From: Escherichia coli
Lineage (GTDB): Bacteria; Pseudomonadota; Gammaproteobacteria; Enterobacterales; Enterobacteriaceae
Assembly (NCBI RefSeq): GCF_003019035.1
Contig: NZ_CP027448.1
Length of the DNA stretch: 64,000 bases
Reading direction: 5' to 3' (one strand)
The translations under genes and the position numbers were made by a program. Under the pieces are notes generated by a model that saw nothing but the letters and a program-made list of their open reading frames with translations, was not told where the DNA came from and did no database searches. Positions 1-64,000 of this stretch are shown piece by piece. Numbering within the stretch: position 1 is the first letter of the stretch; each line of letters opens with the position of its first letter.

Positions 1-225
1 CCTGTTACGGCCATCCTGCATGCGGCTTAAATCCGCCCCGTCTGGCAACCTGCCCTCCAGAAGGCGGGTAAAGACATCCTTATCGACACTGCCCTGCAGC
101 CCCAGTTGTTCAGCCCCCTGGCCGGCCCAGCGTTCTCCCATGCTGCCCAGCACATAGTAATTATCCTTGTCGGTATAATAGTTCCCGGCACTTCCGGCCG
201 ATCTGACCTGCGCAATACTCATCAT
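1..225 (-). CDS. traI: TraI relaxase/helicase, N-terminal 75 codons (partial, runs off window start)
   Basis: Reverse-complement of 1-225 translates MMSIAQVRSAGSAGNYYTDKDNYYVLGSMGERWAGQGAEQLGLQGSVDKDVFTRLLEGRLPDGADL, matching the remembered F TraI N-terminus; ATG at 225, in frame to position 1. Absent from ORF track because no stop in window. Confidence 0.85.
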   Translation of the reverse strand, partial: MMSIAQVRSAGSAGNYYTDKDNYYVLGSMGERWAGQGAEQLGLQGSVDKDVFTRLLEGRLPDGADLSRMQDGRNR

Positions 226-306
226 AAACGTATATCCCTTTGACATATCCCGGCATCAATCCCACAATGGATATACACAAGACATATCCACATAAGGAGG
301 CAAATA

Positions 307-534
307 ATGGAAACCACCGTATTTCTCAGCAACCGCAGCCAGGCGGTCAGACTGCCAAAAGCGGTTGCATTGCCGGAAAACGTAAAACGCGTTGAAGTGA
401 TTGCTGTCGGACGAACCCGAATCATTACGCCTGCCGGAGAGACATGGGACGAATGGTTCGACGGAAACAGTGTCAGCGCTGATTTTATGGATAACAGGGA
501 ACAGCCTGGTATGCAGGAAAGGGAGTCATTCTGA
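307..534 (+). CDS. vapB: VapB/VagC antitoxin (AbrB/SpoVT-type)
   Basis: 75-aa ORF METTVFLSNRSQAVRLPKAV... matches remembered VagC/VapB antitoxins; 1-nt overlap with downstream PIN gene. Confidence 0.85.
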   Translation: METTVFLSNRSQAVRLPKAVALPENVKRVEVIAVGRTRIITPAGETWDEWFDGNSVSADFMDNREQPGMQERESF

Positions 535-932
535 TGCTGAAGTTTATGCTCAATACCAACATCTGCATTTTTACGATAAAGAACAAACCCGCCAGTGTCA
601 GGGAACGTTTTAACCTGAACCAGGGGAGAATGTGCATCAGTTCGGTCACTCTGATGGAGCTGATATATGGTGCAGAAAAAAGCCAGATGCCTGAACGTAA
701 TCTCGCTGTGATCGAGGGATTTGTTTCCCGCATTGACGTTCTGGATTACGACGCTGCTGCTGCCACACACACCGGCCAGATAAGAGCAGAACTTGCCCGT
801 CAGGGACGCCCTGTCGGGCCATTTGATCAAATGATCGCAGGTCATGCCCGCAGTCGGGGACTGATTATTGTGACTAATAACACCCGGGAATTTGAACGTG
901 TGGGCGGCCTGAGAATTGAAGACTGGAGTTGA
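534..932 (+). CDS. vapC: VapC/VagD PIN-domain toxin
   Basis: 132-aa ORF coupled to vapB (stop/start overlap at 532-536); size and sequence consistent with PIN-domain VapC. Confidence 0.85.
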   Translation: MLKFMLNTNICIFTIKNKPASVRERFNLNQGRMCISSVTLMELIYGAEKSQMPERNLAVIEGFVSRIDVLDYDAAAATHTGQIRAELARQGRPVGPFDQMIAGHARSRGLIIVTNNTREFERVGGLRIEDWS

Positions 933-940
933 CCTGTTCA

Positions 941-3094
941 TCAGAAATCATCTCCCGGCTCAACATCCTCCCCGCGCTCCCGGTGCACATTAATGTTCAC
1001 CTCTTCACGACGCTGCATCTGCTGCTGGATGTCCGGATGATTTTCCTGTTGCCATGCCTCATAAGCGGCCATATCCACCACTTCACCGGATTCACTGATC
1101 CCGGGTGGCAGTTGCTGTTCCATCTCTTCTTCCGGTTTCATTTTCAGCTCCTGCTCGATCCCCCCTACCGGAACATTCACACCTGAATCTGACTTCTTAT
1201 CGTTGATGGCAGGAGACACCGGCTGTTGCGGCTGTTCAGCCTGAGTCACGTCTTCTCCGGAAACAACCTCCGGGACATCCGGTTCGAAGAGGCTGGCCAT
1301 CTGACGACCTTCTGCTTCCCTTGCGGCAAGTACGGCACTCAGACGGTTCTCCATTTCCGGGTTGATGTCACGCGGAATAAACTCCGGAGCGACCTTCGGT
1401 CGTGTCTGATATTTCAGAGAGAGTTTTACTGCCGGATACGGTCCGGGCAGGGTGACATAACAGGTCAGATCCGGCAGAGACTGAATGTCGGAATAACTGA
1501 CCAGCGTCTGGCGCTCCATATCCTTACCGGTCGATACCCCGTCACGTACCGGATCAGCACCGTAGGAATACTGCTCGCTGGCTTTCAGGTGCTCTTTCTC
1601 ACCAATTTCACCGGCAGCGAACTCTGCAATCTTATGGCTGGGAGAACGGAAAAAGGCACGGGTGTTCATGACGTCAAACAGCGAGGCAGCCGCTTTCTCA
1701 CCGTAGATATCTTCCAGCTGGGCATAGGACTGGATACCAAACACATAACAGCCACCGAACTTACGGGCTTCCGGCAGGATCTCCACCAGGTCCGGCAGTT
1801 TGTGTAACGTGGGTAACTCATCACAGAAAAACCACACACGACGGTTACGGTTTTCTCCCATTGCCAGCAGACCACGAATGGCAATGGACAGCCACATGGA
1901 GATCACCGGCTTCAGGGAGGCATGGGTGTCGGCATTCGACGAAATAAACAGCCAGCCGTTTTTCTGATCTTCCCGGACACCACGCATCCAGTCACGGATG
2001 GTAAAAGACTCACCGTTATGCTCAATCCCCTGCAGGTAACGGATGGCTTTCACGTAGTTGGTCAGCACAGCACGGATGGAAATCGCCGTTTTCTCAATTT
2101 TCTCTTCCACCAGGTTGGCCGCCGGTGAATTACGCAGGAAGGTACGCAGTTTTTCGATTTTGATGGAAAGCAGTGTGTCCACCAGTTTGCTGTAGCTGCG
2201 GTTGGGGTCATTACGCATCAGGTACGCCGCTTCCGCAAAAATGGTACGTCCTGACCCCTGCCAGAACGGGTCCTCTTTTGTGCCCATCGGGATCAGCGTG
2301 TTCGCGGTATTATCAAAATCCGGCTGTGTCAGGCACTCCTTCCACAAATCCCAGGCGGCACAGCGGGCATCCAGCGGATTCAGGATTTTATCGATGGAGG
2401 GATCATAGTAACTTTTAACAAATTCCCCTGAACGGTCATAAATCACCACCATATCTCCACGCTGACGGGCGTAGTTGGCCAGACGACGGATAACTTCCGA
2501 CTTACCGGCCCCGACCGTGCCGTGCAGACAGAAGTTCTGGATTTCGGAATCCCGGATAATCGGCAGGTCGCCAATCCGTATATCGGAGTCCTTGCCGTCT
2601 TTTTTCAGCATCCGGGCAACGTCTTTCGGATTGTCTGTCAGCTGACGACCACCTGTGACTTCATTTTCGCTCTGTTGTTTACCCTGACGCCCCAGAATCC
2701 AGGAGACAACAAAGAAGGTAATCAGGCAAATAACCAGTGCCACAACTGTGGCCAGAACGAATGCGGACCATAGCTGCTCTCCGCACCAGATCATATATTT
2801 ATCATGCAGTACCTGAGCAGCATTCATCCGGAAGGTTTTGCCGTAATACTGGATCTCATATACCGGCTGGGACTTGATTAAATCCCGCATGCCTTCCAGC
2901 GTGGTACACCACCAGTAAATACAGCCGTTCACAAACGTCTGCCAGCTTATTTTTACCCATAAAACCAGACCAACGAGTATCCAGAAAAAAATAAACAGGC
3001 AGTAAAGCATGATATTGGCGATCTGGCTGAACATGCGGATACGCATGGACGCAATCTGACCGCCCTGGGTCATATCCTTTGCGTTAAAACTCAT
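941..3094 (-). CDS. traD: Type IV coupling protein TraD
   Basis: 717-aa ORF with Walker A (GTVGAGKS), N-terminal TM segments and Q/P/E-rich C-terminal tail ending ...GDDF, as remembered for F TraD. Confidence 0.95.
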
Positions 3095-3345
3095 GATGAT
3101 ATTCCGAAGAAAAAAGTCAGTCGGACTGATTATTAATGATGAAAAGATTAATAACCGTTAAATTCCGGCTTCGCCGGCAACACTTCACGGTCGCACAAAG
3201 AATTTGCACAACCGCTCAGTGTTTTCATATTTATTTCGGAAACGCCGGGGAGAAATAAAATTTATTTTATTTCTTTCCGGGGTTGGACAACGAGCAAAGC
3301 GAGGCGTCAGTCAGGAGGCCGGTCAGACCAGCCTCCGGAAGATAA

Positions 3346-4077
3346 TCAGAGAATATTTGCGATTGATTTGGCCAGCTGGTCTTCGAGAACAGGCTTCGCC
3401 TCTTCAAATTTCAGGTTAACCTTGTTCGCACTGGAGACCACACGGGTCTGATATTTATGCTGGTTACCTGTTTCAGTACTGGTCTGAATTTTCGCACCTG
3501 AAGTGCCCTGACGCAGGGCGGCAACATTATCTGTTGTCACCGTTGTCTTAGTACGCTCTGCAATCTGCACATCCGTGATCATGGTATAGTTCACATCTTC
3601 CACCATCGCATCTGCAGCCATACCCACCAGACCAGCAGCAAGGCCCACACCGAGTGTGGCACCGGCAGAATTGGAATTATATCCGGTAATACCGGCACCT
3701 AACGCTGCACCAACAGCTGCGCCTTCATAACCACGGTTCAGCCATCCCTGAGACTCCCGCAGATCCATCTTATCGGCCTTCAGCACATTCGCCTGAATCC
3801 AGTAGTAGGCTTTATCCGGAGAAGTCACCACCTGATACCCTTTTGCTTTCACAGCATCAGCAATTTTGCCCTGCAGCCCACTCATGTCTTTATCAGACGT
3901 GTTTTTGATCTGCAGAAATACCGTGCGTTCGCTGGCGGGTTCAAGCCAGATGGTCTCACTCATCTGGGTCTTCACCTCAAGGTTACGCTTCTTGATTGCT
4001 GTGCTCATCGCACCACACCCTGAAAGGGCCAGAGTGGAACTGACCAGTGCAACCATCATCAATTTTTTTGTTTTCAT
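3346..4077 (-). CDS. traT: Surface exclusion lipoprotein TraT
   Basis: 243 aa, lipoprotein signal [21 protein letters not shown]; position between traS and traD as in F. Confidence 0.95.
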
Positions 4078-4090
4078 CCAAAATATCCTT

Positions 4091-4600
4091 TTAACTAACA
4101 GACTCTTTTTTGAACAGCCCTATTACTGAGGCTATAGCTGAGAGATTATAACGATTTATGTCTATAGCATAAATAAAGAAAAAGATTATAAACAAAGCAA
4201 TTAATAAAAACTCATATAAGAGTGTATGGGCAAATGAAACCATTGAAAAAGCAATCAAAAATGACAAGATATAAGTTTTGTTCTTATCATACATAAAAGA
4301 TATAACTTTCGACTCATCTCTGAATTTTTCAGGGATAGCAAGATACAACATCATTCCATTAGTAATGGCAACAAAAAGGATAAAACCCATTACGCCACTA
4401 AAACATATATCAAATCCGGCATCTCGGATATCAATTTTATCTGCCAGCAAACGAAGAAATGTTGGCCATAATAAAACCCATAAAAACACATACCCCCCTG
4501 GCTTTATGACCTGTAATAATGGCGGGATATTAACCCCGTCTACAGAGAGTACATCCTTTAGTTTCTGTGTCTCCATTTTTATATCATAGTGAGTGATCAT
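4091..4600 (-). CDS. traS: Entry exclusion inner-membrane protein TraS
   Basis: 169-aa hydrophobic protein located between traG and traT; assigned by position and character, sequence family is variable. Confidence 0.7.
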
Positions 4601-7422
4601 AATGGCCCCTTCAGTCGTTCCTTTTTACCATCAATCATTTTTTTCACAGCCTCTCCTGATGGCTCAGGTATTATCTTTTGACTTTCTCGCTCTTCATTAT
4701 ATTTATTATTCTGAGATAATGCTTCTGTTTTATGGTGATTCTGCAGTTCAGAATACTGTCCTCTTACAATATTTTCCTCGCCATGTATGCTGTTCTGAGT
4801 ATCACCTATATTCCCTTTATATTCTGTGACCATATTATCAACCTGATGTTTTACATCATTACGGATATTACTGTCCTGTGTTCTTTGATCAATAATGGCC
4901 TGATGCCCCTGATGGTCAGCAATAATATTCTGGCTGCCACCACCCGAAGGTACGCTCTCCATTCCTTTACCAATATCGCCACGGGATTCACGCCAGGCAT
5001 TATCAACACCAGGTTGTACCTGTTCTTGCACAAAAGACCATGCCATCGCCCGACGGCGTTCTGCAATCTCCGGTGAACTGGTGTTTGTCAGAATAGCTTC
5101 TGCATACTGCGGCGCGTGTTTCATCACATACTGTGCAAACTGTTGCGACAGGTCTTCACTCATCTGCCCACTCATGCTTTCAGTACGGGATGCCATTTCA
5201 GCATATTCATGGCTGCGGGTCATATTCGTCGTGTACTGGTCGTAACTCTGTTTCGCTGAGTTCAGGGCTGCAGACAACTGGTCCACGCGGGAATCGGCAT
5301 TATTGTCAGTATGGCTTCCGGATTCACTGACTTTGCGACTGGTAAAGTAATCGCTGGCCTCTTTAAAGTCCTTACTGGCTCTAGCGTCAATATCATGGCG
5401 AGCATCATGGGAAGCCCTGCTGCCACTACTGGCTTCATGTGAGTCCAGATCACTACCGTCAATACTGGCTCGCCCACCAACCTTAGCGCCAACATCAACA
5501 CGCACACCAAAAAGGCTGGGCTTTGCATCTAATCCGGCATGAGCATCACCATACAATCCAGCTGATGCAGTCGTACTTCTCGATGCCAGTTCTCTTGTCG
5601 CCTGCTCATTACTGATATTATGCGCCTTCGCATAGCTTTCCACTGCACTGCGCATACGGCTGGCCATCATGGAGTCCTGAGCACTCATCGTGCTGTCAGC
5701 ACCACCGGTGACAGAATCACTGCTCCCCCGGTTAGAACCAAACTGACTGAGCGTGTTCCAGGCACTGGCAATACTGCTGCTGAACCCATGCAGGGCACTT
5801 TCTGCTCTGTTCGATGCTTCCCGGGCCATTTCCTGTTGTGCCGCCGCAATCTGACGCGTTGCATTGATGCCGACCGGTAACCGGGACATCGCTCCGCTTG
5901 CATCCATCACCATATTACCATCACGGGTCTGTGTGGCGGTTGCGCCACTGCCGGTCTGGTACATCATCTGACCAAACGACGTGGTGCTGTTGGTGCTCCA
6001 GCTGAAGCCGTTCACGTTCTCCGTCTGCATGTTGCCGTAGGAGTAATTACCGTCAACCACACTGCCTGCTGCACTGGCGGTCGGGCTGATAGCAGAGGAA
6101 GCGAAATGGCTGTACACACTGGAAAATCCTGCCCCGAGCCCCCTGACCATCATCCAGGATAATGGCGGGATCATCATGGAAAGATACCCGGCAGTGGAAG
6201 CCAGATCGGAGTATTTCAGCTGTATCTGTGAAATTTCCGAGAGCACCACCGGTGCACCATTCTGCTTCGCATAAAATGTCATGGCGCTGTTCAGAATGGC
6301 GTACAACATTGGCCATGACTGCAACCACATCAGGGCAAACACATAGCCTTTCAGGACGGACAGCGTCAGTTTGTTGAAGACAGCCGCCAGTACCAGGAGC
6401 GGGAAAATACCGATGGCGATCCCCGTCAGGATGGTCTGCGTCATGGGCAGTGTCCGCATCGCCACATGACCGATGGAGACATGTGCCAGACGTTGCTTCT
6501 CCATCGATGATGTGGTGGCCAGATTCACCAGGCTGGCCGAATCACCATTACGTGCGGCATAACTGGTGATCCCCTCCTTCAGCGCATTGATGGTGACATT
6601 CTGGCGGATGATCTGGCTGGCTGATTTACTTGAGCCATAGAAGTAACTGTAACTGTCGCCAATCAGCGTACTGAACAACAGGTTCGGATCAGGGCGTCCA
6701 CCAAATAGCTGCTGGGCATAATAATGCCATGTTTTTCCGCCACTCTGTGTGTCCAGATTCAGCTTGTCTTTCAGCGAAACCGACGCGTCCTTACAGGTCA
6801 CGAAATTATTATTGCTGTCATAAACGCCCCGCAGCGGACTGGGGCGGGAAAAAATCAGCGTGTAAGGATCAGCGGAGGCCATCAGTTCCTCCAGCGTGTA
6901 TTTGTGGTTCAGGTAAATATCCCCCATCACGCAGTTCTGCACATAATCCTGGAAAAGATTGGCGATTTCCGGATTACGGGACAAAAAGTCGGTGCTTTTT
7001 GATACCAGTTCTGCGCCAAACAGCATCCCCGTTTTGCTGTAGGTGACACTGTCCGGTTGCGTGAAGATCATCTCGTAACTGGCCACCATTGCATGCCCGA
7101 TACGGGTCGTCAGTGAAAGTGGCATCGCCAGTCCGACCGGCACATTATCCACCCGGTGAATTTTGACCAGGTCACTGTTATCAATAATCTGCACCGATGT
7201 GCGGACATTAACCAGCAGGCTGATAAGCACAAACACGGCCACCCAGCCCAGCAAATCCATCACGTTGTGCCGCTGTACCCACATTACGGCCACCGCTAGA
7301 ACAGACAATGTGAGCGCAATTTTTTCAATGGAATCCCACGTCCGGGTCCCCATAAAGGCGGCAATGGCATTCAGGTTATTCCGCAACCACTCACCACCGG
7401 CAATCACATAAACTTCATTCAC
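4597..7422 (-). CDS. traG: Mating pair stabilisation / pilus assembly protein TraG
   Basis: 941-aa ORF with N-terminal polytopic membrane region; size and synteny match F TraG. Confidence 0.93.
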   Translation of the reverse strand: MNEVYVIAGGEWLRNNLNAIAAFMGTRTWDSIEKIALTLSVLAVAVMWVQRHNVMDLLGWVAVFVLISLLVNVRTSVQIIDNSDLVKIHRVDNVPVGLAMPLSLTTRIGHAMVASYEMIFTQPDSVTYSKTGMLFGAELVSKSTDFLSRNPEIANLFQDYVQNCVMGDIYLNHKYTLEELMASADPYTLIFSRPSPLRGVYDSNNNFVTCKDASVSLKDKLNLDTQSGGKTWHYYAQQLFGGRPDPNLLFSTLIGDSYSYFYGSSKSASQIIRQNVTINALKEGITSYAARNGDSASLVNLATTSSMEKQRLAHVSIGHVAMRTLPMTQTILTGIAIGIFPLLVLAAVFNKLTLSVLKGYVFALMWLQSWPMLYAILNSAMTFYAKQNGAPVVLSEISQIQLKYSDLASTAGYLSMMIPPLSWMMVRGLGAGFSSVYSHFASSAISPTASAAGSVVDGNYSYGNMQTENVNGFSWSTNSTTSFGQMMYQTGSGATATQTRDGNMVMDASGAMSRLPVGINATRQIAAAQQEMAREASNRAESALHGFSSSIASAWNTLSQFGSNRGSSDSVTGGADSTMSAQDSMMASRMRSAVESYAKAHNISNEQATRELASRSTTASAGLYGDAHAGLDAKPSLFGVRVDVGAKVGGRASIDGSDLDSHEASSGSRASHDARHDIDARASKDFKEASDYFTSRKVSESGSHTDNNADSRVDQLSAALNSAKQSYDQYTTNMTRSHEYAEMASRTESMSGQMSEDLSQQFAQYVMKHAPQYAEAILTNTSSPEIAERRRAMAWSFVQEQVQPGVDNAWRESRGDIGKGMESVPSGGGSQNIIADHQGHQAIIDQRTQDSNIRNDVKHQVDNMVTEYKGNIGDTQNSIHGEENIVRGQYSELQNHHKTEALSQNNKYNEERESQKIIPEPSGEAVKKMIDGKKERLKGPL

Positions 7423-8795
7423 AGTGTGCTCCCTCCGAAGTGATAGTTGTTCTGGTAACGACTGAGCATGCGGGCGGAAAGCTGCTGACGCATGTAGCTC
7501 ATCTGACGATCGACAACCAGCAGCGCATCCTGCTGTACCTGCACCTGTGACTGAAACGCCGCAATCTGCCGGGTGGCATCATTCATGTTGTCGTTAATAT
7601 GCTCGATAACCGCTTCGTCATAATTTCCCGTGGCCACCATCGCCCGGGCCTGCTGTATCAGCTCCTGAATGTACTGCAGCAGGATGTCGTAACCGATATA
7701 GTCCGTCAGCTGGTAAATCATGCTGTTGGAAACGCCGAGCATCTGCGGGTCAACCAGATATTTGAAGACGGGGATGGTGGTACTGGAAATAAAACCTTTT
7801 TCCTTGTCATCCAGAGGCGTGTCACTGACCGCTTTGTTCTGAATGCTGGCCAGAAGTTTAGTAATCTGAGACTTCAGTGCATTATCCCGGCTGATGGTCA
7901 CCGGTGTGTCAGCCACCACTTTCAGGCATTTATCAGAATCGTTGCAGTGATAAATTTTTGCTGTGCCGCCTTCCATCATGGCCCGGATAATTGAGCGGTC
8001 AGAGGTTCTGGCTGACAGCGGTGTGATTTCGCCGTTGGGACCAAACACCAGTGAGCCGGTCAGCGTCATCACAAATTCTTTCAGCTCTTTGTTGCCGTCA
8101 AACATTCTGTTTTTGGAAAGCGCATTCCACATGATGTTGATGTTTTTGGTCACCCGCTCCTTATCCTTGTCGCTGGCTTTATCCCTGACACTGTCAGATT
8201 TCCCGCCAACGGTACATCCCTGCCGGGAAGCCGCCCAGTCAGCAAAAATATTGCTCTCACCGGCAATGTCCTGACAGACTTTCTGCTGGGACACCTGCGT
8301 CCGGGGGAAAAGCCCGCCGATAATCCCCTGTGCAGCCTGGCAGGAACTGAGGTTCATACTGTTAATGTCGCTTGCCATTTTCTGCACGAAGTCTTTTGCG
8401 GTTTTTATTTCCGGCACCGTTGTCTGCAGGGCAAGGTCAAAAAAGTAACCGGCAGCATTGCTCATAATCTGCTTAACAAAACGCTGCAACTGCTCACCAT
8501 TAATAAAACTGAACGAGCCGAGATAGGCGTCGATGCCGCCACATCCAGCATTGATATCCGGCAGCGTCATGGAAATTAGCTGAACATTTTTGACCTGAGT
8601 ACGGGCATACAGGGAGCCACCGTAAGCATAGCCGGCGGCCTGCCCCTGCCAGACGCCCGGCTGTGTGGTATTGGAAGCAAATCCCAGCTTATTAAAGAAC
8701 TGATTCATGTCGCTGTTCACATCCGCTGACGCTGCAGGCGTCACCGTCAGTAAGGCGGCACAAAGAACCAGAAGAGGTTTAATGCGTGGCATCAT
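7419..8795 (-). CDS. traH: Pilus assembly protein TraH
   Basis: 458 aa with signal peptide; synteny upstream of traG; 4-nt overlap with traG. Confidence 0.93.
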   Translation of the reverse strand: MMPRIKPLLVLCAALLTVTPAASADVNSDMNQFFNKLGFASNTTQPGVWQGQAAGYAYGGSLYARTQVKNVQLISMTLPDINAGCGGIDAYLGSFSFINGEQLQRFVKQIMSNAAGYFFDLALQTTVPEIKTAKDFVQKMASDINSMNLSSCQAAQGIIGGLFPRTQVSQQKVCQDIAGESNIFADWAASRQGCTVGGKSDSVRDKASDKDKERVTKNINIMWNALSKNRMFDGNKELKEFVMTLTGSLVFGPNGEITPLSARTSDRSIIRAMMEGGTAKIYHCNDSDKCLKVVADTPVTISRDNALKSQITKLLASIQNKAVSDTPLDDKEKGFISSTTIPVFKYLVDPQMLGVSNSMIYQLTDYIGYDILLQYIQELIQQARAMVATGNYDEAVIEHINDNMNDATRQIAAFQSQVQVQQDALLVVDRQMSYMRQQLSARMLSRYQNNYHFGGSTL

Positions 8796-9172
8796 TCTTG
8801 CCCTCCCTTAATGTGTTCTCCCGGTGCATACGACATTTCAGCAGGAATATCTTGATATTTCCGTATATTAATTCGTACATTGGGGACAGAAAAAAATGTA
8901 ACAAGAAACCCGGCTGCAAGCGCATATAACGTATACGGAATGGCATATATCAGGATATTCCACATATAACTCGAATTATTTAATTCCGGGTCCGCTTTCC
9001 ACGAATCAATACAGGCATCAAAAATAATATCCATAACTGTCCATAAAACAATTCTGGCAGTCAGGAATACCAGAGACAACCCAGCATACCTGCCAGTAAT
9101 TCTGGAAATGTATTTATAATCTCGTTCTGTACTTCTGATTTTGAGTTCAGGATTACTTTTATTTTCTCTCAT
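8792..9172 (-). CDS. trbF: TrbF (small membrane protein); start trimmed to internal Met giving 126 aa
   Basis: ORF 8792-9205; position between trbJ and traH as in F; start inferred. Confidence 0.55.
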   Translation of the reverse strand: MRENKSNPELKIRSTERDYKYISRITGRYAGLSLVFLTARIVLWTVMDIIFDACIDSWKADPELNNSSYMWNILIYAIPYTLYALAAGFLVTFFSVPNVRINIRKYQDIPAEMSYAPGEHIKGGQE

Positions 9173-9440
9173 TATAAGCCCCCTCTGATATTTCCGATAA
9201 TTCATTCAGACCGGTCATGCGGCTGTAATATATTTCAGACACCGAAATCCATCCCACAATTGCCCCCACAAAAAACACAACAGAAACAGAAAAGGTAAGA
9301 CTCAGAGAAACGACAATTTCTACAGGGCTGGCGGGATAAAAAAGCCCCTGACGGATAAAGGGGATATTCAGGCTGACGATTATTCCCGTCACGATGCCGG
9401 ATATTCCGGCAATGAGTAACACCACCTGCTTATTTCGCAC
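9159..9440 (-). CDS. trbJ: TrbJ
   Basis: 93-aa membrane ORF in the F-type trbB-trbJ-trbF-traH slot. Confidence 0.55.
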   Translation of the reverse strand: MRNKQVVLLIAGISGIVTGIIVSLNIPFIRQGLFYPASPVEIVVSLSLTFSVSVVFFVGAIVGWISVSEIYYSRMTGLNELSEISEGAYNERK

Positions 9441-9975
9441 CTTTTTTTCCTCCGTACATCTGCAAAACGGTATTCACCCGCGCCATAAAACCGGCGGCAT
9501 CCGTTGCCCCCTGTAAAAGCGGTAATGCCTCAAGCGTGTTGACGTTGACCAGGAAGGTGGTCGGTGTGGCCACCGGGATATTCGGGAAGAAGGTCTGCAT
9601 CACCTCCGGTGGCACCGGTAATGCTTCAGGAAAGGCCGTATCCCCCTGACCATCCAGGGTGTAGGAAAAAACGGAAAAGCCGTACTGCTGTGCCAGCTGT
9701 TTCAGTACCGGGTCAAACTGGTGACAGTAAGGGCAATGCCCCTGCATAAACAGCACCACCTTCCAGTCGGCCAGGTTAACCTGCCTGCCATTACTGAGGC
9801 GGAACCAGCGGGGAGTCGGCTTTGCTGTCCTGGCTGACGTGCCTGCTGCCGGTTGTGCAGGCTGCGTAGCCATACCCTGCGGATTCCAGAGTCGCTCTAT
9901 TTCATCCCGGGTGGAGGCCTGCACAGCAGCGGCGCTCAGCAACAGGGTGAACAGCAGTGATTTAGTGAGAGACAT
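9430..9975 (-). CDS. trbB: TrbB periplasmic thioredoxin-like disulfide isomerase
   Basis: 181 aa, signal peptide, CPYC active-site motif (...MQGHCPYCHQF...). Confidence 0.85.
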   Translation of the reverse strand: MSLTKSLLFTLLLSAAAVQASTRDEIERLWNPQGMATQPAQPAAGTSARTAKPTPRWFRLSNGRQVNLADWKVVLFMQGHCPYCHQFDPVLKQLAQQYGFSVFSYTLDGQGDTAFPEALPVPPEVMQTFFPNIPVATPTTFLVNVNTLEALPLLQGATDAAGFMARVNTVLQMYGGKKGAK

Positions 9976-10246
9976 GTCCGCCCTCCTGCTGCCCTTCCAT
10001 CATGGCCTGTTGCCTGGCTTCCAGTGCCTCACGCTCTTCCCGGCTGACACGGGCAATCCATGCATCCAGCACCTGGTATGCGCCGAACAGTACGAGAATG
10101 GCCGCAATCAGCTCCGCCAGAAAAAAAGCCATCCAGGGTTTGCTGTAAACAAGACGGGCGACGATATGAAACCAGACACCCAGGGAAAATACCCACATTC
10201 CCGTAATATCAAGCCGGGGTAAAGAGAATCTGCGTTTACTTATCAT
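9962..10246 (-). CDS. traQ: TraQ pilin chaperone
   Basis: 94-aa membrane protein in the F-type position. Confidence 0.7.
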   Translation of the reverse strand: MISKRRFSLPRLDITGMWVFSLGVWFHIVARLVYSKPWMAFFLAELIAAILVLFGAYQVLDAWIARVSREEREALEARQQAMMEGQQEGGHVSH

Positions 10247-10326
10247 GTTAAACTCCGGTTATTATTTACATGAGAGTATTCATGTCTGTAATATTCGCGT
10301 TTGTGTGATATTAATCAGAGGTACAA

Positions 10327-10641
10327 ATGGAAAAGCGATCTTTTAAAGAAAAACTGGAAATAATCAGAAACATAATAAGAGAGTCGTTACTGGGAAATGC
10401 GGCAATTATTGCGCTGATATATGCAGCATCACATTCATTACCGGTCAATGCCTTCCCTGACTATCTTGTAATAACTTTATTAAGTATCGCAGCAGGCATC
10501 GTTGTATTATGGTTATTTTCAATTATCTATATTTATTTTTGTGAGCTATTCAGAAGCCACTGGATTGCGGTATGGTTTATCATATGGTCTTCAGTAATCA
10601 ACCTCATTATTTTGTATGGTTTTTATGACCGTTTTATATGA
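10327..10641 (+). CDS. artA: ArtA (anti-sense-orientation ORF within tra region)
   Basis: 104-aa hydrophobic ORF on the opposite strand between traQ and trbA, the F artA arrangement. Confidence 0.55.
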   Translation: MEKRSFKEKLEIIRNIIRESLLGNAAIIALIYAASHSLPVNAFPDYLVITLLSIAAGIVVLWLFSIIYIYFCELFRSHWIAVWFIIWSSVINLIILYGFYDRFI

Positions 10642-10642
10642 C

Positions 10643-10990
10643 TTAGCCTGTCATAAGCCCCCTTATAAAAAACCACATCACTCCGGACCATACCGATGAC
10701 AACACAATACAGATAAATATTCTTCTGAACCTGTCGAAGTTCGTAACGTCCGGTAATGCGGCCGCAACTATTGAAACAACCAGTGCTGCGCCCTGACTCA
10801 TAATTGCACCACACAGAGACCAGAGACTGGCGGTAAGCACATATAAACACGCGATATTAATAACAAGGAAAACCAGTGAGCTCAAGAGAAACATTTTCCT
10901 GTCATTACGCTCAGAAAAGAAATAACCGGCAATAATGACAAATATTAACAGAACAACACCTGTAAACATTTTCAAATAATCTTCACTCAT
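10643..10990 (-). CDS. trbA: TrbA
   Basis: 115-aa membrane ORF between traF and artA/traQ as in F. Confidence 0.6.
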   Translation of the reverse strand: MSEDYLKMFTGVVLLIFVIIAGYFFSERNDRKMFLLSSLVFLVINIACLYVLTASLWSLCGAIMSQGAALVVSIVAAALPDVTNFDRFRRIFICIVLSSVWSGVMWFFIRGLMTG

Positions 10991-11005
10991 AAATCAAATC
11001 CGCGA

Positions 11006-11749
11006 TTAAAAATTGGGTTTAAAATCTTCAGAAACGTTCAGGAACTGTTTTGCCAGGTCGTCCTGCGAAATAAAGCCGTATGATAACGGGCGAACACTGC
11101 CCTGTTTCGGGTCAACCAGCATCATGGCCGGGAAATATTTCACGCCGAGGCGCTGCGCCTGCCCCTGGTCAGTCCGGGAATCCGGCAACAGCGGATTAAT
11201 CACGCCATCCACGGAAACGGGAATAACACTCAGACCATACGTATCCCGGAAGCCATTAATGACCTGCGCCAGTTGCCCGTCGATGGGGTCCTGCCCCCGG
11301 TAAAAAAACATGATGCCGTAGTGTTCAGCCAGTTTCGCAATGGCCTGTCGCTGCTGCGCCTGGTCTGCTGCCAGCTGGTTCCGTACCGTGCCGTTGTAAT
11401 GGCTGTACTGCAGGTTATAGTCCAGTTCAGGATGTGCCAGCATGGCCTTTCTGGCGCTCATGGTGAAAAGCCCGGCCTGCTGAGTCCAGTAATTTTGCAG
11501 CCGGAAATATTTCACAAAATTATCCACGCCGGGATACAGAATGGCTTCGTACAGCGCCCGCTTTGTTGCCGTCTGCAGTGCGGCCAGTTTCTGCATAATA
11601 TCCGGTTCCTGACGGGGGGCTGCAGGTACAGGTTTATTTTCTTTTTCCTTCGGATTTATTTTCTCGTTATACCACTGCCAGCCTGCATCTTTTCCTGACG
11701 CCGGAAAAATAAAGCAGCAGAGTAACAGTGGCAGTAATGCTTTATTCAT
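11006..11749 (-). CDS. traF: TraF periplasmic thioredoxin-fold pilus assembly protein (start set to MNKALL..., 247 aa)
   Basis: ORF 11006-11779; signal peptide after trimmed start; synteny. Confidence 0.88.
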   Translation of the reverse strand: MNKALLPLLLCCFIFPASGKDAGWQWYNEKINPKEKENKPVPAAPRQEPDIMQKLAALQTATKRALYEAILYPGVDNFVKYFRLQNYWTQQAGLFTMSARKAMLAHPELDYNLQYSHYNGTVRNQLAADQAQQRQAIAKLAEHYGIMFFYRGQDPIDGQLAQVINGFRDTYGLSVIPVSVDGVINPLLPDSRTDQGQAQRLGVKYFPAMMLVDPKQGSVRPLSYGFISQDDLAKQFLNVSEDFKPNF

Positions 11750-12002
11750 CTTCATTCCTTTCATCACTTTTTCTTTCATCAGGTTTCTGCAGGTCAGTCA
11801 GGGCAGAAAAACAAAAATACAGAATAAACAGGAGCACACCGGAGTAAAGGATAACGAAAGCAGCGGCAAGCATCCCGTCTGCCGTGGTTTCTTTTACCGT
11901 ATCCCACGACCAGATAATTACCGGAGAAATGACAATCGCTGTAATCAAAAGCCGGATAAGAAAATCAATAAAACGGTTCGACGTGAATATGACTTTCATC
12001 AT
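11742..12002 (-). CDS. trbE: TrbE
   Basis: 86-aa membrane ORF between traN and traF. Confidence 0.6.
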   Translation of the reverse strand: MMKVIFTSNRFIDFLIRLLITAIVISPVIIWSWDTVKETTADGMLAAAFVILYSGVLLFILYFCFSALTDLQKPDERKSDERNEDE

Positions 12003-12025
12003 TTCCCCCGGTTATTTCCCATACC

Positions 12026-13834
12026 TTACTGTCCTGCCTGTTTCAGCTGGTCAGCAATCTGCTCTTTCACTTTCTGCGTCAGAACGCCACTGTCCGGGAT
12101 TTTCTGGTTATTCATCAGGTCTTCGTAGAAGTTAGTGAAATCCAGTCTGTTGAACTGAATTTTCTGCAGCTCATCAACCGTAATCCCCCGACAGTCAGGA
12201 TGCTTCGCTCTGCCAAAACTGATACGCAACTGACCGTTGCGCCCCTGCTGCTGGACTATCTGCGCCAGCTTCGAATCAAACTGACAGTAGCTGCGTTTTT
12301 TCTCCAGACAGACGCCCAGCACTTTCTTCGAACAGAACTCCCCGACGCTGACGGTCAGTTTGTTTGATTTTGCTTTAGCCAGGGCTTTTTCATCACTGCT
12401 GCATTTGGCCAGCCCGATATCCTGTCCCCAGCCGCTGTCCTTACAGCAGTTGCTGTATCCGGCTGCAGCCTTCTTACAAAATTTCGCCTGACCGGTGAAA
12501 GCACGGACATCCACCCCGTTCAGCGCCGCAACATCCTTACCTGCAGCGGCCAGTGCTGCCAGCTGAGAAACAGCTTCAGCAAAATCATTACTCTTCCCGC
12601 CCTGAGCCTTATCGCATTCGCCATCGAGACAGAAGACGTCTCCCCCACAGACCATCACTTTCCCTGATGTTTTTGACTCGCAGGAGTAGGTGGCATATTC
12701 ATGCAGACAGGCACCTTCTTCGGAGTAAAAGGCGCACTGGTGTGACACCAGGGTACAGGCAGGATTGTCGGTGTAGGTCTGACAAGTTCCCTTGTCTGCT
12801 GACTGCGTGACATACGTGTCCCGGTATGCCCAGCAGCTCTGGTACATGCTGTATGACTGACCATCTTTCACCAGCGTCCTGTTCCCGCCAGCCTCCGTAC
12901 ATTCTGTTTTTGTCAGTTTCCCCAGCTCCTTGCTGAACGGGCAGCTTTCAGACCAGACAACATACGGGGTGTACGAGGCTTTTTTTACCCTGACAACCAG
13001 ACGCAGCTTCATTGCCGTATGACGTTTGAATTTTGTATTCCCGACCCGGACGGGGTGAGATGACGTAAAAGCCACACCGGCAGTCAGTGTTTTCTGTACT
13101 GGTGTAAATGAGGCATCTGCTGAGTATTTGGCATTCCAGCTCAGTGGGGTTCCCAGTACTGTAATTGTCATAGGTACACTCTTCTGCAAGTAAGTACGAC
13201 TCCAGCTGTAATGCGCATCGACAATTTCACCGGTAACGGGAGAGGTAATGGAGACAACATACTGACCATTCACTTCACGTGCAGGTAGCTGACTCATTTC
13301 ATACTCCAGCGTCCGGGTTTCCCATGTGGTACTCCCCTGCAGCTTCATACGGGCAGTTCGTGTGCAGTACTGCTCCACCTGTAAATCCCGCTCACAGGTG
13401 TAATTCGTGTATTCACTCCTGCTAATCTCCTGCGCACTGCACTGCTGCCCGGTGTTTCCCACAATGCTGTCAGCCCGGTTCACCACATCCCTGCCGGTCT
13501 GGATAAACGGTGCATCCGGTGAAAGAATGTCTTTCGGCTTGTTCATGAATGATTCTGTAATGGTTTTTCCGGTTTCACCGGTCGCCCATTCCGTGGTGCC
13601 GTCATTTTTCAGGCCGCCATCCCCGCCGGCAGTCACGCCACCGTAATATTTTGTCTCGTCCGGATTCGCGTTATAGCCGGGGATACTCTCCTGTGGCTTA
13701 AAGCCCTGAATACTGCTGCTTCCCTGCCCTTTGATCTGGTGAGCAAAATCAGAACCGGCCCGGTAATCACTGTTGCTGTCAGCCTGTGCCATGCCGGCAA
13801 CCAGAGCCAGTATCAGAGGTAAAATACGTTTCAT
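12026..13834 (-). CDS. traN: Mating pair stabilisation outer-membrane protein TraN
   Basis: 602 aa, signal peptide, Cys-rich C-terminal half; synteny. Confidence 0.93.
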   Translation of the reverse strand: MKRILPLILALVAGMAQADSNSDYRAGSDFAHQIKGQGSSSIQGFKPQESIPGYNANPDETKYYGGVTAGGDGGLKNDGTTEWATGETGKTITESFMNKPKDILSPDAPFIQTGRDVVNRADSIVGNTGQQCSAQEISRSEYTNYTCERDLQVEQYCTRTARMKLQGSTTWETRTLEYEMSQLPAREVNGQYVVSITSPVTGEIVDAHYSWSRTYLQKSVPMTITVLGTPLSWNAKYSADASFTPVQKTLTAGVAFTSSHPVRVGNTKFKRHTAMKLRLVVRVKKASYTPYVVWSESCPFSKELGKLTKTECTEAGGNRTLVKDGQSYSMYQSCWAYRDTYVTQSADKGTCQTYTDNPACTLVSHQCAFYSEEGACLHEYATYSCESKTSGKVMVCGGDVFCLDGECDKAQGGKSNDFAEAVSQLAALAAAGKDVAALNGVDVRAFTGQAKFCKKAAAGYSNCCKDSGWGQDIGLAKCSSDEKALAKAKSNKLTVSVGEFCSKKVLGVCLEKKRSYCQFDSKLAQIVQQQGRNGQLRISFGRAKHPDCRGITVDELQKIQFNRLDFTNFYEDLMNNQKIPDSGVLTQKVKEQIADQLKQAGQ

Positions 13835-14472
13835 TTCCCGGCATCTCCTTTCCCTGCCAGTAAATCATGAGCCACCTGCCGGCAGTCACCCGTGGCGGCC
13901 ACTTTCTCCAGCGCCTGGCCGACCCGCAGGTTTCCCCGGATGATGTCGTATCCCTGACTGCAGAACACCACCAGTGCCGGTACAGTGCGAATGCCGTACT
14001 GTGAAAACAGCGTCGGGTCGATCTGAACACCATCAGTCGCGCCGTCTTTCACCAGGGACAACACAGCTTCAGCGGTGGTCTTCAGGTCATTGTTCACCAT
14101 GCCCCGCAGTGTGGCCGGAATACCGTAGTGCCGGGTTTCGCCCAGCATTCGTTTCAGCCCCTCTTCGGGAATGGAAAACGACACAAAATACAGAGCACCC
14201 TGCCGGGGTTTCCCGTCCTGCGAAGCCTGCTGTTTACGAACCAGCTCATCCAGGAAATGGTTATCTGAACGCTGAAGGGGGTTTTCCAGCACCTGTTTCT
14301 CCGCCCAGGCTTTCAGCTGATGGTCAGGTTTTTCACGCAGTTGTCTGCTTAAATTTTCCTGCTGCTTCAGGAACTGGCGGTTTTCAGGAGTGTTCACGTT
14401 TTCTGACGCCATAACCGCCCCGTTCAGCATCATCAGCAGTGCTGCCAGAGATTTCATACTCAGCTTCATCAT
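13831..14472 (-). CDS. trbC: TrbC periplasmic pilus assembly protein
   Basis: 213 aa with signal peptide; synteny between traU and traN. Confidence 0.88.
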   Translation of the reverse strand: MMKLSMKSLAALLMMLNGAVMASENVNTPENRQFLKQQENLSRQLREKPDHQLKAWAEKQVLENPLQRSDNHFLDELVRKQQASQDGKPRQGALYFVSFSIPEEGLKRMLGETRHYGIPATLRGMVNNDLKTTAEAVLSLVKDGATDGVQIDPTLFSQYGIRTVPALVVFCSQGYDIIRGNLRVGQALEKVAATGDCRQVAHDLLAGKGDAGK

Positions 14473-14477
14473 TCACC

Positions 14478-15470
14478 TCACAGGAAGACACAGTTACGTT
14501 TACGCCACATCAGGTAGCCGAAGTTTTTCTTTGTGTTGGGCGGATTTTTCCCGGTTTCCCAGCGGGTCACGCTGCGCCCGAACGGGTGGCACTGCCCGCT
14601 GTCCGGATACATATTCACCATCTGGTAACGCCAGCGTTCTTTGGGCAGGATTGGGGACGGATATTCATTACAGACGGCGTTATTTTTCCCGATGGTTTCC
14701 ATAATCATGCCCTGACGGTGCAGCTTGAACGCCATGCGTTCACTGACCAGCAGGGAGGACTGCAACGGACTGGACTCATTACTCACCCAGCCATTGAACG
14801 GGTACATACTTCCCTGCGAACCGGCACACCAGAACAGAACATCGAGAGGCATATTAAAGGCGCTGGCAATCGCATCTGCTGCGCAGGCTCCCTGTGCTAT
14901 CGGATTGGCAAAGATGACAGCTTCCGGATTGAGAATGGTGGTCAGGCTGCTGTCCGTCCAGGTGGGGTCAATTTCAGAAAGATAAGCGATATCCAGGTCA
15001 CCACCTTCCAGACAGCCCAGCGATGTGATGATGTTCAGCCAGTACGTCAGCGGGTATTTGTACCAGTGAACGTGATAGAACGCCCCATTTACCTGCTTCT
15101 CATCCTTTTTCGCCGTTCCCTGTGCCGTTTTACCAAAAGCCGGCAGGCTGAAGCCCAGGTTCACCATGCATCCCGGTGACCGGGTGACGTCCGTCAACGC
15201 CATCGGCTCCCAGTAACCAATGGCCAGCCCGATACGCCTGAACAGCGGCGGCGGTGCCGGACAAATCTGAATGGGCATCGACGGGTTCGCCGTGTCGGGG
15301 ACCTTACCCTGACTGACTTTGATACTGCCCAGCGAGAGCGGGAAAATACAGCTCCAGCAGATATCTGTGATCGGGTTTACAAAACGCCCCTCACAGGCAG
15401 AATCCGCAGACGCCGCAGGGACATGACCGGCGAAAAGGAATAACATCAGCAGCCACAGCCTTCGCTTCAT
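14478..15470 (-). CDS. traU: TraU
   Basis: 330 aa with signal peptide MKRRLWLLMLFLFAGHVPAASA; synteny. Confidence 0.93.
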   Translation of the reverse strand: MKRRLWLLMLFLFAGHVPAASADSACEGRFVNPITDICWSCIFPLSLGSIKVSQGKVPDTANPSMPIQICPAPPPLFRRIGLAIGYWEPMALTDVTRSPGCMVNLGFSLPAFGKTAQGTAKKDEKQVNGAFYHVHWYKYPLTYWLNIITSLGCLEGGDLDIAYLSEIDPTWTDSSLTTILNPEAVIFANPIAQGACAADAIASAFNMPLDVLFWCAGSQGSMYPFNGWVSNESSPLQSSLLVSERMAFKLHRQGMIMETIGKNNAVCNEYPSPILPKERWRYQMVNMYPDSGQCHPFGRSVTRWETGKNPPNTKKNFGYLMWRKRNCVFL

Positions 15471-16099
15471 TTTCTGCCCTCCTCTGCCGGAATAAATTCC
15501 ACCTTCAGGAAGCGATCGCCGGGAACGGCGTTCACCCGTGCCGGGACCTGATCAATGCCGAGGCGCTGGCAGAGCACACCGTTCTGGTCAAAGTAAACAC
15601 GGCTGTCCAGAGACTTCTGCATCTCCGGGATACTGCCCTGCACGAGGATAATTTTGCTCTCCAGTGTGGGCGGCGTCTGGCGTTTCATCCAGGCCACCTG
15701 CGCCGGATCATCGCCATTGATGAAATACAGCGTCTGGTTAAAAGGAACATACTGCAGCGGATTCATCACTTCACCCTGACGGGCAAACACCCGCCCTTCG
15801 TTATCCCGGATATCCGCAGCCAGTCTGACGGACGGGTCAAACAACCGGCTGCCGTATTTCTCCGTGCGTCCGATACCGGGCACGGCAGGGGGCCGCAGAC
15901 TGTTGCGGATCACCCGCTCCTTAAAGGCATCCATTTTCCGGCCCATCTCACCGGACTGCTCCAGTGCCGTCAGGCGCTGCATGATCACCGTCAGCATGTC
16001 CGGCTCCTTTACCGGCCACAGATCGCCCCAGGTACCAAGATCGGCGGCGGCCACACTCTGCCCCCATATCAGCAGGGCAATCAACCCCCGGCATCTCAT
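15467..16099 (-). CDS. traW: TraW (start trimmed to MRCRGLIALL..., 210 aa)
   Basis: ORF 15467-16213 overlaps trbI; internal Met followed by signal peptide gives the F-type length. Confidence 0.85.
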   Translation of the reverse strand: MRCRGLIALLIWGQSVAAADLGTWGDLWPVKEPDMLTVIMQRLTALEQSGEMGRKMDAFKERVIRNSLRPPAVPGIGRTEKYGSRLFDPSVRLAADIRDNEGRVFARQGEVMNPLQYVPFNQTLYFINGDDPAQVAWMKRQTPPTLESKIILVQGSIPEMQKSLDSRVYFDQNGVLCQRLGIDQVPARVNAVPGDRFLKVEFIPAEEGRK

Positions 16100-16482
16100 G
16101 GTTCCGCCCTCATTCGCCGGGCAATATCCTGCTGGATTTCCCGGGTGATATCCGGTGCCCCCTGTACCACAGCAGGCGACACCAGAATGACCGCGTGGTG
16201 TTTCTGCTGCCACGCCTGCAGGCTGGCTTCCAGTGCCGTGTTAAAACGCGCTGAAAGAGCTTTTGACTGCGCTTCTGACAGTTGTTTCTGACTGGCGCTG
16301 TCAAAAAACGCATCCACGGTCTGTTTCATGTTGAAGGCGACAGTCACCGGTGCGTTCAGTCTGACAATGCCGTAACTGACGGCTGCGTTCAGTAACACCA
16401 TTGCCAGGCATCCCGGCACCGTCCACCACCAGTGGCTGCGTCGTTCTGCCGTGACGTCGGCGGGTTTCTGCGTTGAACTCAT
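16096..16482 (-). CDS. trbI: TrbI
   Basis: 128 aa with single TM; between traC and traW. Confidence 0.8.
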   Translation of the reverse strand: MSSTQKPADVTAERRSHWWWTVPGCLAMVLLNAAVSYGIVRLNAPVTVAFNMKQTVDAFFDSASQKQLSEAQSKALSARFNTALEASLQAWQQKHHAVILVSPAVVQGAPDITREIQQDIARRMRAEP

Positions 16483-19106
16483 GCCACACTCCTGTATTTC
16501 TCATGTTCTTCCAGCCAGGCTTCCAGCGAAGCCATTTCCGGCCCTGACTTCTTCCACGCCAGCTGCCACACTGCCTCATGAATACTCAGCCCCTCTTTAC
16601 GCTTCTGCTGCACAAACTCAAAATCCGGGCCGTCAGAGCTGTACATGGCGCGGCTTAACGGGTCCACAAACAGACGGTGCCAGGAGGAATGGTTTTCCAC
16701 CTGCAGCAGGAAGGAACTGAACCACTGGTCTTTGGCCGCACCAAACTTACCAATCATGTCACGCTGCAGTGGCAGGAACTGGTCCGGATACAGTTGGTTG
16801 TATTTCGCGAACTCCTTCGCACTCTGTTTGAGGATAATTTTGTAGGAGGAGTTACCCCATGCCGCGCGGGCAGCACTGGAGGCCTTATCAGAGTCAAAGT
16901 CGACGATGTTCTGTGTGATGGTGATATAGGCACCGGTATGACGGCGGGCCGTACGGTAGCCTTTCTCAATAAATTCACCGACCTTGTGATTTTTGAAGTC
17001 CAGCAGACGCCAGCCTTCATCAATAACGTTCAGTTTCTTGAGGTTACGCGGCGTGCGGTACATCCTGTTCTCGATGTAGATAATCAGGGAGAACATCACC
17101 GCAACCAGCAGTGACGGACGGTCTTCCAGTCCGCCCAGCTCCAGCACCACCATTTTTGCGTCATCCCTCAGGGACGGCTCATCAGAGTTAAAATACTGGC
17201 CGTAAGTGCCGTTGGCAGTGTACTGGTCAAGCAGCACAATCATTTCGTCCAGACGGCTGCGTATAGTTGGTGACTCGGCATACTGCTCGCTGTCACTGGC
17301 GTTTTTCAGGAAATCCACCACGTCATCAATACGTGCTCTGTTCTCTTTGGCCAGCCAGGAGGCTCTGACCGCCTGCAACAGCAGACCTTCATGCACTTCA
17401 TCCAGGTTACCGTTGGGGCTGGCCATCACTGACAACTGGTCACGGACACGCTCCGCTGACTGGTCAATATCGGTGATGTTCGCAAACGGGTTAAAACGCA
17501 GGGTTTCACCGTCCAGATACACCCCGCCCATGTTCTCACACAGGGACTTGTATCCATCCCCCATGTCGAACACCACGGCAAAGCCTCCGGAGTCCAGCAC
17601 GCTGCGGATAAGTGGCTGTATCAGCCCGGTTTTACCGGCCCCGGAGGTGCCACAGACCGCCATGTTGTAGTTGGTGTTATTCATCCCCCGGAAGAAAATA
17701 TCGATAAACGCCAGCTGGTTACGGTAGGTGGGTGCCAGCAGACCTGCCGGTGTCAGGGGGTTATCCGCCACTAACGGCATCAGGTTGGCAACATTAAAGC
17801 TCTCTGCGCGCTGAACCACTCCGGCCTCTTTCAGCTGTTTAAACAGCCCTTTCCCGGCCATAAAGGGCAGGCAGGTCAGGAAATTGCGCATGTGGTTAAA
17901 GCGCGGTGAAATCAGCTCAAAACCGTTTTTACGAAAGCTGTTCAGGATGTCCTGCTCCACTTCCAGCGCCGTTTCATTATTGTCCTTGCAGAATGCTGTG
18001 ATGTTGAGGAAGTAGGACACCACGGAGGACTGACCGGAGCCCAGCCGCTGACGCAGTTCCCCCCACTCCTTCGCCTCTTTCTCCACGGACGGAAACCATT
18101 TGGCATAGGAGGTCTTCGACTTTTTCTCCAGGTCCATGTACTTCAGGTTGGCTTCGCTGTGGGTTTTCACCTGGTCTTCCACCACCAGAGTCAGCGTCAG
18201 GATGAACGGACAGGAGATGGACAGTTCCGGGTTCAGCAGGTTGCTGTAGTTGTCGGCCATGTTCCACAGGAAAGCGATTTCCGGGTTACGGGCCAGATGG
18301 AAATTCAGGATGCGGGCCGTGCTGTTCCTGCCGTTCTCACGCAGGCCCAGCGTCAGGTAATCAGCCCGGACTTTCAGATCAAAACTGTCCTCCACACACT
18401 GATAATTCAGATCAGAATACGGGTCCAGCTGACGTCTTTTCGGGTACAGGGAGTCCGGGTTATGGTTAATCATCTCCCCGACAATATCGATAAAGACCTG
18501 TGCATCCACCGTCTGTGTGGTGATACTGGCCCCCTGTAACGACGCCCGGATGATTTTCACCAGGTTTTCCATTTCCAGAATGTCGGCCCGGCTTTTTTTC
18601 TTCGAAGGAGAACAGTACGAGATAAACACCCGGTAATGGCGCAGGGTCAGGGGCAGATTCATCCCCTCCGGCAGCGGAAACTGTGTCGCTGCCGCTTTCA
18701 TATAATAGGCCCGGGTAATGGCGTTAAACCGTTCAGCCTGTTCACCTGACCAGGAGAACTCACGCAGCCCGTATTCAATCCTGTCACCAACCAGCTGACT
18801 GGACATCAGATGGATACACAACGGAATACCGCGCGGCAGTTTGGTGCGCAGCATGTGATCGAGGGCCTCCACAATGGACTCATTCGCCCCATTGATGGGA
18901 ATGGCTTCCAGCATAAAGCCCATCGTGGTGTCATTCATGAACAGACCGGATTCCTGGTTGTAATCACGGTACGGCAGCAGACGGCTGAACTGCGGGAAGC
19001 TCATTTCGCCCAGAACTTCATTGGCCTTTGCGGATTCGTCAGGCAGTTTCAGTGCTGTGACGAGGGAGTTAACCGCCTGAGTGACGGCCTCAAGTGGGTT
19101 ATTCAC
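16479..19106 (-). CDS. traC: TraC (VirB4-like ATPase)
   Basis: 875 aa; Walker A GTSGAGKT; synteny. Confidence 0.95.
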   Translation of the reverse strand: MNNPLEAVTQAVNSLVTALKLPDESAKANEVLGEMSFPQFSRLLPYRDYNQESGLFMNDTTMGFMLEAIPINGANESIVEALDHMLRTKLPRGIPLCIHLMSSQLVGDRIEYGLREFSWSGEQAERFNAITRAYYMKAAATQFPLPEGMNLPLTLRHYRVFISYCSPSKKKSRADILEMENLVKIIRASLQGASITTQTVDAQVFIDIVGEMINHNPDSLYPKRRQLDPYSDLNYQCVEDSFDLKVRADYLTLGLRENGRNSTARILNFHLARNPEIAFLWNMADNYSNLLNPELSISCPFILTLTLVVEDQVKTHSEANLKYMDLEKKSKTSYAKWFPSVEKEAKEWGELRQRLGSGQSSVVSYFLNITAFCKDNNETALEVEQDILNSFRKNGFELISPRFNHMRNFLTCLPFMAGKGLFKQLKEAGVVQRAESFNVANLMPLVADNPLTPAGLLAPTYRNQLAFIDIFFRGMNNTNYNMAVCGTSGAGKTGLIQPLIRSVLDSGGFAVVFDMGDGYKSLCENMGGVYLDGETLRFNPFANITDIDQSAERVRDQLSVMASPNGNLDEVHEGLLLQAVRASWLAKENRARIDDVVDFLKNASDSEQYAESPTIRSRLDEMIVLLDQYTANGTYGQYFNSDEPSLRDDAKMVVLELGGLEDRPSLLVAVMFSLIIYIENRMYRTPRNLKKLNVIDEGWRLLDFKNHKVGEFIEKGYRTARRHTGAYITITQNIVDFDSDKASSAARAAWGNSSYKIILKQSAKEFAKYNQLYPDQFLPLQRDMIGKFGAAKDQWFSSFLLQVENHSSWHRLFVDPLSRAMYSSDGPDFEFVQQKRKEGLSIHEAVWQLAWKKSGPEMASLEAWLEEHEKYRSVA

Positions 19107-19265
19107 ATGAATTCCTTAGTTGAAAAATAAAGCGAGAAATGCGGTAGCCATGAAGGGAATACCTGTAATTAACGCACCATTTCCCGGCGCATATACAAAG
19201 ATTTCTGTTTTCTGAATATCCACTCATGTTCATCCGGAATTAAATCACTATGTTCTGCGACTGAC

Positions 19266-19487
19266 TTATGCATAATGTTTTCTCTGTCTTTCCTGATACG
19301 CCTGACATTCAACGCACAACGTCACACCGGGAAATATTTTCCGCCGGGCTTCCGGAATAGGATTTCCGCATGCTTCACAGAGATAAACAGGAATACCATG
19401 AGCATTTATTTTCTGGCGTATCCGGTTTATTCCTGTCATGCTCAGTTGTTCTGTCACTGAATATGCTTCATCGGCTTCATCACTCAC
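19266..19487 (-). CDS. traR: TraR (DksA/TraR C4 zinc-finger)
   Basis: 73 aa with CxxC...CxxC (CEACGNPIP...CVECQ). Confidence 0.88.
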   Translation of the reverse strand: MSDEADEAYSVTEQLSMTGINRIRQKINAHGIPVYLCEACGNPIPEARRKIFPGVTLCVECQAYQERQRKHYA

Positions 19488-19621
19488 GGAATATTCCTCC
19501 CGACATGTTCTGACACGCTACCGCCCATCCCTTTTCACGCACAGGGCACTCGTTTTACAGGCAGATTTTGAATACAGAAAGCCCGCCGGCATTGCCGGCT
19601 GATATACAACTTCAGGGCCAG

Positions 19622-20137
19622 TTAATTAATACGTGGTTTTCCCCATGCAGACGGTTTAATAACAAAAAACACACTGGATGGCTGATGATAAACATCCTGA
19701 TTATCAATATAAGGCGCTATCCATAATGCAGCCGTCTGCTCACCTGTTCTTAGCGGACGGGGAGGTGTTACCGGCGCAACTGAACTGACCGGAACAACCG
19801 TTTTCACTTCCCGGGCAGCGGTAAACAGCGGGCGTGGTGCCAGCAGTTTCTGCTCCGGATGAGCAGTCACTACAGGCCCGCTGCCGGATGGACTGGCCGT
19901 GCTGGCGGCCCGCACCGTGGTTGTCCGGAAGTTCCCTTCAGCCAGGCGCGGCAGTGATGCCGCAGCCGGCTTTGCATCTGCAGGCTGTTCCAGCTTTTTG
20001 GCCTTCTCGTTGGCCTGCTCCATCGTCATACAGGTATCGGATGTGGTGGCGTTACACTCAAATTCCGTACTGGTTCCGGCACAGCCGGAAAGTAATAAGG
20101 TCCCCAGCAGAGGAATAAATAAAGAAATCTGTTTCAT
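19622..20137 (-). CDS. traV: TraV outer-membrane lipoprotein
   Basis: 171 aa, lipobox LLSGCAG; synteny. Confidence 0.9.
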   Translation of the reverse strand: MKQISLFIPLLGTLLLSGCAGTSTEFECNATTSDTCMTMEQANEKAKKLEQPADAKPAAASLPRLAEGNFRTTTVRAASTASPSGSGPVVTAHPEQKLLAPRPLFTAAREVKTVVPVSSVAPVTPPRPLRTGEQTAALWIAPYIDNQDVYHQPSSVFFVIKPSAWGKPRIN

Positions 20138-20385
20138 TGTCCCTCACCTTTCTCATCGCAGTTCACAAAATCCTTCTTCAAATCCCTGACCGTACAGGTT
20201 TTTACAATGTCAGGATTTTCAAAAACCGTACTCCGTGATGATTTATAAACATATGCCACAATGCGTTTTCCCCCCGCATCAGGTTCTGGTGCACTGACTT
20301 CACATAACGGAGGTGTTATTCCGGACTCATACAGCACCGGATAATTTATTTTTTTGACGCTGCCATCAGAAACCAGCTTATTCAT
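20134..20385 (-). CDS. trbG: TrbG
   Basis: 83-aa ORF between trbD and traV. Confidence 0.6.
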   Translation of the reverse strand: MNKLVSDGSVKKINYPVLYESGITPPLCEVSAPEPDAGGKRIVAYVYKSSRSTVFENPDIVKTCTVRDLKKDFVNCDEKGEGQ

Positions 20386-20396
20386 CGAAGGGTTCC

Positions 20397-20594
20397 TTAT
20401 ATTTCTGAATTCTTCATCACACCGACAGCAGTCATATTAAAATTGTCCGGCAATGACTCAGAACCGAATTTCTCCGGTGCAGGAAGTACGATTCTTGTGG
20501 CGCAGTTACTGAGAACAGCATGCATAAAATCATCTGACACGGTTTTACCCGGCACAGAGAGGGCTGTAATAACATTAATATTACGCATGTTCAT
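20397..20594 (-). CDS. trbD: TrbD (start trimmed to MNMRN..., 65 aa)
   Basis: ORF 20397-20627; position after traP. Confidence 0.55.
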   Translation of the reverse strand: MNMRNINVITALSVPGKTVSDDFMHAVLSNCATRIVLPAPEKFGSESLPDNFNMTAVGVMKNSEI

Positions 20595-21171
20595 TTTTAT
20601 CTCCGTTGTTTCTGTTTGTTCTGTCATCAGGAAGATAAACAGGGCATTTCCTGATTTTTCCCGGCAGGGAAGCGTCTTCCGTATAAACTTCCTTCAGATG
20701 TTCATCTGCGGTTACCCCCCGGATACATTTCATTTTTCCGGGTCGCACCGGATATTTCCCGGTGATCGCTGCCAGCGAGACATACATCAGTGCCAGTGTT
20801 GCCCATAATGCGGTGACCAGTTGCATCAGTGACCGGTCAGTCTCCCTGACATAATCTGCAGCATCAGCCGCACGGTAATGGCAGATATCCTGTATTTCTG
20901 ATCTGCCTGAAGAATCAGAGGAAGAAAACCAGCATTCACTGACCGGGAACTGTCCGGCAGGTGCTGTTTGTCTTACGAAGTTAATCTCCTTAACCAGTAA
21001 TTTCCCCGGCGTGGTGTTGTCCTTCCATAAAACAAACAGAGCCATCAGGGCCATTGTGGCCAGTGGCAGAATGACTGTGTACTTCAGACACCAGAACAGT
21101 CCTCGCAGAACCCGGGCGACAACATACCGAGCGGCATGGCACGCCTGACGGGACGACATATTATTTGCCAT
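20581..21171 (-). CDS. traP: TraP
   Basis: 196-aa membrane protein; synteny after traB. Confidence 0.8.
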   Translation of the reverse strand: MANNMSSRQACHAARYVVARVLRGLFWCLKYTVILPLATMALMALFVLWKDNTTPGKLLVKEINFVRQTAPAGQFPVSECWFSSSDSSGRSEIQDICHYRAADAADYVRETDRSLMQLVTALWATLALMYVSLAAITGKYPVRPGKMKCIRGVTADEHLKEVYTEDASLPGKIRKCPVYLPDDRTNRNNGDKNEHA

Positions 21172-22588
21172 CGTTGCCCCCTCCCTGGCTGCCGGACATA
21201 AACTGCTGCGGATTCAGGTTGCCCAGCTGCTTCAGCATCTGGTCAGTATTAAAGCCGTTAAGATGACTTTCAGCCGATGGCGGAACAGGAACCGGACTTT
21301 CCGGATTGTCTTCTTCCGCTCTGCTCTGCGTGCGTTCCAGCGCCATCTCTTCCACGGTTTTCAGCTGGAAGCCGTCCTGGAACACCACGGTCACTTCGTT
21401 GCCCGCACCAATCGGTATCACCGGGTGATACTGTTCGGCACGTTTGATGTAGTAGTCACTGAGCGTCTGTGCGGCTTTCGATGCGCCGCCACCGATACCC
21501 ATTTTCAGGACATCACCAGCCCCGTAAGCGGCTGTGGCACCCAGCCCGACAGCCGGCTGGGAGGCGCGCTCCATTCCCTGACCGATACCGTCAACAAATC
21601 CCGCGCCCCATGCCCAGCCGAGGATTTTGCCGTTACGCATCACCACTTCGCCCTTGATACCGTTTTTACCCCGGAAGCTGACATGCCCCTTAATCGGCAT
21701 ATCAATAGTTTTGCCGTCCTTCAGGCAACTGATATTGCGGGTGCGTACAATGGCACGCTCACTGGACACATCCCCCCAGGCTTCCAGACCCACAAAACAT
21801 CCCGTTGCGTCATACGTCTTGCTGTTCGGCATTTCCACCAGGCCGGTGATACGCAGCTGCATCGGCACCGTGGATTCATTACCGGTGACAGAGGCATTGG
21901 CATCCGCCCCTTCAATCAGCATGGCTTTCGCAAAACTTCCTGACGGAATGTACGGCAGTGATGGTCCCTGTTTTCCCTCATTACGGGTAAACACCTTACG
22001 CTGTATCCGGTTAGGCACCGGCACAGACTGGTACGTCACCTGTGGTGGTGGCGTGACACCATTCCCGGGATAAAACGCCGTCGGCGGTGGAACAGCAACG
22101 CTGCCCTGCGGCGGGAAGGATACGGGGCTGTTTCCTGGCTGTGGTTCGCCTTCCGGGCCGGGCGGTGAGGCTGGCATCTGCGGTACTGGCTCACCGGTCG
22201 CCGTGACAGGATTAGCACCTAGGGCTTTCACCTGCTCTGCCAGGGCGGCATTGTCCTGTCCCAGCTTTTCAATACGACGCTGGTCATCACCGCGCTGTTT
22301 GTTCAGGACATCCAGCTCGCGACGGATTTCCTCATACTGCTTCTGCATCTGCGCTGCCGTCACCTGCATCTCTGTGGTGGCATGCTGACGCACCTTGTCA
22401 TCAAAGGTCGTATCCACCACACCGGTCATATCCGGCACGGGTTCCTGTTCAGCCACGGCCTCACCGTTACCGGACATGTCCACATCAGACAGATACAGTG
22501 CACCACCAATCGCGGAGGCTGTACCGACAACCACAATCCCCAGCCACAGGTACTGCTTGCGTTTCACAATGGTATTGATACTGGCCAT
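21161..22588 (-). CDS. traB: TraB (VirB10-like)
   Basis: 475 aa, Pro-rich region, N-terminal TM; synteny. Confidence 0.93.
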   Translation of the reverse strand: MASINTIVKRKQYLWLGIVVVGTASAIGGALYLSDVDMSGNGEAVAEQEPVPDMTGVVDTTFDDKVRQHATTEMQVTAAQMQKQYEEIRRELDVLNKQRGDDQRRIEKLGQDNAALAEQVKALGANPVTATGEPVPQMPASPPGPEGEPQPGNSPVSFPPQGSVAVPPPTAFYPGNGVTPPPQVTYQSVPVPNRIQRKVFTRNEGKQGPSLPYIPSGSFAKAMLIEGADANASVTGNESTVPMQLRITGLVEMPNSKTYDATGCFVGLEAWGDVSSERAIVRTRNISCLKDGKTIDMPIKGHVSFRGKNGIKGEVVMRNGKILGWAWGAGFVDGIGQGMERASQPAVGLGATAAYGAGDVLKMGIGGGASKAAQTLSDYYIKRAEQYHPVIPIGAGNEVTVVFQDGFQLKTVEEMALERTQSRAEEDNPESPVPVPPSAESHLNGFNTDQMLKQLGNLNPQQFMSGSQGGGNDGK

Positions 22589-23316
22589 CAGTTGCCCTCC
22601 CCGTCACGGATGACATACACATCCATGCGCGCACCTGCCAGTAACTGGCTGGCAGGCTGGCTGAACATCACGGCACGGGTTCCCGGCTGCCAGAAGTCAC
22701 TTTCCCGGATATTCAGGGCAGACAGCGTTTTATTTTCCACGGCAAAGCGGACCATCTTCAGGTGATTCCCCGTCCATACGGCATCTGCCACTGAAGACAG
22801 CCCCGCTGGGGCCTGCAGGGTTTCCTTTGTCACCGGGACCTGATACCAGCCTGCGGGTAATTTTCCGCCACGGACGGCCTGGCTGATGGTCACAAGCAGG
22901 GATTCGTAAGGCGTGGACGTTTCCCACGCACCGGCTTCTTCTCCGGTTCCGCGCAGGTCACTGACCAGCTGAATGGTACGCCCCGCGCCTTCACGGGGAA
23001 CGGCCTGAATGGAAAGATTCAGACCACGTTCTGTTTCCAGAATGAACGTAAAGGGCTTTTTGTTGACGGTGGCAACCACCACACCGCCGGAGGCGGTCTG
23101 CTCATTATTGGTCAGGGCACCATCCAGACTGTTCACGGCGATAATCCGGTCACCGGGAACGGTAAACAGATTCGGACTGGTATTGCTGATGGCAATACTG
23201 GCCTGACCACCGTTCACCATTGGCACCACGGTGGGGGCCAGCGTACCGTTTGCGGCCATCACGCTGCAGGAAAAAAACAGGCTGCCGAATATTATTGCCG
23301 TATTATTTTTTCTCAT
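22588..23316 (-). CDS. traK: TraK (secretin-like / VirB9-like)
   Basis: 242 aa with signal peptide; synteny. Confidence 0.9.
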
Positions 23317-23869
23317 CGTCTGTTTCCCCGAAATTATCCAGCCAGGTCACCCCGTTTTCCCGCTTCAGAATAAGGATGTAATGTTTGATATCAGTGAAAG
23401 GTTTTGAATCACCAATCCAGGTTTTAAGCACACCACGAATTTCCACACGGCCATACTGAGGCCAGACACGAACACTGGTCTGGAAAAAGGCTGAGTTCAC
23501 GTTATCGTTTTTAATACGCTTAGCTTCTTCAGCCAGAATAACTTTCATCTGGTTCTGTGCGCCCGGGCGGATATATTGCAGAAGCGCCTGATGTGAGGCA
23601 TCGACGGTTTCTGATGAAACATTCAGACGGAGGGCAATAAATGACAGCGCCATCTGCTGTAAATAAGAGGCGTCGGCACTGTTCTGTGACACGGCAAAGG
23701 GGGCATTAAATGCCATTGGCGTCACGGCAGTGCGTTGCTCATTCTGAAGACGGTAGTTATTCACCCCCTGAATGACGTTAACAGAGAGGCTGAGAACAAT
23801 AAGCACTGACATAAATATAAAGGCGATGGCCATTACACGACTGGTACTTAAACGGGCACCGTGTTCCAT
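23303..23869 (-). CDS. traE: TraE (VirB5/VirB8-like pilus assembly)
   Basis: 188 aa, N-terminal TM; synteny. Confidence 0.9.
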
Positions 23870-23890
23870 ATAACAATCCTGGTATCAGTT

Positions 23891-24202
23891 CTATTTAATC
23901 CACTGCCGGAAACACGAATCGGGAACATTATGAAAAATACCGCGCAGCAGGGCTGTTGGCATATACCAGTAAATCAGGTCTCGTAACCAGGAACTGCCCC
24001 GCCCTTTTTTCAGTTTTTTAATCCCGAAATAAACCAGAACCGCTGCACCAATACCGAACAGATATTTCGATGTTGTGATACCCCAGCCAATACAGATTGC
24101 TGCGGGGATCAGTTCATCCAGTGGCAGGCCAAACCAGCGGCTCTGGTTGGTCAGTGTTTCCGGGAAACGATATTTCTTAAGTTTATTCTCGTCTCCCGAC
24201 AT
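23891..24202 (-). CDS. traL: TraL
   Basis: 103-aa membrane protein directly downstream of traA. Confidence 0.85.
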
Positions 24203-24216
24203 CGTTTTATTTCCTG

Positions 24217-24582
24217 TCAGAGGCCAACGACGGCCATACCCACAGCAATAAATACAGAGATGATGGCAAAACCGGCCAGGAACTTGACGTTTTTGGTCAT
24301 CATGTACATGACAGCACCGACCAGAACTTCAGCCAGAACAACCCATTTAACAACACTGGAGTCCTTACCGAAGGTCGCCTTAACCGTGGTGTTACCGCTT
24401 GCCATCAGGTCCTGACCACTGCTACCGGCGGCCATCGCCAGCTGCGGGAAGAACATCATCAGAACAGCAGCCGGGATCACAGCGCGAGCCAGGCGAAGTA
24501 TATTCAGACGAGTGAATTTGGAAAAAAACGATTTCTTTTTGACGGGCGAAGAAGCACCCTGAACACTTAAAACGGCGTCCAT
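24217..24582 (-). CDS. traA: Propilin TraA (F-type pilin)
   Basis: 121 aa; long leader then mature pilin [70 protein letters not shown] matches remembered F pilin. Confidence 0.97.
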
Positions 24583-24615
24583 ATGATTCCTCTGTTTAAT
24601 ATTGATAGATAAAAA

Positions 24616-24843
24616 CTAAAGTTCTTTAAATGTTGACTCGCTCTCTTCGGTCACCTCCCTGAATATTTCTTCGTTATAGAAATCAGGAAACCGTTTCAGA
24701 TGATCTCTGAGACGGATCTGGACTTCTATCGTTTTACTTCTTCCACTACGATCTTTGGCCTTAATAAGTCGGTTATTTGTATCCTCATCGAGATACACCG
24801 AGACCGTTCTGCTTATACCGCCTCTCGCGTTACGCCTCCTCAC
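24616..24843 (-). CDS. traY: TraY (short R100-type, 75 aa, inferred GTG start)
   Basis: C-terminal RHH-like sequence ...RSGRSKTIEVQIRLRDHLKRFPDFYNEEIFRE...; ATG-extended ORF (to 24936) abuts traJ stop leaving no promoter space, so start placed at GTG 24843 preceded by GAGG. Confidence 0.7.
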   Translation of the reverse strand: MRRRNARGGISRTVSVYLDEDTNNRLIKAKDRSGRSKTIEVQIRLRDHLKRFPDFYNEEIFREVTEESESTFKEL

Positions 24844-24936
24844 TAAATTCACCTCTGTTTCCCGACTAATAAAATTATGATTGCACAGAAATCGGCGAAA
24901 AAAAACACGCCAAAATTGGCGTGTCTTATTTAACAT

Positions 24937-25623
24937 TTATTTAACACCATAAAATTCACGAATTATACTTAATAGCGAATCTATTTCTCCTTTATATATA
25001 CATGACACTCTGAATAAATCAAAGTGTTCAAAAAACTCTTTTATTTTCCGTTTAACTGGTTTAATTCGATCCTCAGATGCTCTGTCTGTAATACCCAATT
25101 CTCTGGCAATTGTTGCGTGACCAACACCCAGCATATAAAAAGAGAAAACAACCAATGTTCCTGGAGAAAGATCATTCCATATCGTTAATTGACCAGAAGT
25201 ATTTGTATTACTTACACTCTGATTTAACGCAAAAAATGGATAATCAGGAAACGGATTAATTTGCCATAAAACAACAGATTCGTCATTATAAAAAGAAACA
25301 TTCTCCATCCTTATCTGATAGATTTCGCCATGAAAATTAAAACGACGACAAAATGCAGAGCCATGTCCAAGAGCCTGGCATTCCAGTTCAAGTGATGAAA
25401 GAAAAATTTCAACCTGCAGACGTATATAACTCTCTCCGGATAAAGGTTTATCTTCTCTGGAAAAGAGTTCAATAAAAGCCCCATTGGCATAAAGGATTTT
25501 CCGGTTTTTGTTACGGACACAAACCGGAACGGGAGAATTTCTGTAGATATTCTGAACGTTAAGGATGTATTTATTTACAGATTGACTGTTTAGTGGCCTT
25601 TCTCTACGATCCAGCGCACACAT
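24937..25623 (-). CDS. traJ: TraJ transfer activator (start set to MCALDRR..., 228 aa)
   Basis: ORF 24937-25701; ATG 25623 has GGAGG 5 nt upstream; position between traM and traY. Sequence is not the F allele as I recall it. Confidence 0.75.
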
Positions 25624-25692
25624 AGGAACCTCCAGTAAGGATTCTATGGACAGTCGATGCAGGGAGTTACAGCTCCCTGCATCGGCGATTTT
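25618..25692 (+). ncRNA. finP: FinP antisense RNA (candidate), complementary to traJ RBS/start
   Basis: Plus strand opposite traJ leader shows imperfect stem-loop (25622-25648) then perfect hairpin GATGCAGGGAG-TTAC-AGCTCCCTGCATC (25656-25683) followed by T-rich tract: terminator-like, as expected for FinP. Ends approximate. Confidence 0.55.
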
Positions 25693-25812
25693 CAGTTTCA
25701 ATTTTTAACGTGGTATTAACCACATAATTAATATACTAATTATCTGACGTATTGTCATCTTTTTGAATCATAAAAATTCTTATATTTGAACCAACTCAAA
25801 CTTCATTTTCAT

Positions 25813-26196
25813 TTATTCATCATCATTTTTTGGGAAAAACCGGTCCATCTCAACAGACACTTTCTCTCTGATATCGTCAACCATACTGGCATATTCAAAC
25901 TTCGGGTTTCCGGAGACATGAGGACTGAGAGACTCAATACCTAAAATTTTCGCTACTGATGATTGTGTTTTTACAACGCATTCAAGAAGTAATTTATTAA
26001 ACTCAGTCTGATTAAATGCAGACTCTTTACGCTCCATCTGAGCGTCATATACACGGAGCCCTAATTCAAGAAGCATTGAAGCAGTTCCTGAAAGGCTTAT
26101 ATCTTTATCTCTTGCTCCCTCCTGACGACGCTTTTCAACAATCATGTTAATTTTTTCATGAACCTCATTACTGATATACAGATTTACTCTGGCCAT
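25813..26196 (-). CDS. traM: TraM relaxosome accessory protein
   Basis: 127 aa MARVNLYISNEVHEKINMIVEKRRQEGARDKD... closely matches remembered F TraM. Confidence 0.95.
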   Translation of the reverse strand: MARVNLYISNEVHEKINMIVEKRRQEGARDKDISLSGTASMLLELGLRVYDAQMERKESAFNQTEFNKLLLECVVKTQSSVAKILGIESLSPHVSGNPKFEYASMVDDIREKVSVEMDRFFPKNDDE

Positions 26197-26610
26197 AAGA
26201 CAGTACCTTTTAGATTCTGAAATAAGAGTTTTATTTCATCTACTCATAGTATGGTCTGAAAAAATAAGAGCACCCCTAGCAGCGCCCCTAGGGGCATACT
26301 ATAAAAAAACGCACGGCGCTGCTAGGGGCGGCCCTAATATATCCAAATGTTTTTCATGAAAATTGTCAAAACTGACCCTAACAAGGGTCGTCATAGGGTC
26401 GTTATAGGGTCGTCAACGACCCTATTTAATAATGTAAAATAAATTAAAATACATTATTTAGAACATAAACTAATGATTTAAAAAACAAATCAGCAAAAAC
26501 TTGTTTTTGCGTGGGGTGTGGTGCTTTTGGTGGTGAGAATCACCAACCTGTTGAGCCTTTTTGTGGAGTTGGTTAAATTATTTACGGATAAAGTCACCAG
26601 AGGTGGAAAA
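26197..26610 (+). promoter_or_regulatory. oriT: oriT region; nic predicted between 26519 and 26520 on the plus strand
   Basis: Sequence TTTGCGTGGGGTGT/GGTGCTTTTGGTGGTGAGAATCACC matches remembered F nic region; lies between traM and orf169; direct/inverted repeats at 26280-26340 and 26385-26425 are candidate TraM/TraY/IHF sites. Confidence 0.85.
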
Positions 26611-27120
26611 ATGAAAAAATGGATGTTAGCCATCTGCTTGATGTTTATAAATGAGATCTGCCATGCCACTGATTGCTTTGATCTTGCAGGCTGGGATTAC
26701 AAAATAGATCCTGATTTACTGAGAGCAATATCATGGAAAGAATCCCGTTACCGGGTTAATGCCATCGGTATTAATCCGGTAACGGGATATGGCAGCGGAC
26801 TGATGCAGGTAGATTCCCAGCATTTTAACGAACTGGCCCGCTACGGAATTAAGCCAGAACATCTGACAACAGATCCCTGCATGAACATTTATACCGGTGC
26901 TTATTATCTGGCAATAGCATTTAAAAAATGGGGCGTCACCTGGGAGGCCGTTGGTGCATACAATGCAGGATTCAGGAAATCCGAACGCCAGAACCAGAGA
27001 CGTCTTGCCTACGCATCAGAGGTTTACCGGATTTATACCGGGATAAAAAGCAGTAAAGGTATCCGGCTTCCGGCCACGAAGAAATCACTTCCGGAAATTA
27101 ACAGCGTGCAGAACAATTAA
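26611..27120 (+). CDS. Lytic transglycosylase (F orf169 / gene X / R1 gene 19 type)
   Basis: Start set at [10 protein letters not shown]... (169 aa) inside ORF 26518-27120 because the longer ORF would read across nic; signal peptide and ...WKESRY... transglycosylase-like motif. Confidence 0.85.
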
Positions 27121-27365
27121 TCTTACAGATATTGTCAGATACCGGTTATGCCGCAAAAGCGGCATGGAAGGCCACACACAAAAATATCATATGAGTGACA
27201 ATACTGACTGGCCGAAGCCCCGCGAAGAGGTAACCCATCTTATATATACCCGGTAACTGCGCAGCCTCCTGCCAGACCATTTTTCGCGGGCACAATATTT
27301 ACAGACAACCGGAAATCCGGTCGATGAAATTGAGGTATATCAGACGACACAGCAATGCCGAAAAA

Positions 27366-27417
27366 TGATAATATAAGTAAAGCCCCGAAAAATTTTTCGG
27401 GGCTTTACTTATATTAT
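27366..27417. terminator. Bidirectional rho-independent terminator between convergent orf169 and DUF932 gene
   Basis: Long perfect palindrome GATAATATAAGTAAAGCCCCGAAAAA/TTTTTCGGGGCTTTACTTATATTATC. Confidence 0.6.
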
Positions 27418-27530
27418 CATGACTTCCACTTTCTGAACTGTTCGGCAATCACCCATAACGCCTTGTTGATTCTTATATCACCATCAATACCTGTAATGGC
27501 TCTTGTCCTGGTATTTTTCCCGGAGGCACT

Positions 27531-28319
27531 TCACCCCGATAATCCACCTTTTATCATATTCTCCTGAACCCGCTGCCAGGTTGTCCAGAGATCGTTCTGT
27601 TTGTCTTCCCGACGACGGGGAGTAATTATCTGTTCAGGTGTCACTGGCGTTTTATTTTCATCTTCATACCTGACCATCAGTGCAGCTCTGCCAAATAAAT
27701 GTTGCTCGTCACTGTTAAGATGAATTTCTTTCATCGCCTCCATATTATCAGTGACCTTATCAAAGACACCGAGCACTTCATACGCTCCCTCGATAACCTG
27801 CCCGACAATATCACCTTTATGTGGAACGCGGATTTCGCCAAAATTATTTCCGCACACCAGGCCATTTGTGCAGACAAAACGAAAAATTCCGGGGATCATC
27901 TGATAACTGGATGAACCATCATGTGAATTAAGCAGGATAATTTCAGGAGCTTCCTGTCCGTTAATATGCCCTTCCCTGCGAAGACGTAACATATGTTTAC
28001 TGTATTCGCGACGTCCCAAATCACGAACCCGACTCTGACAGGCAAAGAATGGCTGGAAACCTTCATCACGTAACTTATTGATGATATTGATTGTTGGAAT
28101 ATACGTATAACGTTCACTCCGGGACTCATGTTTATCACCGGAAAATACCGAAGGCACGAACTGCATTAATTCATCATCCGTTAAAGGACGTTCACGGCGG
28201 ATGGAATTATACCGACCAAAACGGGAAGCTAATCGCATAACAGCTACTCCTTTATGAAAGAATAAATTTAATAAAAAATTTTTCCGCTTAATATCATCCC
28301 CCCTGATCTCCATTAACAA
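27531..28319 (-). CDS. DUF932-family leading-region protein
   Basis: 262-aa ORF; family assignment from memory of conserved IncF leading-region proteins; not verified. Confidence 0.7.
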   Translation of the reverse strand: MLMEIRGDDIKRKNFLLNLFFHKGVAVMRLASRFGRYNSIRRERPLTDDELMQFVPSVFSGDKHESRSERYTYIPTINIINKLRDEGFQPFFACQSRVRDLGRREYSKHMLRLRREGHINGQEAPEIILLNSHDGSSSYQMIPGIFRFVCTNGLVCGNNFGEIRVPHKGDIVGQVIEGAYEVLGVFDKVTDNMEAMKEIHLNSDEQHLFGRAALMVRYEDENKTPVTPEQIITPRRREDKQNDLWTTWQRVQENMIKGGLSG

Positions 28320-28356
28320 GATTGCAACAATCAGGAGGGATATTCATCACATCCGG

Positions 28357-28644
28357 TCAGCAGATCGCCCGGATATCGAGGCCGGCACGCTTAATCTGAC
28401 GCAGGAACTGTTTGAAGTGATCGGCTTCCGCAATGTTGATATGGCGGAACTGCTTATCCACACCCTGACTGAGCGCGTAGCTATAACTGAAGGCCATCTT
28501 TTCCGGGTGGCTTTTGCGATATTTTTTCAGCTCAGTCAGGCTGCTGAATTCCAGGACGTCCCACTCTTCCCTGGTGTTTTTTTTCTTCCCGGCAACAAGA
28601 AGCGTGTACGACGCGGTGTTAACGTGGATATTTCGGGTACTCAT
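28357..28644 (-). CDS. DUF905-family small protein (YkfF-like)
   Basis: 95-aa ORF, GAGGAGA RBS upstream of ATG 28644; immediately downstream of repeat copy 1. Confidence 0.65.
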   Translation of the reverse strand: MSTRNIHVNTASYTLLVAGKKKNTREEWDVLEFSSLTELKKYRKSHPEKMAFSYSYALSQGVDKQFRHINIAEADHFKQFLRQIKRAGLDIRAIC

Positions 28645-28666
28645 CCTGCTTTCTCCTCTCTCTGGT

Positions 28667-29314
28667 TTTCAGCCCCCATCATCTTTTGAGTTTCGGGAGC
28701 CGCGGTTTTGACGTTTTGCGGGGACCTGCCTTTTGTTCCCTCCGGTATTCACCATCACCTTTTTGAGAACCTTCGCCGCAAGGGGCATCACTGCCACGGA
28801 CGGAAACGACTGTCCGGGGGCAGACCGCAAAAGTTTTTGCCTGCTTTTGAGCAAAAAGTTTTGCGGGATGTACATTTCACCCCTGGACTGGCGGAGACGG
28901 TTGTGGCTGTATCAGCCCCCGGCGACAGGGGCTTAAACAGGTGAATGGCACCGGACAGAACAACGGGCAGGGACCCGCCGCAACGACGTGAAGCGCGGTT
29001 TGCGAAACGGCGTTGCCCCTTACATCCCGGCGGCCTTTTGCCGGGATGCCGGGAGCGCAGGCCACGGCGCGACAGAGGCGGCGCGACCGGAACGGTCGCT
29101 GCAAGCCCGGGGTTTTCACGCATCGGACCGTAGCGACAGCCCGAAACCGCGCCAGCGGGTTCGGCGGAGACTGGCAGGTGCGCCAGCAGCTGCCTGTCGG
29201 AGTCGGGCCTGACGACCGGATGCCGCCAAGCAGCCGGGAGCCGAAGGTGCGCCCGGCAGATAGGACAACACTGCAGTAGTCAGAATCAGAGCAGAAAGAA
29301 AAAGAGAATAATCA
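28667..29314 (+). repeat. Structured ~0.63-kb leading-region repeat, copy 1 (Frpo/ssi-like candidate single-strand promoter)
   Basis: Near-identical to 34087-34720 and 37421-38033; contains hairpins (28825-28866; CATCCCGGC...GCCGGGATG); ends about 20 bp upstream of the DUF905 start. Confidence 0.75.
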
Positions 29315-29565
29315 CAGGGAAGGTGATGTGATTTCTGACAGGCCATAACCAGAGAAGGCGGGGGAAAAGAACGGGCGCCGCAGGCGCGCGTTCATCCCCG
29401 TTCCTGAAGGGAAACGACCTTCCTGAAGTCAGGTTGTTCATGCCCGTACAACATCAGCAAGGAGAAAGGGGCTACCGGCGAACCAGCAGCCCCTTTATAA
29501 AGGCGCTTCAGTAGTCAGACCAGCATCAGTCCTGAAAAGGCGGGCCTGCGCCCGCCTCCAGGTTG

Positions 29566-29724
29566 CTACTTACCGGATTCGTAAGCCATGAAAGCCGCCA
29601 CCTCCCTGTGTCCGTCTCTGTAACGAATCTCGCACAGCGATTTTCGTGTCAGATAAGTGAATATCAACAGTGTGAGACACACGATCAACACACACCAGAC
29701 AAGGGAACTTCGTGGTAGTTTCAT
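29566..29724 (-). CDS. hok: Hok-family toxin (52 aa), flmA/hok
   Basis: Reverse-complement translates [52 protein letters not shown], the Hok sequence as I recall it; below the 60-aa cutoff so absent from ORF track. Confidence 0.9.
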
Positions 29725-29782
29725 GGCCTTCTTCTCCTTGCGCAAAGCGCGGTAAGAGGCTATCCTGATGTGGACTAGACAT
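29570..29782 (-). CDS. mok: Mok (modulator of killing) overlapping reading frame
   Basis: 70-aa ORF overlapping hok in another frame, the known hok/mok arrangement. Confidence 0.65.
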
Positions 29783-29825
29783 AGGGATGCCTCGTGGTGG
29801 TTAATGAAAATTAACTTACTACGGG
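29758..29825 (+). ncRNA. sok: Sok antisense RNA (candidate)
   Basis: Plus strand opposite mok 5' end, contains hairpin GTTAAT-GAAA-ATTAAC; ends approximate. Confidence 0.45.
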
Positions 29826-30003
29826 GCTATCTTCTTTCTGCCACACAACACGGCAACAAACCACCTTCACGTCATGAGGCAGAAAGCCTCAAGCGCCGGG
29901 CACATCATAGCCCATATACCTGCACGCTGACCACACTCACTTTCCCTGAAAATAATCCGCTCATTCAGACCGTTCACGGGAAATCCGTGTGATTGTTGCC
30001 GCA

Positions 30004-30723
30004 TCACGCTGCCTCCCGGAGTTTGTTCGGCACCATCCACCGCTCCATCTCACGGACAGCGTGACCGGCCTCTCTTGCTGCAAGACTGGCTTCCGCAATA
30101 ACCTGCCAGAACGGCATATCCTGCCACTGCCAGCGTTCCATTCCGGCCAGTGACGGAAAACGCTCGCCCCACTGCCAGAACAGGGTTTCCAGGTCATGCT
30201 CTGCCACCCGGTCACTCCAGCGTGCATGCCAGCTTCCGACTGTTTCCGGCGAATGGAATGCCAGTTCGATTTCAGCCTGAGCGACCAGCGCCTGGTACGC
30301 ACGGGCTTTCTGCTCTGCCTCCCTCGCCTGCTGGCGGCTGTACTTCTGCATGACCAGCGCGGATTTATGGCGACTGCGTTCCCTGACACGAAACCGCACC
30401 GACGGGAACAAGCGCTCTGCTGCATCACCGGGAAGGGGAAGGAGGCAGACCTCGCCCTGTGTTTCAATCAGCACATCGATGGCATACAGCCACTGAAGAC
30501 GGTTGCCGTGCAGTTCTTCTGCGGTCAGGGACGGCATGAAAAATCGCAGGTCAGACAGCGATATCCTGCGGCTTCCGTTCAGACAGCGGAAAAACGCCCC
30601 CGCATACGGATATTCAGCCAGCGTGTTACCCTGATGGCGGCGTTTTTCGGTCTCCGCCACCGCCCGCCATACGGCCTGTTGCTCTGTGCTGAGGGGAACC
30701 AGTGCCTGTGAACGTGCGCTCAT
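30004..30723 (-). CDS. psiA: PsiA (plasmid SOS inhibition protein A)
   Basis: 239 aa; 4-nt overlap with psiB; synteny ssb..psiB-psiA. Confidence 0.88.
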
Positions 30724-31157
30724 GCCTGACCTCCTTCCGCCATCAGGATATGGATGATGTCACTGACGCTGTACCCCTGCGCGTCCAGTGACGCCGCCAG
30801 TGCCAGTGAATGGCTGACGGCTTCCGGTGCAAACCGCCGCTGTACCTGAACCACCGCAAACGGCTCACCACCGGCATTCACCAGAACCAGCACCCAGACC
30901 TGAGAGACATCGCCCGGTGAACATAACGCCAGGTGAAAACGTTCGTGGGCAGGCGTGAAACGGACCTGGACGGGGAAAAATCCGCCAAACTCGCTGCCGT
31001 ACTCGCCGTTCATCGTCCAGTTGTCCGGCGCATCCAGCTCCCGCATCACGGCGTGTGTCAGCTCACGGCGTTCATCACTTCCGGCAGCCCGGATATCTTC
31101 ATATTCCTGTGTGTTCATGGTCTGTAATACATTCAGGGTCAGTTCAGTTTTCATCAC
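30720..31157 (-). CDS. psiB: PsiB (anti-SOS, RecA inhibitor)
   Basis: 145 aa [47 protein letters not shown]...; matches remembered PsiB. Confidence 0.9.
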
Positions 31158-31208
31158 GGTATCTCCCTTGCTGCCGCCCCGTCTCCGGCGGGGCGGTGTG
31201 GTTGTTCA

Positions 31209-33167
31209 TCAGGCGGCATCAGCCAGGTTATCGGTGCGTTCAGTGGCATCCGTCTGTGGGCGTGGTGCACACATCCAGCCAGGCACCCAGCGGTTGTCTT
31301 TCATATGGTGCTCTGCATGTTCAGCCGCATCGCCTTTCTTCATCTTCTCCGCGTCCCGTGCAGCACCGGACAGTCCTGCCTCATTCAGGGCTGCGATAAT
31401 CTGCGGCTTTTTCAGGTGTCCGAAGAAGTTTGCTTTTGTCGGCTGCCACCAGTCGCGCATGTGAAAGCCGATGGCGCTTTCCAGCGAATCCAGCGGACTG
31501 CGTGACGTGTGACCATACTCACGGGTCTGAACACCGTGGATGCTGCATGCAGTGCAGAAACTGAGCAGGGACAACAGAACCTCCTGGCTGAGTGACAGGA
31601 ACGTCGTCATATCCCGTGCCCATCCCTCCGGTAACAGGGCTGCAAGACGGGCTTTTTCTGCCATCATCGCCATGAATGCGGCACCGTCCTTCCCCGATGG
31701 CGCATCGCTGGTCAGCGCATAATGCTCACATTCCAGACGAATTTTTGCGGGATTGCTGTACGCCCCGCTACCAAACACATTCAGGCAGAGCGTCCATGCC
31801 AGCAGTGCCAGGGATTTGTCCGGCTGTTGCATAAGCGCCGCCTGGACTGCCAGCGTGCGCTCTGAGGACATTTTCGTCAGCAGTGGCAGACTGATTTCCT
31901 CCACGGAGGCTTTCTCCTGCACCTGTTCCGTGTGGTCAGCGTCGTCAGCCACATCATCCTCACTGCGTAACTGCACACCACGCTGGACACATACGTTTCC
32001 ATAACGCCAGGACACCACCACGCCACTTCCGGCACGCATCTCCGGCGTCCACGCCCTGACCTTCGCCATGCAGTCAATCAGCTTCATTTCTGCTTCCAGC
32101 AGGTCGGATTCCTCACACTGGTTTTCCAGCGCATCGTAACGTGCCATCAGTTCGTTCAGGCGTTCTTCTTCTGCCTCCGTCAGCACCGCTTCCGGCTCCG
32201 GCAGACTGCGGTATGTTCCGGCATCCTCACGGCACTCACCAACGGCCTCCATGCGTCCGGCACACCATCCCCAGCCCTCGGCTTCCCGAAGGTGTTCAGC
32301 AACAGCCTGGAGTTTTTCCAGCAGGGCAGCATCGAGCGCAACACAGTCCACATAGCCACCCTCGTCGTCGCTGAACAAATCGGTGCGCAGTTCATCTGGC
32401 GAGAAGGCATCAGCCCCCACAAAGCGGAATTTAGTGTTCCCCACCACCGCCACTTCACTTTCGGTCACCAGACGACGAATGGTCTGTACTCCCGGTTTTC
32501 CGCCCCATCCCGACTGACAGGCAGCTTCAAACACCTGCACCTGACGCGCGGTGTCGTTCTCCAGCGCCAGCGCCTGACAGTGCTCTGTGGTGATGCGGTC
32601 TTCTGCCAGCGCATCGAGGATGACAGGCGCAAGGTCTGCCAGTTTCAGCATTCGCTGAACGTGGCGGGGTGAATAGCCCAGCAAATCACCGATTTGTGCA
32701 GGCGTTTTGCCTTCCTGCGCCATTGCACGGAATCCGGCAATCTGTTCGGCAGGGTGCATATCCCGACGATGACCGTTTTCAGTCATTGATGCGGCAGTCG
32801 CCAGTTCCTGCGGAATAACCTTCACGCGGACAGGCCAGTCAGCAGGAAGGATGTTGCGCTCTGCCAGCATGTTGAGTGCTGCCAGTCGGCGACCGCCTGC
32901 GGCGACACCGTAACGGTCACCTGGCAGGGCATGAACAACCAGATTCTGCAGCAGGCCGACGCCCTTAATGGACTCTGCCAGTTCGCTGACGGACTCCGCA
33001 GAATACGGCACCGTGCGCACATTCAGCGGTGACTTAATCAGCGAGGCCAGCGGCACGCTCACTTCAGCCGTCTCCGCCAGCAGGGCCGACAGGACTGTTT
33101 CCTGCGTTTTTGCAGGTTTACGGCTGGATTTACGCTCCGTTTTTACCTTAGACTCTGTAACTGACAT
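31209..33167 (-). CDS. ParB/Srx-domain (ParB-like nuclease) leading-region protein, 652 aa
   Basis: N-terminal ParB-like motif ...LVVHALPGDRYGVAAGGRRLAAL...; start set at ATG 33167 with AAGGAG RBS (ORF track begins 33263). Confidence 0.78.
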   Translation of the reverse strand: MSVTESKVKTERKSSRKPAKTQETVLSALLAETAEVSVPLASLIKSPLNVRTVPYSAESVSELAESIKGVGLLQNLVVHALPGDRYGVAAGGRRLAALNMLAERNILPADWPVRVKVIPQELATAASMTENGHRRDMHPAEQIAGFRAMAQEGKTPAQIGDLLGYSPRHVQRMLKLADLAPVILDALAEDRITTEHCQALALENDTARQVQVFEAACQSGWGGKPGVQTIRRLVTESEVAVVGNTKFRFVGADAFSPDELRTDLFSDDEGGYVDCVALDAALLEKLQAVAEHLREAEGWGWCAGRMEAVGECREDAGTYRSLPEPEAVLTEAEEERLNELMARYDALENQCEESDLLEAEMKLIDCMAKVRAWTPEMRAGSGVVVSWRYGNVCVQRGVQLRSEDDVADDADHTEQVQEKASVEEISLPLLTKMSSERTLAVQAALMQQPDKSLALLAWTLCLNVFGSGAYSNPAKIRLECEHYALTSDAPSGKDGAAFMAMMAEKARLAALLPEGWARDMTTFLSLSQEVLLSLLSFCTACSIHGVQTREYGHTSRSPLDSLESAIGFHMRDWWQPTKANFFGHLKKPQIIAALNEAGLSGAARDAEKMKKGDAAEHAEHHMKDNRWVPGWMCAPRPQTDATERTDNLADAA

Positions 33168-33231
33168 ATATTTCTCCTTTGACCGGGGTGGTTGTATGTC
33201 TGCCGGACGTGATCCCCGTCCGGCACCTCTC

Positions 33232-34720
<1,489 letters not shown>

Positions 34721-34929
34721 GAAAAAGAAGAACAGTAGCAGTAGCAGTAGCAGGAACAACAACATCAGTAACAGACAAATGACAGGCATGAAGAAACAGA
34801 AGCCCCCATCAGAACGTCCGCGTAATGAAAGGGGCGGCGCGTGAGCGCGGCCCCTTTCAGCGCCACCGGCGCGCGGTCTTTTCCCGGCGCGGGCAGACGG
34901 GCATTTATCCTCCCGCCTGCCCGGCGTCT

Positions 34930-35493
34930 TCAGGCACGCAGACGAATAATCATCGTCGGGACATCGGTATAAGCAAACGTGCCGCGCGGCAGCTCCTCGC
35001 GGACGTCAGAAAACGGTAACAGCTTCTCCTGCTGGCGTGGTCCGTTGAGACAGACGGCGACCAGCACGCCACCCGGACGCAACAGGGAAAAGGCCCGCAG
35101 GATATGCCGGATATCCTGCCCGTGGCTGAACGGCGGATTCATGATAACCCGGCTGTAATACTGCGCCGGCTGCCATTCCATGAAGTCGCCACACTGAACC
35201 CTGACACCGTTAAAATTTTCCCGCAGATACCGGACCAGCCCGCTGTTGATTTCCACCGCATCACACATGGCCCCCGGCGCGGTATCCCGAATCGCCCGCA
35301 GTATGGCCCCGGTGCCGGCAGAGGGTTCCAGAATGTGATCACGGTTGCTGATCTCCGCCAGCATCACCAGGCGATCACAGACCGGGGCAGGAGTCACAAA
35401 AAGCTGAGATTCAGCCCGGATTTCAGCAACCGGCGCGGCGTTATCCAGCCTTGCGCGCATCAGCCGGATACGTTCTCTTAACTGACTGTGCAT
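34930..35493 (-). CDS. Small SAM-dependent DNA methyltransferase-like protein (NPPF motif), orphan
   Basis: 187 aa with motif I-like EPSAGTGAIL and motif IV NPPF; no adjacent restriction enzyme. Confidence 0.7.
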   Translation of the reverse strand: MHSQLRERIRLMRARLDNAAPVAEIRAESQLFVTPAPVCDRLVMLAEISNRDHILEPSAGTGAILRAIRDTAPGAMCDAVEINSGLVRYLRENFNGVRVQCGDFMEWQPAQYYSRVIMNPPFSHGQDIRHILRAFSLLRPGGVLVAVCLNGPRQQEKLLPFSDVREELPRGTFAYTDVPTMIIRLRA

Positions 35494-35540
35494 GTCATTA
35501 TCTCCGTCATCCCCCGGGGATTTTCCCGGGGGGATATACC

Positions 35541-36902
35541 TTATTTCTGTGGAATTTCCGTGATTTTCATGTCGGTGATATACACATTCACCAGGCGGAA
35601 ATTATTGTCCATTGTGCGGCGGTAGCGGTATGCCCCGTGGTCTTCTGCTTCTGCCACACTGCGCACGGCCTTACAGTCCCGGGGCAGGGCGGCCCACTGT
35701 GCCTTTGTCATTTCCCGGAAACCTTCCCCCGGATAGTTGACTACCGGCGGACGCTTCGCGGCCTGACTGGCGACGGCAGCCTCTTCTGCCGATGGTGCTT
35801 TGTAGTCCGTGATGCGATCGGGCGTCACTTTCATCGTGCCGCTGTACCCGAGAAAACTGTAATTTGGCGTTGTGACTGAACTCACCACCCCGTTGCTTTT
35901 GTTCACACGGATGATGGTCAGCCACTCGCCCCGGCTGAAAACCTGTCCGCCCGGCTCAAAATCCTGTGTCCGGGTAACCACGCCGCCGCTTTCGTCCAGC
36001 ATGGCACGCTCATAGATCAGGCGGTTCTGATAGTGGTTAACCCAGCGTTGCTGACGCTGGATCTGCCGTTCATGACAGCGGATCGCAATTTCGCGGGCCT
36101 GCTCCGTGGTGATGATGTCATCATCCAGGGCCGACCATAACGATCGACTTCCTTCATACTGGCTTTTTTCTGCCGGGCGCGGATACGTATCCAGCGGGAA
36201 ACAGGCGCTAATATGGTCATGACTGCTGATGAGTTTTGCCATATTCAGATCCAGCGATTCAGCCCGCCACATCGTCAGATATTTCTGCGACTGTGCGATG
36301 GTCTTTTCAGCCTTGCGCAAATCAGCTTCGATTTTTTTGATACGACGCCAGCGAACGTCCGGACGTTCTTTATACTTCGCGTGAAGCAGTGCCGACCGCG
36401 CGCGTTCTTCCCAGTATTCCGCACGTTCAAAGAGCATCACGGCACGTTTCATGCCGTTTTCAATACGCTGCGCATCACGACGGGCGCGGCGTTCGCTGTG
36501 ATGCCCCACAAGAATGGGCTGACCGGGCGGGATCATCGCGGCCAGTCTTTCCACTTCATCAAGTGCCTGTGCGGATTCACTGGCCCGCTTTCCGCTGTAT
36601 CCGGTAAACCGCTCCGCCCGTGCTTCCTGACGTTCAGCGAGCGTGCTGTCTTCATCCTCAATCTCTCCGGCAAGTGAGAGGAGCACGTCTTCCCGGCCCG
36701 GTGTCCAGGCTGGCGCGACAAACAGCGCCTGTTTGGGTGCCCAGCGAAAACCGGCATCATGCACTTTTTTATACGTCTCCGGGTCGAGGCGTGACGCGGC
36801 ATACAGGCGCAGTTTGTTGTCATCCGGTGAGTAGGTCGCGCGGTACATCTGCACAGGGCTGGCGGCTTCCGGGGCGGTCATGGTGATGGCTGCTAATGTC
36901 AT
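35541..36902 (-). CDS. Conserved leading-region protein (DUF3560-like, 453 aa)
   Basis: Long ORF, charged/helical middle region; family name from memory, unverified. Confidence 0.6.
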   Translation of the reverse strand: MTLAAITMTAPEAASPVQMYRATYSPDDNKLRLYAASRLDPETYKKVHDAGFRWAPKQALFVAPAWTPGREDVLLSLAGEIEDEDSTLAERQEARAERFTGYSGKRASESAQALDEVERLAAMIPPGQPILVGHHSERRARRDAQRIENGMKRAVMLFERAEYWEERARSALLHAKYKERPDVRWRRIKKIEADLRKAEKTIAQSQKYLTMWRAESLDLNMAKLISSHDHISACFPLDTYPRPAEKSQYEGSRSLWSALDDDIITTEQAREIAIRCHERQIQRQQRWVNHYQNRLIYERAMLDESGGVVTRTQDFEPGGQVFSRGEWLTIIRVNKSNGVVSSVTTPNYSFLGYSGTMKVTPDRITDYKAPSAEEAAVASQAAKRPPVVNYPGEGFREMTKAQWAALPRDCKAVRSVAEAEDHGAYRYRRTMDNNFRLVNVYITDMKITEIPQK

Positions 36903-36953
36903 AAAATGTTCTCCTTCCGTCTGTTGCCGCCCCTCGCGGGGCGGCTCACCTCA

Positions 36954-37184
36954 TCAGTTAAAAGCGCGTTTCAGTTCGAGTGTGCGGAGCACCTGCCCGA
37001 AGGCCGTGTTTTTCATGGCGGGGATGTGTACACCACGCCCCCGGTGAAAACTCCGGGCTATGTGTCGCCCGAAGGCTTTCAGCACGGGGTCAATTTCCGG
37101 CGCGGGGATGTCTTCGCGTCTGAAACGGGGATGACGGCGGGGCTTTACAGCCGCTGCGGAAGGTGAAACAATACTTACCGTCAT
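36954..37184 (-). CDS. Small basic hypothetical protein (76 aa)
   Basis: AAGGAG RBS 8 nt upstream of ATG 37184; first ORF downstream of repeat copy 3. Confidence 0.45.
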   Translation of the reverse strand: MTVSIVSPSAAAVKPRRHPRFRREDIPAPEIDPVLKAFGRHIARSFHRGRGVHIPAMKNTAFGQVLRTLELKRAFN

Positions 37185-37420
37185 AAATGAAACTCCTTAT
37201 GACTGTTGAATGGAACCGCAGAAACTGCTCGAACAGTTTTTGCGGTGTGGATTAAGCAGGTCCTCCCCGGCCTGCTTTTTTCATATCTGCGTCTGACGTT
37301 CTCCGGTGTTTTCCTCCTTCTGTTCCTGCGTTCTCATTACCTGCCAGCCGGATGACTGACAGAACAAATAAATGCGTATTGCCGGAGCCTGAAATAAATC
37401 CTGATTTTTAAAGAACATCA

Positions 37421-38033
37421 CCCGTTGAGTTTCGGGAGCCGCGGTTTTGACGTTTCGCGGGAACCTGCTGCTGTATTCCCTGTGGTATGAACTTCACCCG
37501 TTTGAGAACCTTCGCCGCAAGGGGCATCACTGCCACGGCCTGACGCACCTGTCCTGGGCAGAACGCAAAATTTTTTACCGGGTTTGGGGTAAAAAATTTT
37601 GTGGGCTGTTCATTTACCCTGGACAGTCAGTGCGGCAGGTTGTGGCTGTATCAGCCCCCGGCGACAGGGACTCATACGGGTGTGTGGCACCCGGCAGGCA
37701 ATGAGCAGGGACCCGCCGCAACGACGGAGAGCGCGTGCGCGAAACGGCGTTGCCCCTTACATCCCGGCGGCCTTTTGCCGGGATGCCAGGAGCGCAGGCC
37801 ACGGCGCGACAGAGGCGGCGCGACCGGAACGGTCGCTGCAAGCCAGGGGGTTTCACGCATCGGACCGTAGCGGCAGCCCGAAACCGCGCCAGCGGGTTCG
37901 GCGGAGACTGGCAGGTGCGCCAGCAGCTGCCTGTCGGAGTCGGGCCTGACGACCGGATGCCGCCAGGCAGCCGGGAGCCGAAGGTGCGCCCGGCAGACAG
38001 AACAACACTGCAGTAGTCAGAATCAGAGCAGCA
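37421..38033 (+). repeat. Structured leading-region repeat, copy 3 (Frpo/ssi-like), diverged 5' part
   Basis: 3' two-thirds nearly identical to copies 1 and 2; 5' part diverged but hairpin retained with compensatory changes (37563-37603). Confidence 0.75.
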
Positions 38034-38224
38034 GATAAAGGAACAACAACAACATCAGGAACAGTTCCACAACATAAGAAAGAAACACTCCTGAGTCAGA
38101 CACATCACAGACGGGAAGGGTAACGGGCGACGCGCCAGCGTGGCCCGCTTCCCTTCCGGCAGGCGTCAGCCTGCCAGGGGTTTTCGCGCGGGCTGACAGG
38201 CGGCCTCCACCGCCTGCCCCTGTA

Positions 38225-38416
38225 TCACCTGTTTCTGCTGCCCTGTAAGATGTAGTGACCGCCCAGGAAAACCGCCTGCTGATTCGCCACAAAATCGCAG
38301 ATTTCATCAACAATCTGCGCGGTGGTGAGCGGTTTCTGCCCCATTTCACGACGCCGCGCATTAATCACGGCCCTGTAATTACGCAGAATTTCGCGGGTTT
38401 CTGTGCTGATATTCAT
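38225..38416 (-). CDS. Small hypothetical protein (63 aa)
   Basis: ATGA overlap with upstream gene (38413-38416) suggests translational coupling. Confidence 0.45.
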   Translation of the reverse strand: MNISTETREILRNYRAVINARRREMGQKPLTTAQIVDEICDFVANQQAVFLGGHYILQGSRNR

Positions 38417-38835
38417 GACATCGTCTCCCCGTCCAGCGCCTGTAACACAACGTCCATTGCTTCGCGTTCCTCCCTGACGAATGCGTCACCGTCGCCCCCG
38501 TTCTCACTCCCGACGGCATACAGGCGCTTCATTTCACTGCCTGCCAGCGCCATCACTTTTTCCAGCATCACCGCCGGGACTGTCACATGACGGCTGGCGC
38601 GCTTTTCTTCCATCAGTTCACGAACAACGTCGTGAACAACGCTGACATCCGCACCATGCTCAAAGGCATCGTCCAGCCGCTGCATGACGGTTTCCAGCTC
38701 ATCGTCTGCCAGACTCCAGTCCTGAGCTATGTGGCGCACATCCCCACGGGTCAGCACCACGGCAAAAACGCATTCACTGTCCGGCACGTCTGTATCCAGC
38801 ACTTCGCGGATAATTTCTTTAACAGTACAGTACAT
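38413..38835 (-). CDS. Acidic leading-region protein (DUF1380-like), paralog of 40542-40976
   Basis: 140 aa starting MYCTVKEII...; shares MY.T....RE.... N-terminus and acidic character with the 144-aa ORF. Confidence 0.6.
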   Translation of the reverse strand: MYCTVKEIIREVLDTDVPDSECVFAVVLTRGDVRHIAQDWSLADDELETVMQRLDDAFEHGADVSVVHDVVRELMEEKRASRHVTVPAVMLEKVMALAGSEMKRLYAVGSENGGDGDAFVREEREAMDVVLQALDGETMS

Positions 38836-38881
38836 GTTCTCGTCTCCTTTACAGGGGCGGCATTGCCGCCCCGTCCGTTAA

Positions 38882-39307
38882 TCAGTCCAGTGCCGCGTAA
38901 ATCGCGTTACATTCGGGGTGAAATTCGATGTGGCTCCACAACTGCGCATCGCGCATCCTGTACAGGTGAGTCAGTCCTGCATCACCGCTGTCGTGGTACA
39001 GCCACAACTGACGGTTAATCACAAGGGAAGTCACAATGATGCCTGCGGCATCGGCGCTGACCGTACGGTCAAACCAGTTTTCACCGTTCACCATGTGGAA
39101 ACGGTCGCCATCCGGCATCATGTAACCGCCACCGTCCGGCAGGCGGATGAAGTGCCAGAATCCGCCTTCATATTCCGGCATCATTTTTTTCGCCAGCGCG
39201 TACACAGATGCCTCGGCATACAGAAAATCATTGCCAAACAGATACAGCAGAAAGGAGAGACGGTCGCATTCTTCAACATTCAGAGTGACAGGTTTCGCAT
39301 ACTGCAT
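38882..39307 (-). CDS. ardB: ArdB/KlcA-family anti-restriction protein (141 aa)
   Basis: ...[21 protein letters not shown]...[23 protein letters not shown]... matches remembered ArdB/KlcA pattern; start at ATG 39307 with GGAGG RBS (track ORF begins 39487). Confidence 0.78.
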
Positions 39308-39719
39308 GGGATTTCCTCCGTTGTTCACATATTCCGCGACACCGGGCGGTGCCGTGCCTCCATAAAAGCCGGGCGATAAGGCGGGGATGCACAGGGCGCA
39401 AGGGAAGCCGCAGCCTGACGCACACGGCTGACGGGAGTTGGAGGGGGAGACCGCGAAATCTGAGCGGGTGAACGACCGGAAAATCACGGCAGACGGGAAG
39501 GAGGGACCGGGTGACCGCAGCGTTCATTTTACCCTTGCATCCCCGCCAGCCCGGCTAAGATGGAGGCACGGCACAGCCCGCACACGACACGGTGGCCACA
39601 TAACTGAAAACCCACAAGGCCATGCCTGCATGGCCGGGTAAAGCGGAGCCGGCGGCGACTTCCTTTGTGCTCTGTCCGGGGACCGGCAGAAAAAAAAGCG
39701 GGGATTTTCCCCGCCATCA

Positions 39720-40496
39720 TCAGCCCCTGATTTTTGCCAGGGCATCCGCCATGCTGCGGATTTCGGCCCGGGCTTCCCGGACAACTTCCCGCAGAACACC
39801 ACGGTCAAACCTCTGGCGGGGCGGTTCATCCGGTATACGCAGCACATCGCAGGCCAGCCCACTGGACAGGATATGTTCAATACAATCGCTGACCAGATAC
39901 ATTTCCACCGCCGAAAAACGTGCGCCCCGGTTCAGGATGGCATCGAGCACCACGGGCAGGTTTTCGTCGTCCTCATCGAGCCAGCAGGGGTGATCGCTTT
40001 CCTTCACGACCAGGCGAAAGCGGCGCGTCTGGCGGGTCAGTAACGTCTGACCAGTGGTGGTCAGCGCCGCCCGGATACGCCGCGTATCTTCTGCCACCCG
40101 GCAACTGACACTGCGTACCGCATCGCGCACCGCCGCAAGTACAGCCCTGATTTCGTCTTCGGTCAGCCATTCACCGGCATACGGAAAAGACACCTGCGTT
40201 CCGTCTGCCGGAAGTACCGGCAGCGACTGCCACTGACTGCCGGACAGTACAAGTTCCTCCCCGGTTCCGGTCAGTTTGTGAATGGCGGAGGCCAGGAGCG
40301 GCGGCAGTACGCCGCCGTGACGGTTTATAAGTAACGTCGCCAGCTGGGGCGCATCCAGCCGCACGTAAATGCTGATCCAACCCGGATAGTTCGGGTTTCG
40401 CTGGTCAACATCAGTCTCTTCCGGCCAGCCCTGCGCCAGCAGCAGGTCGCGGGCGTGACGACAAATCAGTGCATTCAGCGTTGTGTTTTCGTTCAT
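39720..40496 (-). CDS. Hypothetical leading-region protein (258 aa), function unknown
   Basis: Uninterrupted ORF in operon context; no family recognised. Confidence 0.55.
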
Positions 40497-40541
40497 GATT
40501 AATCGTTCTCCCTGTATCGCCGCCCGGAGGCGGCGATAACA

Positions 40542-40976
40542 TCAGTCGTTTTCGTGTGTGTTGTTTTTCAGCAGGCTGCGGGTCTGATTAACCACCGCCT
40601 GACGGCGGGTGACGCATTCCGGGACGGCGAGGCCGTTATCACGGGCGGCCCATTCACGCTTCCACAGTGCCTGTTCAGCGGTCTGAATCAGGGACGCCAG
40701 CAGTTCAGCAGGGACGGTCACCTGGCGGTTTTCACTCACGTTGCTGATAATCTCCATCGCCGCACAGGAAGAAATACCGGACTCAGTCCGCTGGTCTTCC
40801 GGGATGTCCTCCAGCCGCGCCAGGACGGTCCTGATTTCATGATCGGACAGGGAAATATCCATTCCGTCAGCGAGGGCCTGAGTTTCTTCCGGGGACCAGA
40901 TAACCAGCATCAGCGGCGTGTCTCCCGGATACTGCGCTGCCAGCTCCCGGCACAGCGTTTCGCATGTTCCGTACAT
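40542..40976 (-). CDS. Acidic leading-region protein (DUF1380-like), paralog of 38413-38835
   Basis: 144 aa starting MYGTCETLCRELA... Confidence 0.6.
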   Translation of the reverse strand: MYGTCETLCRELAAQYPGDTPLMLVIWSPEETQALADGMDISLSDHEIRTVLARLEDIPEDQRTESGISSCAAMEIISNVSENRQVTVPAELLASLIQTAEQALWKREWAARDNGLAVPECVTRRQAVVNQTRSLLKNNTHEND

Positions 40977-40989
40977 TCTCGTCTCCTTC

Positions 40990-41211
40990 TCAATCTTTGA
41001 AGCAGGAATCCAGTTCCAGAATTTCGGTATACGCCTCCATAAACAGGCGATTGGCGCGATACAGCGTCTGGCGTGTCAGGCGTTCAACAAGCACATCGGA
41101 ATCAAAGCGACAGCGATGCTCCATATCGTTCAGCCTGGCCCGAAGGTCACACATGGTGTTGGCCACCTCCGCCACGTCGGCGCGAAGTTTTTCGTGTCCG
41201 GCATAGTTCAT
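40990..41211 (-). CDS. Small hypothetical protein (73 aa)
   Basis: Directly abuts the upstream methyltransferase gene (41212). Confidence 0.45.
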   Translation of the reverse strand: MNYAGHEKLRADVAEVANTMCDLRARLNDMEHRCRFDSDVLVERLTRQTLYRANRLFMEAYTEILELDSCFKD

Positions 41212-41895
41212 TTACGCAGCCTCCGGTTCAAACCAGTTATCATTCGCGGCCCCCTGCTGCATGGCCCGTTGCACGGCGGCCATTCGTTGCTGTCCGGCAC
41301 GGTGATACTGTTCAAGCAGCTCGATACCGATATACCGGCGTCCGGACTGAAGGGCGACCACGCAGGTTGAGCCGCTGCCTGCAAACGGGTCCAGCACAAT
41401 CGCGTTCGGATGTGTGAAGCTCTCAATCAGTGGTTGCAGGCTGGTAACGGGCTTTTCCGTCGGGTGATGGCGGTTGCCTGAATATTTCCAGCCCAGCACG
41501 TCCGGCAGCAGGTTTTGTGGCAGACGTGGACGGCCTTTTGCCAGGATGTAGGCGCATTCGTGGCGATAGCCCACATATGCGGCCTTCGATGTGTAGTTTT
41601 TGGTGAAGACCAGGTGCTCGACCACACTGAATCCCGCATTTTTCCAGGCGGCCATAAAGCGATCGACGCGGTTCCAGCCATAGAGGCTCACCATCAGCGC
41701 GTCTTTTTTCAGCACACGGTACATTTCATTACAGGCCGGTTGCAGCCATTCATCGGTTTTATCACCCGCGATGGTACGTCCCTGACGGTCACGAAAACCG
41801 ACGAGGTACGGCGGGTCAGTCAGCATGAAATCAATGGCGTTATCAGGGATACGGGCCATAACATCGATGCAGTTACCGAGGACAAAACGGGACAT
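41212..41895 (-). CDS. DNA methyltransferase (N6-adenine/N4-cytosine family, DPPY motif), orphan
   Basis: 227 aa with DPPY (motif IV) preceding FAGSGST (motif I); no cognate nuclease nearby. Confidence 0.85.
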   Translation of the reverse strand: MSRFVLGNCIDVMARIPDNAIDFMLTDPPYLVGFRDRQGRTIAGDKTDEWLQPACNEMYRVLKKDALMVSLYGWNRVDRFMAAWKNAGFSVVEHLVFTKNYTSKAAYVGYRHECAYILAKGRPRLPQNLLPDVLGWKYSGNRHHPTEKPVTSLQPLIESFTHPNAIVLDPFAGSGSTCVVALQSGRRYIGIELLEQYHRAGQQRMAAVQRAMQQGAANDNWFEPEAA

Positions 41896-42278
41896 AACAA
41901 CGCTCCTTCTTTCACAGAGGGCACCGGGAGGGCCCCCTGTGGTGCCCGTTCCCCGCTGCCTGTGGGCTGTTCACCGCGTCCGGTAACTGGTCAGGCCGAC
42001 CGTGGAATACCGCAGCCGTCGTCTTTTTGACGGCAAGGTTATGCCGCGAAAGCGGCTTGAAGGGCGTTCATCAGAAAAGGGCGACGGGCTGGCGTACACT
42101 GTCACCGACGCCAGCCGGGAGCGGTAAAAGCGACCGTTCCGTGCCCGCCGGACGCGGGACACTGACCACAGGCAGCGTTCCTGCCGCGCCGCGTCAGCCG
42201 GCGCAGTAAAAAGAGGAGCACGGCGACATCCTTTGTCGGAAAAGAAACGGGCGGTTGCCCGCCCGTCTCCGTCATACT

Positions 42279-43205
42279 TCATCCGCCATAATGCGCCACA
42301 TTGTCGACTATCCACGCAGGTCCGGTGACCTCCGGCAGCTCATCGTCATCTGTCGGGGAAGACCATTCCTGTTCCCCCCACAGAACATCAACAAGCTCTC
42401 CACGCTCATATCGCTGCCAGCCACAGAAATTGCAGCCCTGTTCGGCATACCAGTGCTCCAGCGTGCAGCCGAAACGGCGGCTTAATTCTGCAACAACGTC
42501 GCTTTCCGGCTGACACCACGGCGTGTCAAAATCCACCTGAATGAAGTTTTCTCCCTGACGGCCGATATTCAGGTCATACCCACAAGGCCACTTCACGCCA
42601 TACCGTTCCGTATACCAGTGATATGCAGAAGGAACACCGTTCAGAACACCACCGTTAAAGCCGTTCACTTCAACATCCAGGCGGGTCGGCAGAACCGTCA
42701 GCAGGTCAAACGGCATGGTTTTTTCCGGCACTACGTTGTCACACAGACGGTTCCACCACACCGATACATCCTCGTTACTCCAGAAGCCACACCAGTCACC
42801 TCTTTTTGCGGTGAAAAGTGCGGTGATGGTATCCCTGACATCGTCCGGTAATCCTTCCCAGCGACGCTGTCCAGTACCGCTCTGCAGCCAGAGTTCATGC
42901 AGCATCAGGCAGTTTTGCTCATCCAGCAGTACACCGTCCTGCAGATATGTCAGCCAGCGGGTGAACGCGATATTCTCCGGCGATACAACGCCACGCCCGG
43001 CAGCCGTCAGTCCGGGGCATGGTTCAAACCGCACATCTTCAGTGGTCTGCAGAAGTCCGGCACTTCCGGCCAGAAACAGCTGAATACCTTCATTTGTGGC
43101 GCGGCGATAAAGCGGTGTGACTGCGCCGCTGGCCAGTCGTTTAATCTCAGCGATCTGTGCCGGTTCACCAGAAAAATACATACGATTCGAGCACCAGTTT
43201 GGCAT
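42279..43205 (-). CDS. Conserved leading-region protein with MPNWCxN N-terminus (DUF1281/Api92-like as recalled), 308 aa
   Basis: ATG 43205 preceded by GAGGAGA; track ORF starts 43250. Family name from memory. Confidence 0.65.
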   Translation of the reverse strand: MPNWCSNRMYFSGEPAQIAEIKRLASGAVTPLYRRATNEGIQLFLAGSAGLLQTTEDVRFEPCPGLTAAGRGVVSPENIAFTRWLTYLQDGVLLDEQNCLMLHELWLQSGTGQRRWEGLPDDVRDTITALFTAKRGDWCGFWSNEDVSVWWNRLCDNVVPEKTMPFDLLTVLPTRLDVEVNGFNGGVLNGVPSAYHWYTERYGVKWPCGYDLNIGRQGENFIQVDFDTPWCQPESDVVAELSRRFGCTLEHWYAEQGCNFCGWQRYERGELVDVLWGEQEWSSPTDDDELPEVTGPAWIVDNVAHYGG

Positions 43206-43559
43206 GGGAATTCTCCTCTCACATGCGGCCTCCATCAGGCCGTGCCGCACCTGTAACCGGGCGACCGCATACGAATGCAGGTGCGGCCCCGAAGCCGCAG
43301 CGCGTGGAGGAGGAACGACGAAACGTGACCGGGTGAGGAGGCCGGCGACAGCGACACACTTGCATCGGATGCAGCCCAGTTAACGTGCCGGCACGGCCTG
43401 GGTAACCAGGTATTTTGTCCACAGAACCGTGCACAAAATGCTGTGGATAAGCTGGACACAGCAGCCCACAGCAGGCATACAGCCACACCCTCAGAGAATT
43501 GAACGTTTTTTAGCCGCAACAATGACATTTGACTGTATGTGGATTCAGTTATTAGAATG

Positions 43560-43575
43560 CTGTATATGCATACAG
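43560..43575 (+). promoter_or_regulatory. LexA operator (SOS box) upstream of impC
   Basis: CTGTATATGCATACAG fits CTGT-N8-ACAG; a weaker CTGTATGTGGATTCAG lies at 43542-43557. Confidence 0.75.
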
Positions 43576-43598
43576 CAAAAGAAAAGAGAGATGAGAAC

Positions 43599-43847
43599 AT
43601 GATCCGCATTGAAATTCTTTTCGACCGCCAGAGCACAAAAAACCTCAAATCAGGCACACTTCAGGCGCTACAGAATGAAATCGAACAACGACTGAAACCA
43701 CACTACCCGGAAATCTGGCTGCGTATAGACCAGGGCAGCGCCCCGTCTGTATCTGTCACAGGAGCCCGCAACGACAAGGATAAAGAACGTATCCTGTCTC
43801 TGCTGGAAGAAATCTGGCAGGACGACAGCTGGCTGCCTGCAGCATGA
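43599..43847 (+). CDS. impC: DinI-like small protein (ImpC-like)
   Basis: 82 aa MIRIEILFDRQ...EEIWQDDSWLPAA; start chosen downstream of the LexA box. Confidence 0.75.
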   Translation: MIRIEILFDRQSTKNLKSGTLQALQNEIEQRLKPHYPEIWLRIDQGSAPSVSVTGARNDKDKERILSLLEEIWQDDSWLPAA

Positions 43848-44281
43848 GTACCGTTTATCACCGTCCGGCTGACCCTTCAGGCGATGACAGTTACGTGCGA
43901 CCGTTGTTTGCCGATCGTTGCCAGGCCGGTTTTCCTTCGCCTGCCACTGATTATGCTGAGCAGGAACTGGATCTGAACAGCTATTGCATCAGCAGACCTG
44001 CAGCCACCTTCTTTCTGCGCGCCAGCGGTGAATCGATGAACCAGGCTGACGTGCAGAATGGTGATCTGCTGGTAGTGGACAGGGCCGAAAAACCACAACA
44101 CGGGGACATCGTTATCGCTGAGATCGACGGTGAGTTCACCGTCAAACGACTGCTGTTGCGCCCACGCCCGGCACTGGAGCCGGTTTCAGACAGCCCGGAG
44201 TTCCGCACACTGTATCCGGAAAACATCTGTATTTTTGGTGTTGTCACTCACGTGATACACAGGACGCGGGAGTTACGCTGA
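43844..44281 (+). CDS. impA: UmuD/ImpA-like S24 peptidase subunit of error-prone polymerase
   Basis: 145 aa with Ser-Lys dyad context (ASGESM ... FTVKRL). Confidence 0.88.
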   Translation: MSTVYHRPADPSGDDSYVRPLFADRCQAGFPSPATDYAEQELDLNSYCISRPAATFFLRASGESMNQADVQNGDLLVVDRAEKPQHGDIVIAEIDGEFTVKRLLLRPRPALEPVSDSPEFRTLYPENICIFGVVTHVIHRTRELR

Positions 44282-44407
44282 TGTTTACACTGGCTGATAT
44301 CAACAGTTTCTACGCCTCATGTGAAAAAGTTTTCCGCCCGGACCTTCGCAACGAACCGGTCATCGTACTCAGCAATAACGATGGCTGTGTGATCGCACGC
44401 AGCCCAG
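44281..44407 (+). pseudogene. impB: 5' fragment of umuC/impB-like Y-family polymerase gene, interrupted by insertion
   Basis: Translates MFTLADINSFYASCEKVFRPDLRNEPVIVLSNNDGCVIARSP then homology is lost at 44408. Confidence 0.85.
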
Positions 44408-44453
44408 ATTATGTGGAATTGCAAGTAACGTTGTAGTGCTGATGAGGAAAATT

Positions 44454-46682
44454 TTATCTGACTACAATATTGATATCGTTTTCCGCAACAATCAGCATCA
44501 CGGCAGGTAAACCCTCCACACGCATTTTCTGGTGTAATTTTTTGATTAAATTATCATCTTCATTACTGGCTTTTGCGGAAAAGCCTTGTGGATGGGAGTG
44601 CCATTCGCCAACATAATCGACAACACGAGCGGTCAACTGGTGAACCCGTTCTAATGCTTCTTGTTGTCCCGCTTCTCCCCGGACAAAGGAGGCTGGAGAG
44701 GATTTACTGTCGATAGGTTCAGGGAGCACGTCAACCAGAATAATCGTTTTGTTCTTAAAATCTGTTATGCCAACAATTGCACCTCCTGTTTCATTAGGCA
44801 GTGCCTGTAAGCGGGTGTGCTGCAATTTTTGCGCTAAGCCCTGGTCATATTTAACAACCCATTCGCCAGAAATTATAGATACCACGGAATAGAGTTCAAT
44901 TTCATGTGCATCCATCGCGCCTGATATTTCATCAGATACCCAGATACACAATCGAGCATTTCCTTTGAGTGCAGTCTGGCGAAGTTGGCGTGAGAGGATA
45001 CCGGCATGAACATGAATACATTCACTGGACATACGTACAGAAATATCCCGACATCCACCACCGACCCAACGATCGCCATAATTGTGCTGTAGGTGAGTAC
45101 TTCCCCACTCACTGCTCAAAATTGCCCGATAGTATTGCCCCTCAATTGCATCAATTCGGCATTGTCTGTCTACATCCTCCATTAACATCACGCTAGACTG
45201 ACCCGATGGAGTCAGAAACAGGCTAACTATTCTGGGTATATCATCTTTTAACACTAGAGTCCTCGGCACCTCAAAGGTGGTACTGACATCCACAACTAAG
45301 TCTGCCTCATTCATTGCCTTAGCAATATCATCATCGTCATCAAGAATACTTTTATGGATCGCCTGAGGGAGGGGCTCATGCGGATAAATAGATTTGGCAA
45401 TATGCTGAATAATATGGGGTTTTGAGACTCCAATATGACAATCAAACCCAATATGGCGAGACAAATTATGTGGAAGAAGCCGATCTGGATCAATAAAAGT
45501 CCATGTCCCCCACCCCATTCGAATCCAAATATCAGCCAATGTACTACCAAGAGCGCCAACTCCAGCTAAAATACCTCGAAAAGCTGCACTCTCTGAATCA
45601 ACAGCAGATATGTCTCTCGCATGTGTGGCCTTCATAGCCGAACGTATTTCAACTGGTAAAAGCGGTAATTGTCGCCACTTGGTACTAATTGATCCGCCAA
45701 GAAGCCGTACGCGATGCTGTACTCCTCGCTCATTTTTTGGCGCCAGCATATCTAGTGCAGTGGCAAGTTCACCGAGTGAACTTTGCACAACATAGCCCAT
45801 CACATCCGTACGTTCTGTTTCTCCGTTTCTTAGACGGGGGATCCAAAGCAGGATAAGTAAGCCTTCTCCTTTACCAGACGTTGGGCGGATACCATCACTT
45901 GGTATTGCTTCATAAACAGCGTCAGTTAGTGGTTTTAGGAGCTCACTTCCCCATTCATTAAGTTGTTCTTCTAATTTTCCCAGATTATCCGGGTATGTAG
46001 CCACCGTAGAAACATCGACAGGAGGAACAGCAATAGTTAATAAGCGAAATGGCTTAACGCTTGAGGTATCTTGTTCTGGTACAGCCCTTAAAATAATCGG
46101 TCGCCCCTCACTGACCATCTGGAGACTGAGCTTATTGTCAGTCGCGTGATGATAATCGGGGTAATTGGCTGGCAAAATGAGCTGATAGGGACTCAAATAA
46201 AAAAGTTGCTCAAGTGGCTGATCTTCTCGATGTAGATGCAGTTCGGCCGATTCTCTAAGCCACCAAAAAATGCGCTCAAGGAATCTCTCGGGGGTCCAAC
46301 TGCGCTCAACTGCGCTCCAGGAGGCCTCATATAGGCAAAGAATTCGTGGTGAGCCAGGTTCTCCAGCATGCTGGTGAGAAAGAACAGGGAAATCTTTCCG
46401 CAATGCATGAACCAAGATAGGTATGCTTGATTTGGGATTGACCTCAATAGCCAATCGTTCTTTACGACGAATACGGGCTTGATTACCAGAAGCCACAGTC
46501 CCATCAGCAGCATCAATGATTAGATATTCCGAGCGGTTATCATTTATTTCAGAAAATCGTAATTCTCTGACTGTGACGTAAGGATGATTCTCGCATGCTT
46601 TAAGCAGCGAAATCGTTTGTGGATAAAGGCTATCGCGCCCCGATGAATCGAGGCGCTCACCCAATTCGAAATATTCGATCAT
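44454..46682 (-). CDS. Multidomain E2-like / E1-like (ThiF) / JAB-JAMM peptidase fusion protein (742 aa)
   Basis: HQH..10 aa..C (E2-like), GILAGVGALGSTLADIW...IDPD (ThiF Rossmann), EWHSHPQGFSAKASNEDD (JAMM HxH..S..D) read directly from the translation; ATGA overlap with upstream MBL gene. Confidence 0.75.
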   Translation of the reverse strand: MIEYFELGERLDSSGRDSLYPQTISLLKACENHPYVTVRELRFSEINDNRSEYLIIDAADGTVASGNQARIRRKERLAIEVNPKSSIPILVHALRKDFPVLSHQHAGEPGSPRILCLYEASWSAVERSWTPERFLERIFWWLRESAELHLHREDQPLEQLFYLSPYQLILPANYPDYHHATDNKLSLQMVSEGRPIILRAVPEQDTSSVKPFRLLTIAVPPVDVSTVATYPDNLGKLEEQLNEWGSELLKPLTDAVYEAIPSDGIRPTSGKGEGLLILLWIPRLRNGETERTDVMGYVVQSSLGELATALDMLAPKNERGVQHRVRLLGGSISTKWRQLPLLPVEIRSAMKATHARDISAVDSESAAFRGILAGVGALGSTLADIWIRMGWGTWTFIDPDRLLPHNLSRHIGFDCHIGVSKPHIIQHIAKSIYPHEPLPQAIHKSILDDDDDIAKAMNEADLVVDVSTTFEVPRTLVLKDDIPRIVSLFLTPSGQSSVMLMEDVDRQCRIDAIEGQYYRAILSSEWGSTHLQHNYGDRWVGGGCRDISVRMSSECIHVHAGILSRQLRQTALKGNARLCIWVSDEISGAMDAHEIELYSVVSIISGEWVVKYDQGLAQKLQHTRLQALPNETGGAIVGITDFKNKTIILVDVLPEPIDSKSSPASFVRGEAGQQEALERVHQLTARVVDYVGEWHSHPQGFSAKASNEDDNLIKKLHQKMRVEGLPAVMLIVAENDINIVVR

Positions 46683-47866
46683 TGGTTTGATACACCTGCC
46701 CTAGGAGCGGCGGCCGTAGCAGCACTTACCGCAGCTGAAACAGCACCAACAATAGCGGGTATTAACTTCCCGTCTCCAGCCACTTCAAATTCAAGGAACG
46801 CTGTATCTTTAAGATCCCCCGTACAGCTAAACCAACCATCAACACTGTCCAGAATATCCTCATACTCACGCTTAGCCCGGATGCACGGTGGATCATAATC
46901 ATCATCAAGTATCTGATTGCTACTCGATACAATTGTTGCCCCGGAACGAGCCTGACCTAAAGCATTACGGGCCGCATCACAAACTTCAGCATTCTCCCCC
47001 CATTGTGACCAGCTATCATAGGAAAGTGAATGCCATGAACAATGATGCGGTGTGAGGAGAAGATCATATTCTAGTGCCTCAGCATTGCTTTTGTAACGAT
47101 CCCATAATCGCTCCCAGATGAGAACTTCTGCGTCTCCACCTAATAGAAAGTGCATAGGATTACGGGAATATGCAGAGGGCAGTATTTTCATGTTCATGAT
47201 GATACTGGATTCGTTTTTAGAAAGAGCTTCTTCCAAATATTCATCATCTTCATGTGGTGCGGGCGCCAGAAGCTGTGCGGAGAACACTTCTGAAATTTGC
47301 CCGTCAATTCTGGTGAATGTATCTCCAGCTTTGATAAGAATGGCACTCAGATCATCTGTTTTGCCATTAATATCTTCACCCATGATAAGGATTCGATTAC
47401 CGCTAGATGCATAACCATGTTCCCGCCAGTATTTTACTCGGCGCCGTGCTTCTGTATTAAATGCCTGAGCATCTTCGCAAAGTGTGTGACTTTTGGAACG
47501 ACGCCGAAAAATCAATGGTGATGACCACAATTCTCGAATAATGATACGCTTTTCTGAACGTTTCACATCGTCATCTGGATAATCTTCAGGACGGCCCAGC
47601 CAGAAATGTTTACGCAGGCCACCGCAATGATCCTGATCGGGATGACTGAGCATAAAAACATCAATAAAGGGACGATCTTTTTCATCATACTTCAATCTGC
47701 TACGTAATGCCGAGGCAACATCAGGTGTGTCATCATTGGGGTTATCAGCAGCAGAGCGAATATGTACATCAATCAGAATGGATGTGCCCCGGGTGTCGGC
47801 CAAACGTACCAGTGTCATATCACCGTTGCCGACTTGGAAAAAAGTAATTTTGGCTGCCATCGACAT
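46679..47866 (-). CDS. Metallo-beta-lactamase-fold protein (395 aa) with Ala/Gly-rich C-terminal tail
   Basis: MBL-like motifs ...LIDVH..., SHPDQDHCGG, ...TPHHCSWH...; C-terminus ...AIVGAVSAAVSAATAAAPRAGVSNQ. Confidence 0.75.
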   Translation of the reverse strand: MSMAAKITFFQVGNGDMTLVRLADTRGTSILIDVHIRSAADNPNDDTPDVASALRSRLKYDEKDRPFIDVFMLSHPDQDHCGGLRKHFWLGRPEDYPDDDVKRSEKRIIIRELWSSPLIFRRRSKSHTLCEDAQAFNTEARRRVKYWREHGYASSGNRILIMGEDINGKTDDLSAILIKAGDTFTRIDGQISEVFSAQLLAPAPHEDDEYLEEALSKNESSIIMNMKILPSAYSRNPMHFLLGGDAEVLIWERLWDRYKSNAEALEYDLLLTPHHCSWHSLSYDSWSQWGENAEVCDAARNALGQARSGATIVSSSNQILDDDYDPPCIRAKREYEDILDSVDGWFSCTGDLKDTAFLEFEVAGDGKLIPAIVGAVSAAVSAATAAAPRAGVSNQ

Positions 47867-47994
47867 CTCCTTTAGGGATACGAAAGATTGAGGTTAAGAG
47901 CATCTATTGCTAAGATACATCTAGTAATTATACTAGTCTAGTAATTAGACGTATATTTTGGACTTAAATTGTAAGTACAGGAAATTATTGATAA
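47867..47994. promoter_or_regulatory. Divergent promoter/operator region with tandem direct repeats (TCTAGTAATTA x2)
   Basis: AT-rich intergenic region between divergent MBL operon and WYL gene; repeats at about 47918-47950. Confidence 0.4.
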
Positions 47995-48849
47995 ATGAGT
48001 GATAAAATGGTGAGAACTGGTCATTGGAGCCAAGAAAGACGGCTTGAATTCATCGATTTTCGCCTACTGTGGGAAGGTCGGCTTAACCGTGCAGATCTCA
48101 CGACATTTTTCAGAATTTCAGTTCCGCAAGCCTCATTAGATTTGGCAAAATATCAAGAAGTTGCGCCAAACAACATGGTGTATGATCGAACTCAGAAGGC
48201 TTACATTACGACTCCTGATTTCAAACCTGTTTTTACAAGCTTTGACAGTAATCATTACCTGAATGAACTACTTGGGCGAGAAAATGAAATAGTGGATCCT
48301 GATGATAGTTTCATTGGGTGGGTACCCCCGGTAGCCAGCCTTCCTCTCCCTGCCAGGAAAGTACAACCTGAAATATTGATTGATTTAATTCGAGCCATGC
48401 AAAGAAAACAGGCTTTGGTTGTTGATTATCGCTCAATGACTAATGAACCAGCAATTCGTACGCTATACCCAACAGCATTTGCACATGATGGGCATCGGTG
48501 GCATGTTCGTGCTTATTGTTTTAAGTCTACAATGTTTAAAGATTTTGTTCTTGGTAGGTTTTTTAAAATCGTTGAATTTGTTTCCCCACCGACATCAATT
48601 CCACAAGATGTGGACTGGAATACATTTATTGACGTGGTAATAGGTCCAAACCCTAACTACGATATGAATAAACGGCTATCTATTGAACATGATTATCAAA
48701 TGGTAAAAGGAGAAGCAAAAATCCACATACGTAAAGCGCAATTATATTATCTTAATCGTCGATTAAATTTGGATGTAAATAGCGATGGTTCAATAGATGA
48801 CAAACAGCAGATCATCATGCTCAGAATAGACGAGTCTAAAACCTATTAA
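47995..48849 (+). CDS. HTH-WYL domain transcriptional regulator (BrxR/CapW-like)
   Basis: 284 aa; central ...HDGHRWHVRAYCFKSTMFKDFVLGRFFKI... fits the WYL pattern; N-terminal HTH-like region. Confidence 0.7.
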   Translation: MSDKMVRTGHWSQERRLEFIDFRLLWEGRLNRADLTTFFRISVPQASLDLAKYQEVAPNNMVYDRTQKAYITTPDFKPVFTSFDSNHYLNELLGRENEIVDPDDSFIGWVPPVASLPLPARKVQPEILIDLIRAMQRKQALVVDYRSMTNEPAIRTLYPTAFAHDGHRWHVRAYCFKSTMFKDFVLGRFFKIVEFVSPPTSIPQDVDWNTFIDVVIGPNPNYDMNKRLSIEHDYQMVKGEAKIHIRKAQLYYLNRRLNLDVNSDGSIDDKQQIIMLRIDESKTY

Positions 48850-48861
48850 GGGAATATTTAT

Positions 48862-49380
48862 ATGAATGCGAATGATGTTAACAAACGGAATAAAGAATGG
48901 ATGATTGTAATCATTATTATCTATCTTTTTATTTTGTTATGTATAGCAACATACGCTATTGGGGCTATGTCTCTAGGTTGGTTACCAACACCTTACGCAC
49001 CATTAAGGGTGCCACTGATGTGCGGAGCAATTGCCTATATAGGTGGTTGTTTATATTGTTTTCGTGCAATTTACCTCAATAAATGTATTAGAAAACAATG
49101 GGATCCAGATTGGCATGTATGGTATTTCATTCGCCCACTGACCAGTACAATCGCAGGTGCTATCAGTTATTTATTCCTTAAGGCGGGGTTGTTAGTTTTG
49201 GAGTCTAGTTCCAATGTAGGAGCTAGTGAAATGGGTTTCTTTGCGCTGGCATTTATTGCTGGTTTTAACGTCGATAAATTTGTCGCAAAAATCGAGGAAG
49301 TTGCAAAGGCTGTCTGGGGTATTGAAAAAACTCGAAGCTCGACTAATAATGATGCGAAAAATTCGGAAAAAAAAGAATAG
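48862..49380 (+). CDS. Small membrane protein (about 4 predicted TM helices, 172 aa)
   Basis: Hydrophobic segments throughout; 12 bp downstream of the WYL gene. Confidence 0.55.
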   Translation: MNANDVNKRNKEWMIVIIIIYLFILLCIATYAIGAMSLGWLPTPYAPLRVPLMCGAIAYIGGCLYCFRAIYLNKCIRKQWDPDWHVWYFIRPLTSTIAGAISYLFLKAGLLVLESSSNVGASEMGFFALAFIAGFNVDKFVAKIEEVAKAVWGIEKTRSSTNNDAKNSEKKE

Positions 49381-49426
49381 TCTGGATGTATTTAAATTAA
49401 AATGAAATTAGTGCTGAGCTATTTTA

Positions 49427-50746
49427 TTACTTTCTCTTATTTCCTGGGGTCGCGCCCCCAGTGAGCTTATTCAAAAGTTTGTCCACTGCCTGTATATCGT
49501 TTTCTACAGCGGCTTGTTCGTCATCAGTCAAAGGGATTTCCTGCATCAGCTTGAGTAGATTCTGGCGACCTTCCAAGTATTGTGCTTCAGATGAAGATTT
49601 TGGCATATAAAATGAGCATTTTGCACATGCCATCCGATGGGGGCATTGCTCAAAAAAGTCATAAGTACAGAAACCGTGTCCAAGATCATAATAACGCCAT
49701 GGCTTCCCGGATGCTACCAGCCCTTCAGCTATCGCGTCTTGATCAATGAGAACTGAAACCATGCGGCGATTACATTCAAAGTAACCAGCTTTATCCAGTG
49801 ATCCTGCCAACCTCGTCGGTGTAATTTCGACATAATGTCGGGTAGATTCAGGTGAAGAATGCCCCAACCATTTCTGTAGCTCAAAAATATCAAGTGGTTC
49901 CCTGGCGTTGTAAAGCTGACTGGCTATAGTGGCTCTTGCCCGATGGCTGGTGATTTTACCTCTGGCATCCTGCTCAGGTATACCAGCCTTTCTGCATAGC
50001 AAAGGGATTAGCGAATTATTAATATAACTACTGTGTACCCGTTTCCCCCTGTGCATGAACAAAAAACGGACGCTTTCACCTGTTTTAGAATCTTCCTGGA
50101 GGGGGTGGGGGTTACGAACAAGTTCCCATTGTTCGATATATTCCCCGATAATAGGGTCAACTGGCTTTGTGAATGCCGCGTAAGTCTTGCTAACGGGTAC
50201 ATCTATCAGACAGATACGGGATACATTATTTTCTTCTGGCTGTTGCCAGCGGATACACCCACACTGCATACGTAGAATTTCATCACGTCTGAGGCCTCCA
50301 AATAACCAGAGAACGCTGAGTGCTCTGACCATCTCCAGTGGATAAAAATAAGGATATGCAACACAGTTTGGTAAATCCGACTCCTGCAGGTTCTGTCCGG
50401 CGTGAAGTAATTTACACCACATATCATCGGCCACAATACGAGGCTCTGGTCCAACCAGGGAAGTCAAGCTACGCGGTGCCCTGAAAACTCTTTCTGGGCT
50501 GAATCGTACAGGTATCCATCCCCATTCCTGCAAGTCATGAAAGAAAGTTCTAATATGACCCAACATCCTGGCTCTCGCTGCAGGCATCATCATTTTGCCA
50601 CGACGGTCACGATACATGCCCCCAGGGGTTGCCCATTCACCAACTTTCATTCTACAAGCGGCGGTCACCCAGACGATCGCGGTGTCCCGTGTCCAATCAG
50701 ATGGTGACAGACAGGTTGGATAGCACTCAGCTAACCAGCTGACCAC
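49427..50746 (-). CDS. Tyrosine recombinase/integrase (439 aa)
   Basis: Catalytic signature residues: ...GGLRRDE..., ...SHRARAT..., ...LGHSSPESTRHYV... Confidence 0.85.
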   Translation of the reverse strand: MVSWLAECYPTCLSPSDWTRDTAIVWVTAACRMKVGEWATPGGMYRDRRGKMMMPAARARMLGHIRTFFHDLQEWGWIPVRFSPERVFRAPRSLTSLVGPEPRIVADDMWCKLLHAGQNLQESDLPNCVAYPYFYPLEMVRALSVLWLFGGLRRDEILRMQCGCIRWQQPEENNVSRICLIDVPVSKTYAAFTKPVDPIIGEYIEQWELVRNPHPLQEDSKTGESVRFLFMHRGKRVHSSYINNSLIPLLCRKAGIPEQDARGKITSHRARATIASQLYNAREPLDIFELQKWLGHSSPESTRHYVEITPTRLAGSLDKAGYFECNRRMVSVLIDQDAIAEGLVASGKPWRYYDLGHGFCTYDFFEQCPHRMACAKCSFYMPKSSSEAQYLEGRQNLLKLMQEIPLTDDEQAAVENDIQAVDKLLNKLTGGATPGNKRK

Positions 50747-51677
50747 ACTTTAGCAAAACGTACCAACCGGACAAAATAGATGAAGGGCGAAGTACTGAGG
50801 TAGCACGCCACCGTTTGCACCATACCAGCCATTTAGTTGGTACATCAGCTGTTGCATTATATTCGCGGGGAGGACGGCGACGTTGTGTTATTCGGTAATC
50901 AACCCCTTCCTCAATAGTCCCTGATGCAGCCAGTATACGCGATAGAGTAGCTGAGGCTTCCCGGAGGGAATCCGGGCACGTTGCAGCAATCTGTTGCAAC
51001 GTGGTCACGGTGATATGGTCTAGTTGAGCATCCCTTTGCAGAAGCATTGCCATACACATGGCATTTCTGATGCCGTTGTTCCGACTATCACGAGGCACAT
51101 ATCCCAGAACCTGCATCATATTGTCAAGCTGGCTGACGGCAAAATCGGTGCTCTGTCGGCCAAAAACCTTAAGACAGAGCCGATATTGATAGAATATGCC
51201 ACAGTGTTCCAGCCGCTCAAACCCACATAGCAACCATGCTAACGCTATAACATATTGCCGACAGTTGCCGCTGGCTCCAAACCGTCGACGAAATTCCCCT
51301 TCGCTGTTGCAAATAACTTCTAACCACTCTTCTTGTGTCCAGGCCCAGTATGTTTTCCGGATGCGCTGCATCTCTAGGACTATATCGTGAATAGATGAAT
51401 TGTAGGGGGCCTTGGCCGCATGCATTTTTGTTAGCGTGTCGCGTAGTGGTAAAAGAAGGCGGGAAAGCCGTTTTTGTATATCAGGTGACCAGTTTTTACC
51501 TCCTTGCTGGAAGTGGTCGACCAATGTATCCAGTGCCGCAAGCTCGCTTTCAGAGATCTCCGATCGGGTATCCCAAAGTAGGGCAGGAAGACTGAGTGAT
51601 GTTGTCGGACAAGGCGCTGTATGTTCAGATTGCATCATGGAGAAGGATCCTGCTGTTGTAGTACAGTAAGGCGGCAA
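50727..51677 (-). CDS. Recombinase-operon middle gene (316 aa), divergent/uncertain
   Basis: Overlaps both neighbours (translational coupling); no clear R-H-R-Y motifs seen by eye. Confidence 0.55.
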   Translation of the reverse strand: MPPYCTTTAGSFSMMQSEHTAPCPTTSLSLPALLWDTRSEISESELAALDTLVDHFQQGGKNWSPDIQKRLSRLLLPLRDTLTKMHAAKAPYNSSIHDIVLEMQRIRKTYWAWTQEEWLEVICNSEGEFRRRFGASGNCRQYVIALAWLLCGFERLEHCGIFYQYRLCLKVFGRQSTDFAVSQLDNMMQVLGYVPRDSRNNGIRNAMCMAMLLQRDAQLDHITVTTLQQIAATCPDSLREASATLSRILAASGTIEEGVDYRITQRRRPPREYNATADVPTKWLVWCKRWRATSVLRPSSILSGWYVLLKCGQLVS

Positions 51678-52687
51678 GTATGCAAGGATGCGACCGTGTA
51701 ATTGAAACGACTACTCAGATCACGTGCGCTGAGATGAATATAGAGCAGAGTTGACTGGATACGACGGTGGCCAGCGAATGCAGCAATTTCGTGGATGTCC
51801 CACCCCACGCGTGCCAGTTCTGTCAGACAAAGATGTCGGAATGTGTGGGTGCTGATGAGTGGAAGATCAGCCTTAATAGCTAAACCGCGAACTACTTTTG
51901 ACCAAGTCCAGTTGCTAATAGGTTCTGCCCGATTACGCGGAGAGCGTGAGAGAAACAACGGACCGCGAGATGAGCTTAGCATACGACGTTCAGTGAGCCA
52001 TGCTGTGTAGAGTTCCCCCGTCACAGGAGAATAGGGCACAACCCGACCAAAGCGGTTTTTGGTATGCTCAGCGCGCACAGTGAGCAAGCGTTGAGAAGGG
52101 TCAATATCTCCGGTAGCTACTGTGCAAAGTTCTTCTCTGCGTAATCCGCAGTCGTAGGCCAGTGCCAGCATAAAACGAGTACGGATATCAGCTTGTCCGG
52201 CTACCTCAAGAAAGCGCAACCACTCCGCATCATCCGGGATCCACGGTAGCCGCCGCTGCAACGGCACTATACCAGCTTTTCCTTTCCCTCCGTTTTTCCA
52301 GACACCTCGTCTGACAGGATTTCTCTCCCGTATCCCCTCCTCACAAAGCCAATAGTTGTACAGTCGTACCACCGTCAGCCGGTGGCGGATAGTGGCAGCT
52401 GCCAGCTGGCGACCGGTATGCAGGCTGCGGACATAGAGTGCGACCGTATCACGTCCAGCGACAGCAGCCGTCAGGGCAACAGAGTGACAGAAAGCGAGCC
52501 AGTCATTGACGCCACGGGCATAGGCATCAATGGTGTTTGGAGCACACAGCAGGTCCTCCTGCAGGCACACCCACCGGCAAGCTGAAGGATCGGCCGACAG
52601 AAAAGGCAGCGCATCCAGCAGTTTCTTGTGCACAGCATCCCCCTTTTCGATAACAGAATGTGTTGTATGAAATATAGTCAATTCCAA
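51635..52687 (-). CDS. Tyrosine recombinase (XerC/D-like, 350 aa)
   Basis: ...CGLRREEL..., ...HTFRHLCLTELA..., ...GHRRIQSTLLYIH...; start lies 9 bp from element end. Confidence 0.85.
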   Translation of the reverse strand: MELTIFHTTHSVIEKGDAVHKKLLDALPFLSADPSACRWVCLQEDLLCAPNTIDAYARGVNDWLAFCHSVALTAAVAGRDTVALYVRSLHTGRQLAAATIRHRLTVVRLYNYWLCEEGIRERNPVRRGVWKNGGKGKAGIVPLQRRLPWIPDDAEWLRFLEVAGQADIRTRFMLALAYDCGLRREELCTVATGDIDPSQRLLTVRAEHTKNRFGRVVPYSPVTGELYTAWLTERRMLSSSRGPLFLSRSPRNRAEPISNWTWSKVVRGLAIKADLPLISTHTFRHLCLTELARVGWDIHEIAAFAGHRRIQSTLLYIHLSARDLSSRFNYTVASLHTCRLTVLQQQDPSP

Positions 52688-52696
52688 ATAACATAG

Positions 52697-53841
52697 AAGC
52701 GAAGCGGCTGGGCATAAAAATGGGAGTACCGTGGTTTCAGCTGAAGTCGGTGAAATTTCCGGAGCCGGTCATCGCCTTCTCCAGTAATTACGCGCTATAC
52801 GCATCGATGTCGAACAGGGTTATGTCTCATCTCGAGGAGCTGGCGCCGGGCGTGGAGCAGTACAGTATTGATGAGATGTTTCTCGACGTGCGGGGTATTG
52901 ACAGCTGCATCGATTTCGAGGATTTCGGCCGGCAGCTGCGTGAACACGTCAGGAACGGGACTGGCCTGACTATCGGTGTCGGAATGGGGCTAACCAAAAC
53001 GCTGGCAAAGTCAGCACAGTGGGCTTCCAAAGAGTGGCCACAGTTTGGTGGCGTGCTGGCGTTAACGCCAGGCAATATCCGCCGTACGGAAAAACTGCTG
53101 TCACTGCAGCCGGTGGAGGAAATCTGGGGGGTAGGCAGCAGGATATCAAAGAAGCTGAACACAATGGGGATAACAACTGCACTGCAGCTGGCGCGCGCTA
53201 ACCCTGTATTTATCAGGAAAAACTTCAATGTGGTTCTGGAGAGAACGGTCCGGGAACTCACCGGAGAAAGCTGTATTTCACTGGAGGAAGCACCGCCCCC
53301 CAAACAGCAGATAGTCTGCAGCAGGAGCTTTGGGGAACGTGTCACAACTTATGAAGCCATGCGACAGGCAGTTTGTCAGTACGCTGAGCGTGCAGCTGAA
53401 AAGCTGCGCGGCGAGCGTCAGTTCTGCAGGCATATTGCCGTGTTTGTGAAAACATCGCCGTTCGCCGTAAATGAGCCCTACTACGGTAATCTGGCCAGTG
53501 AAAAACTGCTCATCCCCACGCAGGATACACGGGACATCATTGCCGCTGCCGTCAGAGCTCTGGACAGGATCTGGGGGGATGGTCACCGTTACGCAAAGGC
53601 AGGCTGTATGCTGAACGATTTCGCTCCTGACGGGGTTTCGCTGTTGAACCTGTTCGATGATACTCAGCTCCGAAGCAACAGCAATCAGCTGATGAAAGTT
53701 GTGGACGGTATTAATCATTCAGGACTCGGAAAAGTGTGGTTTGCAGGCCGGGGGATTGCATCTGAATGGCAAATGAAACGGGAGATGCTTTCACCAGACT
53801 ATACAACTCGCTGGTCTGAACTACCAGTAGCGAAATTATGA
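52697..53841 (+). pseudogene. impB: 3' portion of umuC/impB-like Y-family polymerase gene (continues frame of 44281-44407)
   Basis: EAKRLGIKMGVPWFQLKSVKFPEPVIAFSSNYALYASMSNRVM...SRSFGERVTTYEAMRQAV... matches remembered UmuC/MucB; track ORF 52720-53841 starts at internal Met. Confidence 0.88.
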
Positions 53842-53977
53842 GTCACGTAGAAGTTGAGAAAAAGTGGTGATTTCAGTGTGAAAGAATTTTTATTTTTCTT
53901 TTATAATCAAAGAAGTAGCCATGAAATAGGCATGGTGAAAAACATAAGACAAGGATGCTCTCCGGCATCCTTGTCGC

Positions 53978-54949
53978 TTACTCACTTGACTCAGGAAGTC
54001 TTTCCAGAATACGTTTTATTGCCTCATCTATCTCCGACTGTGCCTCAGCGGAAATGCGGGAAAACTCATAAACAACAAGTCGTTTCTTTGAATCAATTTT
54101 CTTTCTTGCAAATTGGTTGCGATCTGAAAATTCTCTCAGCTTCTCAGTTTGAACCGTGCGGGTCGGGCGAACTATCAGCGATTTGCTCTCAGCTCTGATA
54201 ACAGCCAGAATTTTGCTTTTATCAATTGCCGGATAATCTGGCATGGTCTTCAACCGATGCTGAACTTTTTCCATCAGTTCTGTTACTGATCTTTGCTTGT
54301 TGTTTGCTTCTTCAGCTAGTTTCAGTAAAAAATGATAATCCGGCAACGAAATATCATTTATCACAGGGAAAACTGCAACCATTTCATCTGGCACTGCTGC
54401 GGCCTGAAACGCACGAGTCACTTTCGCAGGAGAGAGATTTTCTGCCTGAGCAATCTCTTCCTTCGTCATACTGGTTCCATACGTAACTTCGAGTCGTTTT
54501 CCCAGCTCACGCAAGCTATGCTCACGTGCGGTTTGTATGTCTTTTGCCAGTTGTCGTGCATCTGACAGTTCAATATCGTCCTTTGTAACAAGTATTTCGA
54601 ATTTAACATTGCTATAAATGCAGGCTGCCCGGCGACGTGTGCCGTCCAGGATCTCAATTCGCCCGTTGACCTCTCTCCCAATAGCGGGGAAAAACTGCTG
54701 CAGTTTTATGGTACGGGAAATGTCACTGACTGACTCAGGGGATAACATTGCCTGGTCGCGACCATTAACAGATGAATCAACAAATGTCTTCGATTCGATC
54801 TCACCGCTTAGCACAACCGTTTTCACAAATTTGGCCTGTTTACCAGATTTGAGAGTAAAGGTTTTCACATCGCCATCGCTTTCAAGCATTCGCGCAAATT
54901 CTGAATTGCTGTTGCCAAGAACTCGGCCACGAGCTAAAACTTTCCTCAT
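53978..54949 (-). CDS. parB: ParB partition protein (P1/P7-type)
   Basis: 323 aa, ParB-like HTH region; 4-nt overlap with parA. Confidence 0.82.
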   Translation of the reverse strand: MRKVLARGRVLGNSNSEFARMLESDGDVKTFTLKSGKQAKFVKTVVLSGEIESKTFVDSSVNGRDQAMLSPESVSDISRTIKLQQFFPAIGREVNGRIEILDGTRRRAACIYSNVKFEILVTKDDIELSDARQLAKDIQTAREHSLRELGKRLEVTYGTSMTKEEIAQAENLSPAKVTRAFQAAAVPDEMVAVFPVINDISLPDYHFLLKLAEEANNKQRSVTELMEKVQHRLKTMPDYPAIDKSKILAVIRAESKSLIVRPTRTVQTEKLREFSDRNQFARKKIDSKKRLVVYEFSRISAEAQSEIDEAIKRILERLPESSE

Positions 54950-56151
54950 TTTGATGCTCCACGGATATATTCAATTCGATCAAAAACAGCCTTAGTAAAT
55001 CGTTCAGCTTCAGTTCGGGCTTTTTTCAGTGCTTCAACACTTCCAGGGTAGGAAACGGGGTTTGCACTAATAATGGTGTCAAACGACTCACCACACCGTT
55101 CGAATCCGTCAAGTCGCGGCAGTGACGCATCAAGAATGTTACTTGCGTACACTTCACGCGCCAGACTATGTGACGTCTCGTGGTCACGTTTGCCGGTCAT
55201 TTTTGACATAAACCCAATACTGGCGCTGAGCCTGGGTTCCACACCTTCTTCTTCAAGGCGTTCCAGCATCTCCGGTAAACGTGTCAGGTATTTCAACGTG
55301 GAGTGAAAATCAACCTGTGCCGGTGGAGTAGGGGTCAAGAGCAAATCGCTCGCGGCCAGTCCATTCAGGAGGAACGGATCAAGGTGAGGGCCTGTATCAA
55401 TAAAGACAAAATCATAATCACCTGCGATACGGTCAATAATTGTTTTTTTGAGCACCTCAGAAGGTTTCAGACCTGGTAAATGTTCTGTAACTAATGACTC
55501 CCACTGGCTGGCGACAAAGCCGTCGTCGATCGACGCAGGGATGATATCGACGCCTGGGATAATAGTTGGGCGAATTACAGCTTCTCTCAACGTTTCTGCA
55601 TCGAGATCATTCAGCATTGCCTGGGCTGCTGTTTCAAGAACAGTACCAATGCTATGAGTGTGATCAAGAAACATAGTACTGGATGCCTGCGGATCAAGGT
55701 CAATAACCAGGATGCGGAGATCATGACGAAGCAAGTCCGGATGTACTCGTAATGCATGTGCGAGAGTGACTGTCGTGACTGTTTTTGATACACCGCCTTT
55801 AAGATTGACGACAAAAATCACGTATGGTTCTTTGTGAATATCGCGGTACTTAGGTATTTGACGGTGGGCGTAAATGTCGATAACGTTCTGAATAGTGAGA
55901 GCGTATTGCTCTACGTTGCCAACCTGCTTTTTATTGAATTCGTAACCGCTGTCCTCCATCTCTTTTACAGCAAGTTCAACGATGCGACGGCTTAACTTAG
56001 GCAGTTTTGCCACAGCATTTCTGGTATATGTCTGATGATATTGAGTCAGATTAAATTCTTTTCTCTGAGCCTCAATATCCCTGCTCATAGCCTGAAGTAA
56101 GGCACTTGCTCTGAGAGCTATGGTGCCAACACTACCGTAATCACGTCTCAT
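54946..56151 (-). CDS. parA: ParA partition ATPase (type Ia, with N-terminal HTH extension)
   Basis: 401 aa; deviant Walker A VNLKGGVSKT. Confidence 0.9.
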   Translation of the reverse strand: MRRDYGSVGTIALRASALLQAMSRDIEAQRKEFNLTQYHQTYTRNAVAKLPKLSRRIVELAVKEMEDSGYEFNKKQVGNVEQYALTIQNVIDIYAHRQIPKYRDIHKEPYVIFVVNLKGGVSKTVTTVTLAHALRVHPDLLRHDLRILVIDLDPQASSTMFLDHTHSIGTVLETAAQAMLNDLDAETLREAVIRPTIIPGVDIIPASIDDGFVASQWESLVTEHLPGLKPSEVLKKTIIDRIAGDYDFVFIDTGPHLDPFLLNGLAASDLLLTPTPPAQVDFHSTLKYLTRLPEMLERLEEEGVEPRLSASIGFMSKMTGKRDHETSHSLAREVYASNILDASLPRLDGFERCGESFDTIISANPVSYPGSVEALKKARTEAERFTKAVFDRIEYIRGASK

Positions 56152-56569
56152 TGTTTTCCCCTTCCCCTAAAGATGGATTCCTTGCGCGTCAAATATGTGT
56201 AAAGCTTAATCACATTGTACACAACACAACAAAACGTACAACATTTATAACCACGACATTAAATTAATGTACGTGGCATTATATTTATCACCAAAAGGAA
56301 TAGGTAGTGCTCGCCGCAGCCTTGAGACCGAGCATCGCGAGCGAACTGGCGAGGAAGCGCAACGGCGCTATAGTCACATAATGCTCGTACGCACCTGATT
56401 TAAAGGATATTGTGGGAAACACCCAAAGTTTTCTCTGACAGTTCAGATCAACTTTTCCACATACTCACAGACTGTTTTTTAAGCTATTTTTATTCCTTTT
56501 TAAAAGTTTTCTCCTTTTTGTCCATTTTAGGATGCCCAGAGACCGCGTCATGTCTGCCTTTCAGGCCTC

Positions 56570-56700
56570 CTTTATGGGAATCACCCAGGGTTATGCTGGG
56601 AAATACCACGGATTAATATGGGTAACAGCCCGAATTTTTATGGGAAATGCCACGAGTTGGTATGGGAAACACCTCGTATTGCTATGGGAAACGCCCCTGG
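56570..56700 (+). repeat. Iteron array upstream of rep (six about 22-bp repeats, core ATGGGAAA)
   Basis: Repeats centred near 56573, 56597, 56618, 56641, 56663, 56685. Confidence 0.7.
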
Positions 56701-56744
56701 TTTAAATTCGTGTTTTATGACTGTGGATAACACGTTAATTTCCC

Positions 56745-57503
56745 TTGTTGGATGGGCTTTTGCATGACAATATGGGCGAGTTAAAAACAACCCATACGAT
56801 AATGACAATGACAATAAGTACCGCGAAAAAATCAGTCAACATTAGTCAATCCAATGAACTGACAGAAGCAGCTTACTACTTGCCGTTGCAAGCCAAGAGG
56901 GTGCTATGGTTATGCCTTATTCAGTGCTATCCACTGAAAGATGATCCTGATTCGGTATCGCCAGTATTCACAGTTCTTGTTGCTGATTATCAAAAGTATT
57001 TCAAAGTGTCTGTTGATACAGCGTCATCTGATGTTAAAAAGGGCGTCACTGCACTGGCTGAAAGTAGTGTTGTGTTTTATCCCAAAGACGGAGAGTTTGA
57101 CGAGATCAAACGGCCCTGGCTGGCTGAGGCTGGGCTAAAAAAAGGGCGCGGAAAATGGCAAATTGAATTTAATTACAAAGTCATGCCCTATCTGATGGGA
57201 CTGACCAGCCAGTTCACCACGTATTCACTCTATGACTGCGGAAAAATAAACAGTGTTAGGGTCATTCGACTGTATGAAAGCCTGTGCCAGTACCGTTCCA
57301 GCGGAGTATGGGTTACTACTCAGGAATGGCTGTCAGAGCGATTCATGCTTCCTGAATCGCAAAGATCAAACTTCGCTGAAATGAAGAGAACGTTTATCAA
57401 TCCGGCACTGAAAAAGATAAACGCAAATACACCACTTAAAGCCGCAATGACACAGAATGAAGATGGCAGGTTAGTCTTCACCATTGTTGATTCGAAAAAC
57501 TAA
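56745..57503 (+). CDS. Iteron-binding replication initiator (RepFIB-like)
   Basis: 252-aa ORF flanked by iterons on both sides; true start may be upstream non-ATG. Confidence 0.7.
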   Translation: MLDGLLHDNMGELKTTHTIMTMTISTAKKSVNISQSNELTEAAYYLPLQAKRVLWLCLIQCYPLKDDPDSVSPVFTVLVADYQKYFKVSVDTASSDVKKGVTALAESSVVFYPKDGEFDEIKRPWLAEAGLKKGRGKWQIEFNYKVMPYLMGLTSQFTTYSLYDCGKINSVRVIRLYESLCQYRSSGVWVTTQEWLSERFMLPESQRSNFAEMKRTFINPALKKINANTPLKAAMTQNEDGRLVFTIVDSKN

Positions 57504-57529
57504 CCAGGTTTGTTTACCATAATAATGAA

Positions 57530-57620
57530 CCTGGGCTATTTCCCATACCAGCCCAGCGACACACACTAACCAGGCCTGTTTTCCATTCTATGGAAAACTT
57601 GGTGTGTTTCCCATAGTCTG
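57530..57620 (+). repeat. Downstream inverted iterons (TTTCCCATA)
   Basis: Copies at about 57538 and 57607 in inverted orientation; further copies at 58130-58175. Confidence 0.55.
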
Positions 57621-58189
57621 GGCAATGGGTTCGGGGTTCTGGCGGTATCATCCCGGGCAGATCTCAACGCCCTTGTATTAATTCCCCGCACCGTTTCAGA
57701 GTAAGCACCCTTTTTAGAGCGTAGTGTAAACCCCTGCTTACACTACGCTCTAAAAAGGGCGCTTACAACTGCTCGTTAGCCTATGAATAACAATCAGAAA
57801 GTACCATAACAGACCCGAAAAAAATGAAATATAAGAGAAGATCAGCGGGTGAAGAAAAAGTTCAAAAAATGGCTACCGGGGAGGAAGGAAAGTACCGGAT
57901 GGAAAGAGTCCCCACGAAAGCAGACTGACAGACATCACAAATCCCCGGGAGGAGACTTGTGTATAAGAGACAGCTCAGATACAGGGAAAGTGCAGAATGG
58001 CAACTATGATGTCTGGCGGCAATGCGAGTTCACCGGAACGATACATAGATTCTGTTTACCTCTCTCTCAACGAGTTTAGTCTCCAGGATTCCCGGGGCGG
58101 TTCAGTCTGGCGACTCATCCTAATCATGCCTGTTTCCCATCCAACGGGAAAACCTGGGGTATTTCCCATATACTGGCCAGAGCATTTTC

Positions 58190-58996
58190 TCAGGATAATT
58201 GTTTCAGCATCACAACCGCATCAGATTCCGGCATCGCAAACTGCACCCGGTGCCGTGCAGCCACATCCAGTGCAAACACCTTCGTGTAGACCTCCGTTGA
58301 GCTGATGGACTTATGCCCCATCAGGCTCTGCAGGACCTTCAGCGGTATACCGGCATACAGCATGTGCATCGCATAGGAATGGCGGAACGTATGTGGTGTG
58401 ACCGGAACAGAGAACGTCACACCGTCAGCAGCAGCGGCGGCAACCGCCTCCCCAATCCAGGTCCTGACCGTTCTGTCCGTCACTTCCCAGATCCGCGCTT
58501 TCTCTGTCCTGCCTGTTCGTTTATTACGCCGTTCCATGGGGATTTTCAGTGTGGCCACCATCGTCTGCAGCTGGCTGACGTACCAGGCATCAGAGAGCGG
58601 AACCAGCCGGTGAGTCTGCTGACCGGCGGGCATTCTTCCTGCCGTCCTGGCTGCTTTTTCGGTCCGTTGTTTCAGGGTCGCAAGCTGCACAAACGGATAC
58701 GGAGGCGCGAGCGAAAAATCCCCCCGCGTCAGCGCCAGTGCTTCATTAATGCGCGCACCGGTGTTCCACAGTGTGGCCAGCAGCATCTTGCGGCGCAGAT
58801 CCGGGACGTAATGGAGCAGGGCACTCACTTCCGGAGCCAGCAGATATTTCGGCAGTTCATCATGGACCATCGACATCTGGCGAAGTGCCAGAGCTGCCGG
58901 ATAATCAATGACAACAGGAAGTTGTGGAGACTGTCCGGCAGAATACACTGCCGGTACCATGGCTGCAGACTGGCTGTGTATAACGGAGCCTGACAT
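58190..58996 (-). CDS. resD: ResD-like tyrosine recombinase (multimer resolvase, 268 aa)
   Basis: ...HTFRHSYAMHMLYAGIPLKVLQSLMGHKSISSTEVYTKV...; downstream of ccdAB as in F. Confidence 0.82.
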   Translation of the reverse strand: MSGSVIHSQSAAMVPAVYSAGQSPQLPVVIDYPAALALRQMSMVHDELPKYLLAPEVSALLHYVPDLRRKMLLATLWNTGARINEALALTRGDFSLAPPYPFVQLATLKQRTEKAARTAGRMPAGQQTHRLVPLSDAWYVSQLQTMVATLKIPMERRNKRTGRTEKARIWEVTDRTVRTWIGEAVAAAAADGVTFSVPVTPHTFRHSYAMHMLYAGIPLKVLQSLMGHKSISSTEVYTKVFALDVAARHRVQFAMPESDAVVMLKQLS

Positions 58997-59522
<526 letters not shown>

Positions 59523-61831
59523 AATGCACCTCATCTTACATACTCTCTGTACATCATTAAGTATACACCAGTATTACGCTATAACATGCCTCCGGAAACG
59601 GAATATTGTTATCTGGCTATTATTAACACAATCATCAATAACTGACCTAAAAAGTGATCATGGAAATAATAACCGTCAATGTAGTAACCATGATAAATTA
59701 CAGGATGACTGTTTTTCTATGATCCGATTTTTATGGGATTCAGGATTTTCCGGAAGTGAATCAGGATCAGTGAATAAGCGAAGCGATCTTTTCTGCCGCT
59801 GATGACTGACTCGGGAACACGGGAAGAAACACAACATAGAGCGTCATGTCAGCGAAGCGTGACACCACATCCTGTAAAAGCGGACCAGCGGGCGGCAGCG
59901 AAGGATCTGCGGATCCGGAACTACCTTTTTTCGGATCTTATTAGTGTAGAAGAACGATTGTTGCGGTGAGGGGATTATTGCTTAGGAAGCAAAATTCAAA
60001 ACTGACTAAGCCAGAAATAGCAACAACAAGATAAGGAAATTTTCCCCCTCAGCCCCTGCATGCCGTGAGGGGGAGCAACTACCCAGCTACAGTTTTCATT
60101 TTATGATACGTCTTCACTAGGTAATACCTGTGAACTGACAGAGTCTTTATGGAGTGTATGGCGGACCTAAATTTGATCCCTGAAAACTGTCAGCGCTGCG
60201 AGGACGAAGAAAGTATTACGGCTAAAGCCGTAATACCTCCCCATCCAGCTTCAAGCTATGTAGAAACTTATGTGGGTAGAGCAGTCCCGACAGGGCAGTA
60301 CCGCATTGACAGGCCGTCAGGGCCGCTTACGAGCTTGTATGACAAGGGGGCCGTCTGGATATAGCGAATTATTGTACGGTAAGCCTTTTTTGAACACCTT
60401 ACCTATTGCTATAGAGGGAAACTCCTACGTTATACGCCGCTTTCAGGGGATTCGACCTTAATGAGACAACTCAAATATGATCGACAACTTAAACGCGATA
60501 GCTGCTGATAAAATCAATCCATTACGCGTTTCAATTGATTAAATAATGCACTTAATGTACAAAAATTTCCGATCTCAAAACTGAACCCTAAAGATACCAG
60601 GCATCTCCCCCAGGAAGCGCCCTCATGCGTTTTCCTGTTCCGCCTCTGCCACCTACCTTCTGTTTCATACTTGTTGTATTATTGTTTTTTGTTTTCAATC
60701 CCCAAGGAGACGTCGCTATATGACTGTGCGGGAGACAGAGGAAAACATTGAACAAATCTTCCCTGAGCTTTCGAACTTAATTGATATTATTAATAAATGG
60801 CTTTCCCATGGAAACATTGATCCCGAACTGGCACACTTCATCATTTATCTTCTTGATTACCTAACCACCACACACAAAAGCATATAAAAAATTTCCTTGC
60901 ACATCCATTTCTTTGCGAATATTATTATCCCCGCTGAATATGATTCAATATCGCACGCTACTCATCCATCCCTGGATAATGAGTACATAGGTTGAAGTTT
61001 CAACACCCCCACTACGGGGGTGTTTTTTTACCAATAAAAACAAATCACACCATCGCCATACCCTGTTTGCCAGACATTGATTGGTAAATATGCGTAACTC
61101 GCTATAATACAAAAAGAAAAATCAGAACCAGAAACTAGTTTCCAGATAAAAAACACCCTCCCGAAGGAGGGGACAGACACATTCATATTTCCCAAAACAG
61201 GAATTTTTATTTTTATGACGCATTAATGAAGTTACTTCATCTCCAGTAGATTAACTTCATTTAAAGTGGAGATCAATCATATTTATTACGACTCTAAACC
61301 ATTACAACAACCACAATAAGATATCACCTCAAATATAAAAGACAATTCTTACAAAAACATTCTGAAAACAAAAAAAATACAGATAAACACCAATAAAAAC
61401 AGAAAACTCCTACAAGATTAAAGATGGTAAAATAATATAGAACTGTTAGTCTAATGGAGAAGGCGCATCTAATTCAGAGCAATCTATTGCGAAGAATCAG
61501 AACAACAGTTATCCACAGATTCTGGGGATAACTGCAGAAAGAAGATGTGCAAGAAAAGTCAGCCCCCCGGGAAAGTATTCTTTCTGTTGGGAATCCAATC
61601 ACTATAGGATTCGCGAAGATGGTCAGTACCCGAGTAAAGTAGTTTACACTCTTACTGGCGCTGAACCGAAAAGGCAAAAAAGAAGTTCCAGGCCTGTATC
61701 TGACTAAAAGTGAAGACGCTAACTTCTGGCTATCGGTCCGCAAAACCGTGGTGTGGATGGTCTGACTGTTTTCCCATAAGGCAAACCAGCCTTTGAACAC
61801 ATAAAATATTTTTCTGGACTTTTATATAAAT

Positions 61832-64000: not shown

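Follow-up and report, generated by a model that had tools for sequence, protein, structure and literature searches.

A Tn554-related element homing to umuC-type genes interrupts an impB-type reading frame in Escherichia coli

In the 64,000-nucleotide stretch of Escherichia coli contig NZ_CP027448.1 analyzed here (the window), an impB/umuC-type reading frame breaks off and is taken up again more than 8 kb later. What is the intervening DNA, how did it come to lie in this gene, and can it still move? By sequence comparison, 8,289 bp (positions 44409–52697) interrupt the frame after codon 42. The frame ends at 44408 and restarts at 52698, as expected for the precise in-frame insertion in a umuC-family gene that had been predicted originally. 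Klebsiella plasmids match the window only over the 8.29-kb block 44408–52697, exact to the base, and the flanks differ there. Comparison with uninterrupted sites identified genuine empty sites of two sister copies, with pEC974-1 corresponding to the copy in pAMSC6 and NZ_CP032223 to the Klebsiella copy. The pAMSC6 locus reads GCAGCCCGGA-element-GGCAAAAGCC, and its empty counterpart in pEC974-1 reads GCAGCCCGGAGGCAAAAGCC. Comparing the junctions with the empty sites, we observed neither duplication of the target, in line with the earlier prediction, nor deletion.

The interrupted gene belongs to an impC/impA/impB operon, annotated DinI-like/umuD in identical plasmids and preceded by a LexA (SOS) box, CTGTATATGCATACAG (43560–43575, plus strand), of the CTG-N10-CAG pattern. 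The impA ORF (umuD homologue; 43844–44281, plus strand) is intact and is 99.3% identical to the pEC974-1 umuD/impA. The impB 5' fragment (44281–44408, plus strand) comprises codons 1–42 and two further nucleotides, and matches the common plasmid impB at 97.6% identity; its last 6 bp, CCCAGA (44403–44408), form the putative target overlap core. The element had also been described as AT-richer than its surroundings. It is so relative to impCAB (45.7% versus 52.9% G+C), but the difference is modest; the left 8 kb has 57.5% and the right 8 kb 47.5% G+C, and other 8.3-kb segments in a scan of the sequence span 45.1 to 58.8%.

The TATGT and GGAATTG motifs noticed earlier at the termini are real and are part of one 13-bp imperfect inverted repeat. 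The left, cargo-side repeat TTATGTGGAATTG (44409–44421) adjoins the target DNA directly, and is kept at the same junction in related loci (L001, L002, L004–L008, L016, L017, L025, L026, L028, L031 and L102). The right, recombinase-side repeat CAATTCCAAATAA (52679–52691) agrees with the reverse complement of the left one at 12 of 13 positions; the repeats are conserved even in relatives whose recombinases are merely 45–61% identical. The predicted tyrosine-recombinase integrative element with short imperfect terminal repeats is supported. A 6-bp spacer, CATAGA (52692–52697), separates the right repeat from the target DNA and may be the crossover (overlap) region that the element brings along. 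The spacer is fixed for each element type and differs among types (CATAGA, CATATA, CTTAGA, CAGCGA, CTTATA). Because it follows the recombinase-side repeat, the core of a circular form would read repeat-6 bp-repeat. In Klebsiella, the element is inserted in inverted orientation, on the opposite side of the same TAAACT core, with an offset of exactly 6 bp. The repeat geometry and this one inverted insertion point to a 6-bp overlap; alternatively, the right-hand 6 bp could merely be part of the element, with the target cut effectively flush. Unlike in Tn554 and the SE elements, the 6 bp shows no site-to-site variation of the donor-footprint kind. The target arms, compared with the repeats, bear no resemblance to them.

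The recombinase genes at the right end had been read as an overlapping trio. This count is an artefact; the element has two recombinase genes, which encode a small tyrosine recombinase of 332 aa and, in intact copies, a large one of 736 aa. The large, TnpB-like gene (49427–51638, minus strand) is a pseudogene in the window, where an extra base at 50740 (T on the plus strand) splits it; this is why ORF2 and ORF3 of the original prediction appear as separate genes. ORF2 (50727–51677) is the N-terminal 297 residues of the large recombinase, severed by the +1 frameshift, and family-model search found no recombinase domain or catalytic motif in it. Loci L001, L102 and L103 encode the intact 736-aa protein, and the copies of pAMSC6 and K. 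pneumoniae FDAARGOS_439 are among the intact ones; the length is 732–770 aa across hundreds of relatives, and the N-terminal ∼300 residues are kept family-wide within one chain. The large recombinase has a tyrosine-recombinase fold, with a single Pfam Phage_integrase domain at residues 439–606 of the fused protein. The small, TnpA-like gene (51635–52633, minus strand) is intact and gives XerC/D-like matches; its TGA overlaps the ATG of the large gene by 4 bp (ATGA). An alignment of eight homologues shows no variation in the catalytic R, K, HxxR, H and Y. The same alignment sets the start at the GTG at 52633, behind the ribosome-binding site AAGGGGGA and 64 nt from the element end, instead of the 9 bp claimed earlier. 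The proposal that a promoter is formed only in the circle was based on this over-extended ORF; in silico, a junction-formed −10 (CATAAT) might conceivably arise there. Owing to the frameshift that truncates the large recombinase, the window copy is, judged by its sequence, very probably not mobile by itself.

Both recombinases are distantly homologous to the Tn554-type TnpA/TnpB pair. Using hhalign, a 14-sequence profile of the large recombinase aligned with Tn558 TnpB over 288 columns (probability 94%, E 1.3e-7), including the C-terminal G.C...CPH..AC..C motif. In blastp against the pBD2 pair, which is accompanied by a DUF6262/TnpC-like partner, E was 1.7e-17 for the small and 9e-14 for the large recombinase. 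Tn554-family TnpB is only distantly similar, with about 22–25% identity over the C-terminal half, and no match was found for the N-terminal ∼345 residues. Like the Tn554 family (Tn554, Tn558, Tn6674; Staphylococcus and Enterococcus), the element has adjacent, co-oriented small (∼330–360 aa) and large (>600 aa) recombinases at one end, inserts site-specifically in a DNA-repair-type gene without target duplication, and has short imperfect inverted repeats with a 6-bp core. Different from that family, it has no TnpC/DUF6262 gene, its 736-aa recombinase has an unrelated, helical N-terminal region of ∼345 aa, and it targets umuC codon 43, not att554. Its 6 bp is constant, sits at the recombinase-proximal end and carries no donor footprint; its hosts are Proteobacteria and Acidobacteria, and it transports anti-phage defence instead of antibiotic resistance. 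Long and short recombinase pairs were described by Van Houdt et al. (2012), and some of the Tn554-related pairs of Actinobacteria also lack TnpC (PMC3414803). When features rather than protein sequences are set side by side, the SE elements are also similar: in the joint, a 6-bp spacer is flanked by imperfect inverted repeats of 13–19 bp, one junction receives 6 bp from the target and the other the 6 bp of the element, and insertion is target-specific, without conjugation or mobilisation genes. However, our element lacks tfp and srap genes, its polarity is mirrored, with the target-derived 6 bp at the recombinase-distal end, and its spacer is not renewed with each move.

The same target is used repeatedly. 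A search for the element elsewhere, suggested with the original prediction, found relatives at other loci, Klebsiella plasmids included. About 11 independent insertions lie at exactly this codon in various umuC alleles carried by plasmids, ICEs and chromosomes (the window, pAMSC6, L004/8, L005, L006, L007, L016, L017, L025, L028 and L031), and L009, L022 and L026 each have one junction at the target. Use of the same codon persists down to 45% recombinase identity. Codon 43 usually encodes Glu, within the conserved region ...NNDGCVIAR-x-x-[E]-AK..., and the canonical orientation of the recombinases is antisense to the umuC gene. The umuC flanks were seen in Gamma- and Alphaproteobacteria and Acidobacteria; beyond Proteobacteria and Acidobacteria, most family members showed no such flank (72 of 80 loci, many of which lie on short contigs).

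The two flanks derive from different alleles, so the earlier description of an insertion within impB needs qualifying: it holds for the left half, whereas the right half is another, samB-like allele. The left half is 97.6–99.3% identical to the common plasmid impAB, and the impB 5' fragment is 68.5% identical to samB. The 3' part, from codon 43 onward (52698–53841, plus strand), is 83.7% identical to pSLT samB and 66% identical to the impB allele that supplied the 5' part. Three sampled records among those at least 95% identical to the right half were unannotated or interrupted. From the impB left and samB-like right halves, we infer that the present flanks result from recombination of two umuC-type sites that were both already occupied, rather than from a single insertion. 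A single insertion into a pre-existing mosaic impB/samB-like gene of the plasmid is unlikely. It would fit the perfectly restored frame, and mosaic alleles can form via homologous recombination in conserved umuC segments; however, identity shifts from 97.6–99% to about 66% exactly at the insertion point, and no uninterrupted mosaic gene is present among 72,556 plasmids. Moreover, the element occurs at 99.4% identity in genuine impB (pAMSC6/CI5), and in APEC plasmids the same right-hand allele carries an element truncated by IS1.

Other readings concern the recombinases themselves. Programmed frameshifting or a large recombinase made as two polypeptides would leave the window copy autonomous. 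The form with the frameshift is common, with 708 member sequences in the cluster of the 439-aa fragment, and the small recombinase and the element ends are intact. Nevertheless, autonomy is very unlikely: the extra base, within GGTC-A-GCTGG, is not part of a slippery run, all frameshifted E. coli copies examined have the same insertion context, consistent with vertical spread along with the plasmid, and relatives keep the N-terminal part in one chain. In the original view, three tyrosine recombinases would cooperate to move a recombinase-in-trio (RIT) element. This view draws on three minus-strand ORFs in a row and on the 4-bp overlap of ORF1 with the next gene, as in rit genes; RIT elements also have an overlapping tyrosine-recombinase operon at one end and bounding inverted repeats. 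But their three recombinases are separate and catalytic, of 315–410 aa (PMC10214605, PMC3414803). The present element has two genes, one of them very large. Its ORF2 lacks catalytic features, ORF2 and ORF3 form a single gene in sister copies and hundreds of relatives, the fused 736-aa protein has one integrase domain, the one-base insertion that splits the gene lies in no homopolymer run, and the inverted repeats are 13 bp rather than the 34 bp reported for RITs (PMC10214605). We regard the RIT view as practically untenable.

Elements with tyrosine recombinases that home to umuC are already known, namely the Pseudomonas ILEs and the int1-int2-hp1-hp2 IMEs carrying tmexCD-toprJ, but their recombinases are unrelated to the present ones and membership in either group is extremely improbable. 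The target gene is shared. ILEs insert at almost the same position, 123 bp into the umuC homologue rulB versus 127–128 nt here; they also occupy plasmids and chromosomes and have a conserved recombinase end followed by variable cargo, and a jump from the chromosome onto a conjugative plasmid was demonstrated experimentally (Rhodes et al. 2014, PMC4542609). Different from our element, they carry three unrelated recombinase genes (385, 525 and 535 aa) plus tetR, not 332 and 736 aa; the ILE recombinases are co-directional with rulAB, and a 3-bp GAT direct repeat is made. Only generic tyrosine-recombinase motifs are shared (E 0.007–0.05 for the pGRT1 ILE). The tmexCD-toprJ IMEs are likewise multi-recombinase elements that insert specifically in umuC-like genes of plasmids and chromosomes, and occur in Enterobacterales, Aeromonas and Pseudomonas (PMC9769766). 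However, they have a four-gene module (429, 576, 679 and 154 aa), insert at about codon 103, after ...EQYSID, and carry an RND efflux pump; int1, int2, hp1 and hp2 of the tmexCD2 IME gave no significant match.

The cargo lies on the side of the left repeat. An E2-like/E1 (ThiF)/JAB fusion of 742 aa (44454–46682, minus strand), the cap2_3 component of the 6A-MBL system, scored 661 bits with NF058523 (cutoff 320), and a metallo-beta-lactamase-fold protein of 395 aa (46679–47866, minus strand), the MBL component, scored 425.6 bits with NF058524 (cutoff 220); both are 6A-MBL NCBIfam equivalog models. The fusion also matches PADLOC E1-E2 and JAB models and, on a homologue, Pfam Prok-E2_A, ThiF and Prok-JAB. 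A WYL/BrxR-type transcriptional regulator of 284 aa (47995–48849, plus strand) matches PADLOC WYL models and, on a homologue, Pfam WHD_BrxR, WYL and BrxR_CTD. The ORF co-transcribed with it (48862–49380, plus strand) encodes a hydrophobic, probably membrane protein of 172 aa, which is 89% conserved at the amino acid level in the sister element and has no family match in NCBIfam, PADLOC or Pfam searches. Judged by these matches, the cargo is the known 6A-MBL system, cited as a validated anti-phage system, together with a WYL/BrxR regulator and a membrane protein.

Taken together, the locus is probably best explained as a site-specific, Tn554-related element with a TnpA-like and TnpB-like pair, present here as a frameshifted copy between chimeric flanks. 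The two recombinases are encoded as a translationally coupled pair at one end, without TnpC, and the element would excise or copy out as a circle, in which the 13-bp inverted repeats would flank the 6-bp spacer as a classical recombinase core. This core would recombine with umuC-family genes at one invariant 6-bp position, which runs from the third nucleotide of codon 41 through codon 42 to the second nucleotide of codon 43. The target's 6 bp would always land beside the cargo-side repeat and the element's own beside the recombinase-side repeat; without duplication or loss, such an outcome would follow from the exchange of one specific strand pair, a strand bias, with replication completing the reaction. 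The family of the element, related to Tn554 and homing to umuC-type genes, is widespread and little studied. Since these genes are dispensable and lie on chromosomes, ICEs and conjugative plasmids, the element can move between them, and homing to umuC lets it ride on conjugative vehicles.

The element in the window is 8,289 bp in size (44409–52697). As indicated by the ORF map and the junction sequences, impA (43844–44281) lies ahead of an impB/umuC-type gene, of which the first 42 codons precede the insert; this frame is interrupted after ...GCACGCAGCCCAGA (44408) and resumes in frame at AGCGAAGCGG... (52698). In a megablast search (query 43800–54000; database of 72,556 plasmids), E. coli and E. 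albertii plasmids, e.g. pSE11-2, matched the query end to end with 99.4–99.9% identity. Klebsiella IncFIB/HI1B plasmids matched only query positions 609–8898 (window 44408–52697; 98.2%), and their flanks differ. Because the 8.29-kb block alone is common to Klebsiella plasmids with other flanks, the block is a discrete unit. The frame break and resumption and the matches confined to this block confirmed the boundaries given in the original prediction; the insert is a genuine, precisely bounded integrative element. Its G+C content is 45.7%, compared to 52.9% for impCAB, 57.5% for the left 8 kb and 47.5% for the right 8 kb. The expected AT-richness is therefore a real contrast, but a modest one, as other 8.3-kb windows in the 64-kb sequence vary from 45.1 to 58.8%. 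The element (at least 80% of its length) is present in 16 of 5,426 E. coli complete genomes, and ∼1,600 of the same genomes carry an uninterrupted gene matching the impB 5′ fragment up to the junction. An Rfam scan of 43000–54500 gave no match.

Three minus-strand ORFs are located at the right end of the element. NCBIfam placed ORF1 among XerC/XerD-like recombinases, found no recombinase match for ORF2 and gave only a weak C-terminal recombinase match for ORF3. The Klebsiella copy (K. pneumoniae NZ_CP023917, L001) has a single 736-aa ORF in place of ORF2 and ORF3; the two are one gene in L001, in the intact-copy records L102 and L103 and in hundreds of relatives. Alignment of the window with the Klebsiella element identified one extra base at 50740 (GGTC-A-GCTGG on the coding strand), outside a homopolymer; the base is common to pSE11-2 and absent from the Klebsiella copy and pAMSC6. 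The predicted trio of recombinase genes thus does not hold, since ORF2 lacks a recombinase match and ORF2 and ORF3 are one gene split by this base; the "three integrases" annotated in these plasmids are one intact and one broken gene.

The element therefore carries genes for two adjacent, co-oriented tyrosine recombinases, which are 332 and 736 aa in sizes (the large one exceeding 600 aa). The small recombinase is intact, its stop codon overlaps the start of the large gene (ATGA), and catalytic residues are present in both proteins. Its start is GTG 52633, fixed by eight homologues and by AAGGGGGA just upstream; it lies 64 nt from the element end, rather than the 9 bp first proposed. A search of 5.8 billion proteins returned 513 relatives of the large recombinase, and the full-length ones among the best 120 of these are 732–770 aa long; the 439-aa fragment of the window fell into its own cluster of 708 sequences. 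The 736-aa protein contains one Phage_integrase domain (Pfam, residues 439–606), and its AlphaFold model (pLDDT 78.5) matches XerA, Tn1549 Int, IntI, lambda Int and Cre over ∼360 columns. The first ∼300 residues are helical in the model; in the fold search this N-terminal domain gave no informative PDB match, and the C-terminal recombinase fold alone was matched. Arg450, Lys484, His565-x-x-Arg568, His593 and Tyr602 are invariant in the family alignment, and so is a C-x7-C-x-H-x3-C-x2-C motif. The window contains a further tyrosine recombinase gene (58199–58801, minus strand), whose product shares 23% identity with the small recombinase over 180 aa; by analogy with the APEC plasmid p16_1068_1, it probably belongs to the plasmid itself, as a ccd-adjacent integrase or one for multimer resolution.

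Homology searches connected the pair with the Tn554 family. The large recombinase matches TnpB of Tn558, a Tn554-family element, with a blastp E value of 5e-8; profile comparison by hhalign gave a probability of 94% (E 1.3e-7, 288 columns), including the C-terminal CPH..AC..C motif. Against the small/large pair of Rhodococcus pBD2, which has a DUF6262/TnpC-like third gene, the blastp E values are 1.7e-17 (small) and 9e-14 (large). In these comparisons, which covered Tn558 TnpB and the pBD2 pair, the homology is distant, and within the large protein it is confined to the C-terminal half. Like Tn554-related elements, the window element combines a small and a >600-aa recombinase, homologous in sequence, with site-specific insertion without target duplication. 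Different from them, it has no tnpC after tnpB: no co-directional ORF follows the large gene in the window, where it is bordered by the WYL gene and a divergent gene for a membrane protein, and no tnpC (DUF6262) is listed in the gene tables of homologous loci. Such relatives are known; the "Tn554-related" pairs of Van Houdt et al. have a long recombinase of 611–828 aa beside one of ∼350 aa, and some are without TnpC (PMC3414803).

The other candidates differ in gene content. Three ORFs in a row would suggest a recombinase-in-trio (RIT) element; RITs consist of three adjacent genes, ritA, ritB and ritC, each encoding ∼315–410 aa with a catalytic R-H-R-Y set, whereas the window element has two genes. 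The lack of a recombinase match in ORF2, the single Phage_integrase domain of the fused 736-aa protein and the intact 736-aa orthologues led us to reject RIT identity. RIT terminal inverted repeats are ∼34 bp or more in length, whereas those of the window element are 13 bp (12/13), and no longer repeat pair was found at its ends. [quoted passage not shown] The Pseudomonas integron-like elements (ILEs) in rulB insert ∼123 bp into a umuC homologue, a position equivalent to that of the window element (impB nt 127–128). Unlike the window element, they carry a xerD-like gene, two int/rec genes and tetR (ILE-FH1, pGRT1) and produce a 3-bp GAT direct repeat, whereas window-type elements generate no repeat. 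Kinship with the pGRT1 ILE recombinases (record NC_015855) was rejected, as blastp gave only short motif matches (E 0.007, 4e-4 and 0.05); so was kinship with the recombinases of the tmexCD2-toprJ2 IME, which share generic motifs at most, or nothing.

When one genome per species was scanned, 306 relatives turned up; their hosts include Actinobacteria, Chloroflexi, Acidobacteria, Cyanobacteria, Alpha- and Gammaproteobacteria and Bacteroidota, among others. Many of these relatives are on high-coverage contigs of 3.3–3.9 kb, which suggests minimal two-gene, multi-copy elements; those of Actinobacteria may be insertion-sequence-like, with multiple copies and targets other than umuC. In Pantoea rodasii (L025, 8949–12223), a cargo-less element of ∼3.3 kb contains just the two recombinase genes, comparable to the short contigs L057, L068 and L077.

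Both junctions were directly read for three insertions, with a slash marking each junction. In the window, the left junction is ...CAGCCCAGA/TTATGTGGAATTG and the right one CAATTCCAAATAA-CATAGA/AGCGAAG; no empty site was found. For pAMSC6, they are ...CAGCCCGGA/TTATGTGG and ...CATAGA/GGCAAAAGCC, with the empty site ...CAGCCCGGAGGCAAAAGCC in pEC974-1, a plasmid with uninterrupted common impAB. For Klebsiella, they are GGCCAGTTTA/TTATGTAG and ...CATAGA/CAACGAGC, with the empty site GGCCAGTTTACAACGAGC. No bases were duplicated or lost in either of the two insertions with a true empty site (pAMSC6 and Klebsiella), which bears out the predicted absence of target duplication.

The search for the element at other loci was productive: ∼11 independent in-frame insertions were found, all at the same umuC codon. 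A sister element, with recombinases 61–64% identical to those of the window and the same cargo at 82–92% aa identity, occupies this codon in four different umuC alleles, on chromosomes and at an ICE/IncHI2-type locus. The codon is also used by elements with a large recombinase 45–52% identical (metagenomes, Paracoccus and an acidobacterium) and by the 3.3-kb element of P. rodasii. The window copy thus belongs to a two-recombinase family that is related to Tn554, lacks TnpC and homes to umuC codon 43, and it has been disabled by the frameshift. Members of a more distant clade (35–37% identity) lie in the opposite orientation at a second umuC site, ∼codon 74, following ...FSSNY[EA]L, and both sites are occupied in one gene in Erwinia and Pantoea. 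There, in Erwinia mallotivora (L022, 8827–8961) and Pantoea eucrina (L023, 5631–5765), a ∼100-bp umuC fragment is located between one element at codon 43 and one of the 35%-identity clade at ∼codon 74. In Enterobacter ludwigii (L009–L011, 7808–14102), a 3′ fragment of umuC is accompanied by a recombinase pair that shares 79% identity with that of the window; next come a perfect LexA box and another, complete umuDC operon, whose aa identity to the fragment is 71%. The cargo-side element end was not found within the 22 kb examined in L009. This leaves two readings: a rearranged locus, or a replacement umuDC carried by the element.

In every case the cargo-side repeat (TTATGTGGAAT; 44409–44421 in the window) directly abuts the target DNA, and 6 bp separate the recombinase-side repeat (ATTCCAnnTAA; 52679–52691) from it. 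This spacer (52692–52697 in the window) is fixed per element type (CATAGA, CATATA, CTTAGA, CAGCGA or CTTATA) and differs from the target's own 6 bp; it is unchanged across different sites within one element type, and no footprinting is visible. The sole non-canonical case is the Klebsiella plasmid, in which the element is inverted relative to umuC and lies across from its canonical place, on the far side of the very 6 bp (TAAACT) that the canonical orientation would use. The umuC sense strand there reads CGTTG/element (reverse complement)/TAAACTGGCC; the canonical arrangement would be CGTTGTAAACT/element/GGCC. In-place inversion, which could also reverse the element, was rejected, since the junctions are displaced by 6 bp. 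An explanation of the junctions by a 2-bp "coupling sequence" or a duplicated GA was likewise dropped: the right junction of the sister element is TA and its target GA, and a better fit is given by the 6-bp repeat geometry together with the inverted copy in Klebsiella. Inside the WYL gene, at 48596–48605, the 10-bp repeat core occurs a third time as an exact copy (CAATTCCACA, reverse complement of TGTGGAATTG), within a local palindrome TCCACA-AGA-TGTGGA; the chance expectation is ∼0.02 copies in 8.3 kb. This third copy is kept in the Klebsiella, pAMSC6 and sister-element copies, which have the same cargo, and is absent from a CBASS-carrying relative.

With one repeat abutting the target and a 6-bp spacer at the other end, a circular form would carry repeat-6 bp-repeat, which would be the usual tyrosine-recombinase core. 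The overlap region would be 6 bp, and the only homology needed, if any, would be the GA often present at its end. The outcome does not vary, with the target 6 bp next to the cargo-side repeat and the element 6 bp next to the recombinase-side repeat; such an arrangement would result if just one particular strand exchange took place and replication then completed the process. We thus infer a 6-bp overlap and a strand-biased exchange. The placement parallels the SE/Tn554 rule (PMC10214605); different from those elements, whose 6 bp are renewed at each move, the 6 bp here are constant.

It had also been proposed that the recombinase promoter may form only in the excised circle. In the integrated window, no sigma-70-like site of at least 8/12 was found upstream of the small recombinase. 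In a simulated circle junction, the cargo-side end contributes CATAA and the spacer T, yielding a −10 CATAAT with a poor −35 (candidate ACTACA-18-CATAAT), for both the window element and the sister element. Completion of the promoter at the circle junction is thus weakly suggested by the sequence; the candidate is poor and the 9-bp premise was wrong. For the site-2 clade and for the inverted Klebsiella insertion, the LexA-controlled umuD promoter lies upstream of the recombinases. In L001 (10275–11459), umuD and the start of umuC immediately precede the small recombinase, whose annotation is a single in-frame ORF beginning at the umuC ATG, an arrangement that would place the recombinases under the SOS-regulated umuDC promoter.

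The cargo is a 6A-MBL anti-phage system, as judged from NCBIfam equivalogs: a 395-aa MBL-fold protein (NF058524, 425.6 bits; cutoff 220) and a 742-aa E2/E1/JAB "cap2_3" protein (NF058523, 661.1 bits; cutoff 320) with Prok-E2_A, ThiF and Prok-JAB domains, encoded by adjacent, overlapping genes. For P. aeruginosa homologues, the literature cites 6A-MBL as a defence system confirmed by experiment. Transcribed divergently from these genes is an operon for a WYL/BrxR regulator and a hydrophobic protein of 172 aa. The same recombinase modules accompany CBASS on p23141-mcr and pKP18-231-1, Cd/Pb and arsenic resistance on pC309-p2, and further genes at other loci; the cargo is therefore exchangeable. 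On pKP18-231-1 (K. pneumoniae, L108/L109), a site-2 family element with type II CBASS is located in one umuDC copy, and an unrelated int1-int2-hp1-hp2 tmexCD2-toprJ2 element is inserted in the second after ...EQYSID. At the equivalent of window 49392–49398, between the membrane-protein and large recombinase genes, L001 has 46 extra bp (28 + 18) with a hairpin CCCCAGGGGTAA...TTACCCCTGGG, which resembles a terminator or a small palindromic insert.

The predicted insertion within impB holds for the left flank only. impA is 99.3% identical to the common plasmid impAB of pEC974-1 and 62.3% to samAB of pSLT, another umuDC-type allele; for the first 127 nt of impB, the values are 97.6% and 68.5%. The 3′ part (52698–53841) is samB-like, with 83.7% identity to pSLT samAB and 66% to pEC974-1 impAB. 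No plasmid among the 72,556 has the two umuC-type halves joined and uninterrupted, so that the empty-site comparison succeeded for the pAMSC6 and Klebsiella copies and not for the window's own flank pair. The genuine impB of pAMSC6 and E. coli CI5 holds a 99.4%-identical element whose large recombinase is intact, and APEC plasmids carry the right-hand allele of the window with an IS1-truncated element. The simplest reading is that the flanks stem from recombination between two occupied umuC-type sites, rather than from one insertion into one gene; the route would be homologous, across the 8.3-kb element, or recombinase-mediated. An outward promoter-like site (ATAACA-17-TATAGT, 52650–52678, plus strand) inside the recombinase-side end faces the 3′ umuC fragment, which contains an ATG-initiated 373-aa ORF (52720–53841); a similar truncated rulB(2) ORF was reported after ILE insertion (Rhodes et al., PMC4542609). 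Two LexA-box-like sequences are located at the impC start (43560–43575 and 43533–43548; CTGTATATGCATACAG and CTGTATGTGGATTCAG), and transcripts reading through from the impC SOS promoter would enter the 6A-MBL cap2_3 gene in antisense orientation.

No formal description of the enterobacterial element or of the family's umuC homing was found in the open-access literature; umuC is already known as a hotspot for Pseudomonas ILEs (PMC4542609) and tmexCD-toprJ IMEs (PMC9769766). As a whole, we put forward the following picture only tentatively, as possible rather than probable: a cross-phylum, TnpC-less two-recombinase family, whose proteobacterial/acidobacterial branch homes to one umuC codon and a sister clade ∼30 codons downstream, would integrate by strand-biased exchange with a non-homologous 6-bp overlap, swap 6A-MBL, CBASS and metal-resistance cargo, and act as portable homology fusing plasmid backbones, with a decayed copy in the window. 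A compact two-protein system that inserts DNA into a defined sequence without duplication or overlap homology would be of mechanistic interest. The insertion knocks out the plasmid's mutagenic polymerase, and the 8.3-kb element would have acted as a recombination bridge between different backbones. Its target, a conserved, dispensable, SOS-regulated gene of chromosomes, ICEs and conjugative plasmids, would explain the spread of a non-conjugative defence island. Counting the unrelated ILEs and tmexCD-toprJ IMEs, umuC is now the shared target of at least three recombinase families, which use three or four distinct sites in it; this makes umuC a general landing pad, worth scanning for cargo.

Follow-up and report, generated by a model that had tools for sequence, protein, structure and literature searches.

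An apparently functional 6A-MBL anti-phage locus with a WYL-type regulator on a tyrosine-recombinase element in umuC of an Escherichia coli F-type conjugative plasmid

Introduction

In Type II CBASS, Cap2 acts on the CD-NTase by conjugating it via the C-terminus, a reaction that Cap3 undoes. The CD-NTases have a flexible C-terminal tail that ends in Gly. The architecture in which an E2-E1-JAB protein is paired with an enzyme of the metallo-beta-lactamase (MBL) fold was listed as operon type 6a in Table 1 (row 6a) of Iyer, Burroughs and Aravind 2006 (PMC1779556), where types 6a and 6b had already been set apart. In reviews and preprints, the passages that deal with 6A-MBL trace its anti-phage activity in Pseudomonas aeruginosa to van den Berg et al. 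2024 (Cell Host Microbe 32:1427). Among them, the text that cites this work in PMC13276650 names 6A-MBL of P. aeruginosa as an anti-phage system with experimental confirmation, and a list in bioRxiv 10.1101/2025.09.30.679545 places it among the jumbo-phage defences. The two protein families are represented by the curated NCBIfam equivalog models NF058523 and NF058524, both named 'anti-phage 6A-MBL system'.

Here, we describe a locus in a 64,000-nt stretch of Escherichia coli DNA (GCF_003019035.1 NZ_CP027448.1), referred to as the window. An initial annotation had proposed a cyclase-less defence module and left open whether its architecture was already catalogued. The NCBIfam equivalogs, PADLOC, Pfam and Foldseek support the proposal, and the architecture is indeed catalogued, as type 6a, in the NCBIfam models and in the statements of papers citing van den Berg et al. 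2024. The initial reading is thus correct, but the system had been described before. The locus is very probably a complete, apparently functional 6A-MBL copy with a WYL-type regulator, carried as cargo by an 8.3-kb tyrosine-recombinase element in umuC of an F-type conjugative plasmid, and this judgement includes the conjugation mechanism of the MBL enzyme that we infer below.

The two-gene core of the locus

The core consists of two genes on the minus strand:

44454..46682, minus strand: cap2_3 gene for a 742-aa triple-module protein (ORF, NCBIfam NF058523.1, Pfam, AlphaFold, Foldseek)
46679..47866, minus strand: gene for a 395-aa MBL-fold enzyme (ORF, NCBIfam NF058524.1, AlphaFold, Foldseek)

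The MBL gene lies upstream and is translationally coupled to cap2_3 by an ATGA overlap at 46679-46682 (minus strand ...caaccaATGAtcgaa); overlap and ORFs were read directly in the sequence, as annotated initially. The 742-aa protein scored 661.1 bits against NF058523.1 '6A-MBL_cap2_3' (cut-off 320), with aa 66-731 covered, and the 395-aa protein 425.6 bits against NF058524.1 '6A-MBL_enzyme' (cut-off 220). The pair is the already known, catalogued 6A-MBL anti-phage system.

The E2-E1-JAB protein

Four sites are recognised in the cap2_3 protein:

46161..46484, minus strand: E2-like domain with invariant H103 and predicted catalytic Cys116 (Pfam Prok-E2_A, conservation)
45267..45578, minus strand: E1 adenylation core with G374-x-G376-x-x-G379, D398, D400, N406, R409, K421 and D465 (Pfam ThiF, invariant columns)
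about 45051-45053, minus strand: predicted catalytic Cys544 of E1, downstream of the adenylation core (invariant column)
44481..44834, minus strand: JAB/JAMM metallopeptidase domain with E631, H695-x-H697, S706 and D709 (Pfam Prok-JAB, PADLOC JAB, conservation, Foldseek)

The E2, ThiF/E1 Rossmann and JAMM signatures noticed in the translation coincide with Pfam domains. Prok-E2_A (aa 67-174, E 7.5e-22) encloses H103-Q104-H105...C116, ThiF (aa 369-472, E 7e-11) encloses A373-G-V-G-A-L-G379 and I397-D-P-D400, and Prok-JAB (aa 617-734, E 2e-9) encloses H695-S-H-P698, S706 and D709; PADLOC JAB models also match, with E-values down to 6.7e-23. In this family the motifs are catalytic and conserved: H103, C116, G374/G376/G379, D398, D400 and H695/H697/S706/D709 are invariant or kept in at least 97% of 110 homologues. 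The E2 residues H103 and C116 are invariant in both homologue sets (n = 42 and n = 110), and the alignments show the same for the E1 GxGxxG, D398, D400, R409, K421, D465 and C544 and for the JAB E631, HxH, S706 and D709.

The AlphaFold model (pLDDT 83.3) has low pLDDT at residues 540-544, which may be read as a mobile loop around the predicted catalytic Cys544. Foldseek places it closest to E. cloacae Cap2 (7to3_A; E 1.3e-22 over 645 aligned columns) and to Cap3 (9ild_A, TM 0.73), in agreement with the initial statement that the domain set equals Cap2 plus Cap3 of CBASS; in sequence, the protein is only about 13% identical to Cap2. The protein is a fusion of a Cap2-like E2 and E1 with a Cap3-like JAB peptidase. 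Judged from the alignments, the predicted catalytic residues of the E2, E1, JAB and MBL sites are all intact in the E. coli copy.

The MBL enzyme and its C-terminal tail

The partner had been assigned to the MBL fold, an assignment borne out by its NF058524 score and its structure model; the Pfam search gave no hit for this fold. The model (pLDDT 88.9) has as its top Foldseek match the beta-lactamase-like domain of ComEC (9ic4, E 4.7e-13), followed by Pce, RNase J, RNase Z and beta-CASP. The nearest structural neighbours share only about 14-15% sequence identity with it, and 'nuclease' is therefore a family-level guess. D16, H75-P-D77-x-D79-H80, D245 and H274-H275 are invariant in the homologues; the gene encodes a metallo-hydrolase of the ComEC-like MBL fold in which the metal-binding motif is intact. 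With this, the searches proposed against spurious motifs recovered the E2, E1 and JAB folds by Pfam and Foldseek and the MBL fold by NCBIfam and Foldseek; taken as a whole, the initial observation is far beyond chance.

The enzyme ends in a distinctive tail:

46682..46750, minus strand: disordered C-terminal tail, aa 373-395 (pLDDT <50)
46694-46705, minus strand: P388-R-A-G391 motif in this tail (homologue comparison)

In the E. coli enzyme the motif is followed by a variable four-residue extension, VSNQ. Of 115 full-length homologues, 112 carry a conserved Gly motif with 0-6 residues after it (PRAG in 105 of those), and in 23 the protein ends exactly at the motif Gly. The species-representative loci show a matching pattern, with PRAG or P-x-P-H-G plus 0-5 residues. 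A near-invariant PRAG with 0-6 variable residues behind it is reminiscent of the precursor of a ubiquitin-like protein and hints that the MBL enzyme may itself be conjugated; the terminal-Gly motif can be read as an E1 substrate signature.

The WYL regulator and the divergent intergenic region

47867..47994: 128-bp divergent intergenic region between the MBL-cap2_3 operon and the WYL gene
47995..48849, plus strand: WYL-domain (BrxR/CapW-type) transcriptional regulator, 284 aa (Pfam WYL, PADLOC WYL, orthologues)

The WYL regulator named in the initial annotation carries the Pfam WYL domain at aa 127-189, matches the PADLOC WYL models as well, and is transcribed divergently from the operon across the 128-bp spacer. 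It is 67-69% identical to the regulators of 6A-MBL loci of P. aeruginosa and Enterobacteriaceae that have WHD_BrxR, WYL and BrxR_CTD domains. With a wHTH, a WYL and a C-terminal domain and a position divergent from a defence operon, it fits the predicted BrxR/CapW type. The intergenic region, a candidate site of divergent promoters, contains a 46-bp imperfect palindrome at 47912-47957, centred on ACTAGT, which would be a candidate operator of the WYL repressor; no sequence conservation of the palindrome was found in the related loci. The promoter scan, which was not above chance level, gave one promoter-like site at 47907-47934 (plus strand).

The 172-aa membrane protein

48862..49380, plus strand: gene for a hydrophobic membrane protein of 172 aa, 13 bp beyond the WYL gene

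The protein has a strong hydrophobic segment at about aa 9-42 and matches no family of Pfam, PHROGs, PADLOC or NCBIfam. Its counterparts in the 6A-MBL loci of P. aeruginosa and Enterobacteriaceae share 77-85% identity with it, and in Pseudomonas and Enterobacterales the gene is kept after WYL or cap2_3. It was found in one of these two positions in 10 of the best 80 among 373 species-representative loci, and in the same loci its identity (60-88%) is higher than that of cap2_3 (41-57%). In Burkholderiales, the same protein is encoded immediately upstream of MBL genes of the PDC-M48B type that stand alone, in islands without cap2_3. By its gene neighbourhoods, it is a clade-specific companion of this MBL clade, with or without the E2-E1-JAB gene. 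We tentatively raise the possibility, which we consider rather doubtful, that this protein works together with the ComEC-like MBL enzymes of the clade, as a partner so far undescribed. If so, the systems of the clade would have three components and might act at the membrane, where the protein could anchor the MBL nuclease, or be the target of conjugation, at the place where phage DNA enters. ComEC, which couples a channel to an MBL nuclease, offers a parallel.

The mobile element and its umuC target

The initial annotation had placed the module in a mobile-element context, which proved to be an element inserted in the umuC gene of the plasmid:

43844-44281: umuD, the ORF directly before the 5' umuC fragment
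44281..44407, plus strand: 5' umuC fragment, codons 1-42, cut off by the element (sequence; after umuD)
44408..52696: 8.3-kb mobile element (ATTATGTGGAATTG...CAATTCCAAATAACATAG) carrying the 6A-MBL system, inserted in umuC (Klebsiella plasmid matches, junction reads)
49427..51677, minus strand: large tyrosine-recombinase gene, split into ORFs of 316 aa and 439 aa (ORFs, alignment to the chromosomal copy L004)
51635..52687, minus strand: gene for a 350-aa tyrosine recombinase resembling XerC/XerD, at the element's right end (NCBIfam, PHROG)
52697..53841, plus strand: 3' remainder of umuC (sequence; ORF 52720-53841)

The left boundary was set where the matches in Klebsiella plasmids begin (44408-52697 of the window), and the right end was refined from junction reads. 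The umuC flanks rejoin to an intact reading frame, and in related records RefSeq treats this 3' stretch as a umuC pseudogene that lacks its N-terminal part. Insertions of the element lie at a single umuC site; they occur in three umuC alleles and in either orientation. It carries seven ORFs and resides in an F-type conjugative plasmid, with tra, leading-region and umuDC genes as neighbours. Compared with intact copies of 736 aa, in which Pfam Phage_integrase lies at aa 439-606, the large recombinase gene has one extra base (T at 50740), which splits it. The 350-aa recombinase reaches 93 bits with the NCBIfam XerC/XerD models, below the equivalog cut-offs, and its orthologue in L004 matches a PHROG integrase.

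Distribution of related loci

A relative of the MBL enzyme is encoded in 373 species-representative genome loci; the gene pair itself is kept in hundreds of species. Among the best 80 of them, cap2_3 lies directly downstream of the MBL gene in 71, and in 56 a WYL gene is transcribed divergently. In loci of P. aeruginosa, Enterobacteriaceae and Pseudomonas sp., the MBL and cap2_3 genes as called overlap by 4 bases, just as far as in the E. coli copy. Two loci, L061 and L071, have related MBL genes together with separate Cap2 and Cap3 genes. The 6A-MBL locus occurs in 16 of 5426 complete E. coli genomes, a patchy distribution. In Enterobacteriaceae the system is always found with the umuC-targeting element, and the chromosomal P. 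aeruginosa copies are not on it.

Proposed mechanism and alternative explanations

The whole mechanism is drawn by analogy with Type II CBASS. The WYL repressor would bind the palindrome between the divergent promoters and keep expression low until a stress or DNA-damage signal. The MBL enzyme itself would be the 'ubiquitin-like' substrate, with a disordered tail ending in P-R-A-G391 plus a dispensable VSNQ. The JAB domain may trim VSNQ to expose Gly391, and probably also reverses the conjugation. The E1 domain would then adenylate Gly391 and take the tail as a thioester on Cys544, from which the enzyme would be handed on to E2 Cys116 and finally to a putative target. Conjugation could prime or localise the MBL enzyme, most likely a nuclease or phosphodiesterase that would act on phage or host nucleic acid and halt phage propagation. 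Phage resistance of the E. coli copy would be predicted from the citations on P. aeruginosa 6A-MBL.

A decayed Type II CBASS operon without CD-NTase and effector, reduced to non-functional Cap2 and Cap3 remnants beside an unrelated hydrolase, would agree with the matches of the E1 and JAB domains to the PADLOC CBASS models 'E1-E2' and 'JAB', with Cap2 and Cap3 as best structural matches and with the absence of a CD-NTase. However, the MBL and fused E2-E1-JAB genes are conserved in their own right, in the 71 of the best 80 loci given above and with dedicated equivalog models, and are translationally coupled with catalytic residues all intact; the MBL tail bears the putative E1 substrate signature, and type 6a was described as distinct from 6b in 2006 (PMC1779556). 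The conservation data effectively refute decay, which we regard as very improbable. Even less credible is a housekeeping sulfur-carrier or cofactor pathway, with a ThiF/MoeB-type adenylyltransferase and a metabolic MBL hydrolase. The Rossmann core has weak ThiF and MoeB similarity, and database names such as 'ThiF family adenylyltransferase' occur, but against the ThiF and MoeB equivalog models the protein reaches 20-35 bits where the cut-offs demand 150-375, and it also bears E2 and JAB domains. Further, no ThiS/MoaD or biosynthetic genes lie nearby, the locus is patchily spread on a mobile element, and restriction, Hachiman-like and AbiEi-type genes adjoin related loci, so that this pathway was excluded.

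The module might instead mainly serve the element or plasmid, through addiction or against incoming plasmids or rival elements, or the membrane protein might be the real effector and the MBL enzyme its regulator; we consider this unlikely. MBL domains of the ComEC type are part of ComEC, a DNA-uptake protein, and degrade incoming DNA. This and the constant association with the umuC-targeting element in Enterobacteriaceae would suit a role for the element, but the chromosomal P. aeruginosa copies are free of it and later papers, in their statements on 6A-MBL, call its anti-phage activity experimentally confirmed (PMC13276650; bioRxiv 10.1101/2025.09.30.679545). The stronger conservation of the membrane protein compared with cap2_3, and its pairing with stand-alone MBL genes, would favour it as the effector; it is absent from 70 of the best 80 of the 373 loci and therefore cannot be a universal one. 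An anti-phage 6A-MBL system, with the MBL enzyme as putative conjugated component, is the reading that we prefer.

Comparison with known systems

As in Type II CBASS, the cap2_3 protein has homologous E2, E1 and JAB domains, with 7to3 (Cap2-CdnD) and 9ild (Cap3) as best structures; the partner enzyme, MBL here and CD-NTase in CBASS, has a flexible C-terminal tail with a Gly motif; and a divergent WYL regulator of the CapW/BrxR type is often in control. In contrast to CBASS, the Cap2 and Cap3 parts are fused in one chain, and the enzyme that would be conjugated is an MBL hydrolase in place of the cyclase. The seven ORFs of the element include no CD-NTase (PADLOC, NCBIfam models) and no cyclic-nucleotide-activated effector such as SAVED, Cap4, patatin or a TM effector (PADLOC), as the initial annotation had maintained; when PADLOC was run on the element as it had proposed, the JAB, E1-E2 and WYL models matched. 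The Bil/Bub systems share the E1/E2/JAB logic, and BubCD is among the Foldseek matches of cap2_3 (9eav, 9ea5), but they conjugate a dedicated beta-grasp Ubl with separate E1 and E2 proteins. No dedicated beta-grasp Ubl gene was found among the seven ORFs (ORF calls, PADLOC, NCBIfam), and the tail of the MBL enzyme itself appears to take the Ubl role here.

The MBL enzyme belongs to the same MBL-fold branch as ComEC, with whose domain its H-x-D-x-D-H and PHH motifs align, and as the defence MBL proteins (LmuA-like, Avs1a, PDC-M48B); its PADLOC matches to LmuA, RTasMBL and PDC-M48B are weak. The 6A-MBL clade differs from both in the extra Ala-rich PRAG tail and the cap2_3 partner, and the sequence similarity is confined to the metal-binding motifs.

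The GInt, SE, RIT and Tn554 groups are multi-tyrosine-recombinase transposon-like elements, whose hallmark is three or four core recombination genes related to Gin, Int/Tfp/Srap, Rit or Tnp (PMC10214605). By the described features, the element resembles them in its tandem tyrosine-recombinase genes at one end and cargo at the other, its short imperfect terminal inverted repeats and its strong target-site preference, whereas just two recombinase ORFs (332-350 aa and 736 aa), with generic tyrosine-recombinase matches, are present in the intact element. The searched literature on multi-tyrosine-recombinase elements does not mention a umuC target.

The closest relative is the described 6A-MBL system, with which the E. 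coli copy shares the two genes, their order, the E2-E1-JAB fusion and the MBL clade. The P. aeruginosa loci show the same WYL / MBL / cap2_3 layout with the 4-bp gene overlap, and those examined also carry the 172-aa membrane-protein gene after the WYL gene. The cap2_3 proteins are 59-65% and the MBL enzymes 66-76% identical between the two, and phage specificity may therefore differ. There is no defining difference in the E. coli copy, which represents an enterobacterial variant on a umuC-targeting recombinase element of an F-type plasmid.

The 6A-MBL Gene Pair

The E2-E1-JAB fusion protein cap2_3 and its metallo-beta-lactamase (MBL)-fold partner form a true member of 6A-MBL, a family already known. 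The two genes, a divergent WYL regulator gene and the gene of a hydrophobic membrane protein are arranged as follows.

44454-46682, minus strand: cap2_3 gene, ORF of 742 aa
46679-47866, minus strand: MBL-fold gene, ORF of 395 aa
46682-46750, minus strand: tail of the MBL protein (aa 373-395), Ala-rich and disordered in the model
47995-48849, plus strand: WYL regulator gene, with a Pfam WYL domain
48862-49380, plus strand: gene of the 172-aa membrane protein

The initial annotation had recognised a ubiquitin-like conjugation defence module correctly from the raw sequence, and the defence reading is supported by two NCBIfam equivalogs whose cut-offs are both exceeded. With NF058523.1 (6A-MBL_cap2_3, anti-phage 6A-MBL system cap2_3 protein) the 742-aa protein reaches 661.1 bits, where the cut-off is 320, and with NF058524.1 (6A-MBL_enzyme, anti-phage 6A-MBL system MBL-fold protein) the 395-aa protein reaches 425.6 bits, where it is 220. 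Both ORFs lie where they had been placed, and the proposed translational coupling is borne out by the ATGA at 46679-46682, in which the cap2_3 start codon and the MBL stop codon overlap. The WYL regulator that had been noted beside them carries the expected Pfam domain.

In the 742-aa protein, Pfam finds Prok-E2_A (aa 67-174, E 7.5e-22), ThiF (aa 369-472, E 7e-11) and Prok-JAB (aa 617-734, E 2e-9), in this order. The E2, E1 and JAB signatures that had been read by eye are the catalytic motifs of these domains (H103-Q-H105...C116; G374-V-G-A-L-G379 and I397-D-P-D400; H695-S-H-P698 with S706 and D709). Across 110 full-length homologues, which share 40-99% identity with the query, these motifs are either invariant or show at least 97% conservation. 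At the sequence level, PDB searches gave marginal matches alone (Cap2 E1 fragment, E 0.004; ComEC, E 0.05), so structure prediction was needed. The top structural match of the predicted structure (pLDDT 83.3) is E. cloacae Cap2 (7to3_A, E 1.3e-22, 645 aligned columns) and its C-terminal domain matches Cap3 (9ild_A, TM 0.73, 23% identity), so that the earlier equation with a cyclase-less Cap2 plus Cap3 is correct. C544 is located in a low-confidence loop of the model, which is presumably mobile. The proposed PADLOC search, with v2.0, which has no dedicated 6A-MBL model, returned for the locus only generic matches to CBASS E1-E2 and JAB and weak ones to LmuA, RTasMBL and PDC-M48B.

For the MBL protein, the fold named in the initial annotation found no echo in Pfam, a search of which gave zero matches, and was upheld by structure. 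The AlphaFold model, built with 43 sequences, has a mean pLDDT of 88.9 and a pTM of 0.89, and in the PDB it most resembles the ComEC beta-lactamase-like domain (9ic4, E 4.7e-13, TM 0.71 on target), followed by Pce phosphorylcholine esterase, RNase J, RNase Z and beta-CASP proteins. Furthermore, the metal-binding motifs D16, H75-P-D77-Q-D79-H80, D245 and H274-H275 are invariant in homologues. The predicted MBL fold of the 395-aa protein is thus well supported, and the model places the enzyme on the ComEC, RNase J and RNase Z side of the superfamily.

The tail of the MBL protein consists of an Ala/Ser/Thr-rich linker that leads to a near-invariant P-R-A-G (G391), followed here by VSNQ. A conserved Gly motif stands 0-6 residues from the C-terminus in 112 of the 115 full-length homologues, and this motif is PRAG in 105 of those 112. 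The protein ends exactly at the motif Gly in 23 of the 115, the remainder having variable extensions, and loci of remoter species have P-x-P-H-G or ...HG in that place, with 0-5 additional residues. Ubiquitin-like precursors are typified by a conserved glycine with a short, dispensable extension behind it, and the PRAG motif with its 0-6 residues resembles, at the sequence level, such a precursor.

Conservation of the Locus and Alternative Explanations

With one genome scanned per species, relatives of the MBL protein turned up at 373 loci. Among the best 80 of these, a cap2_3 homologue lies directly downstream in 71, a divergent WYL regulator is present in 56 and a homologue of the 172-aa protein in 10. 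The WYL, MBL and cap2_3 layout is common to loci of P. aeruginosa, Enterobacteriaceae and Pseudomonas sp., where the called MBL and cap2_3 genes overlap by 4 bases and restriction, AbiEi-like and other island genes lie nearby. In two MAGs of Acidobacteriota type (L061, 6001-9507; L071, 6007-9448), separate Cap2-like (E1-E2) and Cap3-like (JAB) genes replace the fusion, and the C-termini of the MBL proteins read ...KYA or ...PAGFA, not PRAG.

The WYL regulator is 67-69% identical to orthologues annotated with WHD_BrxR, WYL and BrxR_CTD domains. Within the 128-bp spacer between the MBL and WYL genes (47867-47994) lies an imperfect palindrome of 46 bp (47912-47957), which is a plausible candidate operator. 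Intergenic repeats have no sequence conservation between related loci. Promoter and terminator scans stayed at or below chance level, and no promoter claims are therefore made.

Three other origins of the pair can be excluded. A decayed CBASS operon that has lost its cyclase is contradicted by the conservation of the MBL/cap2_3 pair and by its intact active sites. A housekeeping sulfur-carrier pathway, the alternative that the initial annotation had itself raised, does not fit either, since ThiF and MoeB scores are sub-threshold, and ThiS/MoaD and biosynthetic genes are absent. The MBL protein as a beta-lactam resistance enzyme is likewise rejected: it reaches 15 bits with the blaAHM model, whose cut-off is 590, and its fold neighbours are nucleases. 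As to function, a main role of the 6A-MBL pair in competition between elements or plasmids is a less probable alternative.

The 172-aa Membrane Protein

Searches of Pfam, PADLOC, NCBIfam and PHROGs gave no match for the 172-aa protein, nor did phage genomes, but 563 homologues are known from elsewhere. It is 77-85% identical across the 6A-MBL loci of P. aeruginosa and Enterobacteriaceae, and in the species loci of Pseudomonas and Enterobacterales its identity is 60-88%, compared with 41-57% for cap2_3. Its gene follows the WYL gene in 6 of 10 species loci and cap2_3 in the other 4. Homologues were located as follows.

L005, 3235-3810: homologue of the 172-aa protein
L009, 3298-3774: homologue of the 172-aa protein
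L095, 6001-6459: homologue of the 172-aa protein
L097, 4303-4800: homologue of the 172-aa protein
L098, 4001-4486: homologue of the 172-aa protein
L100, 738-1214: homologue of the 172-aa protein

A 261-aa gene after WYL in Pseudomonas sp. DSV-1 was rejected as a homologue, being a poor match (35% over a gapped alignment).

Homologues in Burkholderiales are about 60% identical, and in 4 of 4 contexts examined they lie directly upstream of a stand-alone ComEC-like MBL gene, an adjacency that suggests a functional link of the membrane protein to the MBL clade. Those MBL genes match PADLOC PDC-M48B with 75-520 bits and are located in islands or prophages without cap2_3; one of these PDC-M48B-type proteins aligns to the 6A-MBL profile with an hhalign probability of 97%. 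No mention of PDC-M48 was found in the literature searched. Judged from gene neighbourhood, the 172-aa protein may be an unrecognised partner of the MBL clade, whether or not the E2-E1-JAB gene is present.

The Carrier Element and umuC

As to the mobile-element context noted earlier, the module is cargo of an 8.3-kb element (44408-52696; junctions 44407/44408 and 52696/52697) that breaks umuC after codon 42 and whose flanks rejoin in frame. Its terminal inverted repeats are short and imperfect (ATTATGTGGAATTG / CAATTCCAAATAACAT), and a GCCCAG...CTGGGC inverted repeat adjoins the target site in the umuC of the window plasmid. Three different umuC genes carry the element at the equivalent site, each interrupted at one and the same codon position, and both orientations occur.

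Copy 1, window 44408-52696: umuC of the F-type plasmid
Copy 2, L004 5001-13290: chromosomal umuC of E. coli CEC15
Copy 3, L001 4001-12337, opposite orientation: different umuC, on a Klebsiella plasmid

The literature searched yielded no description of a umuC-specific element of this kind. By this element 6A-MBL spreads among plasmids and chromosomes of E. coli, E. albertii and Klebsiella, and the insertion inactivates the gene of the error-prone polymerase V while bringing a predicted phage defence.

The full element is present in 16 of 5426 complete E. coli genomes, and 37 records of the plasmid collection contain at least 80% of a 10.1-kb query (element plus umuDC flanks). About 110 further complete E. 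coli genomes have the recombinase end only, beside a truncated umuC, mostly on F-type plasmids and from poultry and humans. The sole such record examined (L003, NZ_CP023384.1) is read as a deletion derivative and not as an ancestral cargo-less element, because an IS1 lies directly at the point of truncation; this record appears to have lost the 6A-MBL cargo.

In comparison with the chromosomal and Klebsiella copies, the window copy has a 1-bp T insertion at 50740 that splits a 736-aa recombinase (49427-51677, minus strand) into ORFs of 316 and 439 aa, and plasmid NZ_CP146683.1 of E. coli MS 196-1 is annotated with the identical split. A reading of the element as carrying a recombinase trio was discarded, as there are two recombinase ORFs in intact copies, this frameshift being the source of the third. 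Owing to the frameshift, the window copy may be immobile.

Around the element, the plasmid has an SOS-type module that consists of a DinI-like gene, umuD and the disrupted umuC (43599-44281, 52697-53841). With the element oriented as in Klebsiella, transcription from the umuD promoter would enter the recombinase genes of the element in sense, so their expression might, speculatively, be SOS-linked there. The annotated gene coordinates of pRHB07-C12_2 (E. coli, IncFIA/FIB/FII, conjugative) coincide with the window ORFs 41212-41895 and 43844-44281, and the window is therefore collinear with this plasmid at least across that stretch. Upstream of the element, pRHB07-C12_2 has a tra operon with an IS100 insertion and a leading region (psiAB, ssb, hok/sok, an antirestriction gene and a DNA methylase); the GC dip of the window at 24-28 kb falls within the traK-traM part of its tra region.

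Proposed Mechanism and Relation to Known Systems

In Type II CBASS, Cap2 adenylates the C-terminus of the CD-NTase and conjugates the CD-NTase to targets, and Cap3 reverses the reaction. For the locus described here, the domains, the intact active sites, the translational coupling and the conserved linkage are shown by the data, and by analogy we infer that the MBL enzyme itself is the conjugated moiety. This reading is supported because aa 373-395 are disordered and the tail is precursor-like. The JAB domain (E631, H695, H697, S706, D709) would cut off VSNQ, and the E1 domain would adenylate G391 and then hold it as a thioester on C544. The MBL enzyme would next be handed to C116 of the E2 domain and from there to a target, and the JAB domain may reverse the conjugation too. 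Given its place on the ComEC, RNase J and RNase Z side, the MBL enzyme is favoured as a putative nuclease or phosphodiesterase effector. The PRAG tail thus offers a concrete, testable path by which JAB, E1 and E2 could process and conjugate the MBL enzyme.

No account of the 6A-MBL mechanism was found in the literature searched, to which the primary paper did not belong. PMC13276650 cites experimental confirmation of 6A-MBL anti-phage activity in Pseudomonas aeruginosa (van den Berg et al., 2024; Cell Host Microbe 32:1427), and a 2025 preprint lists 6A-MBL with known jumbo-phage defences (bioRxiv 10.1101/2025.09.30.679545). The interest that remains lies in the PRAG motif of the tail, in the candidate partner at the membrane and in the carrier element that targets umuC. 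The name 6A-MBL traces to row 6a of Table 1 in Iyer, Burroughs and Aravind (2006; PMC1779556); the E2-E1-JAB plus MBL architecture has been catalogued before, and the window adds one more enterobacterial copy. In the Bub-pathway preprint (PMC11601596), "Type II CBASS/Pycsar/MBL" are grouped together as systems in which a fused E2-E1 conjugates signalling enzymes, with targets unknown.

What the first reader, a model, noticed from the sequence alone, without database searches (positions are those of the whole stretch)
46679..46760. Ala/Gly-rich flexible C-terminal tail on the MBL-fold protein: possible conjugation substrate
The MBL-fold protein ends ...AIVGAVSAAVSAATAAAPRAGVSNQ, a low-complexity tail directly upstream of the E1/E2/JAB gene. 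In type II CBASS the E1-E2 enzyme adenylates and conjugates the C-terminus of its partner enzyme, and JAB peptidases trim C-terminal extensions. The tail may be the site processed (for example after ...RAG) and conjugated by the downstream fusion protein.
Basis: inference. Interest (0 to 1): 0.7.

Follow-up and report, generated by a model that had tools for sequence, protein, structure and literature searches.

The report
Conjugation handle on 6A-MBL defence enzyme
The floppy alanine-rich tail is real and conserved: it most likely lets the neighbouring ubiquitin-ligase-like enzyme attach this phage-defence hydrolase to a target, as in a known class of bacterial immune systems, so it is a well-supported but expected feature.

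Summary
The minus-strand ORF 46679..47866 ends ...PAIVGAVSAAVSAATAAAPRAG-VSNQ* and overlaps (ATGA) the start of a 742-aa E2-E1-JAB protein.

Both genes are members of the named anti-phage system 6A-MBL (NCBIfam equivalogs; Iyer 2006, Table 1 row 6a).

The tail is predicted to be disordered. In homologues its length is kept (about 25-28 residues after the globular domain) but its sequence is not, except at the end.
- 108 of 115 close relatives have P[RK]AG there, followed by 0-8 unconserved residues; 20 stop exactly at the Gly.
- Across the whole family, 59 of 79 cluster representatives end in Gly or Ala (p about 3e-20).
- The PRAG codons vary at all synonymous sites, so selection acts on the protein.

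This is the signature of type II CBASS CD-NTases and of ubiquitin-like precursors. The partner protein keeps the E2 Cys, the E1 adenylation motifs and Cys, and the JAMM site. Its E1 domain is closest to Cap2.

Best reading: Gly391 is the adenylated and conjugated residue, and VSNQ is a propeptide removed by the JAB domain. Published work already states that MBL pathways conjugate their enzyme. No biochemistry was possible, and an E1-tail fusion model was inconclusive.

The parts
46679..47866 (-). Gene for the 6A-MBL system MBL-fold hydrolase (395 aa; RefSeq start at Met3)
   Evidence: ORF. NCBIfam NF058524 scores 425.6 bits against a cut-off of 220. AlphaFold2 pLDDT is 92.1. The closest folds are the ComEC MBL domain, Pce and RNase Z/J. 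Metal-site residues are invariant.
46706..46759 (-). Flexible Ala/Val/Ser/Gly-rich linker, residues Pro370-Ala387
   Evidence: Residues 374-395 have pLDDT below 50 and no secondary structure. The sequence is not conserved, but the distance from the nearly invariant Gly366 to the terminal Gly/Ala has median 27 and IQR 25-28 in 119 homologues.
46694..46705 (-). Pro388-Arg389-Ala390-Gly391 motif. Gly391 is the predicted mature C-terminus that is adenylated and conjugated
   Evidence: P[RK]AG is present in 108 of 115 close homologues, and 20 end exactly at this Gly. Family-wide, the terminal residue is Gly in 92% and Ala in 8%. Codons vary at all synonymous sites.
46682..46693 (-). Val392-Ser393-Asn394-Gln395: predicted C-terminal propeptide removed before conjugation
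   Evidence: Extensions after the Gly are 0-8 residues long and unconserved, with about 60 different sequences among 108 homologues. The inference that it is removed rests on the Cap3 and Bil precedents.
44454..46682 (-). Gene for the Cap2_3 triple-module protein (E2-E1-JAB, 742 aa). Its start overlaps the MBL stop codon as ATGA
   Evidence: NCBIfam NF058523 scores 661 bits against a cut-off of 320. Pfam finds Prok-E2_A, ThiF and Prok-JAB. The overlap is shown.
46161..46484 (-). E2 (UBC-like) domain, residues 67-174, with His103 and catalytic Cys116
   Evidence: Pfam PF14457. His103 and Cys116 are invariant in 31 aligned homologues and at least 97% conserved in 71.
44868..45665 (-). E1 adenylation domain, residues about 340-605 (G374xG376xxG379, Asp398, Asn406, Arg409, Lys421, catalytic Cys544)
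   Evidence: Conserved residues are. The best solved-structure sequence match is Cap2 7TO3 at E=1.8e-17. The model's six best fold matches are all Cap2, with TM 0.81-0.86.
44457..44861 (-). JAB/JAMM metallopeptidase domain, residues about 608-742 (Glu631, His695-x-His697, Ser706, Asp709)
   Evidence: Pfam PF14464. PADLOC JAB models reach E=6.7e-23. NCBIfam Cap3 gives a weak hit. The motif residues are invariant. The PDB peptidase 9ILD matches at E=4e-12.
47995..48849 (+). Divergent WYL-domain protein, the probable transcriptional regulator of the operon
   Evidence: Pfam WYL and PADLOC WYL. A WYL homologue sits divergently upstream in roughly half of the 80 related loci.
48862..49380 (+). 172-aa predicted membrane protein that travels with the system in the window's clade; role unknown
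   Evidence: Three hydrophobic segments. No Pfam, NCBIfam or PADLOC match. Homologues occur in 10 of the closest loci, either beside WYL or directly after cap2_3.

Best explanation
The tail is the conjugation handle of a 6A-MBL anti-phage system. This system works like type II CBASS, but with an MBL-fold phosphodiesterase or nuclease in place of the CD-NTase.

Proposed sequence of events:
1. The enzyme is made as a pro-form ending ...AAAPRAG-VSNQ.
2. The JAB domain of the co-translated E2-E1-JAB protein (Cap2_3) cuts after Gly391, removing VSNQ.
3. The roughly 25-residue disordered linker lets the new Gly391 carboxylate reach the Cap2-like E1 site, where it is adenylated.
4. It passes as a thioester to E1 Cys544 and then to E2 Cys116.
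5. It is ligated to an amine, probably a lysine, on an unknown target. This primes or positions the hydrolase for defence.
6. The same JAB domain reverses conjugates.

Shown here: the sequence, the predicted disorder, the conservation pattern, the intact catalytic motifs, the Cap2 likeness and the operon linkage.

Inferred: cleavage by JAB, adenylation, conjugation, and what conjugation does to the enzyme.
For: (1) Both proteins are above-cut-off members of the NCBIfam 6A-MBL equivalogs. The domain order is E2-E1-JAB.

(2) The tail, residues 374-395, is disordered in a confident model with pLDDT 92.

(3) 108 of 115 close homologues carry P[RK]AG. It is followed by 0 residues in 20 sequences, 2 in 13, 3 in 37, 4 in 34 and 6-7 in 3, and the extensions are unconserved.

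(4) Among 50%-identity cluster representatives, 59 of 79 end in Gly (44) or Ala (15). Most of the rest have the motif plus 1-8 residues. The binomial p is 2.8e-20 against a 25% null. Other ORFs of at least 200 aa in the same loci end in Gly or Ala 20% of the time.

(5) Tail length is constrained, with median 27 and IQR 25-28, while the linker sequence is free.

(6) All six Arg codons and all four Pro, Ala and Gly codons are used in PRAG.

(7) The MBL gene is followed by an E2-E1-JAB gene, or by split E2-E1 plus JAB genes, in 76 of the 77 loci where this could be judged.

(8) The E2 His/Cys, the E1 GxGxxG, Asp, Arg, Lys and Cys, and the JAMM Glu, HxH, Ser and Asp are invariant or at least 97% conserved.

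(9) The E1 domain is closest to Cap2 by sequence profile and by fold.

(10) Literature precedents: a Gly/Ala terminus only with Cap2 and Cap3 (PMC10097602); a disordered CD-NTase tail and Cap3 cutting exactly after the last residue of a fusion; JAB pre-processing in Bil and the statement that MBL pathways conjugate their enzyme (PMC11601596).

(11) MBL relatives without a Cap2_3 neighbour (P0125, P0151) lack the Gly tail and carry another C-terminal domain instead.
Against: There is no experimental evidence for this locus or, in the papers I could read, for any 6A-MBL system. The primary paper (van den Berg 2024) is not in the held library.

The AlphaFold2 fusion of the E1 domain, a linker and the processed tail did not dock confidently. 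The tail stayed below pLDDT 50. Only the last six residues rose above 50, with one beta-bridge at Ala302.

The negative control, MBL homologues without an E2-E1-JAB partner, is tiny (two architectures).

My detection of 'motif plus extension' in distant members uses a loose pattern and is partly circular. The terminal-residue count is not.

In CBASS most CD-NTases have no extension, so JAB pre-processing is borrowed from the Bil precedent and from Cap3's activity on an artificial fusion.
Confidence: 0.72

Rival explanations
1. The tail is a C-terminal membrane anchor (a tail-anchored transmembrane or amphipathic helix) that localises the hydrolase. It is not a conjugation substrate.
For: The window tail's best 19-residue Kyte-Doolittle mean is 1.87, above the usual 1.6 threshold, and 34% of close homologues also exceed it. 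A small membrane protein travels with the system in this clade.
Against: AlphaFold2 predicts no helix in the MBL context. Across family representatives the median hydropathy is 0.11 and none reaches 1.6; their tails are Gly/Ser/Thr/Lys/Pro-rich. A membrane anchor does not explain an invariant terminal Gly/Ala or the variable residues after it.
Confidence: 0.05
2. The tail has no function of its own. It is a low-complexity spacer, and the apparent motif is a DNA-level constraint, such as a ribosome-binding site or translational coupling for the overlapping cap2_3 start.
For: The two genes overlap by ATGA. In the window PRAG is encoded by CCT AGG GCA GGT, which contains Shine-Dalgarno-like AGG 12-17 nt upstream of the cap2_3 ATG.
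Against: The PRAG codons vary at every synonymous site in 27 non-redundant loci, and Arg uses CGN in 21 of them. The distance from the motif to the downstream start varies from 0 to 8 codons. Distant clades keep a terminal His-Gly, Tyr-Gly or Tyr-Ala with unrelated codons. Tail length is constrained.
Confidence: 0.04
3. The Gly391 handle is used for conjugation, but the short extension is a safety cap that the system's own JAB does not remove constitutively. Removal is the regulated step, carried out for example by a phage or host protease or only after infection. Alternatively, the tail acts as an autoinhibitory or degron element that JAB trimming relieves.
For: Extensions are present in about half of all family members and about 80% of the window's clade, which is unusual compared with CBASS CD-NTases. 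Sensing of phage proteases by cleavage of CD-NTase loops has been reported (10.64898/2026.03.04.709575).
Against: The extensions are too short and too variable, with no conserved residue right after the Gly, to be a specific protease site. Sister sequences with no extension are interspersed among close relatives, so the cap is dispensable. A peptidase with an intact active site is fused to the ligase in every complete locus.
Confidence: 0.12

Closest known systems
6A-MBL anti-phage system (Iyer, Burroughs and Aravind 2006, Table 1 row 6a, PMC1779556; NCBIfam NF058524 and NF058523; reported as anti-phage in Pseudomonas aeruginosa by van den Berg et al. 2024 as cited in PMC13276650 and PMC11601596)
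   Same: It is a two-gene operon: a specialised MBL-fold protein followed by one protein with E2, E1 and JAB modules in that order. Both window proteins score far above the curated cut-offs. A P. aeruginosa homologue is 76% identical (P0009).
   Different: Nothing differs in kind. This copy sits on enterobacterial IncF-type conjugative plasmids, in 236 PLSDB records. It has a WYL regulator, a small membrane protein and three tyrosine recombinases next to it. I could not read whether the tail, the PRAG motif or the propeptide has been described for the family.
Type II CBASS Cap2/Cap3 conjugation of the CD-NTase (Ledvina et al. 2023, preprint 10.1101/2022.03.31.486616; Jenson et al. 2023, PMC10097602)
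   Same: The E2-E1 ligase is Cap2-like by sequence and by fold, and the JAB is Cap3-like. The substrate is an enzyme, not a beta-grasp Ubl. [quoted passage not shown]
   Different: There is no CD-NTase and no cyclic-nucleotide effector; the conjugated enzyme is an MBL-fold hydrolase, presumably the effector itself. Cap2 and Cap3 are fused into one polypeptide. About half of the substrates carry a 1-8 residue extension after the Gly that would need removing, whereas the CD-NTase logos place the conserved residue at the very end.
Ubiquitin and Ubl precursors, and the Bil (bacterial ISG15-like) pathway, in which a JAB peptidase pre-processes the Ubl (as summarised in PMC11601596)
   Same: There is a conserved C-terminal Gly followed by a short unconserved propeptide. 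A JAB/JAMM peptidase is encoded in the same operon, and an E1 and an E2 are available for adenylation and transfer.
   Different: The conjugated moiety is a roughly 370-residue MBL enzyme with a flexible tail, not a beta-grasp domain. It has a single Gly preceded by Ala, His or Tyr rather than Gly-Gly. The E1 is Cap2/Atg7-like rather than a canonical two-domain E1.

Membership tests
6A-MBL anti-phage system | MBL-fold protein of the specialised 6A-MBL family | tested here: met
   NF058524 scores 425.6 bits against a cut-off of 220, covering residues 9-364. The model has an MBL fold.
6A-MBL anti-phage system | Single polypeptide with E2, E1 and JAB modules in that order | tested here: met
   NF058523 scores 661.1 bits against a cut-off of 320. 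Pfam finds Prok-E2_A at 67-174, ThiF at 369-472 and Prok-JAB at 617-734.
6A-MBL anti-phage system | The two genes are adjacent and co-oriented in one operon | tested here: met
   ATGA stop/start overlap at 46679-46682. The same arrangement occurs in 76 of the 77 related loci that could be judged.
6A-MBL anti-phage system | Confers protection against phage | not testable with these tools
   Reported for a P. aeruginosa system by a paper I could not read; it is cited.
Type II CBASS (membership) | CD-NTase signalling enzyme plus a cyclic-nucleotide-activated effector | tested here: not met
   No CD-NTase or CBASS effector model matched any of the four cassette proteins. The neighbours are umuD and tyrosine recombinases. 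It is therefore not a CBASS, although its ligase/peptidase module is of the CBASS type.
Cap2/Cap3-type substrate conjugation (works like) | [quoted passage not shown] | tested here: met
   Residues 374-395 have pLDDT below 50 and no secondary structure, in a model with mean pLDDT 92.
Cap2/Cap3-type substrate conjugation (works like) | C-terminal residue conserved as Gly or Ala in substrates encoded with E2-E1 and JAB | tested here: met
   59 of 79 representatives end in Gly or Ala, p=2.8e-20. In the aligned logo the terminal position is 92% Gly and 8% Ala. The window protein itself has the Gly four residues from its end.
Cap2/Cap3-type substrate conjugation (works like) | Intact E1 adenylation motifs, E1 catalytic Cys and E2 catalytic Cys | tested here: met
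   G374, G376, G379, D398, N406, R409, K421, C544, H103 and C116 are invariant in A3 and at least 97% conserved in 71 homologues.
Cap2/Cap3-type substrate conjugation (works like) | Intact JAMM metallopeptidase site | tested here: met
   E631, H695, H697, S706 and D709 are invariant.
Cap2/Cap3-type substrate conjugation (works like) | Substrate C-terminus binds in the E1 adenylation site | tested here: inconclusive
   In the AlphaFold2 model of E1(340-605), a (GGS)5 linker and tail(370-391), the E1 domain is above pLDDT 90 but the tail is below 50. The exception is the last six residues, at about 50-60, with one beta-bridge. No coordinates were available.
Cap2/Cap3-type substrate conjugation (works like) | Thioester intermediates and isopeptide conjugates are formed; JAB cleaves after the terminal Gly | not testable with these tools
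   This needs biochemistry or mass spectrometry.
Ubiquitin-like modifiers | Beta-grasp fold of the conjugated moiety | tested here: not met
   The conjugated protein is an MBL-fold enzyme. Its best fold matches are the ComEC MBL domain, Pce and RNase Z/J.

The most novel reading that the evidence does not exclude
The 2-8 residue cap after the conserved Gly is a regulated licence. The hydrolase is kept unconjugatable until the cap is removed in response to infection.

In the window's clade, the unusually hydrophobic Ala/Val-rich tail together with the co-travelling 172-aa membrane protein would direct conjugation to a membrane-associated target, a protein or even a lipid amine as with Atg8. The effect would be to localise a nuclease or phosphodiesterase rather than simply to prime it.
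Probability: 0.1. Interest if true: 0.65.

Novelty: new member of a known kind. Interest (0 to 1): 0.35.

Why it matters
The locus is an uncharacterised, plasmid-borne enterobacterial copy of a defence system whose biochemistry has not been published in anything I could read.

The comparative analysis turns a general statement, that MBL pathways conjugate their enzyme, into precise and cheap experiments:
- a predicted mature C-terminus at Gly391;
- a predicted 428-Da propeptide, VSNQ;
- named catalytic residues to mutate.

It also shows that Cap2/Cap3-type handles (a flexible tail plus a terminal Gly or Ala) are portable between unrelated enzymes. That is useful for recognising further conjugated effectors from sequence alone.

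It does not change how these systems are understood.

Tried and rejected
- **Transmembrane anchor.** The window tail alone looks hydrophobic (KD 1.87), but the family does not (median 0.11) and no helix is predicted. Rejected.
- **RBS or DNA-level conservation of PRAG.** Rejected by the synonymous codon variation.
- **DNA tandem repeat as the origin of the low complexity.** None found.
- **Natural MBL-Cap2_3 fusions as evidence for cleavage.** P0128 and P0154 are frameshift-like artefacts. P0138 is MBL + ...RPHG + an unrelated 250-aa region with no Cap2_3 nearby. Not usable.
- **Single-sequence search of the 742-aa protein against PDB.** It found only a weak ThiF-like hit. The family profile was needed to reach Cap2.
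- **Docking surrogate (E1 domain fused to the tail).** Inconclusive. The tool returns no coordinates, so the pose cannot be inspected, and no structure jobs remained for a JAB-tail or full-length model.
- **Pfam on the MBL protein.** No hit at all.
- **The primary 6A-MBL paper.** It could not be read by DOI or PMID. Four further full-text searches found no description of the MBL tail.
- **Negative set of MBL homologues lacking an E2-E1-JAB partner.** A proper set could not be assembled. Only two such architectures were seen.
Full report
**1. What is in the sequence.**
On the minus strand, ORF 46679..47866 encodes a 395-aa protein. The stretch has 10 Ala, 4 Val, 3 Ser and 2 Gly in 26 residues, so it is Ala-rich rather than Gly-rich. 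The TGA stop overlaps the ATG of the next ORF (44454..46682, 742 aa) as ATGA. No tandem DNA repeat underlies the stretch.

**2. Identity of the two proteins.**
NCBIfam names both above its curated cut-offs:
- NF058524, 'anti-phage 6A-MBL system MBL-fold protein': 425.6 bits against a cut-off of 220.
- NF058523, 'anti-phage 6A-MBL system cap2_3 protein': 661.1 bits against a cut-off of 320.

The NF058524 profile ends at residue 364, so the tail lies outside the curated model.

Pfam sees nothing in the MBL protein. In the partner it finds Prok-E2_A (67-174), ThiF (369-472) and Prok-JAB (617-734). PADLOC finds CBASS-type E1-E2 and JAB models.

The name comes from row 6a of Table 1 in Iyer et al. 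[quoted passage not shown] Later papers cite van den Berg et al. 2024 for anti-phage activity of 6A-MBL in Pseudomonas aeruginosa. I could not read that paper.

**3. The tail in the structure model.**
I ran AlphaFold2 with a 128-sequence family alignment (A1). It gives pLDDT 92.1 and pTM 0.91. The only low-confidence segment is residues 374-395, with pLDDT below 50 and no secondary structure.

The core's best solved-structure matches are the ComEC beta-lactamase-like domain (E=1e-12), the phosphorylcholine esterase Pce, RNase Z and RNase J. These are phosphodiester hydrolases. The metal-site residues His75, Asp79, His80, Asp245, His274 and His275 are invariant, and Asp77 is nearly so.

**4.
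There are 2503 homologues at E<=1e-5, and their lengths cluster at about 386-398 aa.

Close homologues (115 full-length, 56-83% identity):
- 108 carry P[RK]AG near the end.
- It is followed by 0 residues in 20 sequences, 2 in 13, 3 in 37, 4 in 34, 6-7 in 3, and 32 in 1 that is probably an artefact.
- The extensions comprise about 60 different sequences. Among the closest relatives alone they include VSNQ, AIG, TVNQ, LSKKYND, ACGQ and TPEQ.

Representatives of 50%-identity clusters (79 of full length, 27-58% identity):
- 59 end in Gly (44) or Ala (15), mostly as His-Gly, Tyr-Gly or Tyr-Ala.
- Most of the rest show such a dipeptide followed by 1-8 residues.
- Against a conservative 25% null (the Gly+Ala content of the tails), p=2.8e-20. 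Other ORFs of at least 200 aa in the same loci end in Gly or Ala 20% of the time.

In the aligned family:
- The inferred terminal position is 92% Gly and 8% Ala.
- Position -1 is Ala, His or Tyr.
- The linker before that is free apart from being rich in small residues.
- The distance from the nearly invariant Gly366 to the terminal Gly/Ala is constrained, with median 27 and IQR 25-28.

So length, flexibility and the terminal residue are selected, and the linker sequence and everything after the Gly are not. This is the pattern of ubiquitin-like precursors. It also matches what Jenson et al. reported for CD-NTases: the C-terminal residue is conserved as Gly or Ala only in operons with full-length Cap2 and Cap3 (PMC10097602).

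**5. Two trivial explanations excluded.**
- *DNA-level constraint.* In the window PRAG is encoded by CCT AGG GCA GGT, which looks like a ribosome-binding site for the overlapping gene. However, in 27 non-redundant loci all six Arg codons and all four Pro, Ala and Gly codons occur, and the spacing to the downstream start varies. Selection is therefore on the protein.
- *Membrane anchor.* The window tail reaches a Kyte-Doolittle 19-residue mean of 1.87. Family representatives have a median of 0.11 and none reaches 1.6. No helix is predicted in the MBL context.

**6. The partner and the operon.**
A scan of one genome per species returned 336 relatives, of which 80 loci were kept, from Proteobacteria, Cyanobacteria, Acidobacteriota, Nitrospinota and others.

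- The MBL gene is followed on the same strand by a fused E2-E1-JAB gene in about 72 loci.
- It is followed by split E2-E1 and JAB genes in four: L023, L040, L042 and L044. There the MBL ends directly in ...Tyr-Ala or ...Phe-Ala.
- Two loci are cut by contig ends, and one has a truncated MBL with no partner.
- A four-base ATGA overlap is the commonest junction.

Across 71 fused homologues the following are at least 97% conserved, and they are invariant in a cleaner 31-sequence alignment:
- E2: His103 and Cys116.
- E1: Gly374-x-Gly376-x-x-Gly379, Asp398, Asn406, Arg409, Lys421 and Cys544.
- JAMM: Glu631, His695-x-His697, Ser706 and Asp709.

The family profile's best solved-structure match is Enterobacter cloacae Cap2 (7TO3, E=1.8e-17). 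It ranks ahead of TcdA, MoeB, MccB, ThiF, UBA5, BubCD and ATG7. The JAB part matches a 156-aa peptidase (9ILD, E=4e-12). A model of the E1 domain has Cap2 structures as its six best fold matches, with TM 0.81-0.86.

**7. Mechanistic precedents.**
[quoted passage not shown] They found that the C-terminus sits in the Cap2 adenylation site. [quoted passage not shown] They state that 'Type II CBASS ... What I add is the comparative evidence for the exact residue and for a propeptide.

**8. Docking surrogate.**
I imitated the published Cap2(E1)-CD-NTase-tail fusion. The construct was window E1 residues 340-605, a (GGS)5 linker and tail residues 370-391, with a 47-row paired alignment taken from the loci (A2).

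The E1 domain is confident. The tail stays below pLDDT 50 apart from the last six residues (AAPRAG), which sit at about 50-60, with one beta-bridge at Ala302. In the MBL-only model the whole tail is at about 41-49.

This is at most a weak hint of contact.

**9. Best explanation and how sure.**
Gly391 is the mature, adenylated and conjugated C-terminus. VSNQ is a propeptide removed by the fused JAB domain. The roughly 25-residue linker provides the reach. Transfer goes through Cys544 and then Cys116 to an unknown amine, and JAB also reverses conjugates.

- Conjugation at Gly391: confidence about 0.75.
- JAB as the processing enzyme: about 0.6.
- The consequence for the hydrolase (priming, localisation or targeting): unknown.

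Rivals are a membrane anchor (0.05), a non-functional spacer or DNA constraint (0.04), and a regulated or externally removed cap, degron or autoinhibitor (0.12).

**10. Novelty and interest.**
The system is known and named, and the mechanism class is known. This is an uncharacterised plasmid-borne member. The cassette is 100% identical in E. coli IncF plasmids and is present in 236 PLSDB records, mostly Klebsiella.

The propeptide and cleavage-site prediction is specific and testable, but unsurprising to a specialist. Interest is 0.35.

Noticed in passing
window 44282-52719 (recombinases at 49427..50746, 50727..51677 and 51635..52687, all minus strand; umuD 43844..44281; truncated umuC 52720..53841): The defence cassette is followed by three consecutive, overlapping tyrosine recombinase genes, which looks like a 'recombinase in trio' element. 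The whole block of about 8.4 kb lies between umuD and an N-terminally truncated umuC, so it appears to be a mobile insertion into the plasmid's umuDC operon.
   Followed up: partly
window 48862-49380 (+); L002, L006-L014: A 172-aa protein with three hydrophobic segments has no family match. It is strongly conserved (E=1e-64 to 1e-89) in 10 of the closest Pseudomonas and gammaproteobacterial loci. It sits either after the WYL gene, as here, or immediately after cap2_3, so it is likely a clade-specific extra component of unknown role. The same clade has the most hydrophobic tails.
   Followed up: partly
L023, L040, L042, L044 (Bryobacterales and Bdellovibrionales MAGs): A variant of the system has Cap2-like E2-E1 (580-676 aa) and JAB (154-190 aa) as separate genes. 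In these loci the MBL protein ends directly in ...Arg-Tyr-Ala or ...Gly-Phe-Ala with no extension.
   Followed up: partly
L083 (P0125, 504 aa); P0151 (532 aa): These MBL homologues, about 40-50% identical, replace the Gly-terminated tail with an extra C-terminal domain (Pfam AGS_C on record). No E2-E1-JAB gene lies downstream. They are a small natural negative control.
   Followed up: partly
L082 2698-4593 (P0138, 631 aa): An MBL homologue keeps ...Arg-Pro-His-Gly internally and continues for about 250 residues with no family match. It sits beside an HTH repressor and a Peptidase_M78 gene, which resemble CapH/CapP-type regulators, and has no Cap2_3 gene nearby. It could be a different architecture or an assembly artefact.
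   Followed up: no
window 47995-48849 (+) and about 40 of the loci L001-L080: A WYL-domain protein is encoded divergently upstream of the MBL gene in about half of the loci across phyla. This suggests CapW/BrxR-like transcriptional control of the system.
   Followed up: partly
window 39720-43250 (minus strand): The neighbouring genes are typical of an IncF plasmid leading region: a DNA methylase at 41212..41895, and annotated antirestriction, DUF1380 and DUF1281 genes in the identical plasmid CP055749.1. The defence cassette therefore sits next to the plasmid's own anti-defence genes.
   Followed up: no

What the first reader, a model, noticed from the sequence alone, without database searches (positions are those of the whole stretch)
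47867..48849. WYL-domain regulator divergent from the candidate defence operon, with tandem operator-like repeats
An HTH-WYL protein is divergently transcribed from the MBL/E2-E1-JAB operon across a 128-bp AT-rich region containing two direct repeats (TCTAGTAATTA). WYL regulators such as BrxR and CapW control defence islands, which supports a defence role for the neighbouring operon and suggests ligand-controlled repression.
Basis: partly seen in the sequence, partly recalled or inferred. Interest (0 to 1): 0.55.

Follow-up and report, generated by a model that had tools for sequence, protein, structure and literature searches.

The report
CapW repressor of a 6A-MBL defence operon
The gene is an ordinary member of the known CapW/BrxR family of DNA-damage-sensing repressors, sitting back-to-back with a known anti-phage system (6A-MBL), and the two "direct repeats" are part of a conserved three-box operator that covers the shared promoter region.

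Summary
ORF 47995-48849 (+) encodes a 284-aa wHTH-WYL-WCX protein. It is transcribed divergently from an MBL gene and an E2/E1/JAB gene across an AT-rich gap (29.7% GC). That gap holds two exact copies of TCTAGTAATTA, 17 bp apart.

The protein is a close CapW homologue (PDB phmmer E=1e-62; about 40% identity). All four DNA-binding residues tested in S. maltophilia CapW are present. So are the RWHVR motif and the Ser/Arg residues that contact single-stranded DNA. The neighbouring operon is the known 6A-MBL anti-phage system, by two NCBIfam equivalog models scoring well above their cut-offs.

The repeats are not simple tandem operators. They are the right-hand parts of two 17-bp boxes, with a third box 15 bp further on; together they form a 42-bp imperfect palindrome. 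The same box array, spaced only 17 or 15 bp, lies upstream of CapW homologues that guard 6A-MBL, Wadjet and CBASS. Boxes 2 and 3 form GTCTA-N5-TAGAC, which aligns in register with the published E. coli CapW binding site.

The most likely mechanism is repression of both divergent promoters, relieved when single-stranded DNA binds the WYL domain. This is a new member of a known kind and of modest interest. The most interesting by-product is a membrane-protein gene co-transcribed with capW, which looks like an unlisted third component of the system.

The parts
47995..48849 (+). capW-like gene (284 aa): wHTH (~11-72), linker, WYL (~140-196, RWHVR at 168-172), WCX (~200-280)
   Evidence: PDB phmmer: 7tb6 E=1.2e-62, 7tb5 4.3e-62, 9c5g 1.8e-49, BrxR 7t8k 2.5e-38. 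Pfam WYL. AF2 model plus Foldseek: top hits are CapW and BrxR.
47861..47994 (.). Divergent promoter/operator region (128 bp if the MBL gene starts at 47866; 134 bp if at 47860)
   Evidence: GC is 29.7%. The central 47910-47962 is 76% conserved across 23 related intergenic regions, against 50% and 46% in the flanks.
47914..47930 (+). Box 1, GATACATCTAGTAATTA; contains the first 11-mer repeat (47920-30)
   Evidence: Family PWM score 18.0 bits; one of the four best hits in the 64-kb window.
47931..47947 (+). Box 2, TACTAGTCTAGTAATTA; contains the second 11-mer repeat (47937-47) and the near-invariant GTCTA
   Evidence: PWM 17.5 bits. GTCTA is invariant in the 12-sequence alignment and kept in 21 of the 23 sequences.
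47939..47955 (-). Box 3 read on the minus strand, TATACGTCTAATTACTA. On the plus strand it is 47946-47962 (8.3 bits), 15 bp after box 2.
   Evidence: PWM 20.4 bits, the best hit in the whole window. It mirrors box 1 about 47934.5.
47933..47953 (.). Best candidate CapW dimer site: CTAGTCTA-GTAAT-TAGACGTA, dyad centre 47943, perfect arms GTCTA/TAGAC
   Evidence: Best dyad in the region, 8 of 12 pairs. In register with the published E. coli upec-117 CapW site (12 of 21 identical; CG cores 15 bp apart in the published site, of which the window keeps the right-hand CG at +7/+8 and G at -7, with A in place of C at -8). Binding itself is inferred.
47912..47917 (-). Inferred -10 of the MBL-operon promoter (TATCTT on the minus strand), at the left edge of box 1
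   Evidence: By eye in the sequences listed (not counted by script), the reverse complement of 'A-n-TATA' at the edge of the first box reads TATAnT. The published E. coli site holds TATAAT at the same place relative to its box. Inference only; no transcription start data.
47935..47940 (-). Inferred -35 of the MBL-operon promoter (TAGACT on the minus strand), inside box 2, 17 bp from the inferred -10
   Evidence: Read from the sequence. GTCTA is near-invariant. Inference.
47952..47957 (+). Inferred -10 of the capW promoter (TATATT), inside box 3
   Evidence: Read from the sequence. The equivalent position reads TATAAT or TATATT in several relatives. The tool scan instead proposes TTGCTA(47907)-16-TATACT(47934). 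Weak inference.
46679..47866 (-). 6A-MBL enzyme gene (MBL fold); the true start is probably 47860
   Evidence: NCBIfam NF058524.1 equivalog, 425.6 bits against a cut-off of 220.
44454..46682 (-). 6A-MBL cap2_3 gene (E2-E1-JAB fusion, 742 aa)
   Evidence: NCBIfam NF058523.1 equivalog, 661.1 bits against a cut-off of 320. PADLOC E1-E2 and JAB models.
48862..49380 (+). 172-aa membrane-protein gene, 12 bp after the capW stop; co-transcription is inferred
   Evidence: Hydrophobic segments; no Pfam, NCBIfam or PADLOC match. A homologue follows capW or follows cap2_3 in 19 related loci. A multi-TM ORF follows capW in 20 of 28 MBL loci against 4 of 60 others.

Best explanation
The gene encodes a CapW-type repressor with a winged-helix, WYL and WCX domain, expected to act as a homodimer.

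In unstressed cells it binds the three-box array at 47914-47962. The primary site is most probably the palindrome GTCTA-GTAAT-TAGAC, centred on 47943. The array overlaps the core elements of two back-to-back promoters. Binding therefore holds down both the 6A-MBL operon (MBL enzyme and Cap2_3, minus strand) and the capW operon itself (capW and a membrane protein, plus strand).

When phage infection, prophage induction or DNA damage produces single-stranded DNA, that DNA binds the WYL pocket (S147, R168, R172, R188). The two winged-helix domains swing apart, the protein leaves the operator, and both arms are expressed.

Shown here: family membership, conserved functional residues, conserved gene pairing, and conservation and family-wide recurrence of the boxes. 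Inferred: binding, the exact site, the promoter positions, repression, and the inducer.
For: 1. Family membership. Full-length sequence matches to solved CapW structures have E values of 1e-62 to 1e-49, and 2.5e-38 to BrxR. The AF2 model (pLDDT 73.9) finds CapW, then BrxR, first in the PDB; the activators DriD and PafBC are far weaker.
2. DNA-binding residues. R32, S42, Q45 and S47, whose mutation abolished DNA binding in Sm CapW (PMC9122588), are present at the same numbers. They are invariant across 12 relatives.
3. Ligand residues. The RWHVR motif and the Ser/Arg single-stranded-DNA contacts of Rl CapW (PMC11662680) align to S147, R168-R172 and R188.
4. Gene pairing. capW is divergent from MBL plus E2/E1/JAB in all 13 loci fetched by exact protein, from 91% down to 49% identity, in unrelated genomic settings. 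The same holds in 26 of 87 distinct loci overall.
5. Box array. A 17-bp box gives 149 hits in 87 capW upstream regions against 2.65 in shuffles, spaced only 17 bp (49 times) or 15 bp (27 times). The four best hits in the 64-kb window all lie in 47914-47955. The box region is 76% conserved against about 48% in the flanks.
6. Link to a published CapW site. The E. coli CapW 30-mer (PMC11662680) has the same dyad geometry and aligns in register with 47933-47953. Its reverse complement carries one of these boxes (13.5 bits).
7. Neighbour. The adjacent operon is 6A-MBL.
Against: - No binding, transcription-start or expression data exist for this locus.
- The region is so rich in overlapping symmetries (dyad centres near 47926-27, 47934.5, 47937, 47943 and 47950.5) that the true dimer site, and the number of dimers bound, cannot be fixed from sequence.
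- The consensus scan finds only one weak promoter-like site, which is no more than shuffles give. The -10 and -35 assignments rest on conservation and analogy.
- The ssDNA-contact serine is alanine in three relatives (P0021, P0041, P0032), so ligand contacts may vary within the clade.
- In E. coli CBASS, CapW induction was not needed for defence against lytic lambda (PMC9122588), so the biological weight of the switch is uncertain.
Confidence: 0.8

Rival explanations
1. The protein is a WYL-type transcriptional activator, like DriD or PafBC. It would bind the boxes only when loaded with single-stranded DNA and recruit RNA polymerase to the MBL promoter.
For: - WYL regulators of the same three-domain build include activators (PMC10853764, PMC11662680 Discussion).
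- The box left half, TATACG(AC), resembles the DriD half-site ATACGAC.
- The inferred MBL promoter has non-consensus hexamers (TAGACT, TATCTT), which might need help from an activator.
Against: - Sequence and fold place the protein with the repressors: about 40% identity to CapW against 13-18% to DriD/PafBC, and Foldseek E of 1e-25 against 1e-6 to 1e-8.
- The RWHVR motif is the stated hallmark of the repressor group.
- The boxes cover the inferred -10 and -35 rather than lying upstream of them.
Confidence: 0.06
2. The regulator controls only its own transcript (capW plus the membrane protein). The 6A-MBL operon would be constitutive or controlled elsewhere.
For: - capW and the membrane gene form a tight pair, with gaps of -8 to +50 bp across loci.
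- Box 3 overlaps the inferred capW -10.
- BrxR autoregulates a promoter in front of its own gene (PMC9122601).
Against: - The array spans only 49 bp in a 128-134-bp gap and includes the conserved minus-strand TATnnT and TAGAC elements.
- Published CapW sites overlap the -10 of the divergent defence operon (PMC9122588).
- The capW-MBL pairing is kept even where the membrane gene has moved behind cap2_3 (L012, L019, L020, L024).
Confidence: 0.08
3. The repeats are not protein-binding sites. They would be AT-rich promoter sequence that happens to repeat, or remnants of the mobile element.
For: - The gap is 29.7% GC, and short repeats are common in such DNA: repeats of 11 nt or more arise in 0.6% of shuffles.
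- Part of the conservation can be explained by -10 and -35 elements spaced 17 bp apart.
Against: - Boxes resemble each other over 17 bp, which -10 and -35 elements do not.
- They recur upstream of capW homologues next to 6A-MBL, Wadjet and CBASS, at fixed 17 or 15 bp spacing, about 56-fold above shuffles.
- A published CapW site contains one.
- Loci without any recombinase keep the boxes.
Confidence: 0.04

Closest known systems
CapW (E. coli upec-117, S. maltophilia C11, P. aeruginosa PA17, R. leguminosarum; PDB 7TB6, 7TB5, 9C5G)
   Same: - wHTH-WYL-WCX build, about 40% identity over the full length.
- DNA-binding residues R32/S42/Q45/S47, the RWHVR motif and the single-stranded-DNA contact residues are conserved.
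- The gene lies upstream of, and opposite to, the defence operon.
- The operator is an imperfect palindrome of about 21 bp, in register with the published E. coli site.
   Different: - It guards 6A-MBL instead of CBASS.
- The gene is followed by a membrane-protein gene in the same transcript.
- The operator is part of a three-box array (spacing 17 + 15 bp). As far as I could read, that array is not described in the CapW papers, which speak of single palindromes.
BrxR (Acinetobacter NEB394, PDB 7T8K; E. fergusonii pEFER, PDB 7QFZ)
   Same: - Same fold and same domain-swapped dimer family (Foldseek E about 1e-20).
- Its operators are two 10-11-bp half-sites with a 5-bp AT-rich spacer, the same geometry as GTCTA-N5-TAGAC plus flanks.
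   Different: - 26-31% identity.
- The recognition-helix motif differs: S37-R38-Q39-Q40 in BrxR against P44-Q45-A46-S47 here.
- brxR is the first gene of, and co-directional with, the BREX operon.
DriD / PafBC (WYL-domain activators of DNA-damage responses)
   Same: - Single-stranded DNA is sensed by the WYL domain.
- The DriD operator ATACGAC-N7-GTCGTAT shares the ATACG half-site flavour with the boxes.
   Different: - They are activators.
- 13-18% identity.
- They bind duplex DNA only with the ligand, the opposite logic.
6A-MBL anti-phage system (Iyer et al. 2006 operon type 6a; van den Berg et al. 2024)
   Same: The two neighbouring genes pass both NCBIfam equivalog models. The operon type was described in 2006 as an MBL gene plus an E2-E1-JAB triple-module gene (PMC1779556).
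   Different: The curated definition has two proteins. Here, and in most relatives, a regulator and a membrane protein travel with them. I could not read the 2024 paper to see whether it notes them.
CapH+CapP and CapK+CapS (other DNA-damage-responsive controllers of defence operons)
   Same: Same position next to defence operons and the same inducing signal. Seven MBL operons are reported with CapK+CapS (PMC13373217).
   Different: Unrelated proteins and mechanisms: protease cleavage of a repressor, and phosphorylation of a repressor.

Membership tests
CapW/BrxR family (wHTH-WYL-WCX repressors) | Three-domain architecture: N-terminal winged helix, central WYL, C-terminal WCX | tested here: met
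   Full-length alignments to 7tb6, 7tb5 and 9c5g. Pfam WYL. Precomputed WHD_BrxR + WYL + BrxR_CTD. AF2 secondary structure and Foldseek hits.
CapW/BrxR family (wHTH-WYL-WCX repressors) | RWHVR motif and the conserved Ser/Arg pocket that binds single-stranded DNA | tested here: met
   R168-W-H-V-R172, S147 and R188 align to the Rl CapW contact residues (PMC11662680). R168, W169, R172 and R188 are invariant in 12 relatives; S147 is Ala in 3.
CapW/BrxR family (wHTH-WYL-WCX repressors) | DNA-contact residues of the winged helix (Sm CapW R32, S42, Q45, S47) | tested here: met
   Identical residues at the same numbers; invariant in alignment A2.
CapW/BrxR family (wHTH-WYL-WCX repressors) | Encoded next to a defence operon (for CapW: upstream, on the opposite strand) | tested here: met
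   Divergent from 6A-MBL in the window and in all MBL-linked relatives.
CapW/BrxR family (wHTH-WYL-WCX repressors) | Pseudo-palindromic operator of about 19-25 bp overlapping the promoter | tested here: met
   This is a sequence-level test only. Site 47933-47953 (8 of 12 dyad pairs) is in register with the published E. coli CapW site. It overlaps the inferred -35 of the MBL promoter.
CapW/BrxR family (wHTH-WYL-WCX repressors) | Homodimer that binds the operator and represses; released by single-stranded DNA or DNA damage | not testable with these tools
   Needs EMSA or fluorescence polarisation and reporter assays.
6A-MBL anti-phage system (neighbouring operon) | MBL-fold enzyme and Cap2_3 (E2-E1-JAB) proteins, adjacent | tested here: met
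   NF058524.1 at 425.6 bits (cut-off 220) and NF058523.1 at 661.1 bits (cut-off 320). The two genes overlap by 4 bp.
DriD/PafBC-type WYL activators | Close sequence or fold similarity to the activator group; operator upstream of the core promoter | tested here: not met
   13-18% identity; Foldseek E of 1e-6 to 1e-8 against 1e-25 for CapW. The boxes overlap the inferred core promoter elements.

The most novel reading that the evidence does not exclude
The single CapW-controlled switch drives two arms of a system with three working parts. The membrane protein co-transcribed with capW (48862-49380) would be an unrecognised effector or partner of 6A-MBL, with the three-box, 17 + 15 bp operator array setting its expression together with that of the MBL and Cap2_3 proteins.

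The slot behind capW is filled by a multi-pass membrane protein in 20 of 28 MBL-linked loci against 4 of 60 others. Some of these membrane proteins are unrelated to one another, and in four loci the homologue sits behind cap2_3 instead.
Probability: 0.4. Interest if true: 0.5.

Novelty: new member of a known kind. Interest (0 to 1): 0.3.

Why it matters
The regulator itself adds little: CapW/BrxR proteins are already known to sit beside many defence systems and to sense single-stranded DNA.

What is useful is practical. It tells anyone studying 6A-MBL, whose mechanism is still open, three things:
- In its native setting the system is probably silent until DNA damage or infection.
- Cloned constructs should keep or deliberately remove capW and the 47914-47962 array.
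- A membrane-protein gene on the capW transcript may be needed for function.

The family-wide 17-bp box gives a simple sequence handle for finding CapW-controlled promoters in front of 6A-MBL, Wadjet and CBASS operons.

Tried and rejected
- **Simple tandem direct repeats as the whole operator.** Rejected. The 11-mers are built from self-complementary CTAG and TAATTA, so direct and inverted readings coincide in the window. Relatives show 17-bp boxes and a third box.
- **One clean palindrome conserved across relatives.** Not found. Dyad scores peak at five centres about 8 bp apart, as expected for a periodic array of near-palindromic boxes.
- **The perfect local palindromes CTAGTA-ATTA-TACTAG and TACTAG-T-CTAGTA as the site.** Rejected. 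They are absent from the Pseudomonas-type relatives, whose winged helix is nonetheless conserved.
- **The regulator serves the mobile element (the three recombinases).** Rejected. The capW-MBL cassette occurs without recombinases in most genomes, and the cargo and the recombinase trio are separable in plasmids.
- **The membrane protein is a general CapW partner.** Rejected. It is rare behind capW in non-MBL loci.
- **Searches that gave nothing.** NCBIfam gave no family for the regulator. Pfam, NCBIfam and PADLOC gave nothing for the membrane protein.
- **Papers not held.** van den Berg 2024, Ledvina 2023 and Chambers 2024 could not be read, so what the 6A-MBL paper says about regulators is unchecked.
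- **Looking for an uninterrupted impB site with a joined query.** Inconclusive. Only 12 plasmids match contiguously, at about 78-81% identity.

Full report
**What is there**

The window holds an ORF at 47995-48849 (+, 284 aa). It is divergent from 46679-47866 (-, 395 aa) and 44454-46682 (-, 742 aa), which overlap each other by 4 bp. The gap, 47867-47994, is 128 bp and 29.7% GC, against 39-46% in the flanking genes.

The first ATG of the minus-strand gene follows AGGAG directly. The second ATG, at 47860, lies 6 nt after it. It gives the 393-aa product that RefSeq annotates for the identical gene in pSE11-2, and that gene callers give for the homologues. The gap is therefore more probably 134 bp.

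TCTAGTAATTA occurs at 47920-30 and 47937-47 and nowhere else in the 64 kb.

**The protein**

phmmer against PDB sequences gives S. maltophilia CapW (7tb6) at E=1.2e-62 over residues 10-282. P. aeruginosa CapW (7tb5) scores 4.3e-62, R. leguminosarum CapW (9c5g) 1.8e-49, and the two BrxR structures 2.5e-38 and 2.5e-30. Pfam finds the WYL domain. The precomputed domain string of the identical database protein is WHD_BrxR + WYL + BrxR_CTD.

An AF2 model (mean pLDDT 73.9) retrieves CapW, then BrxR, at Foldseek E of 1e-25 to 1e-18. The activators PafBC and DriD follow only at 1e-8 to 1e-6. TM-scores are only about 0.5. I attribute this (not tested) to comparing a monomer model with chains of a domain-swapped dimer.

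- The four residues whose mutation abolished DNA binding in Sm CapW (R32, S42, Q45, S47; PMC9122588) are present at the same numbers. They are invariant in 12 relatives spanning 48-100% identity.
- The RWHVR motif, which the CapW authors give as the mark of the repressor group, is R168-R172.
- The other single-stranded-DNA contacts align to S147 and R188.

Membership of the CapW/BrxR family is met on every feature that sequence can test.

**The neighbour**

NCBIfam equivalog models name the two minus-strand genes. They are the MBL-fold enzyme (425.6 bits, cut-off 220) and the cap2_3 protein (661.1 bits, cut-off 320) of the anti-phage 6A-MBL system.

This is operon type 6a of Iyer et al. 2006 (PMC1779556). 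Later papers cite van den Berg et al. 2024 for its anti-phage activity and list it among jumbo-phage defences of P. aeruginosa. I could not read the 2024 paper itself.

**Is the pairing real?**

Thirteen loci were fetched by exact protein, from Klebsiella, Pectobacterium, Aeromonas, Providencia, Yersinia, Pantoea, Pseudomonas, Vreelandella and metagenomes. All have capW divergent from MBL plus E2/E1/JAB across 113-136 bp, in unrelated surroundings, down to 49% CapW identity. A genome-wide scan added 80 loci. Of 87 distinct upstream regions, 26 are MBL-linked.

Seven of the others were sampled. Six are divergent from Wadjet jetA and one from a CBASS phospholipase effector.

**The operator region**

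An alignment of 23 distinct MBL-linked gaps shows a conserved core. It corresponds to window 47910-47962 and has 76% mean column identity, between flanks at 50% and 46%.

An iterated position-weight matrix gives a 17-bp box, T-A-T-n-C-G-T-(A/C)-T-A-n-T-W-W-T-T-A:
- It yields 149 hits in the 87 upstream regions, against 2.65 ± 1.3 in shuffles.
- Neighbouring boxes are spaced 17 bp (49 times) or 15 bp (27 times) and, with one exception, nothing else.
- MBL-linked loci typically show the pattern 17 then 15.

In the window the boxes are 47914-30 (18.0 bits), 47931-47 (17.5 bits) and 47946-62 (8.3 bits). On the minus strand, 47939-55 scores 20.4 bits and 47922-38 scores 14.4 bits. These four are the best hits of the whole 64 kb on either strand.

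The array as a whole is an imperfect palindrome about 47934.5. CTAG and TAATTA are self-complementary, so the window alone cannot tell direct from inverted repeats.

**Which part is the dimer site?**

Known relatives bind about 20-25 bp pseudo-palindromes:
- BrxR binds 10 + 5 + 10 and 11 + 5 + 11 bp.
- DriD binds ATACGAC-N7-GTCGTAT.
- CapW binds 19-24 bp sites overlapping the -10 of the defence promoter.

The 2024 CapW paper prints the E. coli upec-117 site, TAAAAACTGATCGTATAATAATGCTACGCT. Its dyad pairs CGTA with TACG at positions ±5 to ±8, so the CG cores are 15 bp apart. Its reverse complement contains a box of the present type (13.5 bits). Aligned centre to centre it matches window 47933-47953 at 12 of 21 positions, including G-7, T-6, T-4, A-3, the central TAAT, and A+6, C+7, G+8.

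That window site, CTAGTCTA-GTAAT-TAGACGTA, is also the best dyad in the region (8 of 12 pairs; perfect arms GTCTA/TAGAC). I take it as the primary site.

Boxes 1 and 2 form a weaker mirror-image site centred near 47926-27. Whether a second dimer binds there, 16-17 bp away and sharing box 2, cannot be decided from sequence.

**Promoters (inferred)**

By eye in the sequences listed (not counted by script), the two bases before the first box plus its first four bases read A-n-T-A-T-A. On the strand of the defence operon that is TATAnT. In the published E. coli site this hexamer is TATAAT.

- MBL promoter: in the window the equivalent -10 is TATCTT (47917-47912). The near-invariant GTCTA of box 2 gives TAGACT (47940-47935) exactly 17 bp upstream. 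This places a start near 47905.
- capW promoter: a plus-strand -10, TATATT (47952-57), lies in box 3. It reads TATAAT or TATATT in several relatives.

The consensus scan found only a different, unconserved plus-strand candidate, at chance frequency. These assignments are therefore weak. Whichever is right, the array covers every candidate core element.

**Mechanism**

By homology, the dimer occupies the array and blocks both promoters. Single-stranded DNA from DNA repair, prophage induction or infection binds the WYL pocket and spreads the winged helices, releasing the DNA (PMC11662680). I rate this at 0.8.

Rivals are an activator mode (0.06), pure autoregulation without control of 6A-MBL (0.08), and non-functional repeats (0.04).

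**A by-product**

capW is followed after 12 bp by a 172-aa hydrophobic protein that has no family match.
- Homologues follow capW in most MBL-linked loci, with gaps of -8 to +50 bp.
- In L012/L019, L020 and L024 the homologue lies behind cap2_3 instead.
- Where no homologue exists, an unrelated multi-pass membrane protein often fills the slot.
- A multi-TM ORF directly after capW is found in 20 of 28 MBL-linked loci against 4 of 60 others (Fisher p=6.6e-10).

This looks like a variable effector or partner slot belonging to the system, expressed from the autoregulated capW promoter.

**Context**

The four genes plus three tyrosine-recombinase genes (49427-52687) interrupt a plasmid impB/umuC gene. 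The gene is cut after codon 41 (window 44403) and resumes at 52696. The full 8.4-kb block is in 37 plasmids and in some chromosomal umuC genes. The cargo alone is in 170 plasmids and the recombinase trio alone in 120.

**Verdict**

It is a new member of a known regulator family next to a known defence system. The repeat description needs refining: three boxes, dyad-symmetric, overlapping the promoters. Interest is modest at 0.3.

Noticed in passing
window 48862-49380 (+); L012:1848-2345, L020:1-357, L024:2-427: A 172-aa membrane protein with no family match is co-transcribed with capW. Its homologue moves to behind cap2_3 in some loci, and unrelated multi-TM proteins fill the slot in others. 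Multi-TM ORFs follow capW in 20 of 28 MBL loci against 4 of 60 others. It is possibly an unlisted third component of 6A-MBL.
   Followed up: partly
window 44404-52695; recombinase genes 49427-50746, 50727-51677, 51635-52687 (-): An 8.3-kb insertion splits a plasmid impB/umuC gene: the N-terminal 41 codons lie at 44281-44403 and the rest starts at 52696. It carries three adjacent tyrosine-recombinase-like genes plus the defence cassette. The same block is in 37 plasmids and in chromosomal umuC of some E. coli. Cargo and recombinase trio also occur separately (170 and 120 plasmids).
   Followed up: partly
window 47860-47866: The MBL gene more probably starts at the second ATG (47860, 393 aa), which has AGGAG 6 nt upstream. 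This agrees with RefSeq and the homologues, so the intergenic gap is 134 bp, not 128 bp.
   Followed up: yes
L022, L023, L034, L036, L040, L075 (Wadjet jetA); L044 (CBASS capV): The same 17-bp box arrays (two or three boxes, 17 or 15 bp apart) lie upstream of CapW homologues that guard Wadjet and CBASS. Several of these loci also share a TGTGGCACAAT / TGTGCAAGAAT element just after the last box, possibly an extended -10 for capW.
   Followed up: partly
L003:1241-2326, L007:1204-2289, L008:1510-2316, L012:7169-8245: A second, roughly 270-360-aa gene with a faint Lactamase_B hit lies beside the cassette in several relatives, on either side and on either strand. It is absent from the window.
   Followed up: no
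window 25725-25742: The next-best box-like match in the window (AATTAGTATATTAATTA, 13.6 bits on the minus strand and 10.6 on the plus) lies in a low-GC stretch (25001-27000, 36-41% GC). It is probably a chance match in AT-rich DNA.
   Followed up: no
window 4001-5000, 10001-11000, 25001-27000, 61001-62000: Several 1-2-kb stretches have 36-41% GC in a window averaging 50.6%, suggesting other acquired insertions in this plasmid.
   Followed up: no
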